Positions 1-64,000 of a stretch of DNA of 64,000 nucleotides are shown here, piece by piece. The stretch spans positions 310,001-374,000 of the forward strand of contig NW_026852163.1 of NCBI RefSeq assembly GCF_026571515.1, given 5' to 3'. The stretch comes from Ruditapes philippinarum (taxonomy: Eukaryota). Within the stretch, counting starts at the first letter, position 1; each line of letters begins with the position of its first letter. Under the pieces are notes generated by a model that was not told where the DNA came from, searched no databases, and saw only the letters and a program-made list of their open reading frames with translations. The translations under genes and the position numbers were made by a program.

Positions 1-272
1 AGTCTGAAGCATTTCATATAAGAGAGAATCCCTAGTCTGAAGGGTTTTATGTAAGATAAAAATTCCTAGTCTGAAGGGTTTCATATAAGAGAGAATCCCT
101 AGTCTGAAAGGTGTCATGTAAGAAAAAAATCCCTTGTCTGAAGTTTTTCATGTAAGAGAAAATCCCTAGTTTGTAGAAGGGTTTCATGTAAGAGAAAATC
201 CCTGGTATGGAGGGTTTCATGAAAGAGAAAAATCCCTAGTCTGAAGTTTTTCATGTAAGAGAAAATCCCTAA
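1..272. repeat. Minisatellite, ~33-35 bp unit (agtctgaagggtttcatgtaagagaaaatccct), ~8 copies, truncated by the window edge
   Basis: Direct visual repetition. Confidence 0.9.
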
Positions 273-2456
273 TCAAGAAAAAGGATTCTTTAAAAGGGTT
301 TCAGGTTTAAAGATCTGTAGTTTAGATTAAAGGGATTTAATGTATAAAAGGATTGACCAAACTCATTCTAGACTTATTTTTGATGTCATCACTTCCATAA
401 AAATAAACAATAATTGAAAATTGTTTGTTTATTGATTATAATTATTTGTTGATTATTAATTTTGATAAAATCATATAATACCTTCATATTTAATATATTT
501 AGGGGTGGGGGGAGAAAACTTTTGATGAATAAGTTGCTTTCTTTTCACATACTTGTTTTTTGTGTTTTTTTTCTAAATTCATTAATTGTCTTTTGAACAT
601 ATAACACTGATTTTATAAAGGGTCTAAAACTGATTTTAAAAATTACAGGTAAAACAATTTCCGTTATGTAGCTACACTTAAGTGGGTGAAAGTCATACTG
701 GGTAAATGGTGGCAAATTTGTGTATTTTAGGATTTAAATTGAGACAAGATTGTGGGTAAAAAAAAAAGTGAAAAATATTTTAACTTTATGAAGAGTATTA
801 TTGATTCACCTTGGGTTTATAATATTTAAAAAAAGTTATTTAGGAACTTTTAAAGATGTATTTGAATTCAACTGACAGTGTAATTATTTGAAGAGATTAT
901 GTTTATATTCACAACATTATGAATTTTTACTAAAAGGGGATGTGAAATAGTGATTATTGATCAATTTTATTTTGGGAAATATAGAAATGAATATGTCTGA
1001 ACAAAAGGAAGGGTTAGGGAATTATGTAAGACTTTAAATGATTTTAGAAAGTAAATTTGAAGAAAAATTGATGATTTAATCAGAAATATGCTAGGCAGTT
1101 TTAGGTAAAAGAGGGGTCTCGAAAAGATCATTTGATTGATGATGCGAGGAGGACGTATATAATGGATTACAGAACAAGTACATTTTAAAAATTGAATTTA
1201 ATCTAAAAAGTAATAGACAAACCTTGTTTTGAAGTTGTCAGAATTCTGGTGAGAAACTTTGTTTTCATTGACCGCCAAGAATACGTACATGTGATTGGAA
1301 ATAAGCACATTCAATTAAAAGTAATCAGAATTCTGGTTGGAAACTTTGTTTTCATTGAAAATGGAATTAAAATTGTCAAGAATACATACATATGTGGATG
1401 GAAAAAGATAAGCACATTTGAATTCTGAATAGGAAATAAAGCAAATGTAAAGGAAGGATAACCATTTTGAAACAATGATTTTAAATTACAATACTCGATG
1501 GAATGAATTCTGAATAGGAAATTAAAAGAAATCTATAGAAAGGATGCCAGTTTTGGAAAAAATTATTTTACGTTACAATACTTGATCGTATTAGAAAGAT
1601 AATGCATTCATTTCAAATTGATTCAATATGAAACATTCGGTTGATTTCATATTGTTAACAGAATGAAAAAAAAAATGAACAAATATTTGAAAATAACATA
1701 ACAGCTTCTTTTAATGACAAGATTTAAAGTCAACAAGAAAGTTTAAAATGTATGTATATTAACACAGCTGGATTGAAGTTTTATGGTAAAAGAATTTTGG
1801 CTTTTAAATAGATAAAATCAATAATCAATCGTACGTATATTGAGAAGGTAGCTGTGTTATTTAAACTGATTATAAATAAAAACAACATCAACTTATTCAG
1901 GTAGCTTCAAGCTAAGCTATGTTGTTGTTGTTGTTTCTTTTGTTATTCAAATGAATGAATATATATAAATAAACATGTTTTGTGTGACTTGTTTGTAAAA
2001 AATACACCAAATTCAGAAGTAATTCAACAAAATAAAGTGATTTAATAACCTTGATATATTCAACAGAACAGAACAGATAATTATTCTGATATACTTTACA
2101 GTTGTGATGAATATAATAGGAAATGAATGTTTTCTTATGAAATTTTGTTACCTTAAGTCTTCAATCTTGTATAGTGAAAGTGGAAGTTTTGAATTTAAAG
2201 TGAAAATACATGGCTACTTTATCTGAAGGGAATATTTATATTAATATATGGAATTGATGACTAGTTACTACTAAGATAATATTGTGAACAATGTGGACTA
2301 CCTTTGCGAAGGTTCAGGTCAGAAGAATGTGTAAGTATGAGCATATTTAACATTCTAACGCTATTCTCATTATCCCCATATCAAACAGATGCAAAATATT
2401 CTTGCATTATAGTATAATAATGCACGAAGGGTTTATTGTTCAAATGCTTTCTAATT

Positions 2457-3443
2457 TTTAGCTCGACTTTTCTATGAAAAGGGGAGCTATCCTACTCGCC
2501 CCGGCGTCGGCGTCGGCGTCGGCGTCACACCTTGGTTAAGTTTTTCGTACCACCCCACTTTATTTCAGAAGTATTACAAGTATGGCTTTGAAACTTACCA
2601 TACTTGTTCACCATCATAACCTCCATCTACAGACAAGAGTACATAACTCTGTCAAGGTTTTTGACAGAATTATGGCCCTTTTTTGACTTAGAAAGTGTAT
2701 TGAGCTTGGTTAAGTTTTTTGTACCACCTCACTTTATTTCAAAACCATTGGAGGTATTGCTTTGAAACTGACCATACTTGTTTACCATCACGACCTTCAT
2801 CAACAGACAAGAGGACATAACTCTGTCAAGGTTTTTGACAGAATTATGCCCCTTTTTGACTTAGAAAATACATTGAATATGGGTAAAATCCACTTATTGC
2901 CTTAACCCTTTGAGATATTGCTTTGAAACTTTTAATGCTATTTCACATCATTACCCCCATCTGTACGCAAGAGAAGGTAACTCTGTCAAGGATTTGTTTT
3001 AAAAATTAAGGCCTTTTATCGACTTAGAATCTTGGTTAAGTTTTTAGTACCAGTCCACTTTTTGACTGAACTGTTTGAGATATTAATTTGAAAGTTGGAA
3101 TACTTGTTTACCATCATGGTCCCAAAACATGAGCAGGAGAAGGTAATTCTGTTAAGGATTTTATTTGAATTATGGCCCTTTTTGACTTAGAAACTCAGTT
3201 AAGATTTTCATTCTTGTCCACTTGTTGACTTAACCATTTGAGATATTACTTTGGAAGTTGGAGTTCTTATGTGCCATCATGAGACCTATCTGTAAGCAAG
3301 AGAAGATAACTCTGTGAAAATGTTTCTTGATTTGTACTTAGAAATTCCTAGTTAAAGTCTTGTGTGCCCTTAACTGTCAAAGTTTTGTTTTATAGGCAAG
3401 CACTAAAAAAGTCGAGCGCGCTGTCCTTCTGACAGCTCTTGTT
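2457..3443 (+). mobile_element. Non-autonomous Helentron/HINE (DINE-1/pearl-like) element with an internal ~150-175 bp tandem array
   Basis: T-rich insertion site; sub-terminal IR agctcgacttt / aaagtcgagc; (ggcgtc)n microsatellite; ~5 internal units; 3' hairpin gctgtc-cttct-gacagc followed by tcttgtt. Confidence 0.85.
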
Positions 3444-3740
3444 TATATAGGTCTATCGGCCTTCGGTTAATCCTGCGCATTTGAACTCAAACCATGCATT
3501 ATTCTACAACATTTGTTTTTATTGAACTAATTGTATACATGTATGTCTTATACAATGAAATATGTAATAGGAGGAAATAATTAAGTTCGCTGATTTAATG
3601 CACATGTACACACAAACAAATTACGATTGTTAATTACCGTGTTTTCTTGAATAACATTACCAGCAGTGGTAATAAACTTTAAAGCAGCTCTCTCTCCTTC
3701 TGTAGGGTTAAAAAAAATAAGTGTATGTTTCAAGCCTTAA

Positions 3741-4091
3741 AGTAGCACGCCTACAGATTCATATTAATTTTTGATGAAATTTTTGCAAATGTTATGAAAA
3801 GTTAAATATTATGAGGTCACAGACAAATAAAGAAATTTTCAAATTGCAATCAGCACTTACAATCCACGAATATTAACAAAAAATGGTCAAGATATGCAAA
3901 AATAGCCCTTACTGCTTTAGAAACACAGTAGAAATATGGTGATAAATACTGCAAAATCAGTCTTCAACTGCACATAACATGCAAAATATAACTTGGATCT
4001 TGTATGTTTTTATCGTTCTTAAAAGGGTAAGTGCATTTTTCTCAATATTGATTTTCTTGAAATATTTTGGCTCATCTGGAGGCATGCAGCT
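3741..4091 (+). mobile_element. TTAA-flanked non-autonomous DNA transposon (Kolobok-like), copy 1
   Basis: ttaa|agtagcacgcctacagat ... atctggaggcatgcagct|ttaa; RR..YY termini with TTAA TSD. Confidence 0.75.
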
Positions 4092-4409
4092 TTAAAGTGT
4101 CATTATGCACATCTAAGTTTGCAGGTAGGAAAAAAATAATTTTACATTTTGCAATAAATAAAGATTACATACAGGTATTATACTTCATAAAAAATAAACA
4201 ATAACCTGTATGACACACTGAAATTTCTATCAATATCCTTTAGAATTTATCATGTAATAATTTTTAGTGATAAAAAAGTTACTTTTAAATAGTTTTTTTT
4301 ATATTTTATATTTTAGACAATTCCAAAACAGTTTTCAGCATCAAGGTTTGGTTAATAACCATTTTAATACTAGTAGTCATTCTTTCAAAATATATAGCTG
4401 ATTCAGCTG

Positions 4410-4613
4410 AGTCACTTTAGTAGTGATTAGCCTTTACCACCAGTATAGAGCCAGGCCGGCCTGCGCATCCGTGTAGTCTGACCAGGCTTTATACTGTTGG
4501 TAGCTCAATTTTTGTACATAATTTCATATTGAAATCCCTTAAACTTAAAATGGACTGTTCCAAATTCAAAGCAGGGCAAATCCATTACAAAAATTCAGGA
4601 GGTTCAGAGTTAA
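4410..4613 (+). mobile_element. MITE family ending cagcaggttaagggttaa (also 12221-12647, 58497-58930, inverted 62272-62475)
   Basis: Shared gccttt(a/g)ccaccagtatagagc ... aatggactgt ... tccatt blocks. Confidence 0.6.
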
Positions 4614-5122
4614 AGGTATAATCATTTATGCGAACAAAGGAAAAAACTTGGTAAAGAAAACTTGTGGGTAAACTGACATGACATTAGTTAAAATTGTGCC
4701 ACAGGGAAATTTTAAAAGATTGTGTAGATAAATGTGAGACATTACTTGTATGTTAGTTTTTTTGTTGTTTGAATTTCAGTGAAGTAATGTTTATGTTCTA
4801 CATTTTAATTAGATTGATACAGGCAATTTGGGTCAATTAAACTGTGAAACAAAATTTAGACGGAGCCTGATTGGCACACATAGTCTGACTCACCTGTTAA
4901 TAAGCAGTGGAACTCTTATTTGGAAATCTTAATAAGTTTTGTGCCAGTACCTCTGATTAAAATGTCATGGTTTGTCCTTCTGCTTGGCTCAATAGGGAAA
5001 GCATCAGATTAGTAATCTAATGGTCGCTGTTTTGATCCTCGGGGCAGTGTAATTTCTCAGTGACAGTTGATTTTTTACATTGACTCTCTTATCGCTGATA
5101 AAGAAATCATGTGGATTTAGTA

Positions 5123-5336
5123 ACCGCCTCCATGGTTGAGGGGTTAGAGTCGATGACTTCTAATCCAGTTACCTCTCTGGCGTGGGTTCGATCCCCGGGA
5201 GATGCTTTGGTAGTTTAGCGCGGAGGAAGGTAGACTAGTACTGGTGTAACTCTCCAGGAACGATGGTTAGGAAACTACCCGCCTATATGACTGAAATACT
5301 GTTGGGAAAAGGCGTAAAATGAAACAAACAAACAAA
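5123..5336 (+). mobile_element. tRNA-derived SINE family A, nested in an older SINE (~4985-5410)
   Basis: A-box tggttgagggg, B-box ggttcgatcc, (caaa)n tail; near-identical to the 32750 copy. Confidence 0.85.
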
Positions 5337-5837
5337 ACTTGCAGAAAAATTGGTAATTACTGGAAAGCCTAGTGGGATAAGCAAGAGATATGACCAAAAA
5401 CATGTATTAAAATTGGCATTAAAATCAGAAAAACAAACTAACAAGTCATGTTTTGTAGAAATGATCTGCAAATTGGGAACTGAGCTTGAATGATTAAGCT
5501 GATGTTCAGAGGTTTTTATCAGAAATAGCATGAAACCATGATTGTGACTGTAGTATAAATGGTTCACATAAAAAGCTTATAACATAATTGAATTCAAACT
5601 AAAATATGTACATATGTAATACACATATATAATATATGTTAATCTTATTTTATCTTGTTAGACAATGCTAGTGTTTTTTTTTTGTCACTAATTTTATTTT
5701 TCCAGAATATTGCAGCTCTTTGTATGAGAACCTGAATGAAAGGTTTTAATGAACAAACTTGGTTGCCATTACTATTCTATTTTGAAAATAACCATGTAAA
5801 AATGTATAAATAAATTTTAACAACTTTTTCTACCTAG

Positions 5838-5897
5838 GGAGTGATGGCGATGAAGCAATTATGGAGGAACAAGAACATTTTGATGACATTACACAAG
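5838..5897 (+). CDS. Coding exon (xSDGDEAIMEEQEHFDDITQ), phase 1/1
   Basis: Acceptor ctttttctacctag; 60 nt open acidic frame; donor aag|gttcta is weak; phase fits the next exon. Confidence 0.6.
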
Positions 5898-8800
5898 GTT
5901 CTATAACATAAAGAAATCTTCAGCCACAGTTTTAACTATTCTTCCTTCTCACATCTTTTTTAGCTCACCTGTCACAAATATACAGGGTGAGCTTTTGTGA
6001 TCGCTTTTCGTCAGGCGTCCGTCCAGCGTCCATCCGTAAACTTTTACTTTAAATGACATCTCCTCATAAACCACCAAGCCAATTTCATCCAAACTTCACA
6101 GGAATGTTCCTTTGGTGGTCACCTTTAAAAATTGTTCAAAGAATTTAATTCCATGCAGAACTCTGGTTGCCATGGCAACCGAAAGAAAAAACTTTAAATA
6201 TCTTCTTTTAAAAAACCCAAAGAGCTAAAGCTTAGATATTTGGCATATAACATCTTCTAGTGAGTGTCTACCAAGTTTGTTCAAATAAATGCCCTGGGGT
6301 CAAAATTGGCCCCGCCCCAGGGGGTCATTGATTTTCCCTATATGCATATAGTAAAAACTTAAAAAATCTTCTTTTAAAGAACCCAAAGAGCTAGAGCAAA
6401 GATATTTAGCATGAAACATCTTCTCATGAGTGTCTACCAAGTTTGTTCAAATAAAAGCCCTGGGGTCAAAATTGGCCCTGCCCCAGGGGGTCATTGATTT
6501 TCCCTATATGCATATAGTAAAAACTTAAAAAATCTTCTCTTAAAGAACCCAAAGAGCTAGAGCTAAGATATTAAGCATGAAACATATTCTCATGAGTGTC
6601 TACCAAGTTTGTTCAAATAAAAGCCCTGGGGTCAAAATTGGCCCCGCCCCAAGGGGGTCATTGATTTTCCCTATATGTATATAGTAAAACTTAAAAAATC
6701 TTCTTTTAAAGAACCCAAAGAGCTAGAGCTAAGATATTTAGCATGAAACATCTTCTCATGAGTGTCTACCAAGTTTGTTCAAATAAAAGCCCTGGGGTCA
6801 AAATTGGCCCCGCCCCAGGGGGTCATTGATTTTCCCTATATGCATATAGTAAAAACTTAAAAAAATCTTCTTTTAAAGAACTCAAAGAGCTAGAGCTAAG
6901 ATATTTAGCATGAAACATGTTCTAATGGGTGTCTACCAAGTTTGTTCAAATAAAAGCCCTGGGGTCAATATTGGCCCCGCCCTGGGGTCATTGATTTTCC
7001 TTATATGTGTATAGCAAAAACTTAAAAATCTTCTTGAAAAAACCCAAATAGCTACTGTTTAGATATTAAGCATGAAACATCTTCTACTAAGTGTCTACAA
7101 AGTTTGTTCAAATAAAAGCCCTGGAGTCAAAACTGGCCCCGCCCCAGGGTTGTCATTGTTTTTAACTATATGTGTATATTAAAAACTTAAAAATCTTCTT
7201 TTAAAAAACCCAATGAGCTAGAGCTTAGATGTTAAGCATAAAACATTTTCTTATAGGTGTCTACCAAGTTTGTTCAAATAAAAGCCCTTGGGTTAAAATT
7301 AGCCCTGCCAGGGGGGGGGGGGAGGTCATTGTTTTTCATTATATATATATAGTAAAAACTTAACATCTAATGGGTGTCTTCCAATTTTTTTCAAATAAAA
7401 GCCCTTGGGTTTAAACTGGCCTAGCTCCGGGGGCCTATATACAGGTGAGCGACCTCAGGGCCATCATGGCCCTCTTGTTTTTTACCTAGTTTCCTCTCTC
7501 TCTTTATGGTATTGTTGCAAAAAGTTCTTTTGTTTGTTTTGTTAGAGAATTTGCTTAAGAGTTTGAAGCTTAAAAGTACAAAAACTTTTGTACAGATTAA
7601 ACATATATCAAATGATGAGATGACTGAGTGCTTAACATGTCAGACTAGAAATCTAAGGATTGCTGGCCGCTTGGGTTCAAACCCCATTAAGCAAGATCAT
7701 GTTTCCTTCAGCAAGAAACTTTACAATCATTGCTGAGTACTGGTTGGTACCAGGAATGGATTTGAGAAAGTGACTATAAGCTTATAGCTTCCTACACAAT
7801 TGAACTTTTAATAAATTTTTGTATAAACTAATATTTGTGTAGCCCTCCCCCACCCCATTCCCCACATCCAAAACCTTACCCAGTCACCTGTCACATGTTG
7901 AAAGTGTTACACCATCAATGTATATGTGTCTTTTTATTAATTTGTGTCGTGTTTATTATAATAATAACCATTTAATCATATTGTCTTTAGTCAAATTAAT
8001 TTTGAGATCTCTTATCGGTGCCCCATGTGGCAGAGGGGTTGCCTTTAATGACTGAGCCATAAGAATTGCACCCACTAATTTATCCCTGTGTGATGGTAAG
8101 AAAGGACTAAATGGGTTAAAATTACTGGAATCTATGGATGTCTTTAAGCTCCAGCAGGTGAGTTGGTTTTGATCCCTGGTGTTGTTTTGAAGTTTGTAAC
8201 ACCAGAGGTTAGCCAAAATCATTTTTCATGTTTTGGAACCATATGACCTGTACTGTGTTGGTGCGCTGAAAAACCAAAGAAACATATAGCTTAAATTTTA
8301 AAAGAAGCCTGTCTGTAACCTTTGGAGCCATATTAAAATCTGCTTGGCTTAAAATGTGGAACACACATCAATAACCTTTTAGAGTGACCTTTCTATGGTA
8401 AACTCTGTAAAAACCTGAATTTTGTGCTTTCCATAGCGGAAAGCGAAGTAATTCAAGTTTTGTGCATTGCTGCTTCATGCCAAGAGATTTAGCCTATCTG
8501 TATACTGAGCGCTAAGTTCTGTCTGTACTTTTGATACCTTTGAATGAGCTGCGCCATGACAAAACCAACGTAATGCGTTTGCGACCAGCATGGATCCAGA
8601 CTAGCCTGCGCAGTCTGATCAGGATCCATGCTGTTCGCTTACAAACCGTATAACAAGTAGATAAACTGATAGCGAATAGCATGGATCCTGATTAGACTGC
8701 GTGGATGTGCAGCTGGTCTGGATCCATGCTGGTGGCAAACCCATTATGTTGGTTTTGTCGTGACGCGGCTCAAATATCTTTCAATTTTCAGCTTGATTTC

Positions 8801-11800
8801 ATCAGAAAATATTTTAAGATTTCCATCCAATACATCTTAACTAACTTCAACTTTTATTTTGCACGTTTATGCTTATCACATAATTTATGTGTGACTGTCT
8901 TTAACATTATGATTTTGTTGAACATCTAGATTGGTATTGTATTATGTTTTGTTTAAACTTCTTCAAAGGTAGTTTCAGTAGGGTTAGAGTGTTTAGTATG
9001 GTGGCCGATTGCGGCCATTTTAAACCTGCGAGAAATTTTATCGTTTATCATAAAATGTCACGGGCAACTTTCAAAACCGCAAGATTTTCTGCCGAAATTG
9101 TACAAAATGTCAAGGAAAATGTATAAATCTTGATATTTCGTAAAACAGTTGTTTGAAACAGCAAGAAACATTTTGACTCTAGTGCAATTTATTGATTTAA
9201 AAGTTTCCCGCAACATTTTATGAACGGACGGAAAAATATCTTGTAGCTTTAAAATGGACGCTACCGATCACCATAGTTTAAAGGGTGAGGATATTAGGGC
9301 GCGGATGAATATGTCAGCCATTGGTGAATTAGCATGTGAATTTGTTTTATTTACTTTTTTAACTAGATATCATTAGGATATTGCATGTTACTGTATAAGT
9401 ACTTTTTCACTTCTGGAAGTTTATTTCTGCTAAAGAGACCACAGATTTTAAAATACGCACAACTTTAAGCTGTTTTGTTAGTATTTGTCTGCAAAATTAA
9501 AAAACGCAGATGTTTTAGTCATTATGTCTGAATTTGTCTGCAGTAAGTTATTCCACAATACATTGCCATAATTGAATTATTGGCTTAGTTATTCAAATTG
9601 TACTTTCAAATTGACTGACACCACAAAAATAAGAATAAGCAAAAATTTAAGATTTGGCAGATTATTAAATCCGCAGAAAAAAGGTACTTATATGATATAA
9701 AATTAAATGTATAAATTATTGTCTGACATTAGTGTGTTAGTATGTTGAAGGGATAGATCTATGTAGTTTTGTTTAATGGTAAAAGTTGATCAACGCTGTT
9801 CACAGGTTTTTTGTTTCATACTGTACAGGATTTACCAGATTGTTTAATTCCATGAAACCTATTTCAAAGCTTGGTTGTTCTACCTTATCCAGATTAGAGG
9901 TGTTACCTGGTCATCTGGCATAGAAGCTTTATCATATGGTTTTATAACTTTCATATTGGCATCTTAGAACTTATGACCGCAGAAAATATAATTTCAGACA
10001 TATTAATGTAAATAGGACTTTGAATTTTAGAAAATATTTTTAAAAAATTGGTTATGAGAAGCTTACCTACAATGTAATATTACATTATACATGCAATTTG
10101 AACTGGAACCTACAAATGTTTGATGGCTGAAAAGCTTATAAGGGCAATAAGTAAATGTTTATTTTTGCTTATATTCTCTTATATGAAAGCTTTATTTCAG
10201 TGCTTTTTTTTGGGTTTTTTTTAAAGCATTTCAATGAATAAATTAATAAACAAGTAATATGATCTGTCATTGAAGAGGTTATAACTTATTTCTATTATAA
10301 TCAAGTAAATGTTGATTGTTTTAGAGCTTTTTAAGAAGACACATCTTGGTATAAGTTACACCAACATCAGTATGTAAAATAATTGATAATCTTTAATGCT
10401 CATTCATTGGGTAAAAAACAACGAAATAGTAGCAATAAGCAAACCTTTAGGTCCACAAAATTAAAATTATTTGTTCTATGTAATTTAAATGTATTTGACT
10501 ATTTTTTTTCAATTTATTTATATGATTGTTATTTTCTAAAAAAAAATTATTGTCTTTTTGTTTCAGCTGACAATGAGAGTGACAGTGGCTATGATCCCTC
10601 CCTCTACAGTTCTTTCGGCCAATCAGGATCCCTGAGAGCAAAGACACGCCCCTCTCTCAAATCTGTCTTCCCAGAAATCAAGATTACTGATGAAGATTGT
10701 GAAGGTAAGTTTTTTTTCCATTTAAATATGTTTGACAGATTCTATAAAGTTGCATGCCTCCAGATGAGCCAAAATATTTTTAAAAAAAATCAAACTTGAG
10801 AAAAATGTACAAAGATTTTAAGAAAAGTAAAAAGATTCAAGATTTTCAAGTAATAATATGCATGTTATTTGCCTTAAATTTCTGATTCTAAAGTATTTAT
10901 CCCCATATATCTACAGCGTTACTAGGGCTATTTTGCATAAATATTTTAACCTCTGTGGTGATTTACATCAATTGTTTATAAGTGCTTTTTGCAATGTGTA
11001 AATTAATGTGACTATGTCTTTGGTCACTTCCCAATATTTTACTTTACTTAAAATACATTTTGAAAGAGTTCATGAAAATTAGCATGAATCTGGAGACATG
11101 CTGCTTTAAGACATTTACAAAAGATGTGTAAAAGATAAACAACGAAGGAATTGACAGTTGATTTGTTCCTGTTCATTTGTAAAAAAAGACTCCATTGTTT
11201 TAGCAAAAAGTGAACAATGTTAAAGTTTTTGAAGATCCTTTAAATACATCTCTTGAACTGTATCTGCCCAAGAACTTCAAACTGTCTTCGATCAGCAGTA
11301 GAATCCTTTATTTCAAGGGAAGCAACATAGTTTAAATGTCAATTATGCAGCGTCCTAGTTTCTTAATTCAATGTTATTTAAAAACTACATGGGAAATTTA
11401 AATTGATACTTATATACCACTGTATTAAAAGGGAGGCAACTGTTGCTGCCCTATTGTAACAATGTAAGAAAGACAACTTTTCCAAGCTTGCTATATTAAA
11501 TCGGCAGTAAAGTTGTGATAAATATTTCTTTATTGTTAAGTGTTGTTTAGGGGGGTCTCTAGGATATTTGAAACATATTTATAAAAGCAATTTTGTCCAA
11601 TGTTGACAATACACACAGGGAGCTGTGAAAATTCCCGCTGTTTTCTATTCAACGAGGAAAAAAGAAAACATTCCTATTGTGAAGTAGACCTGGGCGTTTT
11701 AAGATTACTTTTGTTGTCAAACATTGCTCTTGTTATAGATATTGAGTGGCCACCGGTCAAGTTTATTTTCACCTTTTTAAGATAATTTCCCGACATCAAT

Positions 11801-14800
11801 TGAAAATGATTTTACTTGAATTTAGCTTTGTCATTGTAAAATTGGGGACATTTTAAGTTAACTTTTTTTTCTGCTATTTAAATCTAAAGTTATGCCTCTA
11901 TCAACCTCCAGTGTTTCGAGGGGTTAATTGTTTCCAGAGTTGTTTCTAAATTTATAACTGTTAGATTGGAGAAAGAGATCCAAATGATATAATCAGTTTT
12001 CCTTTAAGAATTTTTAAAGAGTCATTTATTTTTATTCATAATTTATATGAATTCTGCATTAGAAGTACCGTACATGTGTTTTATGTCATAGTTATGACAA
12101 ATTGCACTCTGGCTAAAAAAAAAACATTTTCGATTTTATTTGTTTTATTTAAATAAGAAAAATACATAGAGAAATTACTATACAGAGCAAAAGTCACATC
12201 CATAAAGTAAAGCCATTGTGTAAACTCTTAATCTGCTGGATATACATATGGTTTTACACTGCACCTACACAATATATGGGGACCCTGCAGCTTTACTTGT
12301 GGAGGAAGACATCAGGTGCCTTTCTGTGTGTTATTTGAAGCATGAATGGACACCTGATTAGAAATATTGATGTTTCGTAAGCTAGCTGCAGGATAGCTTC
12401 CTTACATGAAAGAATTCCAAAGTCCCTGTCAGGGATTCGAACCCACAGCAGTGAGGGACAAGTGGTTTGAAGAAACAAAAATGATTAGCCTTTTGCCAAC
12501 AGTAGGTCAGCTTGCACTTCAATGCAGTCTGAGCAGGTTTTATGCTGATTTCTTACCAACTTCAAAATCCCCAAAATTGATAATGGACTGTCCCATAAAT
12601 GGTAGCTGGACAAGTCCATTTTAGAAATTCAGCAGGTTAAGGGTTAAGTTAAAGTATAATAATTTCATCAAAAAAAAAGAAAAAAAGAATGAAAATCAAA
12701 ATTAAAGTATCTAGGATAGTCCTCCACTCCGAGACACAATTATTTACATTTCGACTGAAATTTTATTGTTACTTAGCTAAGATTGAATATTATAACAGTG
12801 ACCATAAGGGTGTTATGTCAAAGTGTAAATAGAGGGCTTATTAACGGAATAAATATGTAAATAAGCACCTGATAGGGTAAAAATAGGGCCGCAATTTCTC
12901 TGTTTACATTGTCTGGCCGTTATATCATTCATTAAGATAATATTTTGCTACCCCCATCCTTACTATATAATATTATAATTTGACTGGAAATATTAGTATT
13001 TTTAATGTGTACATAAAGTTGTTACTATTTTGTGAGCTCATGCATTTATGTGAATGTGAATAATAATATCTTTCATGTGTAACGGTTTGGATCAGAATAT
13101 CGGTCCTAAGGGGACCTGCCCATTGGGCGTTAACGAGGCTTTGGTAAAATTACGTCATCATAAGCTTTCCATTGTACAGCAAGCTACTCATGTGGCATCC
13201 CCCATGCCAGATGAAATTTCCAGCATGGGTAAAACTAATGGAAATGCCAGAAATGTTTTTCAAAGTACAAATAGAATATTGTCTGAATTTTTAGGTCACA
13301 AACAGCCATCTAAAATTGATACAGCCACAGACTTTTAAAACAATGACAATGGGAATCACTAAAGAACCCTAAAAAACAGAAAAATTCAGAATGTTGCTGG
13401 CTTGGTGCGATAGTTTTTTCCAGAACAATTATTCTAACTCTCAAAAGTGACCTAAACATTGAAAAGGGTTGCAACACTTTTCACACAAATCGGGCTAAGA
13501 ATTGCACAAAAATACGGTTTTTCAAATTATTTTTGGGTATATTTCTTATCTCTTTGGCACATCTTTCTCTTTTATGGTAAGTGTTCCATTTGATCTATCT
13601 TTAAGAAATTCAAATTTTATGTTTTTAGGCATTTGGACCTCAGTGGAGTTCCTTTAATTTATACAGGGACTGTTTGCTAAATATATAAATCTAGCTTTAT
13701 ATATAGATAAATGCACCATACAGACTTCAGTTCATTGTTCGAGTAACAATAGGCAAAAAACATACACTTTGAATGGAAGAAATGGAAATTTAGTTCAAAA
13801 CTGATTTCAATAAACAAACTATTCAACTGTTTTGAATATGGCACAGTAATGGTATTTTAAAAAACATATTTGAATATGCTCCAGTCATTGTGTATTATAA
13901 ATGTGATAGTTTATAAATATGTTAATATGGAAAAGGTGCTAAATATTATTGGTTTTGTAAATAAAGTAAAAGTTTACCCACGATTTATTGAAGATATTTA
14001 CCTATATTGAGTAGATAAATATATTTAACCAGGTAGGAGAAAGAAATATATCGCATAAATCAAGAAGAAGAAAAAGCTTACCTATATGTAATACACAAGT
14101 CTTACAAAGAATGGCCGTGTCACTGTTATGAAAATTTTGCACTTTAATTGTGAAGATATTTGATTTAGATTTTAAAATTTTTTGTTGGATTTTTATTTTA
14201 AAAAGATATTTGGACGGATTTTCTGATTCTATATTTATAAGGTCTTTAGATTTTGGGACTCGTAAAATCACTGATTTGATCTTTGCCTTCTTTGATAATA
14301 TTAAAGGAATAATACTGCCTGTAAAATCTCTGATCTGCTGGGAAAAAAATTATGTGGCAAAATCTCGGCTAGTGCACAGAGTTAGTTTTGAAAAAAAATT
14401 TTTAAAAAATGAAACAGGCAAGAAAGCTTGATGTTCAAGGCATAATATACCTCGGAAACAAATGAATTTTTACAGAATTAGATAAAGGCGTAGTTGATTT
14501 TATTTAAAGTTTAAATAATGATTCAGAGCATGTAAGATGCTTGTAACATGAGAAAGAAAGTGATGAATGTGAAGAAAATTGTCATAAAAGTAGCAATATG
14601 TAAACAAAGTATTATTTTGACTTCCATACAAAATACTAAATCACTACAACTCTGTATACTTTGTTGCCAAAAAACTACAGATTAAAAAGATGGTTATACA
14701 ATAATGCAATAATTTTATAATAAATTTCCTTTTTGAAAATATAAAAATGCACTAAAAATAAAAAGCTTTTTGAGAAATAAAAATAAACGCCTTTCTGGGG

Positions 14801-17752
14801 CATTGGCCTTTAAATAACAAAGCTTACAAGTAGGTGATGCAACCTTGGAGCTATCATTACTATAAATTAGCTGACAGCATTTATTGAGTGTCAATTTAGA
14901 TATGGTATAATAATGATTGTTTTCATTTGTTTAATGAAATAAAACAACACAATTAGATGCAGTTTAAAACATCATCACCATCAGGTATTGCATTGTGCCA
15001 GGGGGACACAATCAGCTGTCGTACATAGGCAATTTGCACAAATCATTGTCACAATTAGGGACTTTCCTTTAAGGTTGATTGTTGTAATTATTTGATGTAA
15101 TATCTTCACTATATCCTGAGGGCTGTTGTGTCTACACGACATGTAATATTGTACAACTTTTCCTGTTTCGGTTTATACTTTAAAATAAAATCTCTTGCTT
15201 TGAAAACATTCTTTAGCAGATTTTAACAAAGAAAAGATATTATCTTTTGACACCATGCCCAAATCCATCATTGTTGACTGTCTAGTTGAATAAAGTATTT
15301 TACCTTAAAGCAGCATGCCAGATTCATGAAAATGTTCGTGAAAATTTTGAAAATGTATTTTAAAGTAAAATATTGTGAAGTTAACAAAGAAAGTAATTTA
15401 CACATTGAAAATGGCAATAACTATCCATGTAAATTGTCAAAAAAGGTTCAAAATATGCAATAAATACCCTTACTCAGAGTTAGTCATGCATTAGAAATAT
15501 AGTGATAAACACTGAAAAATCAGTCATTAATTGCACATAACATATAAATTATTACTTTTATCTTGAATCTTTTTACTTTACTTAAAATTCGAGTTCATTT
15601 TTTTCTCAAATTTGACTTTCTTTCATCTGGAGGCATGCAGCTTTAAAAGCACAAATGTTTTGAATTTATTGTACATATTCTTGTATACATTACAATTGCT
15701 GAATTTTGTATGTAACAAGACTTTGATGAATCAAATGTTTAATTGACAGTCAGTATAAAATAAAGATAAAACACCAGGTAAAAATACAATTTTAACTTAT
15801 AAAAATGCAGTATTTAGAACTGCAATATCTATTCTTAGCATTTCATAGTAGAAATATTAAAGATGTGCAATCTAGATAAATATTATCCCAAACTGAAAGA
15901 TAATTGGAGATTCGAATTCAAGATAATTATGTTAATTAAGTAAAGCTTTAATTAGAAGGTAAATTGAATTAAAATTTAATTGCCATTAGATAATTAAATA
16001 ATGCTGAAAATTTATATATATATTATGTGTTTTAAAAATGATATTTGGATATTATTTTCCTATACCTGTAATTTTTCTTTGTTGAGTATATAACATAAAG
16101 CAAAAAATGTTATTGTTTAGAAAGTTAACTCTTGCGTGCCTAATATGGTAAGATTATTACCTCCCTTGATTTACCTGAGAAAACTCTAGGTGGTGTGTAT
16201 TACAGAACGTTTGTCATCCAATAGTGGATAGTACAACACCTGTCATTTTATACATGATAACATAGATAGAAGCAGGGATTTTACATGCTTGTGTACTATT
16301 TCATTTTAAAGAAAAACCGAAAATAGAAAATGTTATTTTAAAATATGGTCATCGATAAATGACAAATGAAGTTTGTGCGAAATTTACGTTGTGAATTTGT
16401 CAGATTTTAAATCAGCTGGTAGAATTTTTAAAAAATAAAATCGGTCATATAAAGAAATAGTACAATGAGTGATTTACATAACGTTAAATGAAATTTTACG
16501 AATAAATCTTACACGCTAAATTTTACGTGTGAAGAATTTGTGGATTTTAGGTTAAACATTTTTCTTCTGCTCTGGCAATGGATTATAAAGGGGGTTAAAG
16601 ACTTAAAGAACCCAACTGTGAAAATTTAAGCCACTCCAGTTACAGATTAGGTGGTGAAATTTAAGTGCCTGTTTGCCTAAGCAATTATTGATGGATTAAA
16701 ATCTTTTTCTCAGTTTTGGTAGCGTTTTCGTTTTCGTTAAAATATTGTAAAATATTTATTTATGATTTGAAAAACATGTGTCAAAAAGTGTACAAAGAAA
16801 TATGTGTACATTAAAGGATGCACTTTTTTTAAATTGACAATATTGTGATGAAAAGTGTATAAATTAAGTATGACAGTCGAAACCCCCCTGAGGATGTTTT
16901 TAAAAGATTACTTATAAGATGAATAAGTAATTTAGTGTAAAATATTAGATACTCTGTCGATATTATTTGTGGAATGTACTGCACACAATGGACAAGAATG
17001 ACTAAAATTGCACACCCTGTGTAAACTAAAAAAAACACCCTGTTATATTGTTATTACACAGTATTGGAAGAAAATACGAGATTACACAATACTGTTAAAA
17101 CAAATAGGTTTTATTTTGAAATAACATTTATTATTACCTTTATTGAGATAACACCAAGATATGCGTATATTTATACATCATGATGGAAAATCAATGTGAA
17201 CTGTGACAGGCTGTGTATGATTCATTTATTTCACAAATTCTACTCAATAAAAAAAATAATATATACACATCAATAAACTACTGGATAAATTTTATTCATG
17301 TTTGTCTTGGAATATTTACAAAGTGAATTATGAGGATATTTTGCTAATCAAATTTGGATATTTAGTTGATAAAAGTGTGAAATAAAAAAATTAAAAAAAC
17401 GGAACGAAAATGATTCGAGGGCGTAAAGAAGGGAAAAGTTACGCCACCTGGTTTATTGGCTTTGACAATGGTAAGAATTATGTAAATTAACATATTTTAT
17501 TTGGAAAAAAAAATGAATCAGTGAACAATTATCATTCTAACAATTAAAACTTCCACCTGATTTTTTGTAGAGCTTTTTTGATGGGTGGGAGGGACAGGAG
17601 ATGGCTAAGGATAAATACCTGAAATCTTTGATATACTTTAAGTCTTTTCTTAACAAAACCTTATTATCTTACCTAACATGAAGTAAACACAGAATTTTCT
17701 TTTTCAGGAAGTTGATTACAGTATTTCAAAAACATGGATATTCTAATTCTGG

Positions 17753-17787
<35 letters not shown>

Positions 17788-20700
17788 ACACAACACACAA
17801 AGTCCCACCCTTAGAAAGTCTAGACTGCATTGTCAAAAACATAATAAATTTTGTTACCAGGTACATGTATATAAACAAAAGACTAATAATACAGAGATTT
17901 TTTCTCACTGGGCCGCCATTCAATTATCAGTATCTATAACTTAATTACCAAGATCCCCCTTTATCTTGTCTCTCTATACCTAACCATTGTACTCTTCTTC
18001 CTTATTAGGTATGCTATGTTATTGACTTGAATTGTAGTCTAAATAATTAATTATACACAAGCAATGCAAACTTAATTACACATGCAAAGATAGGGCATCA
18101 CAGGTCACGATGTTTGAAATATCTGTAAAGATTAATTCAGTTAGAAAATCTCATTGCGTAAATTTATCATAGTTTTTTCAAGTTTTCAAAGCACCTTAGG
18201 TACAGTTTCCTAATATGTAACACTGGTTTCCTGTTGTGAAGACTTGATATATTTGTTATTGTTAATTGATTTTCATTCACGAAATTGTTATCTAATGATG
18301 TGGTAATGAACTTTGCAGTTTCACATAATGAAAACAGCTAAGAATATGTCTCTGACATTGATAACAATTTCGCATCCAACCTTTCATGAGTCAGTATTAA
18401 TTTAAAGCCAACAATAACAAAAAAAAAACACCAAAAAAAACCAACAAAAACACCCAAAGGATTCCTAAATACCCATAACAATGTTTCATACATGTTCAAG
18501 TCTATATATGTCAAACTGTGTTTCTATGCTAAGAAATGCTTAAACAATTGAACTTGACTTCATTGAAACTAAATAAAAAGATAGAATATTTTTGTAGGAA
18601 AGAAATGTCTCCCTGCTTCTTTGTTCTTTGTTACGTACTATCAGAGAAAGCTTGGAAAGACCGTTACATGCCATATTGTGGTATTAGCTTTGAAATATGA
18701 TACAATGTTAACACCTGGGATAATGCTGGGACAAAATCAATATGCCACTTATGTTTGAACACAGTTCCCAACAATGAAATGATTAATTTCCTTGTCACGG
18801 GCTATTTTTAGACTCTCTTTTCCATTTTGTTGCTGGAAATAATCTGGTGCCGTTAATACATTTTTGATGTGCACAAAGGTTTGATCAGCATTTGTTGCAA
18901 TTAAGATTATGTAATAATCTCTTGTTTAAACTTTTCTTTCTAATATTATTGTTTAAATAGCTTCATCATTTAATGTAATGCCCAGTAGATACCATAATAG
19001 ATGTCTATCAGATGAAATCAACATTATTCTCATAAACTAGGTAGGAAAAATACTGAACAACTGCGTGTCAGAAAAGGCATATCAGTAAACTGCTTTCTTT
19101 GCATAGGAATCATAATATAATCATATAATTTACAAAAAAAATGAAATTTTTCCCCTAAAAGTTGTTAAGTTATTATTTAGAAATGCATGTTATTGCAGTC
19201 ACATGGCAAAAATAGGAACAGATATTGTAATATGTATATTGTACATGAAAGAATGAAGAAATTAACATTTTCAAAATAAATTACAAAATAATATGTTACT
19301 TTCTGCCTATTTAAGTTAGAACTACAGAAATAAAACACTGTCACTTATAGAAGGAAGGAACCAAAAAGCAGCTATTGAACTAAACTTTACTTAAAAAGTA
19401 ACGGTATATGAAAAGTATTTTTTAAAAAACGTCTCTGTTAATAAAGAAACAAAAAAAAGGAAGATATATATATGCCAAGCACTTTATACAGCAACAAATT
19501 AGTTTACAGACAATATAATAATAATACTTAAGGGTTTTCATTATTAGCAGATTGGCGATCCAATTATCATCGGTTGAAATGCTGTTAGAATCGGTTGTAT
19601 TTTCAGCCTGTAGATTTAAAATCCCCCTTTGTCCCTTGGCCAAATTGGTTGTTTTCATTGGCACATCTGTTGCCTCAGCATTCTGTAATTGTTTACTAAA
19701 TGTTTAGTTATTGTAACAGAAGTGTGGGAAGAGGAAAAAATTGAAGGAAAAAAAAATCAATTTAAAGTTAATTTGAGGACAATGTAAAACTACCTATCAA
19801 AGATGACTCATAAATCATTTGTTAAACGTCAATGACTGACATAAGACTGACAATAGATAAAAGATTATTTACAAATCTTATCTGCCATTGTTTATACTCC
19901 ATATCTATTTACTAATTGTCATTTCTGATTGAAGTATTGATAGGAAAAGATTTGTTTACATTATTATTCTTGTCATTCAAATTAATTGTTTGGGTTGATA
20001 AATCAATTCTTTGGGTTACTGATGAAAAATTATTCAACTGTTAACTTTAATGTGTCTCAAACAAAAATTTCTTCTTGTTTTAGTGTTTTGTTTATACAAA
20101 TTGTTTGAAATATTACAAAATTTTATGGCGAGAAAATATGACTATATTTGGCTTTCATGTCTGGGTTTAAAACTGATTCAGGCTTTTTTAATGTCTTTAT
20201 ACACAAGTCATGCTATATTCATTTATAGATCTGTGGGCTTTTTCGGCAGTGGGCTTTTGTCTGACATGCAGTTTTGGTATGAAACAGGGTAACATATTGG
20301 CCCTATGGTTGTCTTCTTTAAATAAACAGAAATTCCACTTTATTACTGTCACTGTAACTATATGACTTAACATTTCTGTATGACTTGACATTATCTGATT
20401 TAACATATAAGTCTGTTTTGAATTTCCCAGGTTATGTTGTCTTTAGATAATTGATTAAAGGGCATTAACTCTTTATCTTTTTAATATTTTGTAAACTGGC
20501 TACTCAATCCATGGCTTTTGTTACTCATGATTAAAGTAATTTGAAGAATTTTAATCATTTTGTTTTCCTGAATTTCTTGAGTTTGGATAATTTGTTTATA
20601 TATTATAATCTATTAGCATAAATAAGGTTTAACTGAGCAGGGGCGATAACTCTGTATTATCAATGGAACTATTTTAATTTGATAAAAAAGGGGTAAAAGA

Positions 20701-23700
20701 TTTACAATCTTAAAAAAAAGATGTTATATTTATTGAAACAATATCTATGTCGGGGCAAATAACTCTTTTTTGATTTGCAAATATTTCGATTAATGGATTA
20801 ATTAGGTCTGACCTAAATATTTTGAGAAGGTGCCATATTTAGTGTGGTATGTGCTGAGAGAAGAAGATTCTATAGATATGGTTTTTCTTTATGCCAGATT
20901 TTTTTTCTTCGTTGTTTTAAATATTTAAAGACTAATACACTTAGTAGTAGTATGTATTTGCAAGTCATTCCTTTAATAGTATTGGTAATCAATTCGCTTC
21001 CCGGGAGTTCAAGATGTTGTCAACGGAGATAGCGTAACCTTAATTTATTTGAATAAGAACATTGTTTCCTGTACTCGTAGATTACGTTAAAAGTTTGAAT
21101 TAAAAATGTTATCGGTTTGGCACGTGCCTAGCCTAGGCCATCAATAGTTTGACTTTATCATCAAAGATCTTGATAGAATATGACAATGTGGTTTCCTGTG
21201 ATATGTAAATAAAAGATATTGTTTTGTTTTTTTTCCTTTGTGTAAATGTTTGGGCCTATGCATAAGTTTGAAAAAGAATCTTTGTCAATATGAAGATTAC
21301 AGCGTGCTGAAGCTTTGTAAATAAACTTTTTAAAGGAAGAAAAGATTTTTAATGTACCCAAAGGTGACGTAACTGACCCATGTATACAGGTAAAGCATAG
21401 TTTGGTAATCGGCCAATGTTTTTAAAACAAAGGATTTGAAATCATATATGTCACCACCTGTGTTTAATATAGAAATTGTAGCTAAATTAAACTTAATAAG
21501 AATGGGGAGTTATTTTATGCACAGGTTGGGTTAATAAATAAGTATAGCAAGAAAAATAATTGCCGACTTTGATCAATGAAACCTGACGAAGAAGTTTAAT
21601 ATGTTGAAATTGTTAAACGATTCGTAATCAAACTGAAACATTCTAATTTACTTTCTGGTATGATTTGAGACATGTTTAATTATGATCATTGAAAGATAGA
21701 ACTTATGCAAGAAATCTGAACAGTTGTAAGTCATCCACACAATTTTTAGGTCAATTATGGCAGCTTTTTAACTAAAACTAAAAATATTTCAAGGTTCAAA
21801 GGTTAAATTCCATGCGTATTAGCATAATTAAATCTTAAATTTGTGACATGATTTGTTATTTTAATGTTACTAGAAAGTAATCATTCAATATAATCTATGT
21901 ACCTGTTTGACTTTTAAGCATTAAAGTCTTAAAATATAATTAGTGTGATAAAGTTTGCATTTAAAGTGTGGTTTGATTAAAAAGTAATCAAATTAAGCAG
22001 AACTAATTGGTTGTTATAGGTCATAAAAACATAAAATTTTAATCACAAAAGGGGTCATTGATGAATTTTAAGCAAATATTTTCCTGACTTCTTAACATAC
22101 TGTTCATCTGATGCTTGTAACATTCAAACCAAGGACATTGCCATGTTTCTTTTCATAAAAAACATGTCTGGGCAATATCATAAGCATTCATTCCTGATAC
22201 AAAAATATTCAGGTCTCTCAAATTATAGTATCAAATCAAGCTCAAGTCACTATGTTAGAAAACTTTAATATGACAGTCTCTCATATAAACTGAGTACTAT
22301 TGTTTCACCTTACTTATAATAGGGTCAAGTAAAAAACTGCAGATTTCAAGCCCTGTCTTATGAGTGCTCCCACTTGTAGGCGAGAAAATTGATACTGTCT
22401 GTAAATTATTCCAGCAGGCCTCTTGTTACAGAAATCAGCTATAGACTGTATATGGTAATGATATCTCATATATAGATAAAACTTTTATCTGCTATCATCC
22501 TATTTAACATAATTTCAAGGTGTTACCTAAAATATGACATACATAATTATACACTATAACATTTCATTAACATACATTATTTTGATTAATAGAAGTAAAG
22601 ATGAATAGGATAACCAAGAACATATAACAGTCAGCAAGTGCTTTGTTAACTCAATAATTCTTATTATTTATTTGAGCTTTTCTTTGGTTCATTATAATTA
22701 TTAAGCTATTCGTGTTTAAATGTTGAATTTAATATTTTACATGAACTTAAAAAATGTGACGAAAATTTGATGATTGAATTTAATATTTTACATGAACTTA
22801 AAAAAATTTCTGGCAAAAAACAGAGGAAAACAAAAACAGTTCTAAGGTCCAAAATTTAATGAATAGATTGTCTGAACAGGTGTAGGGCATGATATGGTCT
22901 AGAAATATTTGTTTATTATGATATTTGAGAATGTTTTTTTAAAAAAATGTTGAATGTGTGTGGTTTATGGTTTTCGCAGTAACATTGTCTAAAATTTAAT
23001 TGATATTTAGCCAGATATTCATGACTGGGTGAGTTTTAAGATATCGATATATAATACAGGTAATTCTATAATCCGCTAAAATGTTTCACTTATATAATTG
23101 TGTAATTGAATATGTGTATATTTTCTTTGTTTTGTTTCGACTAAAGGGAAGTGATTGCAGTATGGCGTGACATGTGATTAAAGGCATTCAAGGTTGCGTA
23201 AAATACGTCCTAATTTTGGTATTTAATTAAAATCAATCTTTGTGGTGAAAGGAGAGATTTAAAGTGATATATTTAAGCAAGAAATTAATGCGTATTGAAA
23301 TCGCAACTTTACAAAAAGGGGTCCACGTCTGTAGATTATACACAATCCGCAACTTTAAAAAGGGCCCAGACTGCAGATAAAATTTATTTAAAGAATAAGC
23401 ATCTACATTTAGTACAATGTACATAATGATGACAAATCCCCAAGTCATGTATCTTTTTAGATTCTTTCTTGCATTATTTGTTGATACAAAAATGGGCGTT
23501 GTAACATGGCTCAGAAAAGGGGTTGTTGTTTTTGTTTTTGGAGGTCAATGCTAAGGTTCTCAGAAATATTTTGCACAAGAAGTAACCAATGGGTGTTTAA
23601 CATAATATATACATACAAATTATCAAATTATATTGGAAAAACTAATAATTTAAATTTAAACTTTATATTTTTGTAAAATTTGATTATGGCATGGCATTGA

Positions 23701-26700
23701 ACTAGGAACTACTAAATGTGTATTATTTGCTTGGTTTTTAGGCCAACTTTTAACAAATATTAGGTCATATAACGACTAACATATTAGGCTTTCTTGATAA
23801 ATAACCAGTAGCTTAAAGTTTGAACCTATTCTGGTGTTCTTGGCGTGTTGTTCTACATCCCGTCCATGTTTACTTAGTTTGAAACATATTTCTTGTAAAT
23901 AAAATCTTACATATTTTACTAGCATATATTTAAATATTGTAATCCGATATGATTCATCAGTAAAGCATGCATTTAAGGGAATTATTGTTCAGTAATAATA
24001 GGTGACATGTAATTACATAACTGAATTTAAATTACCGTCTATATTTAAAGTTTTATGTATTTCTTAAACATCCGTATGCATAGGATTTATATAGGGCATG
24101 TTTAAAATTGAAGAGTCATTCCCGGTTGTAAAATAATATACATTGACTAGTGTTTCACATGATACCTGTTGATGTTGATTTTATATTTTATAACAATCTG
24201 TTATGAAATTTTTTTTATAAAATATATAATAAAAGTGGCTGAATAAAAAATTAACAGAAGAATTGTCGTTTCTGTCATCTTATCTTCGTTCCTCAAAAGA
24301 GTTGTTACATTGAACGTCGTTATTATTTAACACATTTGAGCCGTGTCACGACAAAACCAACATAATGGGTTTGCAACCAGCATGGATCCAGACCAGCCTG
24401 CACATCCGCGCAGTCTGATCAGGATCCACGCTGTTCGCTATAGGGTTGGTAAGCAGACAGCATGGATCCTGATCAGACTGTGCGGATGCGCAGGCTGGTC
24501 TGGATCCATGCTGGTCGCAAACGCACTATGTTGGTTTTGTCATGATGTGGCTCATTTGAATAATGTTCGTAAGCTGAATTAAATGTTTTGGTATTTTGAT
24601 CAGGGTTTTAACCGTTTGGCAATGATTTCGTGCACGCGCCATTCCCTCGTAAAGAAGTATGCAAACATATTTCTTTCATATTTTAAGTATGATCTTATGC
24701 ACACGCCATTTACTCTTAAGGAAATATGACTTCGTGCATGCGAGGAAATATGCAAAATCACATTTCTTTCATAGGGGTACTTTAGAAGTATTCTTTTTCA
24801 AAATTTTAATAATAATTTTTTGCAGCGGATGTAATTCCTGTATACACATTAACCATACTTTTATTCTTGCTCTATTATATAATGTACTTGAATATACTTA
24901 AATAATCATGTAACACATTGATATCATATAATAAGTATCCTTACAAAAGGAGGATATGGGGAAAATCGAGACAATAAACGCGAAGCCTAATTAGCATACC
25001 GTACGCATCAGCTTTATTTACATGCTTTTAAATTATCTCAAATGAATTTAATTTTTGTTACGGAAGAAAATTTATTATTAATTTGACATCGTAACATCAC
25101 TAAGTCTTGGTTTTTTATATTGGCATTGCACATCAAAGATTAAACTTGGGAGTTTTAATGTCTATAGTTAGAACAACATTTTGATAATTAAGATAAATTG
25201 AATAAATGTTGTTGCCAATGATTTTGAAGCGTAAAAATGAGCAGCGATGTCCTAATATCACTCAGAAATCGTGTACATTTAGTTAATTAATAACGGTAAT
25301 TTAATTATCGCTCAGAAATCGTGTAAATTATTTAATTATGAAATACGTAAACAATAATTAAATTCAGATTTCACAACAAGGTTGACGTTTGATTGAAACT
25401 TGCGTAGATCGTTGTGACATTTCAGATAGACACTGTTAACCTTACGTGTGACATTTATTACTATAATATTATGCGATTTTCATGTCCCGATGACCATTAA
25501 ACATAAAACTCGCCAATAATTAATACAGTGAATTTTAAATATCGTTCCATTTTCATACAAACATTCGTTGATTGTTGAAAAAAAAGAATCCTATTGTATG
25601 CTTTAAAGTGATCTATAAATTGGCAAAGATGTTTATAATTTTGTAAGAAGATTTCCGGTTATAAGACCAACGCCTATAGTTTTACCGTATTGAACTTTAA
25701 TTAATTTGAAGTTTTTGCCCTAAAATACAATTTTTACTGTCAAACAATAAATATGATGTTTGTTGTTGCTTTTTTGGGTTTTTAATTTTTTTTTGTAAAT
25801 GCACATTCGTAGACTTACCAAAATGCATTATTTTGCTGCAGTGAGTCTTTATTCCTTTCTTAACTTTTTCCACGAGTTTTCAAATCAAGCATGATACTGG
25901 TCACCAGTCTGAGGTCTATACTTGCAAAGCATGATGGTTGCTTTAATACCTGAACAGTCTTGATGCAGCTTCACATGCATGGCATGAAATAAGTGTTTAA
26001 CCCCTTAAGTACAGCACTACACCCTTCTTTATTCCTAGTCTAGACAAAACCATTGATTATTATTATTTTTCAAAAAATTTCAACATTTATACTGACTGAA
26101 TAGCAAACAAGAGCAAACCATGATCAGACGGCACAGTATTTCATCACCTTAGTGCAGGAATGCGTTAGCTCCTTATATTATTTGATATGAGTTAACCAGT
26201 TACTGCACGTAGGTAATGAAATGATCTTGGTCAATATTTTGTCACCTGAGCAGGCTCGAAGAACTAATCAAAAAGTTAAATGACTGGTCAAAGATATTAT
26301 TTGAGACTTCTGAGGGAAAAACTGACTGAGAAAGAAGAAGAAAGTACAATAATAAAGTAACAAAAACATAACCATTGTAGTGGGTTCTACCGGGGCGGTA
26401 CTTTAACAATATTTGGCAAAAAGCCCTCAAAACAAATAGTAATGTAATGATATATATTTGTTTTCTGTGTTTTCATTTTTCAAGCATGAAAAAATGTTGT
26501 CACGATTCATCATTATTTGTAAAACAATTTGAAGTATGTTTTATGAAACACAATTCATATACCATAGTATTACCATATATTATGTAATACATGATCTGAA
26601 TCCTATAGGTTGAACATTTTGTTCCTGATATATTATGATCAAATATGATGAATTAAGTTTTAGCTTAAAAAAAAGAAATTTCAAAAAGTTTGACATACAA

Positions 26701-29700
26701 ATGAACAGTAATTTTGACCCCATTCGCCTCAGAAGTGTTAAGAAGGCCTAAAAGAAAAGTATTTTAACCATTACCATGCTAAATATCTTAAATGGACTTT
26801 ATAGTTCCTTCTGTATATGCCAGAGCAGTGGTACTGTGTGCAAATGACCTTAGAAAGGATTTCTTGATCAGTGACAAGGAAAGTGACCTGCACCATCTGG
26901 GAATCAAACCCAATTCACACTTGGCCTCCAGTAACAAAAACTGGTTATTTCGTTCACTGACGAAGTAAATCAACTCTTTTTCAAATTTTGACATGATTTA
27001 AAAGAATATATACAGTATTTCGTATAAAACTTAATGTCTATACATTTAAAGACAGACTTCACATGTATTAAATCATTAGCTTTTGAATTATTCAGATGCA
27101 CGCTTCAGTGAAGTTTTCAATTTTCTTGAAAATTACTTCATCCCAACATATGCTGTGGGTATTCATTATACAAAACGTCACTAAAATTTGTTACATAAAA
27201 AATCATTTTTTCCTCTCTACAAAACATGTTGTATTATGATTTTTAACAAGGCTATATATCTTCCTACAAATCACTTTTTTACCACTCTCAAAAGTTGATT
27301 TACTTGCTGATTACATTCTTTGCGGAGGTGTTTTAACATTGAAATTGTTTAAATGAATTGCATAACCCCACAGTAAATAAATGAAGTAAAGATCTTCCCC
27401 ATATTTGGGTGTACTGTGGTAAACGAAAGTAGTTTAATGTGTTGAAATACGTAAGATTTACAAAAAAGGAAGAAATGTCTATGTGGGCTGATAAATGAAT
27501 GTTTAATCAAACTACGGCAGTTGTTTATTACAACATAGTATCCAATGATGAATGACTGATGTTTTTGTTGTCATTACTGAGTTACTCTGAGATAGTCAAT
27601 TTTGAACTTCAGGTAGTCATTTTTTATTTTTTCAAAGATGACAAAGAGAGTTTTCTAAATTTTGAGGTGGGGACCAAACTGTATTTAAGACAGTCATTTG
27701 CCAGCTAATGAAAACCTTGATTTTACCCTCTTTGTAACAGAAAAAAACAGACAAGTATTACCTATTTTGAAGTCTTGAGTTATTCAAATTCCCTTGAAAC
27801 AAAATAGTTTTATATGTTTTAGCATTAAGATAGCACAAAATGATTACAAATATATTTAGTCGAATTTATTTATGCCAGGGATTTTTTCCTTATATAGCAG
27901 GGGCTGTTGAAGAGCGGCTTCCCCAATGAAAAGTTCTTTAAAAAAACCTTTCTGTTTTCCTCAAATGCCGTTTTCCTCAATAATCTAAGTTTTTTACGTG
28001 CCTGTTTTCAAATATACCATATATTTTCCCCCCAAAAAAAATCAAGAGCAGGGCTGCTTAGCTCAAGCATGCTGTATGCAACAAAATGGTTGAATTTATT
28101 TCCTTAACAAAATTTTGAGAAAATTTAATGTTCATATATCTTCCTTTTCCGTGAAAAGTTTATATTTATTATCATTGTACATTCATGTAGAAACAGTTTT
28201 GTTAACATTTTAAGTGTCATAAAATTTTAAATGTAGTTTTATTAAATAGTATCATCATTATTATACTAGAAATTATGTAAAGTATATGAAATTTGTGTTA
28301 GTTCAACCATTCAGTTTTTTCTCCTAGTGACCTGGTACTTATTGTCACACTTTTTGTTTCATTAACTCTCCTTTGGGTTCTTTTCAGTTACTATTTTGCT
28401 TTATCAAACCTCCTTTAGGTTGAATGCAGAAGAGAATTGATACTCTGTAGATTTTTGATATCAGGGTTAAATAAATATGGTTTTCAGCAATGTCATTATT
28501 AAGGTCAAATATTTTAAACTTACTTTAATATCAATGTATTACTGCAATTAGGATATGAAATTTTAATCTAGAACCACTTGTTTGTAATTAGTGTTAATCC
28601 AAATAATCTCCCTTTTTAAGGATAATCTTAAAGTTTAAGGATAAGCTTTAAGTCCAATTAGTGTCATAATCTTCAATATTTTATTTAAAAACTTATGTTG
28701 CAAATTTTCATTTCAACTTGAACGTTGAAATTTTCAAATTATAAGGCTTTAAAACATGTAAATCAACTGACCCAAAGGTAATAAAATCAACCCAAATAGA
28801 AATTATGTCAGATTGATTTATATTTTTTTCAGTGAAGAATTAGGCTTTAATTGTTGCTGAACTATTAAAAATCACTTAATCTTTATTATATCAAGCATAA
28901 GTTGACATAAATGTGAAAAAAATAATGGCAATTTTTGTGCTAATTGCATATTACAATGCGATCATAGGGATACTTTAAAAAATGTTTAACAAAGATTACT
29001 TTAGCTTATTGTTAAAAACAACTTTCAGACAGACAGAAAAGAGAAATACCTTAATGTTAATACAAATAATGACAAAAATGTTCAAATTGACATTTGCAAA
29101 GCCCTGCAAAATGTTCATACGAAATTGAATGAACTGTTTGTTAATTGACAGTTATCTTCAGCTGTTTGTTAGGCTGTCACAAACTGCATTATGGGAACAG
29201 GAAGGGGGAGGGGTACATGGTTTAGATAATGTATTGAGAAGAAGAAAAAAAAGAATAAGTGATTGATATGTGATTATTCATATAAAGATATTTACAAGAT
29301 GTTTTTCATCAATGAAGGGATTGTCCAGGGAAGGTGGAGATTATAGGTTGCCTTTGGCCAAGGCAGAATTTATTGTGAGAGAAATAAATATCTGGTTGAT
29401 TTGACCAAACTTTATTGTGTTTATTGTACTCAAAGTTTGTGCCTTTTACTCATAGTTATGCCAATGTTGGTAAATATTGTGCATAATCCTTAACTGATTA
29501 AGATTTTATCAATGGCTCACTCTGGCATTTTAATTTTTGCATGCTTTTTGGTCTGCACCATTAAAATGAATGGCTTGGCAGTCAATTTGTCTAATAGTGG
29601 CTTAAACTCAGTCCAGTTGATAGTCTGTAATGGCAGGTCATTCATTACTGCTTGGTCTTTTTGCCCAACAGGACAGCCTTTGGGACTTCTCTTGGCTTGC

Positions 29701-32700
29701 TTTTTAGAATGGCGTACTCTTGAGTTATCATTCAGTCACTTTGTTGTAATTTCAAAATGACAGGCTAAGGCTATGTCATTGAAAGACATTATATTGAATT
29801 CATGCTCATTATTTTATATTGAGAGTCTTTGACATAAAAGGTATTGTTCTAGAGTTGGAAGCAGCTTCAAGAAAGATAGCTTAAATGCATTCTTTAAAAT
29901 TGTGTGTCACAAAACTGAAGTGAACCTATCAGGGTAGTCATGTTTCAAGTAACCTTCGCCTTTTGTTTATGGTGTTTTAAATTTAAACTAAGTATCCATG
30001 CTACCTCTGACCTGACTTCTGACCTGCATACTATGTGTTGAAAGTTCAAACAAAGCCTGGGTTGACCATCAAGTCAGTATTAAAGTCATTTAAACACATA
30101 TGAAAGGACTACTTATTAGAATAATTATCTTTCAACACTAACCTTTAGATTCAAATAAAACAATTTTTATAGACCATTAAGATGGTATAACCTATTGATT
30201 ATTGTAGGATGATGGGTGCCTCTAAGGTGTTTATAAAGTAATAAAAACTTTATTTGTTTTGTGAAAATAATGCGTTTTTTAACATGATTTGTGTGTCATT
30301 GGCCATAATGTATGTAGCCCTTAGGACATTGAAATATGAAAATGAACGTATGTAAACTTACAGAGAATGTTTACAAATTGGAAAACAATAGTTTAATACA
30401 ATGTACAACATAAATAATGGTGTATTGTTTACAATATAGTTCAATGTGTTCTTATTTAAAAAACCACTGAGGACACCATAGATCGATCTAGACAGGAAAA
30501 AGAGTTAATAGCAAGAGACAAAAAAATAGCTCTAATTTCAGATTTAGATGATGCACTATTTATCATCTTAGTGCAGAAACAGGTTAAGTTCTTCTAAATT
30601 TAATAGGAGTTAACCAGTTATTGCGCTAAGGTTTAGAAAAAGCTTGATTTAGTTTAAATGCATGATAAAAATTAGATATGCATTAGTTATCAGAGTTGTC
30701 GCTCAGACTGGTTTATGAAAATGAGTTATGAAAATGAGTTATGAGCACGAGGCGTCCTTCAGTCATGTGACCAATTATCACCGTCTATTGTACTAACAAT
30801 ATGCTGTGTTGTTATTGTTGTTGTTATTTTAAGGTTCAGTGATCATAGTGACCTGTCAACTGCTTAACTGGTGTGGACAATGAAAATAAAGAATCTCGGT
30901 ACAAATGGCCGACCATAAATGTGTGACATTTATAAGCATTTATTGGCCTTTAGGCCGTAAAGTTGATGACTCGAACACAGCTTTTTAACTGACCAATGAT
31001 TCATTGAGACTGACCTGATACAGTTTTGACATTATTTTAATATGTATCAAGAAAATGATTCATTTTATTTTCAAAAAGAGACATTGAAACAACACAAAAT
31101 CTATCGAACTGTAATCCTTTTACAGATTGGGTTAATAAAATTGACCATGTATCCACTGAATCATTAAATGACATTATAATTGACCATTCAGTTACTGACA
31201 CTGTAGGTGACCATTATGGTATAGTTGTTTCTAATGGTATATCATTTTTGTGTCACATGCATTTACAATGCTTTCCAAAATACAAAAATCTAAGCAAACA
31301 GTTCAAGCTACCAGAGCAAACAAGCCAAAAATTTACACCTTTTGCAATCATAAAAGGACTTAAAATAATTTGTTTCATATCTATTTGCCTGGGAAAAAAA
31401 CTATTTTTGAAAACACACCTTAAAATTTTAATAAGATTGCATGATTTATGAAATTAGCTTCGGCTCCCAGGTAGTTTCATAGTAAATTGTCATGGTCATG
31501 TTTAGAAAAGAAGTAAAGATGATAGTTTGTGATAGAAGATTTGTTGAGTATCAGATAACCATCGAAGCAAAAAAAAAAGGTAATGTCATCGTTGAGTTTA
31601 TTATATACGATCTTTTATGTAAGGTTTGTAATTCAATAACATTCATAATTTGGATATTTTATACTTTGTATCTATAATAGAAATAGGAAATTGAAATAAA
31701 ATCTCGCTGCGGACATTATATACTGTGCTTGCATTATTTATAAGTACTATGTATAGACACTTACACATGTACCTTGATATAAAAATAACATGAATAATGC
31801 ATGTGTATGCATTTTTAGTGTACTTATTTCCTGTTAAACACTTTTAGTTTGCCCTCAAAAGCATTATTTCCTATTTAACACTTTTAGTTTGCCCTCAGAA
31901 GCATTATTTCCTATTTAACACTTTTAGTTTGCCCTCAGAAGCATTATTTTCTATTAAACACTTTTAGATTGCCCTCAGAAGCATTATTTCCTATAAAACA
32001 CTTTAAGCATTATTTCCTATTAAACACTTTTAGTTTGCCATCAGAAGCATTATTTCGTATTAAGCACTTTTAGATTCCCCTCAAAAGCTTTTTTTTCCTA
32101 TTTAACACTTTTAGTTTCCCCTCAAAAGCATTTTAAATTTCCCTTTAAATTTTTTTTACCTATTTAGCACTTTAAAAATCCCCTCAAAAGCGTTTTTTTC
32201 CTATTCAACTCTTTAAATTCCCCCTCAAAGCGATTTTTGTCTGTTTTTCAATTTATGGATATTGTTATTTTTACCTATCAATTAACGAATAATATATGGA
32301 CTGTAACAAAGGACCCCCAGATAACTCTACAATCCTGGTCTTGTTCATGTCTTTGTAATAAAGACTTTGGTAAAATATAACAAAAAAATAATATAAAGTT
32401 ATTGATGGTTGGGTAACATGAACTGACATTTTTGTGACATTTTGAACAGATATGGGACAAAAACATCAGCCGTATCATGTCCGGTAATCTCTAATACTGA
32501 AACATTACACCAAATTATCGTCCTATGTAAATACTGTATAAAAGACTGAAGTGTAATTTAAAGCTTTAATCATCTGTGATAATGTAATCATACAAGAATT
32601 ACCTTTGATAAATATATCATAAATACGTCCTCAAATACTATTTTAGTACATTTAGAATCCTTCCTTGCATACAGAAATACAAAAAAATATAAAATACATT

Positions 32701-35700
32701 TTTATGTTTCCAACTAAAGGCATTTATTATAATTTCTTATTCGGTTTGTGACCGCCTCCGTGGTCGAGGGGTTAGAGTCGATGACTTCTAATCCAGTTAC
32801 CTCTCTGGCGTGGGTTCAATCCCCGGGAGATGCTTTGGTAGTTTAGCGCGGAGGAAGGTAGTCTAGTACTGGTGTAACTCTCCAGGAACGATGGTTAGGA
32901 AACTACCCGCCTATATGACTGAAATACTGTTGGGAAAAGGCGTAAAATGAAACAAACAAACAAATTATTCGGTTTGTTGAATTATTTATAGGTTCATTAA
33001 CATTATTGCTTTTTCTTTTGTGGGTTCGGGTTCGAATCCAATCCGGGACCGACCGATTTTACAAACTGATATTACATAGATGTCCATCATAGATAGATGG
33101 GTGACTGTCGTACATACATACATTATAAAAAGCTCTGGCGCCAAGAAGCTACCCAGCAAGCTTAATTGGTTTTAGTTAGATTGAAATAATATACAAAGTG
33201 GCATCTTGCCGAGATCTTACTTCACATAGAAAGATGGAAAGTTGCTTTCTGACTTTCACTGAGTGTCTGGCTGACTTAAAACTGAACAAAACAAAACAGT
33301 ATAAGCCGTGTCATGACAAAACCAACATAATGGGTTTTCGACCAGCATTCGCGCAGTCTGATCAGGATTTATGCTAATCGCTATCAGTTTCTCTACTTAT
33401 AATAGGGTTTCTAAGCGAACAGCATGGATCCTGATCAGACTGCGCGGATGCGCAGGCTGGTCTGGATACATGCTGGTCGCAAACCCATTATGTTGGTTTT
33501 GTCATGAAGTGGCTCAAGTATTTTTTAGTACTATTCGTATCGGCTAAATTTTTCTGTGAGGGTTTGTTTTGAATTTGAAGAGGCCATTTAAGGATTTAGA
33601 ACATACTAGAAAGAGTGTTTTACTTAGTTTTGAGGAATCCTCCAAATGACAACCCAGTAGGCCACCAAAAGATGTTGAATTTTTTACCAGTAATATTTAA
33701 GAAATTTCAAGTGATCAGTTTTAAACATGAATAGGAATAGTTGGTTGCATGTTCAAGTAAAGAATTTGCTTGCATAAATAAATGAATAAAAAGAACAGAG
33801 AGACATTAACAAAGACATAATTAGTGAAACAGCGTATCTGATTTAGAACTCAGCCCAATGTTATGAAATTTTTTTACCTAAGTATGTTTTCAGGGTATTT
33901 CGGATATTAAGTATGACGTTTTCTGTTTCACTTGATCTAATTGTAATAATTTTGACTGTTTATTGATACTACAATCATGATATTTTTAAAAAAAAAACAG
34001 CAACAACAAAGCGTAGAGAAATTTTTTTTCTTATAGGTATCTCCCAGTATTTAATGAACATTTTCTTCAAAGGTAGTTATATTGTATAAAAGCGTGACTG
34101 AGTACTTTTAAGTAGTTAAACACCATATGTTTTCCGATGGATGAATACTGGACGATCAAAGTGGTTTTATTTGAATTAAATTACTGGAAAAACAGTTTTT
34201 ATCATGAAAATACTGTCACCAGATGATATTAGGATGTAATGGGTATATACCTAGAAGAAATTTTAATACTTCAATCTTCAGATGGGAGTATTTTGATACC
34301 ACATGAGGTACTGTCACATTACGTGTACCGAAACTTTAACCGCAAAAACCGCGTAAAACATTCTTTAGTTAAAACTTAATATGCTTTGATGAACAAAATT
34401 TTTTAGCCATTCTGCATAAATTTTATGAAGCAATAAATTATAACTTTGCTTAGTGGGTAGAAATTGAAAATTCATTCATATTTACTATTAAAATATGGTG
34501 ATGTTTTTTTTCTGCATTTTTATATCATTTCTTTTAATAAGCCTTTAAATGCTTTTGTCAGGAGAAAATTTGCATAAAAAGTTTTAACAGGTGATATTAG
34601 GCTTACCCTGTATTTATTATAATAAGGTCTCACTGTACAATTATTAAAGAACCAAGCATAATTGACATGTATTCTTTGTGTGGTCTTTGCACAGAGATGG
34701 TCTAAATGTACAGGTTTTACTATAGAGATTTATTTTGTTTTGTTATTAAAAATGCGTTTTATTTTGACATTGGATTCTCACAAGTCACGTTCTGACATGC
34801 ATTCATTGACTTTATTTGACCTTTCATAAAAATTTTTTTTTTTAAAGGTAGATCTATAATAGTCTGAAAAGGTTTCCGCAGTTCAGAGTTTTTCAATGGA
34901 GTATATATCAGATAGCGTTTAATTTTTGAAATACATGATGGTTGCGGTGGCGTTATTTTTTTCACGATGATATTAATCGGTTTTTTCTCACATAGTTAAT
35001 GATGGTCATGGTGGGATTTGATTATAATATCGTGAACCACTGGACACGCATCTAATTATTCTGATCATATATATTTACTGATAGCGATACCCCATGAAAT
35101 TTTATAAGGATTATTTTGAAGAGTTTAGTGGTGTATGAACTTTAGTTGACACTTGTATGAATGCTATTTTCATAATATGATATGATAAATATGTTTTGCA
35201 TTGAAAGTATTTCAAAGTATTAAAGTATTGAAAATCTGCGAGGGGAAAAAAAAATATTTTGAAAATTGTTTGTTTTTTGTTGTTAAAGCAGCATGCTTTA
35301 TAATTCTCATGAAAAGTTTGAAAATGTAGTTAAAAGCAAAATACATGTATTGTATATTAACCAAAAGGAAGCAATTAACATCAATGGCACTTACAGCCGA
35401 TGTTAATTACAAATAGAGGTCAAAATACGCAAAAATTGCCCTTACTGGGTTAGTAACACAGTAGAAATGCAGTAGAAATATAGTAAAATAACACATAATT
35501 AATTAAATAACCATTAATCTCCCATAACATGTAAATTATTACTCGAATCTAGAATCTTTCTACTTTTCCTAAACTCTTAGTACATTGAAATGTTCTAAAT
35601 TAAAGAAAATATTTGACCGACCAGTACGCGTTTATAGAATTAATATTGCGATAATATCTAATTAAAACATTTCTTTACCCGCAAGTGATTTAAAGTGCAA

Positions 35701-38700
35701 GATGTCAAAGCTTCGGACATGTTAATGTTATGAATCAGCTTATTTGAACTATCATTTTTACCTTCAAATTGAAGAGTTTAGCCACCCACTATTTATTTGA
35801 CTTCATTTTTGAAGAGTTTCCACCTGATCATAATTATGATTCATGTGTACTGGGTAAATTTAGAAACTGTGGTCCTAGATTTTTGTTTGGCTTCCTTTTT
35901 AATAGATCAGCAGGTCTTATATTTGCTTGTAATGAATAACCTTGTGACTGTACAAACACTCGGAACAATGTGTAACAAATGGAAAATTACTATGATATTA
36001 TTAATTTAATATTTGTCTTCCAGAGCGCTTCCATTCAATGCCAGCTTGTCCAATTTGCTATAAAAAGGTACAAAGTGCCTCCGATCTTTTATGGTTTTTG
36101 TAAGATATATATTATGGGCAAATAGTACTTTTTATTAATGTTAGTTTGTATTAATTTATTTTAGTTCGATTGTGTTGGAAGCTATTTATATATATAAGCT
36201 TATTAAAACACTCTCGAATCAGTGTTCCTGGGACCAACCTGTATATAATGAGTGTTATGTTTTTTGCTCAGAGAAACAACAGCTTTTTGAACCAACGCGT
36301 CAAGCAATCTTTAGATTACCTAAGTCAGACGCGTTAACCACTCAGCCATGCAGCCACTCAAGGGTTCACTCGGCAACGCTGCCACTCAAGGGTTAATGTT
36401 TGATTGACAGTAACTATTATATAATCAAACTCTTCAGAATGTTAATTAGTGGAAATATGATAATGATTTCAAACGACAAGATTGAATTTTTTTTACAATG
36501 TTTAGAAAATAATTCAATTATGTTTTCACAATGTTAGCATAAATTTGTTTTATGATACTTTTATGTTTGACTGGAACTTGGGCAAACTCTGCTTATTTGG
36601 GTAAAGGTGTTTGGCATTTTGTATGCCCATTGTACCAAAGTTGGCAAAAAAAAGGTTTTAGGACTTGAAGATTAAAGTTTTGAACCCACCTATTTTTTAA
36701 CAAGGAAAAGTTTTAATTACTAAGGGACATCAGCATTTCTTAGCTCTCATTTTATTGTATAAATCTATATTAAGATTCTTAATGATTAAGACAGATAATT
36801 TTTGTTTGTTAAAAGGTAAAAAAATAATTTCATCACTATTTTAAATATGTTTGCATATTAAAGATATATATATTCTTAAATGTATGTTCTTACTTTTAGA
36901 TATTACTTATCTGTTATAATTAAATCAGTTTTATATTTTAACAAAAAGTGTCAGAAATCCAATTTTAAACGGCTAGTAGTCCTTGAAAATCAAATATTCA
37001 AATATTTTACGATTTTTGTGGATTCTCCATGTATCCCCAAACTTTGGTACAAATTTCACTTGTTAGATAAATAGATTAGTTTAAATTGCGTACCTTGAAA
37101 GATAGAAATGTTTTGGTATATATATATTATATATTTATAAATGCCAAAAGATTTATGTTTACTTTGAAGCCCTAAACGAGGTTAATGTATTCACAGAAGC
37201 TTATACAAATAGCGAAATATTTAACTATATGTAAACTTTAATAATGTCGTATATTATGAAAGGTTGTGTGAAGTTCATCGGAATAACAACATAAACATTG
37301 TGCAGGTTAATAGGGTGTGCATGTTCACGCCCTTAGTCAAGTTAATTTGCAGAAAATGGCATTTAGAATTTAGTTGGTAGAGTATTCAAGTGTGTAACAA
37401 GGTTAAAAAAAAGAAAAGAAAAAAGTAAGCACCTGCTTTGTAAAAAAGCTTGGATGTATTCATATAATGTTGAGCATGATTAAGGAAAATTTTCCGAGAT
37501 ATGTTTTTAAGTATCACATGGTGGAGAAAGGTGATTACTATGACAACTAGAATAATAACCCCTCTATGTAATATAGTTGTGATCCTAGCACCTCAGGTGG
37601 CTTGTACCTGAGAGTCCTGATCTAAAGTTAAACCATCTAATCCACTTGCTATATACCATACTTGGCCTTGCACAGTAACTTCCAATAGAAGCATGAGCCT
37701 GACATTGGTACTGGTACATTGGTATAAACTGTAACATGTAAACAATATTAAAGTTATTCCCGAACATTTGTTCATATGTTGGGCGAACCTGTATCTAAAG
37801 CCATCATTGAATCTACATTGCTATTTTTATCTGTTAAGTCCCATGTTTAGTATGGAATGGCTTTACAAAAGGCTTATAGGGATTACTTGTGAAATGTAAT
37901 TACTACTTTGATGTAGATGAATCCACGAACGAGGTGATGGATGGACCGAATATATAGCGTACCGTTAACCGAGTTGGAACGGTGTCAAAAGATAGGCGAG
38001 TTTTAACGTCATACAGAATTGGTCTAAGATGATAGTTACTATGTTATTTAGGAGAGAATTGATGATGGGATTTAAGAGCATATGAAATATTTGAAGTGTC
38101 ATGACCTTTTTTCCGTTGGAAAGTTCATTAGTGAAATTGTCAATTTGATTTTAAAACTGGTTTCTGGAGCGATTTCCACCTTGTATCCCATTTTGGCAAG
38201 TCACAACTGTAATCTAGCCTTTATGTCTTAGAGTTCTTAAATGTTGTTGCTGTTTTCTTCATTATAATCAACATCTCAGCCCTAGATTTCCAATCCACTT
38301 CTTCTCTTCCTTTATTCCAGATCCCCCTATTTCCTCCAACCCAAAATATATTTTTTTCTATCAGTACATAATAAATCTTGAGAAATATTATCATTTACAA
38401 AATTATTGCTTGCAATGCTGTTTTGTTATCAGCAGCTTGAAGACAAAATTCTTTTTTTGCAGCTGCACAGAAACTATGGCACTAAAAGATGTGTTTGTGC
38501 TCAATTTTGACATTATTATATTATACAATGTAATTAAACATTTGAAACTTCACTTCACAATGATCATTCATATCAACTTTCTTTTCTCTAATTTCAGAAA
38601 TTGACAATAGCCTGTTCTCTCCACCACCACCTCTTGGTCAGATTTCACCGAGACAGACAAATGGAACAATATGCAATAACAACAACAACAATGAGATTGA

Positions 38701-41700
38701 CGGGTCACCGGACACGTCTATGGAAAGTATACAAATCTCCACACAGACGACTCCGGTACCACACCCGAGGACAGCGACCACACCAACTCAAACTATTGAA
38801 GATCTCGACACAAAAGAACAGGAGAAAAGAGGTAAATTATCTCCCTTTTGTAAAAAATAAATTCAAATTTTGTAACTATTTATAGTGACAGAATTTGAAT
38901 ATTTTAATTCATGGTTATAAGCCATTTTGATTGGTTCTTATTTATAAGCACTGTTTAAAGGTATTGATCTCAGCATATCTGGCCCCTTTGTTATTAAATA
39001 GCTTTTGGAAGTCAGGTGGGAGATTTTTGATGTTCGGAGGATACCTCTATCCCTCTATCATAAGAGTTACATGAAAGTCTAAAATAAAAATTAATGGTAA
39101 TGAAGTACATCTATGTTGAAATTTAGAATAGGCAGTGTTATAGAATGTCTTAAAAAATATGTTACATTTTTGCCAAACATGTGAACCCTCCCTCTTTTAG
39201 CGGGAGACTGCCACTTTCTGCAGCCAATTATATTATTTTCAAAGATTTTTCTTAGTTTCCTAGAATAAGGGGTATTTTCACAAGTTAAAGAAATGTCCCT
39301 CTTTTGATGTCAGGACTTTCTTCTTTGTATATTACAAATTCTAAAATCTCCCTCTTTTTGAAAAAAAAACCCTCCAACTTAATCATCCAAAAAAGTTCAC
39401 ATGATGACTGAATCCTTCCATTTTAAGGATATAAAAAAATTTCCATCTTAAATGTTTTGGGTTATCTAATTAATGTTTTAGAATAAAGTAATTTTTGTTA
39501 TACAACATAAAAGGTGTGGTACAACTAATATATTTTAGTGTTATAATCTGACATACAAGTTGTCTAACAACAGCTGTCTCCCTTACAGTGTAATTTATAG
39601 TATCTGTACCCACATTCTGACAATTGCACAGTTTTGCTGATTATATAATACAGCATGTAAATACTTATGGGATGTGCCTGTATGAAAAAAGAATTTTATG
39701 AAAGTTAGTGATTTATATTGCTAGTGTTTTAAACACTGTCCGTGTGGTATAACTATCTAAAACTGTCAAATACTAAAAAAAAATAAAGAAATTATTTATG
39801 TTACAGTTTTTCTGTGTAACTTTATTGCATTAATTAGTACATGACTAAATATCTTAAAATGGAATTGTCTGTCTTTCAGTCAGAATTTTAAGGACATTTT
39901 TTATCGTATGCACAGATTGAATAGTGAACAGTGCAAACCATAATCCTGACCAGGTATGCTTACTGGTACTGGTCTGTATTGGCCGCAAGCTGACTAAGCG
40001 TTTTAATTTATCGTATTAAGTATTACTCTCTAATTAAATAGAAAAATAATGCAGATTTGAATATGCGAAGACAAAAAATTAAAATATTTATGCAAAGTTG
40101 GTGGTATAGTTACTATGGTTTATGTAAAATATGTCATTTTCTGGACATATTTTGTAAAATGTTTTTGTTTTTTTCTTGTGAAATGTAAATAGAAAAGAAC
40201 ATTTTAATGGTTTTAAGGTTGAAAGATTCTAGGTGGCATTTGACATGATTATATAAATGTGTTTTTGTTATGTTGTAAGTATTTGAGATAAAATAGTTAA
40301 AAGCAGTAGTAATTTAAGCTAAGAATTTGAAACAATATGTTGTCACCTTAATGCAGTAATGGGTTAACTACTATTAAATTATATAAGCAGTTAACCTGTT
40401 ACTGCACTTAGGTTATGCATTGTCAATTTAACCTGGATGCACTGTTAAATACAGATTTTTGGCTGCCAACAATATAGAGTCTGGTCTTTAACTGTATGAA
40501 TGTGCAAGCTGACCAGGTTTTTTATTTTCCTGAGAATTTGTGTGACATTTAGCAAACATGGATAAATTGTGACAAACCGGTTGAAATGAAGGATTTAAAA
40601 ATGGTTTTGCACCTAGTGAAGTTTTTAGTTTTATCACATTGGGGTCATTCAGTTTCTTTGTCAATCTTGCTACAAAAGGTCACTTAAGGTCATTTTAACA
40701 TGTTAACACCTGGTTCAGAGGCGGGGCTAAAACTAGGTACATACATAAACTTTATCTTGTCATGTAAATTTATACTTTTACCCTTGAAGAAGTGAGTCAG
40801 TGTGTCACTAGTGACCATTGTCATCTATTTTCATCTTTTACTTTGTTTTAGCCCCAGCTTGACAGTGTTAAATTTACAATGTGTTAGTCTGACTTAGTAC
40901 AACTACACTTTTGGGTGCATTTCTGATTATTAAATAATAAGGTCGGGACGGCCAACAATTTAAAGACCACTGATCAAACAATTCAGCAAAATTCAACGTA
41001 AAACCCACTTTGTTTAGGGTAATTCATTCGCCTGTGCCTAATTCGCACCACTTTTTTTTTTGCTCAAAATTGAAGCTGAATATAGGTCTTTCATTAATTG
41101 ACTTAACTGATGAAATTTTCCCCAATTTAGTCATGAACATTCCAGAAAGTTTCTACCTTGCAGTCTCCTTAATTAAAATGTTACAGTATATAGCTTTTTA
41201 AGGAAAACATTATTAATATATAAATTTAGTATTATCTTCTTGGGGGAAAAAACATGCATGTTTTGATAGGTTTTACATTTTTATTACAGAAATTAGGTAG
41301 TTGTTGCAAAAAGGTAAAAAATAAAACTGAAAGTAATGCTTTTTCAGGTCACTTTATCATAAAGATAGTTATGGGTGTTTGTTTATGTACCATCGTACAG
41401 GTTGTGAGGTCTACTCCATAAATCTAATTAAGTGGCAATGATTAATTAATATAATGATAACCATAATCAATAAAACATGGCTATTTTTATCAATAAGCTG
41501 TGCGGTAATTGATTTTTTATTGCTGTTATGATGTTTTTGTACAAGTAGGTCTTGACAATGGCCAAAATGACCTTGCATTGATAAACATTACAGTGTTAAT
41601 AATATGGTTGTCAAACAATCGGTAGTAATGTCAAAAATGCTTTTTGTCTTCATTCATATCTTGTATTTTGTTTAAAGGCAGGTCGTAATTAGGTTATGCT

Positions 41701-44700
41701 TTTGAGAAATTGTGCAAGTAATTTTGTGTGGTAACATAGTTATACAATACATTTTGTATTCACTTGTTTTTTTTACAAATTTGGCTGGCGAAGCAAATTC
41801 CAATTTTGAATTTGGCATACCAGTGCAATGTTAAATCTTGCCAGTTTAGGGGTTAATAAGTTTGAAAGATTACAAACTGTTCAATGTCATATGTGTTTTG
41901 TCTCATCTTTGCATCAGTTCCTTTGATTCTACAGCATAGTAATGCTTCTCAATACAAATTTGTTACTATTTTCAGAAATATGTAAATTTGCTACTATTTT
42001 TAGACATACAAGTATGTAAATTAGTTACTATTTTTAGACATATGTAAATTTGTTACTATTTTTAGACATACATGTATGTAAATTAGTTACTATTTAACAT
42101 TTCTTTAAATTTGTTACTATTTTTAGACATATATAAAGAGGCTTTCGAAAGTACCAAGAGGACAGAGGAAGCCAAGTTCAAGGTTCGCTTTGACAACTTG
42201 CTACAGGAGATGCAACAATCTTTTGAAGCCCTGTCACCTAGAGATGGACAGGTTCCCTCACAATATGGCAGCACTTCATGTAAGTAGAGGGAACAATTTA
42301 CTGTTGCAGATTAGCCCCTAACATTTTGCAAAATTACAATTACATCAAACATGTCTTGCAAGTCTTGCTTTGAATTTATTAATGAACAGGGATTTCATGT
42401 CAAAATACTAAAAAAATCAGCACCTGGCAGAGCTTGGTCAGACACCAAAGTATGTTAAAGCTGGCTTTGCACACTATATTATTTTGTGATGAAGGCAGGT
42501 GGTTACATCCAGGTTAAACCTAAGATTAGCTGAGGTTTATGTTTTACAAATGTATGTTAAAACATCTTTTTGAAGTTTATGTTAAAAATGCAGCAGACGA
42601 GTTTACATGACATGACAGAATACAAGATTCTATACATGAAGACATTTCAGACAAATAACAAAATAATACTTTTAAAACTGAAAACACACCAACTTGAAAT
42701 AAGCATCTTATTTAATAATACATTGAAAATACCCTGAAAGACATAGAAATACAATTAAAAATCTCATGCAAGAATGAATAGCCTGAAACATTAGCATCTT
42801 ATTTAATATTGTAATACATTTGAAAATACCCCTTGAGACGTGTATTAGAAGAAAATATCATTGTCACATGCAAGGATGAATATTTGTAAATGTAGAAGTA
42901 TTTGGTTACCATGGTAATTTTATTATTACAGATGGTGAATTGATGTCCACATATAGAGGAAGAGTAAAAGATCTGTTAGTGAGTCTATCTCAAAGATTGG
43001 AACTTGCTGTTGAGAGTAAGTATAGAACATATGAGTCATAGTATCTCTTTTTCGGTTGTTATTTATTGCTACAAAGCGCCCAAACTCCCTGAAGGGTATA
43101 TTCATATTGTGCTGACTTAGTTTAAACGGTAGTTATTTTAAGGTTGACTATGAAGAATGTTTGAAGCTTATATGGACCACTATTGAGTATGCTACCTGGA
43201 ACTAACCAGTACTTGTGTTATATGAGGTTGTGAAGCCAGTATGGCTTGAACCCATGATTGCTAGGTTGAGAGGCAGGCACCTTAACCACTAATCCCCTGC
43301 TTCCCTTTTGATGAGTGTATTTAAATTTTGATTAACTTTTGTTATAATTCATTGAATGTTTAGATCAATTAAGGGCATCTAATTTGCTTTGAAAATCTGT
43401 TTTATATCATTGGATTATAGGACAAAAAGTTTGAACATCAGGCGCCTATTTACCAAAACCGTCCCCCTAGACAAGATTAATTATTAAATAATATTCATTC
43501 ATTATAATTGTATAATTAGTGGCAGCTTCCTGACAACAAAACTATATAAAACCCTGACAAGCAACACACAAAATTAAGGTCAAATAAGTGCATTTTAACT
43601 TAACATACTTCAAATAACAGGTGTTACATAAAATACAAAAACAAAATGAAAAAACTATTTCAATAAAAGGATTCTCAATTTATGACTGGTTAGGAATTTG
43701 AAGTAGTGGAGTATTTTTAAATTTCAATTTTTTGATGCTTTATTTTGAACATTTTATAGTGGCAGTACGTACTCATTTTGTGCAAATGTTGTAAATTTAA
43801 TGGTTTCTGTGTGGTGTTCTTTATATAGAAATATTCTGTATTTTATCAGCATTACTGTGTTACATTAGTGAAGTCTCTATTGATTGTTTAGCTTCCATTT
43901 ATAGAAGGGAATATACAGTGTACACTGTATATCATTTTGATCTGGGTTTTTTTTATTTTATTTTATTATCTGTTTGGTTTTTCAGCATTGTAAATTTAAA
44001 TTTTGTCTGTTTATGTAAGAAAATGTAGGGTTTAAACTGCATAAAATTTAACTTGTATCTCATAAATTTCTCATCTTAGATTATTATGTAAGACGATTAT
44101 TATTTTGTCACAGTCTAGATTTGATCCAATGTAAAAATCTGTGAACAGCTTGGTGGCATAGTTGAGTTGCAAAACTGAATTCCAGCACTCGCTCACACAC
44201 TTGTTTGAGAGCATTAAAAGAGGTCACTGTTCAAGACCCAAAACTCTAACATAGATTTTGACAGAAATGTGACCCTTTTTGAACTCAGAAAATTTTACAA
44301 TATCCAGGCTCTTGTTTTACTATCTAGTATTGAAAATAGCCGAGCATGCTGTCCTAAAGATAACTCTTATTTTTTTTATACACTCTTGAGTACCGTGATG
44401 GAAATTTCTCATTGTAAATGTATATATGAGCCGCGTCATGACAAAACCAACATAATGGGTTTGCAACCAGCATGGATCCAGACCAGCCTGAGCATCCGCG
44501 CAGTCTGATCAGGATCCATGCTGTTCGCTTACCTAATCTATTACAAGTAGAGAAACTGAAAGCGAACAGCATGGATCCTGATCAGACTGCGCGGATGCGC
44601 AGGCTGGTCTGGATTCTTGCTGGTCGCAAACCCATTATGTTGGTTTTGTCATGACACGGCTCATATATGGTTAATATTTATAGGTTTTGATGAAACTTGT

Positions 44701-47700
44701 GCGTGTAATCCAAGTCTGACATCACAGAAAGTGAAACTAATGATCTCAAAACTAGTGGAGGATAGACTCGGTGAATCTCTTGATTTGGTAAGTTAATTAG
44801 ATCAACCTCACATGAATGAATCAAATTTTCTAGTGGGATTTGAACCCACCATGGTCATTGGGAGAACATAATTGTAGGAACATTTTCAAAAGTAGTTCAT
44901 ATTAGGATACAATTTCAAGTAAATTGTTAAAGATAATATGACTTTCTGACTCGGGAGTTACATTTTGGTTGTGAGATTTATTTCTGCTCTTCATTTTATA
45001 TAATGGACTAGCCTAAAATATGAATTTGGAACAGTCCATATGTAGTTCAGGGATTTTTGGTTCAAAAGTTCTAAAACAGATAAAAGAACAATTGTATTGC
45101 ATGTCTGCGTAACTGTCAAACATTAGTCTGTTATTTATTGCCTCAAGATAGGTTAATGTTTGTATAGACTAATACATTAGATATTAGCATAGTTATTTAG
45201 TTTGGGACATTAATACAGGTATTAAAATCAACTAGTCAAATAATGAAATAGTTAGCAAGACATTGTTAGAACTTAATGTTTGCCATCATATTGCATGAAA
45301 TATAAAAGAAAATGTATCAAAGACAAAAATGGCCGGGTTGCAGTTGTATATCAAATATCATGAGGCTGTGATGTTATGAAAAATTTTCCCTGCCCTTCCG
45401 CCACCCGAAATTAAACATATTTTGACCCTGGTTTGCACCTGTGCAACCTGGCCAAAAATGTATTAGTTTCGATGAATAGATAAGAAAAATGCAAGCAATA
45501 GTCTGAAATTTTTCAGTTCCCTAAGGAAAATATTTTCAAAAAATTAATGATTATAATTTTTGTTATTGAAAAAGAAACACTGAAACCATGTTACTATTTG
45601 GTTACATATATTTTAGACAAGTGATGAGGCAGTGTCAGATCTGTCATCCCTCTCAGATGAATCTGGAGAACAAAAATCCCTAGAGGATCAAATTGCTCAG
45701 GCAGTTATTGCAAGGGTATGGTATTGCTTTTTTTTTTAGATTATGCATAAGCTATTTGTATAGTATGGTATAGCTTTTTCACACCGTGCATGGTCCAAGG
45801 TTATAAAGAAATTTTCATGGTTCAAACTTAGATCTTGGGTATTTGATTGGTCAGAAACTGGTACAAATAATGTACACTGACCAATAAAAATCTTGTGATT
45901 TGAGACAGAACTCAGAAAAAAATTGATATAACCTTCAGGCCATAATTTATATGGTATAGTTTAGCACCTTATGTAGCAAAATATTTAAATCCAACACTAC
46001 AGGGTTTGCTGTGGTACAGGCATGGTGTGAGTCATCATTGGTGCTGGTTTTATAAGGAAGTAATGCTTAGTATTCTGTTGAAATTGAACGAAAAATTAGC
46101 CCAAGCATAATATATGCTGTTTGAGGTTTCAGCTATTGTCCAGATAAAGGACTGAATTTCATAAAGTTTTCATGTCTTATTTTAGAATTTCAGAAAAAGT
46201 ATGTCTTTGTATTAAATGTCATATTTTACTTTTAGAGATGCAATTTGTTTAAGTTTATAAAACTTGATATGGAAATGTTCTTCTAATCTTGCAGGTGCTA
46301 GAATTACATAGAAATCAAAATGGTGTTCATCTTGAACTCAATGAACCTGCAGACGACAGCAGAAATAGTGACTCTTCAGGATTGGAGGTAAAAACAGTAG
46401 TGAGGAGTAGAGGCTCTTCAGTAGCAGAAGAGCCTAATGTACATGAAATGGTGCCAAATGAACATATATTGCACAAAGGTGCAACTAGATTAGATTATAG
46501 AGATTCCAACTCAAATGAAAGTGATATTAATGCCAATATTAAAGACAGAGGCAAATGGGCAAAGGCAGATATACATAAAGATTATAGAAATGAAGACGAT
46601 ATTGATGGTGAAATTAAAACCTCAGGAAAACATTCACCTCAGCCTCAACATCATGTTGATGAAGACTTTGATGAGGATGTTCAAGTTGGAAAACACACTC
46701 AAAGAGATAGGAGAAAAAGAACTCATTCAGATCGTTCAGAACCGGAACATCAAAGACAGAGATTAAGTTCCGGACATTCTGAATCCGGTAATGAAAGACA
46801 TGATTCAAGTTCTGGTGAAAACCAGGATATAAATCATGATTCTGAACCGGAAAACACTAGTGACAAGAAAGGAAGGCCTAGACTAGGGTCGAGTGTTTCG
46901 GAAACTGATGATAAAGAGGATGAGATTATTTTAAAACAGGAGTTTGAAAAGTTGCGAACTTTTGCACGAGAAGTTGTGCCGCGTCCTTTATATGAGGAAG
47001 TGAAATTTGTTGAAGAAGTTGAACCAGTACCGATTGAGGAAAGTATGGAATGTGTGAAAGTTGATCACGAGGAGTCCCATGAAGAATTCACGTCCCGATT
47101 TTTCACATACGATAAAGTTCACGATTCGGAAAATCGTGGTTTACCAGATTTTAGTGACTTGGATTATGAATATCATGATTTTGGTTTAAATGAAGTTGAT
47201 CCTGATTTGTTATCTATGAATCTAGCGCCGATTCTAGAAGAAACAGAAGAGGAGCTCGCTGAAGAAGAAGAAGAAAATGAAGATTCAGAGTATGAACAAG
47301 ATTGGAGAGGGAACTGGATCTTTAAAGGTTTGTCTATGTATTCTCTGTCTCTGGGTGAATAAAAGCTTTCACTTGGCAATTTACTGCCTCCGTGGTCAAG
47401 AGGTTAGAGTCGATGACTTCTAATCTAGTTACCTCTCTGGCGTGGGTTTGATCCCAGGGAGATGCTTTGGTAGTTTAGCACGGAGGGAGGTAGTTTAGTA
47501 CTGGTGTAACTCTCCAGGAATGATGGTTTAAGGAAACTACCCGCCTATATAACTGAAATACTGTCGGGGGGAAAAGGTGTAAAATGAAACAAACAAACAA
47601 ACAAAACTTGGAAATTTGTAATTTTAGTATGAAATGAGGTTGAAGAAAACTAAAAAAATTGCCAGAATTATTTTTGTAGGATTTTCTGGATGAGGGATGA

Positions 47701-50700
47701 TTAAATATGGTTGTATAAATTATAATAAACAAAGGAGATATGTTAGCACTTCAAGAAGTCGTCGCTGTATTTTTGCTGAATATTTTATCATTTTCATGTC
47801 CTAGACATGCAATCATTTTCCTGTTTGGGCTCAATATGTCCTGTGTTGGTGCACCATAAAACCAAACAAACAAGTCTTTTAACTTTAGCTTGGTAAGGAT
47901 TAAAAGTTGTAAAAAAATGTAAATAATATTTGAAATTTAGCAAATTTAGAAAGGAAGACTTCAAATAATTTGCATCGAAACAAGGAAAGATATTCTCTAT
48001 ATAAATATCTCTAGAAAAAATTATCTTTATTAATAAATTTATTATTTTTTGTATAGGTGCCAGTGGAATGGCTCCATATAATAACATTACAGGAAAGAGT
48101 AGACAGTCGGCAGAGTTTGGTGATGGTTATGTTATGGTGCCTAAACCGAATGAAATATTAGCTCCAACCATTGGTAACAGGTATTGTTTTTAATTATCAC
48201 TACTTTCTATGTTTAGCTATGGACAAAACTGTCCCTTGTCACCACATCTGGATCATCTTTTACAGAAACTCTTGTGAATGCCAATAAAGATCTTATTAGC
48301 TCGACTATTCGAAGAATATGAGAGCTATTGTAGTCGCCCCGGCGTCGGCGTCCGCGTCCGCGTCGGCGTCTGCGTTGGTTAAAGTTTTTTGTAAAGTCAA
48401 ATATCTCAATTATTACTTGAGATATTCAATTGAAACTTACAATACTTATTTATAGTAACAAGGTACATCAGATAGACAAGTTTGATAACTCTGCCTACAA
48501 TATTGACAGAATTATGCCCCTTTTTAACTTAGAAATTTTGGTTAAAGTTTTTTGTAAAGTCAAATATCTCAATTATTGCTTGAGATATTCAATTGAAACT
48601 TACAATACTTATTTATAGTAACAAGGTACATCAGATTGACAAGTTGGATAACTCTGCCTACAATATTGACAGAATTATGCCCCTTTTTAACTTAGAAATT
48701 TTGGTTAAAGTTTTTTTGTAAAGTCAAATATCTCAATTATTCCTTGAGATATTCAATTGAAACTTACAATACTTATTTATAGTAACAAGGTACATCAGAT
48801 TGACAAGTTTGATAACTCTGCCTACAATATTGACAGAATTTTGCCCCTTTGGAACTTAGAAATTTTGGTTAAAGTTTTTTTGTAAAGTCAAATATCTCAA
48901 TTATTGCTTGAGATATTCAATTGAAAATTAAAATGCTTTTTTATAGTAACAATGTACATCAGTTTGCAAAATTGCATAACTCTGCCTGCAATATTTGCAG
49001 AATTATTTGCCCCTTTGAAACTTAGAAATTTTGGTTAAAGGTTAAAGGTCTTCAAAGATATTTACTTGAAACTTTACACATGCACTTAGGGTCATAATTG
49101 GAGGGTCATTATTGTATGTCACTGACCAAGTTCCATAACTCTATCTTGCCTTAAGGCTGATTCATATCCCCTTTTCTACTTAGTCTCTTGGTTAATGTTT
49201 ACATGCAAGTTTTACATATCTCCATAACTATTAAAGATATTTATTTAAAACTTCACATATGCATTTAGGGTCATAATTGTAGGTCACTGACAAAGATCCA
49301 TAATTCTATCTTGCATTTAGGCTGATTTTTCTCCCCTTTTTCAACTTAGAAATTCATTTGTAAGCTGTTATCTCAATAACTACTGAAGGGTTTGTGCCTT
49401 TTTTGGGACAATTTTATGCATTCATAATAATAAAGCAGTGATTTACTTGATAAAACATCTTAATAACAAGCCTTTGTACCTTTTCTGTCAAATTTATGTA
49501 TTCATAGGTAATTAGTATTATTATACTCAATAAAACACCCTTGTGACATTACCTTCCGAATAGTCAAGCCAATACTGTTTAATTAGACTCTCTCTAAGGC
49601 CTATAACAAGAATTTATAAAAAAAATTAGCCCTTTTGTAAACTTAAAAAATTTAACAATATCAAGGCTCTTTTACTATCAAGCACTTAGAATAGTCGAGC
49701 GTGCTGTCCTACAGACAGCTCTTGTTTTATTATCCAATGTGTGTGACCATTGATCAAAGTAAAGTTAAAAATCACTGTCACTGTAATTGTATATAAAATT
49801 TGGGATAATAAATGTGCGAAGAAAACTAGAAACATCATGACTACAGACTGAACATTCTGGTGGCAAATAGCATGAAAACACAATAAACTCGTACTAAGAA
49901 GAATTTTTGTAGGCAAGAATTTCACTCCTGAAGTTCCTTCCATTAAACGATCTATCAATAACAGTAACTTCGTATTTCTGATTAATCCATGATTTCATTA
50001 ACAATAGTTTGCTCCATCAATTCAACTAAATGTACATGCATTTATTTTTCAAAAGTCTTAAATTTTTCGATACAAGAATCCATTTTGAGTCATTTACATG
50101 AACAGTTGCAAAAGCTATGATGTTGCATGTTCTAATTATATAACATTGTTTATATACAATTATCATAAATAAACAAATTTTTGCAACAAAAAGTTTCAAA
50201 AATTTGTCGTTTGAATTATAATTATAATTATTTTATATGCCAATGTATCAAAAAGTTTTGTTTATTTAATGTGTTTATAGAGATGTAGATGACATGTCTG
50301 ATTTGTCTGAGAATGAGGACAGAGATTTGAGCGACGAGGAAAGTTCATTCTACGCAAAAACAAGCGAAGAAATCGCTCGTATAACACGTAAAACTACCAG
50401 TTCCACTCAAGTTGCACCTCTCGCCAACATTTCAATCCAGACGGACGGGGAATCTGATTTGGAGTCCATGGTTTCCCGACCGAACTCTTCATTTTCCGAT
50501 TCTGGTTTCCGTACTAATCGACCGGAACAGTACAGTTTTGATAGTCGTGTTAGTGAAAAGTCAGCAGTAAAGTTATCAGAAGAACTGGTACCTGCAGAAG
50601 GTGACGATCCAAAGTTTGAAATTCCACCAGACAGTATAACCATCTCAGAAGGGGAACCAGCAAGGTTAACCTGTAGAGTGGCTGGTACTCAGCCTTTAGG

Positions 50701-53700
50701 TATTCAATCTTAAAATATTCATTAAATATAATTTCTTAGTAAAAATTTTGAATTTTACTCTTTAATCTGATGCTTTAGAATTTTTCTTGTATATTGATTT
50801 TGAATAAGGTGTACATGAATTGCATTTTAATAATTTGACATTTATGTTTTAAAGTTATGATTGAATGATGTAACGGCACCTGAGGTCTTTAATCATGAAA
50901 GCTGAACATTTTCCATATGACCATAGCAATGTGGATGTGACTTGAAACCCAATTCCAGAAAATAGATAACTAACTAAATAATCCAACTTTAGAAAACTAT
51001 ATTATCTGAATAAAAGATAAGATGTTTTGCAAAGATTTGAAATTATATCAAATTTTAAGTTTAGAATAGCTGCGTAAAATCAGAAAATTTTCAGATATGC
51101 TTCCTACATGTACAGTCAGACCTATGTTAAAAGACCATCTCTGAATAAAAAATACCCTGTAAATAAATGCCATTTTCTGATAACACTTCATTGATAATAT
51201 TGAAAAGGAGTAACCTCCAAATAAAGAGCACTTGTCTATAAAGGACATGTTCAGTCTCTATTTTAGGTGGCATTTTGTTCACAGGTTTGTTGTTACATAA
51301 TAATTTATTGGTCACATTATTATGACTCATTAGATAGTTTTTTTTTATAAATACAGGATTTATTTTCATCATGTGGTATGAAAATACAATTAATTATCGT
51401 TTATGTAATTTTCAGACGTATTTTGGTACAAGGTACGAGACGAGGTCGAAGAGTTGGAGAATTCAGAGTATTATGAGATTATCAAGGACGGCAGTCGTCA
51501 GAGTATAAACATGTACAACATGACGAAGGCCGACGCGGGCCAGTATATGTGTATGGCAATAAACGAGAAAGGCCGGTGCTGTCAATACTTTATACTCCAT
51601 GTAAAAAGTAAGAATCAATAAAGATTATTTCATTTTTATATGCCCGAAAGGGCATATTATGTTATACCCCCTGGCGTCCGTCTGTCTGTCCGTCCGTCCG
51701 TCCGTCTGTCCGTCCGTCCGTCCGTCCGTCCGTCCGAGCCAACATTTGATTATTATGAGCTTCATTCCGTAGTTAAATAAAGAACATAAACTCATAAAAT
51801 TTAAAATTAAGAGCTATTTTTTGTTTTTATGAGCTTATTTTGCTTATGGACGTTGGTCCAGGTGGTGTTTATGAGCTCATTGCCTCATAACCATCAAATT
51901 TTGGTCCGTCCGTCGTCCGTCCGTCCGTTAGCAATTTTTGGTTTTCCGGAGCATAACTCAAGTTCCATTTGGCCCACAATGTTAAAACTTCATAGGATGA
52001 TTGTCATATTGGTAGAAGACCCCTATTGATTTTGGGGTCAAAAGGTCAAAAGGTCAAGGTCACTATTACTTAAAACTGAAACGGTTTCCGGAGCATAACT
52101 TAAGTTCCATTCGACCCACAATGTTCAAACTTATAGGATGATTGTCCATATTGGGAAGAAGACCCTATTGATTTTTGGGGTCACAAGGTCAAAGGCCAAG
52201 GTCACTATGACCTTGATACTGAAACAGTTTCCGGAGCATAACTTAAGTTCCAATTGGCCCACAATGTTAAAACTTCATAGGATGATTGTCCATATTGGGT
52301 AGAAGACCCCTATTGATTTTGGGGTCAAAAGGTCAAAGGTCAAGGTCACTATTTCCTTAAAACTGAAAACGGTTTCCGGAGCATAACTTAAGTTCCATTC
52401 GACCCACAATGTTCAAAATTCATAGGATGATTGTCCATATTGGGAAGAAGACCCCTATAGATTTTGGGGTCACAAGGTCAAAGGTCAAGGTCACTTTTTG
52501 ACCTTGATACTGAAACAGTTTCCGGAGCATAACTTAAGTTCCAATTGGCCCACAATGTTCAAACTTCATAGGATGATTGTCCATATTGGGTAGAAGACCC
52601 CTATTGATTTTTGGGTCAAAAGGTCAAAGGTCAAGGTCACTATTACCTTATAACTGAAACAGTTTCCAGAGCAATAACTTAAGTTCCATTCGACCCACAA
52701 TGTTCAAACTTCATAGGATGATTGTCCATATTGGGAAGAAGACCCCTATTGATTTTTGGGGTCACAAGGTCAAAGGTCAAGGTCACTATGACCTTGATAC
52801 TGAAAACAGTTTCCGGAGCATAACTTAAGTTCCAATTGGGCCCACAATGTTCAAACTACATAGGATGATTGTCCATATTGGGTAGAAGACCCCTATTGAT
52901 TTTGGGTCAAAAGGTCAAAGGTCAAAGTCACTATTACCTTATAACTGAAAACAGTTTTTCCTGAGCATAACTTAAGCTCCATTCGACCCAACAATGTTCA
53001 AACTTCATAGGATGATTGTCCATATTGGGTAGAAGACCCCTATTGATTTTGGGGTCACAAGGTCAAGGTGAAGGTCACTATTACATTGATACTGAAAAAT
53101 ATGTTTCCACGCATAACTTAAGTTCCATTTGACCCACAATGTTCAAACTTCATAGGATGATTGTCCATATTGGGTAGAAGACCCCTGTTGATTTTGGGGT
53201 CAAAAGGTCAAAGGTGAAGGTCACTATTACCTTGATACTGAAAACAGTTGCCGGAGCATATGTTAAGTTCCATTTGGCCCACAATGTTCAAACTTCATAG
53301 GATGATTGTCCATATTGGGTAGAAGACCCCTATTGATTTTTGGGTCAAAAGGTCAACGGTTAAGGTCATCCTTACTAAAAAAAAAAAATACTTTCGGGCA
53401 TATAATGCTCCGCCTAGCGGTGCTCTTGTTGATAATTTTTTGGGGGTTAAGTTTTACATCGCACAGGTCATAAGGTGATCTTGGGTGCCCCTACCTGCAT
53501 TATTTCAGGCATAAATGGGCACCTGAGTAGAACCATTGACTGGAAAGTTTCCTCACATAAGAGAATTGGAAGTCCATGTCGGGATTTGAACCTACAGTGG
53601 TGAGGGGCAGGTGGTTTGACAGATGATTTAATATTTCATTTACAGTTTTACAATGAATTACTTAAAACTTTTTCTTTAATCATCGTTAAGATTAATTTTC

Positions 53701-56700
53701 AATGAACATTTTGCCAAAAAAAGAATTTTTCACTATGATATGTTTGAGACAGCAATTACATTTAAAAAAAAATTGCCAATATAATTTCAAGTAAATAAGT
53801 AATACATGTCAACACCAGGACAGGTTTACACTATTTTATTAGAATAATTAAATATTTTTCAAAAATAAGCTAAATCAGTATGGATTTTTTAAAAATGTAT
53901 TAGTTGCAAGTACTATAACCAGATATTTACCAGATGATTTTTTGGTATTCGTTGTTTTTTGTTTGTTTTTAATTGTTTGCCTATTTCTTATTGTTATTCA
54001 AGTATGAATGCATTATTTCAAGTGATCCATGTGCATTTCAGAAAACACAACAGAAATGAAGGCACCGGAATTCTTAAAGACTTTATCAGATCTAGAGGTC
54101 AAAGAAGGTCAAAGTGTAAAGTTCAGATGTAAGGTCAAGGGCATTCCTCAGCCAAGGGTCGTTTGGTACAAGGACGGCAAGATCCTGATGAACCAACTCA
54201 ATTATAAACTTGGTAAATATGATTTAATATGAATATATATAAATATAATATAATAATAATTTAATATCTTAGGAGTTTATAATATTTCTTAAAAAAATTT
54301 CTGTCTGGGATATCCGTGGCTTAGTGGTAAAGGTTGTTGACTTCAAACTGTTTGGCCCTTCAATGCTGTTGGTTTGAATCCTGCCAAAGATTTGAATTCT
54401 TTCTCGTGAGAAAGCAATCTAGCTAGCTTAAAGAACTTCAGTAGTTCTGCTTCAGTGTTTGCTCATGTCTGAAATATTGCATCTGATTCTGTTGTTTTCC
54501 TCCAAGCTAGAAAGTCTCCTTTTGACCTTTTCAGTGTAGATGTTGCTTAAAACCTTCTTTATTTGTAAAAGTGACTGTAGTTGAAAGCTATAGTTGCTAC
54601 AAACTTTATAGCAATATAATCTTAATAAAACAATCTCTGGACAATAGTTTATATCTTACAAGAAATAACAAGGAAAGATTTATTCATGGGCCCTATATCG
54701 ATGAAAAAGGATTATGAGAAAATGGTTGATATAGGAGAAGTACAAATAATGGTATCATAGTAACATATTTAAATTCTGTTATTAATAGAGAAGTTTGGTA
54801 ACCGTGACTACATCCTGGCAATTGACTCGGCTACGATGGATGAGGATGCCGAGTATTGCGCTTTGGCTAAAAATGTTGCTGGAGAGGCTCGCACCAGCGC
54901 ACAACTTCTTGTAGAGCCCAGAAATAAACCAGGTATGTCAGCTTTATTATTTGGTTTCGCGATGTATTGCCATCATGGTGAACTTGATTTTATAGATTTG
55001 AGGTGATATTATACTCATATACATAAATTATGCCCATATTTTCATTGGCAAGTTGAGCTGAATTATCTATATACATGTATTTCAAAAGATTGACTGTAAT
55101 AATGGTGATTTAAAACAGTTGATATAAAAAAAATGTTTAGGATAAAATATTATTTCGCTTCAAATATAAAAAGACTGCCTCACGTGTTTTAGGAATTGAA
55201 AATTACTGGTAAATTCTGATGGATATTTACAGAAATTTCTTTTGGCCACATGATTTATTTATCGTTTTTATGACGTAAATCATGAAATTCAAAGGAAATT
55301 ATGGCAAAGTGTAAACTCATTTTGACTTTCACCTGTTCACTCACCATATACCCTTAGATGGGCATAATGTCACTTAAAGAGTCAGTTCCTATTCTATTTT
55401 CAAACTTCATGTCCGATTTATATGATGCTTATAGTAACATTTTACTGACTTGAACATGATTTTATTTCATATATTTCCTTGTTTTACAGAAAGTGTTCCA
55501 ATTACTGCCAAATCTCCCAAATCACCAAAATCCCCAGAGAAAAAACAGTCTGCGGATGATTTCCCCGATTTATCGTACCTCGGATTGGGCCGGGCTAAAA
55601 CACGACCTGCTAAGTCCACATCATCATCATCATCATTATCATCTTCATTGTCATCATCAAATAAAACGCCAAAGTCTTCAGAGGACAAAACTAAGGATTC
55701 TGATTTGCATAATTTGAGTGAAAGAGTGGCGGAAACGAAAGAAAGTGTATCAAAAGTTGCCGAGGATATGCTGTCATCTTCAAAAGAGGTAGATTTGGTC
55801 TATTTGATTCTATATTTTGTATATGCTTAGGAAAATGTTTGAATTTTCTGTTAATCAGGTTAATATAATTATATAATATATGATATGAAAAAACAAAAAA
55901 ACAAAAAAAACATGACTATCTAACGGAACTCTTTTAACCACTGTTTCTTTCCTTCCTTACTTTTCGTAGAAGTAATAATTAACATGTTACTATGAAACAA
56001 TCTTTCACTGCCTTATTTTCCATACTTGTTTACTTTCACTGGAATATTTAAATGTATACAGGAAAATCTTTAAACAAAAGTAAAGAAATTCCTTCAAATT
56101 TCATTTTTATTTAGAATGAAAACACCTTAAAAGTGATGGCATTTGCAACTTAAAACAATTTTATTTTTGAAAACTTTTTTGACTTTTTATGACAAAACTG
56201 ACTCATATTTTCACAAAATCAGCAATTTTGTTTCATAAAAGACTTAATTTGAGTAACTTTGGCATTAGCTTTTAAGTTGGTATTTTATGAAAAGAAATTA
56301 AAAAAAAGAAAGCTGGATTTTAATGCTTGTACATTTAATTCAGAAATTAAATATTTGCAGGAATTTCTTTCTTTTTCACCCTGGTGAAGGCTATTAACTC
56401 TGTAGATATGGTAATTGTTTTGATCATAGATATCTGGAGATATAACTTACAAGATAAAATTTTTATCGAATGACGTCATGTCATTTTAATGTAATGTAAC
56501 CATTACATTTAATATAAAACATCCTGATATGTTACTTAAATGACGTCAATTGGAATAAGTGACTGTAATTTTGGGTTGAAAAGTGAAAATGCATGATAAA
56601 AACCTACCTCCTAATTATTTGTTGTGCTTACAGTTATGCAGATGTCAGGGCCCACCATATGATAATAATGTTCTGTTCAATGAACATGTTTCAAGCCAAT

Positions 56701-59700
56701 TTTAATTTGACTTCACATATGCCTCATTTTTAACTTGATTTGTTTATCTTAAACAATATAGGGATAATTAAAATTCCTTAAAGTGGTACAATAACTTCGA
56801 TTTTACAATGCATATATATAGAATAAACTTGGCTAGAAACATGTTTTAGAATATTAACTATATTAATATTTCTCGGAAATGGTTCTTTAAATGCTATTCT
56901 TCTGTACATGAAACACAGTGGGTTCACTATAGCTTTGTCAAATGATTTTGTTCCTGAATTCAAGAAATTATACGACAAATTAAACGTTAATAAACTTGTA
57001 GAATAATTTCTATGATAAGACTGGAGTTGTTTTAAATGGGAAACTTAAAATTTTGAACAAGCTGGGAATATTTTTTGAAATCGACACTCAATGTACATAA
57101 AAGAAAAATAACTGAAAATTGTAAGAACCTTTTTTTTTGGGGGGGGGGGGGTGGGGGGGGGTGTTTGTGGAACAAAATCATGTGACGCGGCTCACTTTGG
57201 TAACATTATCGTCACTCATGTTAATCCTATATCTCCGTGTACTAACCTCTCACAGTTAACCGAGATTGACAAAAGTATCGCAGCCATGGACAAGCTTCTA
57301 GAAGATCTAGAGTCGGACGTTTATTCTGTAAATTCAGACGACGTCGAGAACAATAATGAGGTTATAAGTACGCTCCCCGGCTCGGCTGTTCTAGAATATT
57401 CTAACCAATTTTATGTAATGGTGAGTGCTTGCTTAATGGGGGAACGCCCACGCTTGCTTTACACGGTGTGCGGAGAATTGACGCTTCAAAGTAAATTCTT
57501 CAGCATTAAGATATGGAAGGAGGCAAATGGTCAAACTGACCAAAAGTGGTTTCCTAATGCTAAAGATTTTACTTTCAAGCCTCTCTTTCAGTTTTTTTTT
57601 TCCGCTTAATTTTCTTTCTTTGCAGCTTTACAATGCCAATCTTCCTGAAAATAGTTTTCTTTTTCGTTATGAAGAATTTTTTAACCATTATAAAAAAAAT
57701 ACACTACGGTACCTTTAAAATGAAAGAAATTTCTCTGTATAATTATGTCCTCTTGGTGGAAGAAAAACTTACTGTAAAATCAGCAAAAAAAAAAAAAAAA
57801 AAACATTTTATATATGTATATTTATAATTTTTCAAAAAAAAAAATAAAAATCACTGTATATCAATCAGATCACTAAAATCACCATTTTGTTAAAGGGACT
57901 ACACTGAGGTTCTTTAACATGATGGGACTGAAAATATTTTTTCAAGATAAATGTACCATTTGATAGAGGTTTAGACAACTAATCTTTGTGCAACATTTCA
58001 GATCATTAGCTCACTTTGTTTTTCCAGAATAATTATTCAAATTGCACAAAAATGACCCAAAATGAAAAGCATTTAAACGCTTTTCACTCAAATTGGGCTA
58101 AGAAAAGCATAAAAATACGATTTTCAATTTATTTCAAAGTACAATTCTTAACTTTGCATATATTTCTGTTTAAAGTGCCGAAACTCATTTATGTAAGAAA
58201 TTCAAAAGTTATGTTTTTAGGCTTTTAAACCTCAGTGCCCTTTAATCACTATTTCTGAAATTAGAATTTTTATTTTACAATATAAGATTAATAGTTTTTA
58301 TAATAAATACATTTTTGAAAGATTTTACTTCATTTCACTACATCCCCCAGTATGATTTAACAGTAAGTGCTTGTGATAACCTCCCTTTGTTAGAATATGC
58401 TTGTGATTACCTCCCTTTGTAACTTATCCCTATACCTCCTTATTGTAGAAATGTGGGTTTTCTCCCCTTGCTAGATAGTAGCCTGTGTGTGTGTCCTAAC
58501 CCTTGACCTGGTGAAGCCTAAAGTGATTGACCTTTAGTCTATACAAATTTATTTTAGTTCAATTGTGTTGGAAGCTATAAGCTTATTGAAACACTCTTGA
58601 ATCCGTTCCTGAACCAGTCAGTACTAAGTAATGAGTGTAAAGTTTCTTTTTCAAGGAAACAACGGCTTGCCCCTGATGGGGGTTTGAACCCATGCTGTCA
58701 GCAATCCTTAGATTACTAGTCTGACGCGTTAACCACTTGGCCATGCTGCGGCCTTTGCCACCAGTATAGAGCTAGGCTAGCCTGAACATTGGTTCAGTCT
58801 GAACAGATTCTATTCTTTTGATTGCTTAATTTTGATATCTTGATATTGAAATACCTTAAAGATAGAATGGACTGTTCTAAAGTCACTTCAGGGCAAGTCC
58901 ATTATAAAAACTCAGCAGGTTAAGGGTTCAATATTGTTAAAATTGTTTTTTAAAAAGGATAATCCTGTTAATTCACCCTGTAATAGGTATTAGAGGTTAC
59001 GGGTTTTGCTAAAATGGTACTGGTATATTGTAATATAACGCATGTAAACGTTGTTATTTAAAAGAATGGGTTGTACATTACAGAAAGAGGCAGCTGAAAA
59101 TGTGCGGAAAGCGACAAAATCCACGCTGGATTATTTAAACAGTACAGAAGCATATGTGATGAGGGAGAAAGGTATTGGCGATGTTGCTACAAGTACACCT
59201 AGAAACTCGGACACGGAACGTGTATTTAACCCCGATAGTGATGCTTCACATATTGTCTGTGATACAAGTGACGTAACCGTGGAAACGTCTCAAGACGCGA
59301 GCGATGACTCTCATAAAAGTGAGGTGGTGTTTAATTTAAATCCAATGACAATAAATATGGGTGGTTTGAAAGATTCCAAAAATAGAGTTCAAAGTGGCAG
59401 ACGGACTTTATCTAGGTCAAGTTCAAATGAAGACTCAGCGGTTGCTAAGGACAACAATGAATCTCAACGTAGTGATACATTACATACGGACAGACAGAAT
59501 TCTAGTGATACAAGTAGTCATGTGACACATTCTCCAGATGTTACCATGGATACCTCAGATCTGAATGTTTCTCACGATGGTTCTAGTGAGAAATTAACAG
59601 TGAATTTAGGGCCGAAACGCGAGAATAAAGATCCGTACAGGAGAGATTTTTATGTCACAGATACCCCTATGATGCAGAGGAAATCTCCTATAGAGGAGAA

Positions 59701-61889
59701 ACAAAGAGCACGCACAGAGGAAAAGGTTTGTTGAGCTTTTAATACATCTAACATTCAGTTACATACAGAAGAAATTCAAAGTAAAAAACAAGTCGTTGTT
59801 TGTTTTGGTCAATATATTTATAATAAGACGAACAAATTCTTGATGTTTTCTGTCAGATTTTTCAAAATCAGATTTTGCAAACCCTGTGTTTCATGCTGGC
59901 GTGGCTGAATAAGGCTGGGGTATAGGTTTCAGCAGGGTAAAGGTAAAACTAACATGGATATAAGTGACAACTAAATCTTATATATTTCAGATATACCTGG
60001 CTGCTAATACTGTAACTAATCTAGAGAACAAAGTACAGTCACTACAAGATAAGATGAGGGCAGTAAATGCTCTACAAGAACAAGATAAATTAGGTCAACT
60101 AGAAAACGAAGTTGCCCAAACAGTAGCACATGTGGTGTCAACTGAAAAACAGGTACAGAGCATTTCCAAAGACTTTTGCACTAAAATATCAATTGTATAT
60201 TTATTTTGTTGCTGAAATTTGTAAAAAAAAATTGACTAACAGTACAACCTGTGAAAAGTAGCACCCATGAGAGATGTGTTTGTAAAAAGTTGCTTTTGAG
60301 AGGTGCATGTATTTAAGTAGCTTTTGAGAGGTGCTGCATCGGAGAGATTAAATTTATACTAAAGTTAAACTGTTAGAAGATTTGCTACTTGGGTAGTGAG
60401 AGGTTAATGCTTTACGGAGGACCATTGTGCAGAGGTTGGACTGTACTACAAACATTCATATGACTTGTTATAACATGAGAGACACGTATTTTAGTTGTTT
60501 TTGAGAGGTGTTTCTCTGGAGAGATTAAATTTATAGTAAAGTTTAACTGTTGGAATATTAAGCTACTCGGGTAATTAGAGGTTAATGGTTAAGGAGGTCC
60601 ATTGTGCAGAGGTTTGACTGTACTACAAACAATTTGTATAACACACATGTTTGTATTGTTATAACAACAAAATGTTGAAGTTAAAAATATTTATAAGATG
60701 TAAGTATAAGTACAGTCAAACATTGTGCAAAAAAGGCTCATTGTATTGCTAAAGGTTTTTGGATTCTTTCATGTGAGGAAGTTTTTCAGTTAACTCATGG
60801 AACGCCAGTGGTTGTAGAGAGGTCTTCTTCCACCAGTAAAGCTGGAAAGTGGCCATATAACCTTTACACTGTTATTGCAAACCAAACTTAAAACCTTACA
60901 TTTATTTTCAGGTTAAGAAAATAGAAGGGGATGTTTCTAAACTCAAAGCAACAAAACGTCAAGCACCAAGTGTTCCTCCAGCAAGCCCTAGAGAAAGGCC
61001 TGAACCAACTTTCCTTAAAGGTAAACAGAACAGTGGTAATGAATTGTGATAACTATAAATAATAAAAAATAATGAATAAACAAATAATATTTATAAAATC
61101 TTCATATTTACACACAAACCAAAAAATTTTTTTGCTCTGATGAATGCATCAAGACAGTTAAAGATTACTGAATTTTCTTATTTGTGTTGCTTGTTTGTTT
61201 ATATTCATAATTACACTGTAATTTCAAAGATTGCCATGAGTGAAATTCTCTCCTGGGTTGTTCCAATACTTTCATGATTGGAATGTGACCTTGATCATTC
61301 TTGACCTTGACATTGTCAAATTTTCAAAAATGTAACTTCACCTTTTGATTAGCCATTTTGATTCTACAATATTTGGAAATCTTCTATTTTAAATAAAAAA
61401 TAAGATATGTAAGAAACAACTACAACAAAAATAATAATTGTAATAATTTAAGAAAACAGCCAAATTATTGATATTTATAGTCAATATTAGAAATTTTTTG
61501 AAACCTTTTTTGAAAAAAGGGCTCTTTTGCCTTTGGAAACAGGTCCCTTTATGGGAAAGAAAGAAAGATAAACACTATCTTCAAAATTAATACGTAAATT
61601 CAGCATTTCAATTAAAGTTCAATGTTTGATTGTTTCAATTAAAAAAAAAGATAAAATGTCCATGACTATTCATACAATTGACCATTCATACACTGCTGGT
61701 GTAGAAAACGTAAGTTGTAACATTTAATCATTGTATTGTGTTATAGGCGATACAAGGGAACAGGATTTACCTGAGAGTCGTACAGAATTTAACGAGGAAT
61801 ATGGTTCTATAGAACTTCCTAGTGTTAACCGACTCAAAGCTATGTTCGGTGGGATAAAGAGCAGTGACAAAGATTCCTCCATTAAAAGG
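5838..61889 (+). CDS. MYRIP: Multi-exon gene (5'-partial, 3' end uncertain): MYRIP/melanophilin-like Rab effector with two tandem I-set Ig domains; 19 exons, ~1,490 aa in the window
   Basis: Exons 5838-5897, 10567-10704, 38598-38831, 42127-42279, 42932-43015, 44684-44787, 45617-45715, 46295-47327, 48057-48180, 50281-50699, 51416-51607, 54042-54212, 54789-54932, 55490-55788, 57256-57420, 59084-59725, 59991-60152, 60912-61020, 61747-61889 all have AG/GT boundaries and compatible phases. The C-terminal coiled-coil resembles, from memory, vertebrate MYRIP 'VYLAAGTVYGLE...LEDQVATAAAQVHHAELQISDIESRISAL'. The symbol means family-like, not proven orthology. Confidence 0.75.
5959..7478 (+). mobile_element. 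Helentron/HINE (pearl/CvA-like) element carrying ~7-8 copies of a ~166 bp satellite
   Basis: 5' agctcacctg...cagggtgagct hairpin; gtcc-like microsatellite; repeats marked by ctaccaagtttgttcaaat; 3' caggtgagc plus hairpin agggcca-tca-tggccct, then cttgtt. Confidence 0.88.
7615..7830 (+). mobile_element. tRNA-derived SINE family C (central tgtttccttnagcaagaaacttt domain, CORE/V-like)
   Basis: B-box gggttcaaaccc; homologous reverse-strand copies at 36145-36357 and 58536-58752. Confidence 0.75.
8546..8771. mobile_element. Palindromic MITE (~100 bp TIRs, GAG termini), Sola-like, copy 1
   Basis: Long TIRs gagc..catgacaaaaccaac...; flanks gaat/aaat. Confidence 0.85.
8996..9277. mobile_element. Degenerate palindromic MITE
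   Basis: atggtggccgattgcggccattttaaa / tttaaaatggacgctaccgatcaccat inverted repeat. Confidence 0.6.
10567..10704 (+). CDS. Coding exon (ADNESDSGYDPSLYSSF...KITDEDCE), phase 1/1
   Basis: Acceptor tttttgtttcag, donor g|gtaagt; 138 nt; core of ORF 10383..10799. Confidence 0.88.
10748..11105 (-). mobile_element. Kolobok-like element, copy 2 (inverted)
   Basis: agttgcatgcctccagat ... atctggagacatgctgct|ttaa; starts 44 nt after an exon donor. Confidence 0.75.
12280..12472 (-). mobile_element. tRNA-derived SINE family B copy, nested in a TTAA-type MITE (12221-12647)
   Basis: ggattcgaaccc (B-box rc); similar to 53440-53620 (-), 54310-54555 (+) and fragments at ~44800 and ~60760. Confidence 0.72.
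15309..15642 (+). mobile_element. Kolobok-like element, copy 3
   Basis: ttaa|agcagcatgccagat ... atctggaggcatgcagct|ttaa. Confidence 0.78.
17410..17470 (+). CDS. Candidate alternative first coding exon (MIRGRKEGKSYATWFIGFDN), phase-1 donor
   Basis: aaaATG start, 20 codons, then g|gtaaga; splices in frame to exon 38598. Confidence 0.55.
17754..17786. repeat. Poly-C homopolymer (33 nt)
   Basis: Direct observation. Confidence 0.9.
24338..24553. mobile_element. Palindromic MITE, copy 2
   Basis: Same TIRs; 4-bp TSD ATTT/ATTT. Confidence 0.88.
31823..32235. repeat. Minisatellite, 40-bp unit (gcattatttcctatttaacacttttagtttgccctcagaa), ~10 copies
   Basis: Direct repetition, degrading toward the 3' side. 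Confidence 0.92.
32750..32964 (+). mobile_element. tRNA-derived SINE family A with 13-bp TSD
   Basis: TSD ttattcggtttgt at 32737-32749 and 32965-32977; A/B boxes; (caaa)n tail. Confidence 0.92.
33020..33298 (+). mobile_element. Additional SINE-like element (5'-truncated)
   Basis: B-box ggttcgaatcc and (caaaa)n tail; lies between SINE A and MITE copy 3. Confidence 0.5.
33303..33515. mobile_element. Palindromic MITE, copy 3 (internal deletion in left arm)
   Basis: Same TIRs; TSD not clean. Confidence 0.85.
35287..35620 (+). mobile_element. Kolobok-like element, copy 4 (3'-degenerate)
   Basis: ttaa|agcagcatgc start and internal homology (gcccttact...cagtagaaat). Confidence 0.62.
36145..36357 (-). 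mobile_element. SINE family C copy
   Basis: Reverse-complement homology to 7615-7830 and to 58536-58752. Confidence 0.75.
37941..37995 (+). CDS. Candidate alternative first coding exon (MDRIYSVPLTELERCQKI) with GC donor
   Basis: ATG preceded by an in-frame stop, 18 codons, then ag|gcgagt; phase 1 fits exon 38598; local CpG-rich patch. Confidence 0.35.
38598..38831 (+). CDS. Coding exon (EIDNSLFSPPPPLGQ...DTKEQEKR), phase 1/1
   Basis: Acceptor ttctctaatttcag, donor g|gtaaat; 234 nt open, in a different frame from the listed 38601 ORF. Confidence 0.88.
41957..42131 (+). repeat. Tandem ~28-34 bp repeat that duplicates the splice acceptor (aaatttgttactatttttagacata)
   Basis: ~6 units; the last supplies the true acceptor at 42126. 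Confidence 0.9.
42127..42279 (+). CDS. Coding exon (DIYKEAFESTKRTEEAKFKVRFDNLLQEMQQSF...GSTS), phase 1/1
   Basis: Acceptor tattttttag-like, donor t|gtaagt; 153 nt. Confidence 0.9.
42932..43015 (+). CDS. Coding exon (YGELMSTYRGRVKDLLVSLSQRLELAVE), phase 1/1
   Basis: Acceptor ttattacag, donor a|gtaagt; 84 nt. Confidence 0.88.
44240..44370 (+). mobile_element. Degenerate 3' remnant of the 48294-type HINE element
   Basis: acagaaatgtgaccctttttgaactcagaaa ... atagccgagcatgctgtcc...actctt resembles the 3' end of that family. Confidence 0.55.
44428..44662. mobile_element. Palindromic MITE, copy 4
   Basis: Same TIRs; 4-bp TSD ATAT/ATAT. Confidence 0.9.
44684..44787 (+). CDS. Coding exon (SFDETCACNPSLTSQKVKLMISKLVEDRLGESLDL), phase 1/0
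   Basis: Acceptor tttatag, donor ttg|gtaagt; 104 nt. Confidence 0.88.
45617..45715 (+). CDS. Coding exon (TSDEAVSDLSSLSDESGEQKSLEDQIAQAVIAR), phase 0/0
   Basis: Acceptor tattttag, donor agg|gtatgg; 99 nt. Confidence 0.9.
46295..47327 (+). CDS. Large coding exon, acidic/disordered (VLELHRNQ...QDWRGNWIFK), phase 0/1
   Basis: Core of the 357-aa ORF; acceptor tcttgcag, donor g|gtttgt; 1033 nt. Confidence 0.95.
47383..47605 (+). mobile_element. tRNA-derived SINE family A with 12-bp TSD
   Basis: TSD acttggcaattt / acttggaaattt. Confidence 0.9.
48057..48180 (+). CDS. Coding exon (GASGMAPYNN...YVMVPKPNEILAPTIGN), phase 1/2
   Basis: Acceptor ttttttgtatag, donor ag|gtattg; 124 nt. Confidence 0.9.
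48294..49725 (+). mobile_element. Helentron/HINE element (same terminal family as 2457-3443) with a ~163 bp tandem array
   Basis: agctcgactattc / gaatagtcgagc sub-TIR; (gcgtcc/ggcgtc)n; near-identical units at ~48375, 48538, 48701 and 48866; 3' gctgtc-ctaca-gacagc hairpin. Confidence 0.88.
50281..50699 (+). CDS. Coding exon (RDVDDMSDLSE...; start of Ig domain 1: PKFEIPPDSITISEGEPARLTCRVAGTQPL), phase 2/1
   Basis: Acceptor gtttatag, donor g|gtattc; 419 nt; I-set A/A'/B strand pattern. Confidence 0.95.
51110..51296. mobile_element. Tc1/mariner-like MITE remnant (TA-CAGT terminus)
   Basis: tacagtcagacct ... acaggtttgttgtta; similar termini at 60240-60630. Confidence 0.5.
51416..51607 (+). CDS. 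Coding exon, C-half of Ig I-set domain 1 (DVFWYK...DAGQYMCMAINEKG...LHVK), phase 1/1
   Basis: Acceptor aattttcag, donor a|gtaaga; canonical Trp and D-x-G-x-Y-x-C-x-A-x-N-x-x-G motif. Confidence 0.95.
51635..53430 (+). mobile_element. Helentron/HINE element with (gtcc)n and ten ~145 bp tandem units
   Basis: sub-TIR tatatgcccgaaag / ctttcgggcatata; (gtcc)n at 51675-51735; array ~51943-53370; 3' hairpin ccgc-cta-gcgg and ctcttgtt end. Confidence 0.88.
53440..53620 (-). mobile_element. SINE family B copy, directly after the HINE element
   Basis: gggatttgaacctacagtggtgaggggcaggtggtttga matches the 12430 region. Confidence 0.7.
54042..54212 (+). CDS. Coding exon, N-half of Ig I-set domain 2 (APEFLKTLSDLEVKEGQSVKFRCKVKGIPQPRVVWYKDGK), phase 1/1
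   Basis: Acceptor catttcag, donor g|gtaaat; classic titin-like I-set pattern. Confidence 0.96.
54310..54555 (+). mobile_element. SINE family B copy (degenerate)
   Basis: A-box tggcttagtgg, B-box ggtttgaatcc. Confidence 0.7.
54789..54932 (+). CDS. Coding exon, C-half of Ig I-set domain 2 (EKFGNRDYILAI...DAEYCALAKNVAGEARTSAQLLVE), phase 1/1
   Basis: Acceptor attaatag, donor g|gtatgt; A-x-N-x-x-G ... A-x-L-x-V motif. Confidence 0.95.
55490..55788 (+). CDS. Coding exon, Ser/Pro/Lys-rich (ESVPITAKSPKSPKSP...MLSSSKE), phase 1/0
   Basis: Acceptor gttttacag, donor gag|gtagat; 299 nt; (TCA)n encodes poly-Ser. Confidence 0.92.
57256..57420 (+). CDS. Coding exon (LTEIDKSIAAMDKLLEDLESD...QFYVM), phase 0/0
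   Basis: Branch-like ctaac plus ctctcacag acceptor, donor atg|gtgagt; 165 nt. Confidence 0.9.
57894..58241 (+). mobile_element. Second TTAA-flanked element family (partial copy at ~13390-13657)
   Basis: ttaa|agggactacactgagg ... cctcagtgccct|ttaa; internal homology to 13390-13657. Confidence 0.65.
58536..58752 (-). mobile_element. SINE family C copy, nested within a TTAA-type MITE (58497-58930)
   Basis: gggtttgaaccc (B-box rc) and taaccacttggcca (A-box rc); the host element resumes at gcctttgccaccag. Confidence 0.8.
59084..59725 (+). CDS. Coding exon (KEAAENVRKATKS...RARTEEK), phase 0/0
   Basis: Acceptor cattacag, donor aag|gtttgt; 642 nt; core of the 227-aa ORF. Confidence 0.93.
59991..60152 (+). 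CDS. Coding exon, MYRIP/melanophilin-type C-terminal coiled-coil (IYLAANTVTNLENKVQ...VAQTVAHVVSTEKQ), phase 0/0
   Basis: Acceptor tatttcag, donor cag|gtacag; sequence resemblance to the MyRIP/melanophilin Rab effector C-terminus. Confidence 0.93.
60240..60632. repeat. Tandemly duplicated ~160-190 bp MITE-derived segment
   Basis: ggagagattaaatttata...ccattgtgcagaggtt(g/t)gactgtactacaaaca occurs twice. Confidence 0.75.
60912..61020 (+). CDS. Coding exon (VKKIEGDVSKLKATKRQAPSVPP...TFLK), phase 0/1
   Basis: Acceptor ttattttcag, donor g|gtaaac; 109 nt; continues the coiled-coil. Confidence 0.92.
61747..61889 (+). CDS. Coding exon (GDTREQDLP...ELPSVNRLKAMFGG...SSIKR), phase 1/0
   Basis: Acceptor gtgttatag, donor agg|gtaggt; 143 nt. 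Confidence 0.9.
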
Positions 61890-62271
61890 GTAGGTATTTT
61901 TATAAAATAAAAGTAGAAAATTTACAAAAAAAAAGAGAAAAATTTTAAAAGTGTGAAAGATTTTCTTAAAACATTTCACAAAATCTGCTTTTAAGTGTTC
62001 ACTATTTTATTGTTGTAATTAATATCACAGAAAAGTATTATCCTAATCTCAAATTTCTATGACACACATTGGTTTTGTCTTAATAGCAAAATTAAGAAAT
62101 AACTAAAATTTTCAGAAAGAAAGATTTGTTGCGTTCTTTGCATGAATATTAGTATTGATAAAAGACGGACCAGGTTAAATATGAATACAGATTTGTGTTG
62201 GAATAATTTTTTTAAAAAAATGGGCAAATTTTATTCAGAACATATTCAATGTTTTTAAGGATAATTATATG

Positions 62272-62475
62272 GTTAAACACTTAACCGGCTAGATTTATGT
62301 AATGAATTTGCCCTACTTTGAAATGGAACTGACCACAGTTTAAGAGATTTTAAAAAATCAGAAATACAAATCAAGCACCCCAATCTGCCAACAGTATAAA
62401 GCCTTGGCAGACTGCATTGAAGTGCAGGCTGGGCTGGCTCTATACTGGTGCAGTGGCAAGTACTATCGGTAATCA
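62272..62475 (-). mobile_element. Inverted copy of the same MITE family
   Basis: ggctctatactggtg is the rc of caccagtatagagcc. Confidence 0.6.
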
Positions 62476-62588
62476 CTTTTGGGTGTGCGAGCAGTATAAA
62501 GGAAATAAGTTTGAAACAATAGAGAGTCTCTTTTTTTTTGTTAGAAATCATGACATAATATATAAATATTATGGGATATAATCTGTAG

Positions 62589-62603
62589 GTTCAAAGGTCA
62601 TCG
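62589..62603 (+). CDS. Candidate 15-nt microexon (VQRSS), phase 0/0
   Basis: ctgtag|gttcaaaggtcatcg|gtaagt; consensus donor, weak pyrimidine tract; in frame with the previous exon. Confidence 0.5.
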
Positions 62604-62672
62604 GTAAGTTAAAGTAATGAGTTGTTTAAAAAAAACTAAATTTTGTTTGTGTTTGAATGACATTAAAACCAA

Positions 62673-63031
62673 GCATGTCTGTTTTTTTTCCCCATATAAA
62701 TAAACGGTTGTTGACTTACTGTTAAAGCATGCACATTGAAGCATGACTCTTACGTAACCCCTTCAATGTTGATTATATGTAATGAACTTTAAGTTTAAGG
62801 GATTTTAATGTAAAAAAATAAAATAAAATGAGTAATAACTACATAATATAGTCTTGGCATGCTGAACTGTAGCATGCCTAAAGACCTTATAAGAAAATAC
62901 TGACAATGTTATAAATGCATGACTGGGTGGTTTGAATTTAAACAAGTTTGATCCATTCTTAAGCAGTTTTTAAATATATACTGACTGATTATTTATTGTA
63001 ATAAGATGAATTATACTATATAGTATGCATG
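62673..63031 (+). promoter_or_regulatory. Intronic cluster of seven (T)GCATG RBFOX-type splicing elements
   Basis: GCATG at 62673, 62727, 62741, 62857, 62872, 62917 and 63027, lying between the two candidate microexons. Confidence 0.55.
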
Positions 63032-63230
63032 CAGTTCCCTCCCTTTGTTTTTGTAACCCCATCTTTGTTGTTACTAAAAAAATGTAGGCCATACCATCAA
63101 GCCTTGATTAAAGAAAACTGTACATAAAATTTAAGCTATATAATTATTATTGTGAAAATATTAGAAAGTTAAAATGTTAAATAAGGTAACAGTAAGTTTA
63201 CCAAGTGTTAAAGTACAATTTGACTTGCAG

Positions 63231-63263
63231 GAAGCACAGTCTGATGGAGGTCAACAAGAGCCT
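63231..63263 (+). CDS. Candidate 33-nt microexon (EAQSDGGQQEP), phase 0/0
   Basis: tttgacttgcag|gaagca...gagcct|gtatgt; frame-preserving. Confidence 0.55.
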
Positions 63264-63316
63264 GTATGTTGTATTGTTTAAATAGATGTTCAATAGTTGG
63301 TCTAGATTATCATACT

Positions 63317-63479
63317 AACCTGGGAAATCCCTCAAGATTATTTTAAAATCAGATTGTGGACCAGTCTATAAATGATGCTCTGTCATTGGTCAATTTCATA
63401 TTTTGAATCGGGTTCATCCAATCAGAAGCTTAAGATTTTAGACTGGTCTGCAATTTGAAGTTTATTAATTTTCAGGGTT
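63317..63479. mobile_element. Degenerate palindromic MITE
   Basis: cagattgtggaccagtcta / tagactggtctgcaatttg inverted repeat. Confidence 0.55.
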
Positions 63480-63845
63480 TGATTACAAAGCTTGAAATCA
63501 TAAACAGTGTTTGAGAAGAAACTGCATTATTTACACAAGAGTTACATTCTTTAACACTTAAACATAATAGAAGGGGAAAAACCCACAAGAATTGAGAATA
63601 GAATATAATTAAATTAACTGACTAAAGGTACCGATGGAATTTTGATGCTTTTACATGTAAAGGACAACTCAATTTGTTTGTGATTTCAAGCTTTCATTTA
63701 AATTCTAATCTTTCATATTTAAGCTTTTTTTGAAGGAAAAAAAAATTCTGTACATGTGTGAACAGTTAAACATCATTCTCTGTGTGACTTTCCATTCTTG
63801 ACAACCAATATTAGTGTGTGGATTTCTTTTCTCTGTTCTTTAAAG

Positions 63846-63887
63846 GATGCTGATGTTTCAAATAAAACTTCTACTACATTAATTTAG
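63846..63887 (+). CDS. Candidate terminal coding exon (DADVSNKTSTTLI*)
   Basis: Strong pyrimidine tract tttcttttctctgttctttaaag|; phase 0; TAG at 63885-63887. Confidence 0.4.
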   Translation, partial: DADVSNKTSTTLI

Positions 63888-64000
63888 TACATTACTTACA
63901 AAATCATCCTTAAACCTTGCTCTTACCTTCTGTTTTGTTGTTGTTGTTTTTTTTGCCTTTGATATTTGAAACAGTTTCTGTTCATTGTCTACCTACAAAT

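What the first reader, a model, noticed from the sequence alone, without database searches (positions are those of the whole stretch)
62589..63263. Two candidate microexons (15 and 33 nt) flanking a seven-copy RBFOX motif cluster: a possible C-terminal splicing switch
Seen: tag|GTTCAAAGGTCATCG|gtaagt (VQRSS) and cag|GAAGCA...GAGCCT|gtatgt (EAQSDGGQQEP), both phase 0/0, with seven GCATG in ~360 bp between them; a rough base-composition estimate gives well under one expected. Known: RBFOX binds (U)GCAUG, activating exons when bound downstream and repressing when bound upstream. Inference: one cluster could include microexon 1 and exclude microexon 2 in muscle or neurons, giving reciprocal isoforms that are invisible to the ORF track.
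Basis: partly seen in the sequence, partly recalled or inferred. Interest (0 to 1): 0.72.

Follow-up and report, generated by a model that had tools for sequence, protein, structure and literature searches.

The report
Microexon switch in clam MyRIP-like gene
A clam gene resembling the vesicle-tethering protein MyRIP splices in one tiny exon, the other, or neither at a spot inside a short protein motif kept across molluscs and worms, likely steered by a cluster of RBFOX binding sites, and a third tiny exon just downstream would cut off the protein's tail.

Summary
Both microexons are real and alternative. The gene is RefSeq LOC132751058 of Ruditapes philippinarum, a MyRIP/Slac2-like Rab effector with two Ig domains. 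Of its 6 isoform proteins, 4 carry exon 2 only, 1 exon 1 only, 1 neither, none both. RNA-derived contigs show one sample with exon 1 only and another with exon 2 only. The seven GCATG are well above chance and single-copy, but only two are TGCATG and most lie nearer exon 1's donor. RBFOX activation of exon 1 is plausible; direct repression of exon 2 is weakly supported. Exclusivity is not strict: Mercenaria models include both. Tissues could not be read. The exons are in-frame inserts 202 residues before the end, so they do not change the C-terminus. They split a junction-spanning motif ([IVF]-K-R | [IV]-H-S-I-T-A-R) found in bivalves, gastropods, a nemertean and an annelid; 21 of 29 taxa show an insert there. 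It fits a basophilic kinase consensus (untested). An unannotated 14-nt exon just past the window, conserved in a relative's DNA, would form a stop at the junction and remove the tail. A known kind of regulation in an unstudied gene family.

The parts
61747..61889 (+). Constitutive upstream exon; encodes the LPSVNRLKAMF motif and ends in I-K-R, phase 0 donor gtaggt
   Evidence: Maps to residues 1600-1646 of P0011; covered by contigs in all 4 runs
62589..62603 (+). Microexon 1, 15 nt, VQRSS; pyrimidine-poor acceptor (0.41), strong donor gtaagt
   Evidence: In RefSeq isoform X2 (P0001). X5 contig joins upstream exon, this exon and last exon; X1 uses its acceptor. Acceptor composition
62673..63031 (+). 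Cluster of seven GCATG (starts 62673, 62727, 62741, 62857, 62872, 62917, 63027; TGCATG at the last two); candidate RBFOX enhancer of microexon 1
   Evidence: No other mapped exon of the gene has more than 3 within 450 nt downstream (24 exons of P0011). Binding not tested
63231..63263 (+). Microexon 2, 33 nt, EAQSDGGQQEP (net charge -3); TGC at the acceptor, donor gtatgt
   Evidence: In RefSeq isoforms X1, X4, X5, X6. GT..AG joint 61889 to 63231 in X1 and X7; X7 continues into the last exon
63264..64000 (+). Start of the intron after microexon 2, which runs out of the window. Beyond the window it holds the candidate third microexon (14 nt, L003:995-1008; N-H-F-K plus TG, giving a TGA stop when joined to the last exon) and ends at the last coding exon (L003:3271-3879; 202 aa, begins I-H-S-I-T-A-R-S)
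   Evidence: Same 14-nt layout in relative locus L007:9698-9711; Dreissena and Mya proteins end this way; third exon not seen in RNA of this species. X5 and X7 contigs run into the last exon
59991..60155 (+). Exon encoding the MyRIP/melanophilin-like helical segment upstream of the switch
   Evidence: A segment of 4 orthologues passes the Pfam Rab_eff_C cut-off; the clam protein itself does not hit it
50282..54931 (+). Four exons encoding the two I-set Ig domains of the host gene

Best explanation
The two microexons are spliced alternatively (exon 1, exon 2 or neither) into a conserved motif near the tail of a clam MyRIP-like Rab effector, and the GCATG cluster likely recruits RBFOX to promote the weak exon 1, with exon 2 likely dropped in those cells. 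SHOWN: exon identity, frame, three isoform states, sample-level reciprocity in this species, motif enrichment, host-gene domains, and an optional short insert (mostly 5-11 residues) at the same protein position across molluscs and a nemertean. INFERRED: RBFOX binding and activation of exon 1 (about 0.65); that the same cluster actively represses exon 2 (about 0.35; competition or another factor is as likely). INFERRED effect (about 0.4): with no insert, the junction assembles hydrophobic-K-R | x-H-S-hydrophobic, which fits a basophilic kinase consensus (hydrophobic at -5, Arg at -3). Either insert moves that serine away from its arginine, and exon 2 also adds acidic charge. This would tune how the tail engages the cytoskeleton, as phosphorylation does for melanophilin. 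INFERRED (about 0.8 that it is a real exon): a third, 14-nt exon downstream removes the motif and the last 202 residues, with a stop at the final junction that would be expected to escape nonsense-mediated decay.
For: RefSeq proteins of this species: 4 of 6 exon 2 only, 1 exon 1 only, 1 neither, 0 both. Contigs: X5, 3111 nt, depth 120.8, upstream exon to exon 1 to last exon, no cover on exon 2; X7, 1914 nt, depth 25.1, upstream exon to exon 2 to last exon; X1 uses both acceptors. Dreissena: 6 exon-2-type, 1 exon-1-type, 2 neither, 1 truncated, 1 ending earlier, 0 both, of 11. Cluster statistics; whole intron 11 GCATG against a mean of 3.15, 1 of 1000 shuffles. Relative locus L007: 5 GCATG in the matching intron against 1.48, 22 of 2000 shuffles, and an exon-2-like 24-nt candidate. 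Positional rule: PMC10551640 (passages). Junction motif: Arg -3, hydrophobic -5 and Ser 0 in 29 of 29 taxa; L007 keeps the Arg with CGG instead of AGG, so it is not only the splice consensus. Of 23 distinct inserts only 2 leave a basic residue at -3 of that serine and 15 are net acidic. Consensus: PMC3989272 (passages). Third exon: exact pattern in 2 of 2000 shuffles of the L007 intron.
Against: 7 of 9 Mercenaria proteins include both exons and none has exon 1 alone. Only 2 of 7 sites are TGCATG and the nearest is 200 nt from exon 2's acceptor. In L007 only 2 GCATG lie between the candidate exons, its exon-1 candidate (IKPKSKT) has no sequence likeness, and the introns do not align (best blastn E 0.04). 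Other individuals carry different sequence inside the cluster (after 62753, before 62788, after 62821). 10 of 23 inserts put a new Ser/Thr three residues after the Arg, so insertion does not always remove a kinase site. The motif counts rest on a pattern written after seeing the sequences and on homologues found with this same region. PMC3989272 itself reports a consensus-matching serine that was not phosphorylated. Only 4 of 20 contig runs were laid, contigs drop rare forms, and a joint with a 15-nt side may not be listed. The third exon is in 0 of 6 proteins of this species and was not seen. An RBFOX gene was not located in this genome.
Confidence: 0.6

Rival explanations
1. Two independent cassette microexons with separate regulators: exon 1 under RBFOX, exon 2 under another programme such as Srrm234/eMIC acting on the UGC at its acceptor. 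They look reciprocal only because the samples are different tissues.
For: Co-inclusion in 7 of 9 Mercenaria proteins. Nothing forces exclusion: the intron between them is 627 nt and both keep the frame. The genome holds one SRRM_C (eMIC) match above the Pfam cut-off. UGC and weak pyrimidine tracts mark SRRM4-type microexons (PMC10551640 passages).
Against: No both-exon form in 6 Ruditapes or 11 Dreissena proteins. X5 has high cover with exon 1 and none on exon 2. The TGC here is simply the end of a TGCAG acceptor.
Confidence: 0.3
2. At protein level the inserts act as spacers or charge patches between the LPSVNRLKAMF and IHSITAR motifs, tuning a binding surface without any kinase being involved.
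For: Position and short length are kept while insert sequence is not; 15 of 23 inserts are net acidic and 10 of 23 restore a Ser/Thr at Arg+3.
Against: Hydrophobic -5, Arg -3 and Ser 0 are all kept across the junction in 29 of 29 taxa (with the selection caveat), which a pure spacer does not require.
Confidence: 0.35
3. Competing RNA pairing drives the choice: 62711-62724, beside two GCATG, pairs either with exon 1's donor or with 63187-63197 upstream of exon 2.
For: An 11-nt perfect inverted repeat; duplexes of -12.3 and -16.8 kcal/mol; a global fold pairs it with the donor at 0.99.
Against: Shuffled introns do as well in 29 of 200 and 19 of 200 cases. Three runs (X1, X2, X7) show only an allele at 62719 that weakens both pairings. 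No matching pair was seen in L007.
Confidence: 0.07
4. The exons are real but the GCATG cluster is incidental or binds some other factor.
For: The cluster is not conserved as such in L007, and it tolerates indels within the species.
Against: Enrichment far beyond chance, the top 5-mer is the known RBFOX element, it sits next to a verified alternative microexon, and the same 5-mer is enriched in the matching intron of a relative.
Confidence: 0.1

Closest known systems
RBFOX-regulated alternative exon pairs (C. elegans egl-15 5A/5B and unc-32 7a/7b; mammalian FGFR2)
   Same: Two alternative exons at one position with intronic (U)GCAUG. ASD-1/FOX-1 repress egl-15 5B from the upstream intron and are needed for unc-32 7a (PMC3585155 passages).
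   Different: Those are mutually exclusive exons (that they are longer is recalled). Here they are 15 and 33 nt and unrelated in sequence, with a skip-both state and co-inclusion in a relative. In unc-32 the site lies downstream of both exons, so position alone does not fix the outcome. That FGFR2's sites lie between its exons is recalled, not read here.
Neural microexon programme (SRRM3/4, Srrm234 eMIC; RBFOX versus PTBP1)
   Same: Frame-preserving exons, weak acceptor, UGC near the 3' splice site of exon 2; RBFOX promotes some microexons (PMC10551640 passages).
   Different: Neural specificity is untested. Exon 2 is 33 nt, above the common 27-nt limit and within the 51-nt one (limits recalled). 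Insert sequence is not conserved.
MyRIP (Slac2-c) / melanophilin (Slac2-a) Rab27 effectors
   Same: N-terminal FYVE_2 (Slp-homology) domain and a segment matching Rab_eff_C in orthologues. [quoted passage not shown] Melanophilin phosphorylation biases actin versus microtubule binding (10.64898/2026.09.01.748553, abstract only).
   Different: Two internal I-set Ig domains, about 1850 aa, and a tail (LPSVNRLKAMF ... IHSITAR) outside the Rab_eff_C match. The one MyRIP-like fragment retrieved (P0148, unnamed; likeness to MyRIP recalled) aligns significantly only to residues 1499-1583. No four-arginine actin patch like MyRIP's was recognised by eye. 10.1101/591974 (passages) notes very low MYRIP conservation outside vertebrates.

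Membership tests
Alternative microexon | Very short exon with AG/GT sites that is found spliced into mRNA | tested here: met
Alternative microexon | Included in some transcripts and skipped in others | tested here: met
   Three states among 6 proteins; opposite choices in X5 and X7
Mutually exclusive exon pair | Exactly one of the two exons in each mRNA (never neither, never both) | tested here: not met
   Skip-both isoform X3 in this species; both exons in 7 of 9 Mercenaria proteins
Mutually exclusive exon pair | A built-in block to co-inclusion (steric spacing, frame shift, conserved RNA pairing) | tested here: not met
   627-nt intron, both phase 0; pairing no better than shuffles
RBFOX target exon | (U)GCAUG enriched in the flanking intron | tested here: met
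RBFOX target exon | Motifs conserved across species | tested here: inconclusive
   One relative locus only: 5 GCATG in the intron (22 of 2000 shuffles), 2 between the candidate exons, no alignable intron blocks
RBFOX target exon | RBFOX protein present in the organism | tested here: inconclusive
   PF12414 (Fox-1_C) gave no match, and nothing rang in the controls either; the RRM was not searched
RBFOX target exon | Direct binding and a splicing change on RBFOX loss | not testable with these tools
   Needs CLIP/EMSA and knockdown or a minigene
Neural (eMIC-dependent) microexon | Neuron-enriched inclusion that depends on Srrm234 eMIC | not testable with these tools
   Tissue labels are coded; an SRRM_C match exists in the genome
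MyRIP/melanophilin (Slac2) family | N-terminal Slp-homology (FYVE_2) domain and no C2 domains | tested here: met
   FYVE_2 residues 9-125, E 1.1e-34; no membrane-binding C2 family listed
MyRIP/melanophilin (Slac2) family | Rab_eff_C (PF04698) homology | tested here: inconclusive
   Not hit by the clam protein; above cut-off in P0046, P0104, P0128 and P0143 over about 70 of 717 profile positions
MyRIP/melanophilin (Slac2) family | Binds Rab27, myosin V/VII and F-actin | not testable with these tools
   Biochemistry needed; orthology tree not built
Basophilic kinase site (PKD-type consensus) | Hydrophobic at -5, Arg/Lys at -3, Ser at 0 | tested here: met
   Skip isoform I-K-R-I-H-S; 29 of 29 taxa; consensus from PMC3989272
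Basophilic kinase site (PKD-type consensus) | The serine is phosphorylated in cells | not testable with these tools
   Needs phosphoproteomics

The most novel reading that the evidence does not exclude
An ancient splice-controlled signalling slot in the lophotrochozoan MyRIP-like protein: an intron sits exactly inside a kinase recognition motif, and cell-type microexons switch that site off, rewire it (for example R-R-S-S in mussels) or delete the whole tail. In clams a single RBFOX cluster flips the cell between states, and a 14-nt exon carries a fail-safe stop (TG plus A when spliced, W then stop when not). Vesicle track choice would then be set by splicing rather than only by phosphorylation.
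Probability: 0.25. Interest if true: 0.72.

Novelty: new member of a known kind. Interest (0 to 1): 0.47.

Why it matters
It gives a compact, testable case of likely RBFOX-driven microexon choice in molluscs. My searches listed no paper on RBFOX or microexon regulation in that group (ranked listings only). It also marks a functional site in an uncharacterised MyRIP-like family: an insertion point kept from clams to ribbon worms while the inserted sequence turns over freely. If the kinase-motif reading holds, it links splicing to the phosphorylation switch known for melanophilin. It also adds a likely exon missing from this species' protein models.

Tried and rejected
Raw reads X21-X24 laid on 10 kb: repeats swamped the tables, the last two coding exons had depth of about 0-3, and no exon joints were among the rows shown; uninformative. 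The look-up of sequencing runs listed no holder on record as RNA; the contigs used are treated as RNA because they join across GT..AG introns. Only 4 of the 20 contig runs were laid. Candidate last exon at 63846-63887 (good acceptor, 13 residues then stop): in none of 6 proteins, and the contigs over it are unspliced; isoform X6's length matched it by coincidence, since X6 has a different N-terminus. Multi-repeat HMMER hits to the motif (7 checked, e.g. P0113, P0126) are DUF285/BspA-type proteins and were rejected as spurious. L008-L012 from the metagenome scan are weak matches and were not used (5 of 6 loci). RNA-pairing model: not above shuffles. Small variants miss the covered GCATG copies, but too few to mean anything. 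WGCATGM context (recalled motif): 5 of 7 sites against 27 of 58 elsewhere in the window, not persuasive. PF12414 search was blank and uninformative. ESM Atlas gave no usable hit. No earlier scan notes matched. No structure prediction was run, because the region looks low-complexity outside short motifs.

Full report
Observation. The cluster is far above chance: 0.33 expected per 360 nt, 0 of 5000 intron shuffles, and 4 of 20000 in a window-wide scan. The DNA is single-copy and the motifs lie in no tandem array. Two of the seven are TGCATG. They sit 70-424 nt after exon 1's donor and 200-554 nt before exon 2's acceptor. None of the 24 exons mapped from P0011 has more than 3 GCATG in the 450 nt downstream (exon 1 is not in that list, its 7 come).

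Host gene. The window is G000:C650:310001-374000. The last coding exon lies 3.3 kb past the window. It matches RefSeq LOC132751058 of Ruditapes philippinarum at 100%, on a contig of the same length. The protein has FYVE_2 at 9-125 and two I-set domains. Orthologues with this layout occur in bivalves, gastropods, the nemertean Lineus and the annelid Owenia. Four of them pass the Pfam cut-off for the MyRIP/melanophilin C-terminal family over a short segment, while the clam protein does not. I therefore call it MyRIP-like; orthology was not tested with a tree.

The exons are real and alternative. Of 6 distinct proteins of this species, 4 carry exon 2 only, 1 exon 1 only, 1 neither and 0 both. I laid contigs from 4 of the 20 contig runs, from 4 studies. 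In X5 a 3111-nt contig at depth 120.8 runs from the upstream exon through exon 1 into the last exon, with no cover on exon 2. In X7 a 1914-nt contig at depth 25.1 joins 61889 to 63231 across GT..AG, and a contig end at 63263 continues into the last exon. X1 shows both acceptors in use (depths 5.2 and 16.2); the exon 1 contig appears to run on into the next intron, so it is probably a splicing intermediate. X2 covers the upstream exon but not exon 2, and lists no joint to either. No exon 1 to exon 2 joint was listed, but a 15-nt side may be too short to list, 4 loose-end rows were hidden, and contigs drop rare forms. Tissues are coded and unknown. The raw-read lay was uninformative.

Relatives. 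Among 29 taxa or unnamed entries, 21 have a protein with a short insert at exactly this position and 13 have both inserted and uninserted forms. The 8 without an insert are represented by one or two sequences each. Only 15 of 40 and 15 of 16 members of two clusters were listed, and short fragments were left out. For these species the insert is seen at protein level only. Dreissena resembles Ruditapes: two alternative inserts, never both, in 11 proteins. Mercenaria does not: 7 of 9 proteins carry both and none exon 1 alone. So the pair is largely reciprocal in this species but is not a mutually exclusive pair in the strict sense, and neither spacing (627 nt) nor frame enforces exclusion.

One relative's DNA. 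A metagenome contig, L007, holds the orthologous region at 73% identity for the upstream exon. Its intron has an exon-2-like 24-nt candidate and a possible exon-1 counterpart with a gtaagt donor but no sequence likeness. It has 5 GCATG against 1.48 expected (22 of 2000 shuffles): 2 after the exon-1 candidate and 3 just before the last exon, where Ruditapes has 2. The introns do not align otherwise. This supports RBFOX-type elements in this intron generally, not conservation of the seven-copy cluster. Other individuals of this species also carry different sequence inside the cluster.

A third exon. Mya has an isoform ending N-F-Y-K-W after exon 2 and Dreissena one ending P-F-A-K directly after the upstream exon. 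Both Ruditapes (L003:995-1008, about 1 kb past the window) and L007 (9698-9711) have a 14-nt AG/GT segment encoding N-H-F-K and P-F-Y-K followed by TG. Joined to the A that starts the last exon this gives TGA; read through the donor it gives W then stop. The shared pattern appears in 2 of 2000 shuffles, a looser one in 73 of 2000; the pattern was drawn from the two sequences themselves. This exon would remove the last 202 residues. It is in none of the 6 proteins of this species and was not seen in RNA here, so it is inferred. Short truncated ends at this junction also appear in Lineus, Haliotis and Biomphalaria proteins; those in Babylonia and Mytilus look like intron read-through.

What the inserts likely do. 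Without an insert the junction reads [IVF]-K-R | [IV]-H-S-[IL]-T-[AG]-R. Hydrophobic -5, Arg -3 and Ser 0 occur in 29 of 29 entries and Lys -4 in 27 (that script's position labels are offset by one). The count is biased, because the pattern was written after viewing the sequences and homologues were found with this region. L007 encodes the Arg as CGG rather than AGG, so it is more than a splice-site by-product. The motif fits the PKD consensus given in PMC3989272 (passages); that CaMKII and related kinases share it is recalled. Of 23 distinct inserts, 2 leave a basic residue at -3 of that serine, 15 are net acidic, and 10 place a new Ser/Thr at Arg+3. Both Ruditapes inserts break the site. Insertion thus always displaces the original Arg, but often rewires rather than removes a site. 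MyRIP binds actin through its C-terminal region (PMC4760305, passages), and melanophilin's phosphorylation state biases actin versus microtubule binding (10.64898/2026.09.01.748553, abstract). A splice-set equivalent is my preferred but untested reading; a plain spacer or charge effect is nearly as likely.

Regulation. Downstream RBFOX binding promotes inclusion and upstream binding favours skipping (PMC10551640, passages). Exon 1, with a pyrimidine-poor acceptor (0.41; five other acceptors of the gene 0.36-0.68) and seven downstream sites, fits activation. Repression of exon 2 is less well placed and is contradicted by Mercenaria. In C. elegans unc-32 the relevant UGCAUG lies beyond both exons (PMC3585155, passages), so position is only a guide. 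An eMIC-type domain match exists in the genome, which keeps a separate programme for exon 2 open. An RBFOX gene was not located (uninformative). An RNA-pairing model did not beat shuffles.

Novelty. RBFOX-flanked alternative exons and microexons are known kinds, and exons 1 and 2 are already in automated gene models. Searches for microexon or RBFOX work in molluscs and for invertebrate MyRIP listed nothing on this gene by title or abstract start. These were ranked listings of at most 20 papers from an open-access library, and no supplements were read; microexon catalogues in supplements could include it. 10.1101/591974 (passages) states that MYRIP is poorly conserved outside vertebrates. New here are the conserved insertion slot within a kinase-like motif, the sample-level reciprocity, and the unannotated truncating exon.

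Noticed in passing
L003:995-1008 (about 1 kb past the window end): Conserved 14-nt candidate exon that creates a stop at the junction with the last exon; absent from this species' RefSeq proteins.
   Followed up: yes
window 62753-62821: Contigs of X1, X2 and X5 carry other sequence after 62753, before 62788 or 62791, and after 62821: an indel polymorphism inside the GCATG cluster. Whether the extra sequence holds more GCATG is unknown.
   Followed up: no
window 62711-62724, 62602-62612, 63187-63197: One element can pair with exon 1's donor or with a stretch upstream of exon 2 that itself contains a GTAAGT donor-like site; not above shuffled controls.
   Followed up: partly
window 63846-63887: Good acceptor followed by 13 codons and a stop ending T-T-L-I (resembles a PDZ-binding end, recalled); no isoform or splice support.
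   Followed up: partly
window 17410-17469: Alternative first coding exon (RefSeq X6) inside a 28-kb intron; this isoform lacks the Rab-binding FYVE_2 region.
   Followed up: no
window about 5840-5896 and 57256-57420: Two further cassette exons of the gene (20 and 55 aa, skipped in X4 and X5) with no sense-strand GCATG within 300 nt upstream or 450 nt downstream.
   Followed up: partly
window 61979-62600: A 643-nt contig in X5 (depth 11.8) covers the intron before exon 1 in the sample that includes exon 1, suggesting slow splicing or retention of this intron.
   Followed up: no
proteins P0047, P0048, P0069, P0071 (Mytilus): The mussel insert turns the junction into K-R-R-S-S-L or K-R-K-S-S-L, which resembles a PKA site (consensus recalled).
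   Followed up: no
L013 (G000:C5305:147509-147658, minus strand): SRRM_C (eMIC) match above the Pfam cut-off after an RS-rich stretch, so the clam likely has the microexon activator domain.
   Followed up: partly
L003:9642-9714, minus strand: tRNA-Thr(AGT) about 5.8 kb downstream of the gene's stop codon.
   Followed up: yes
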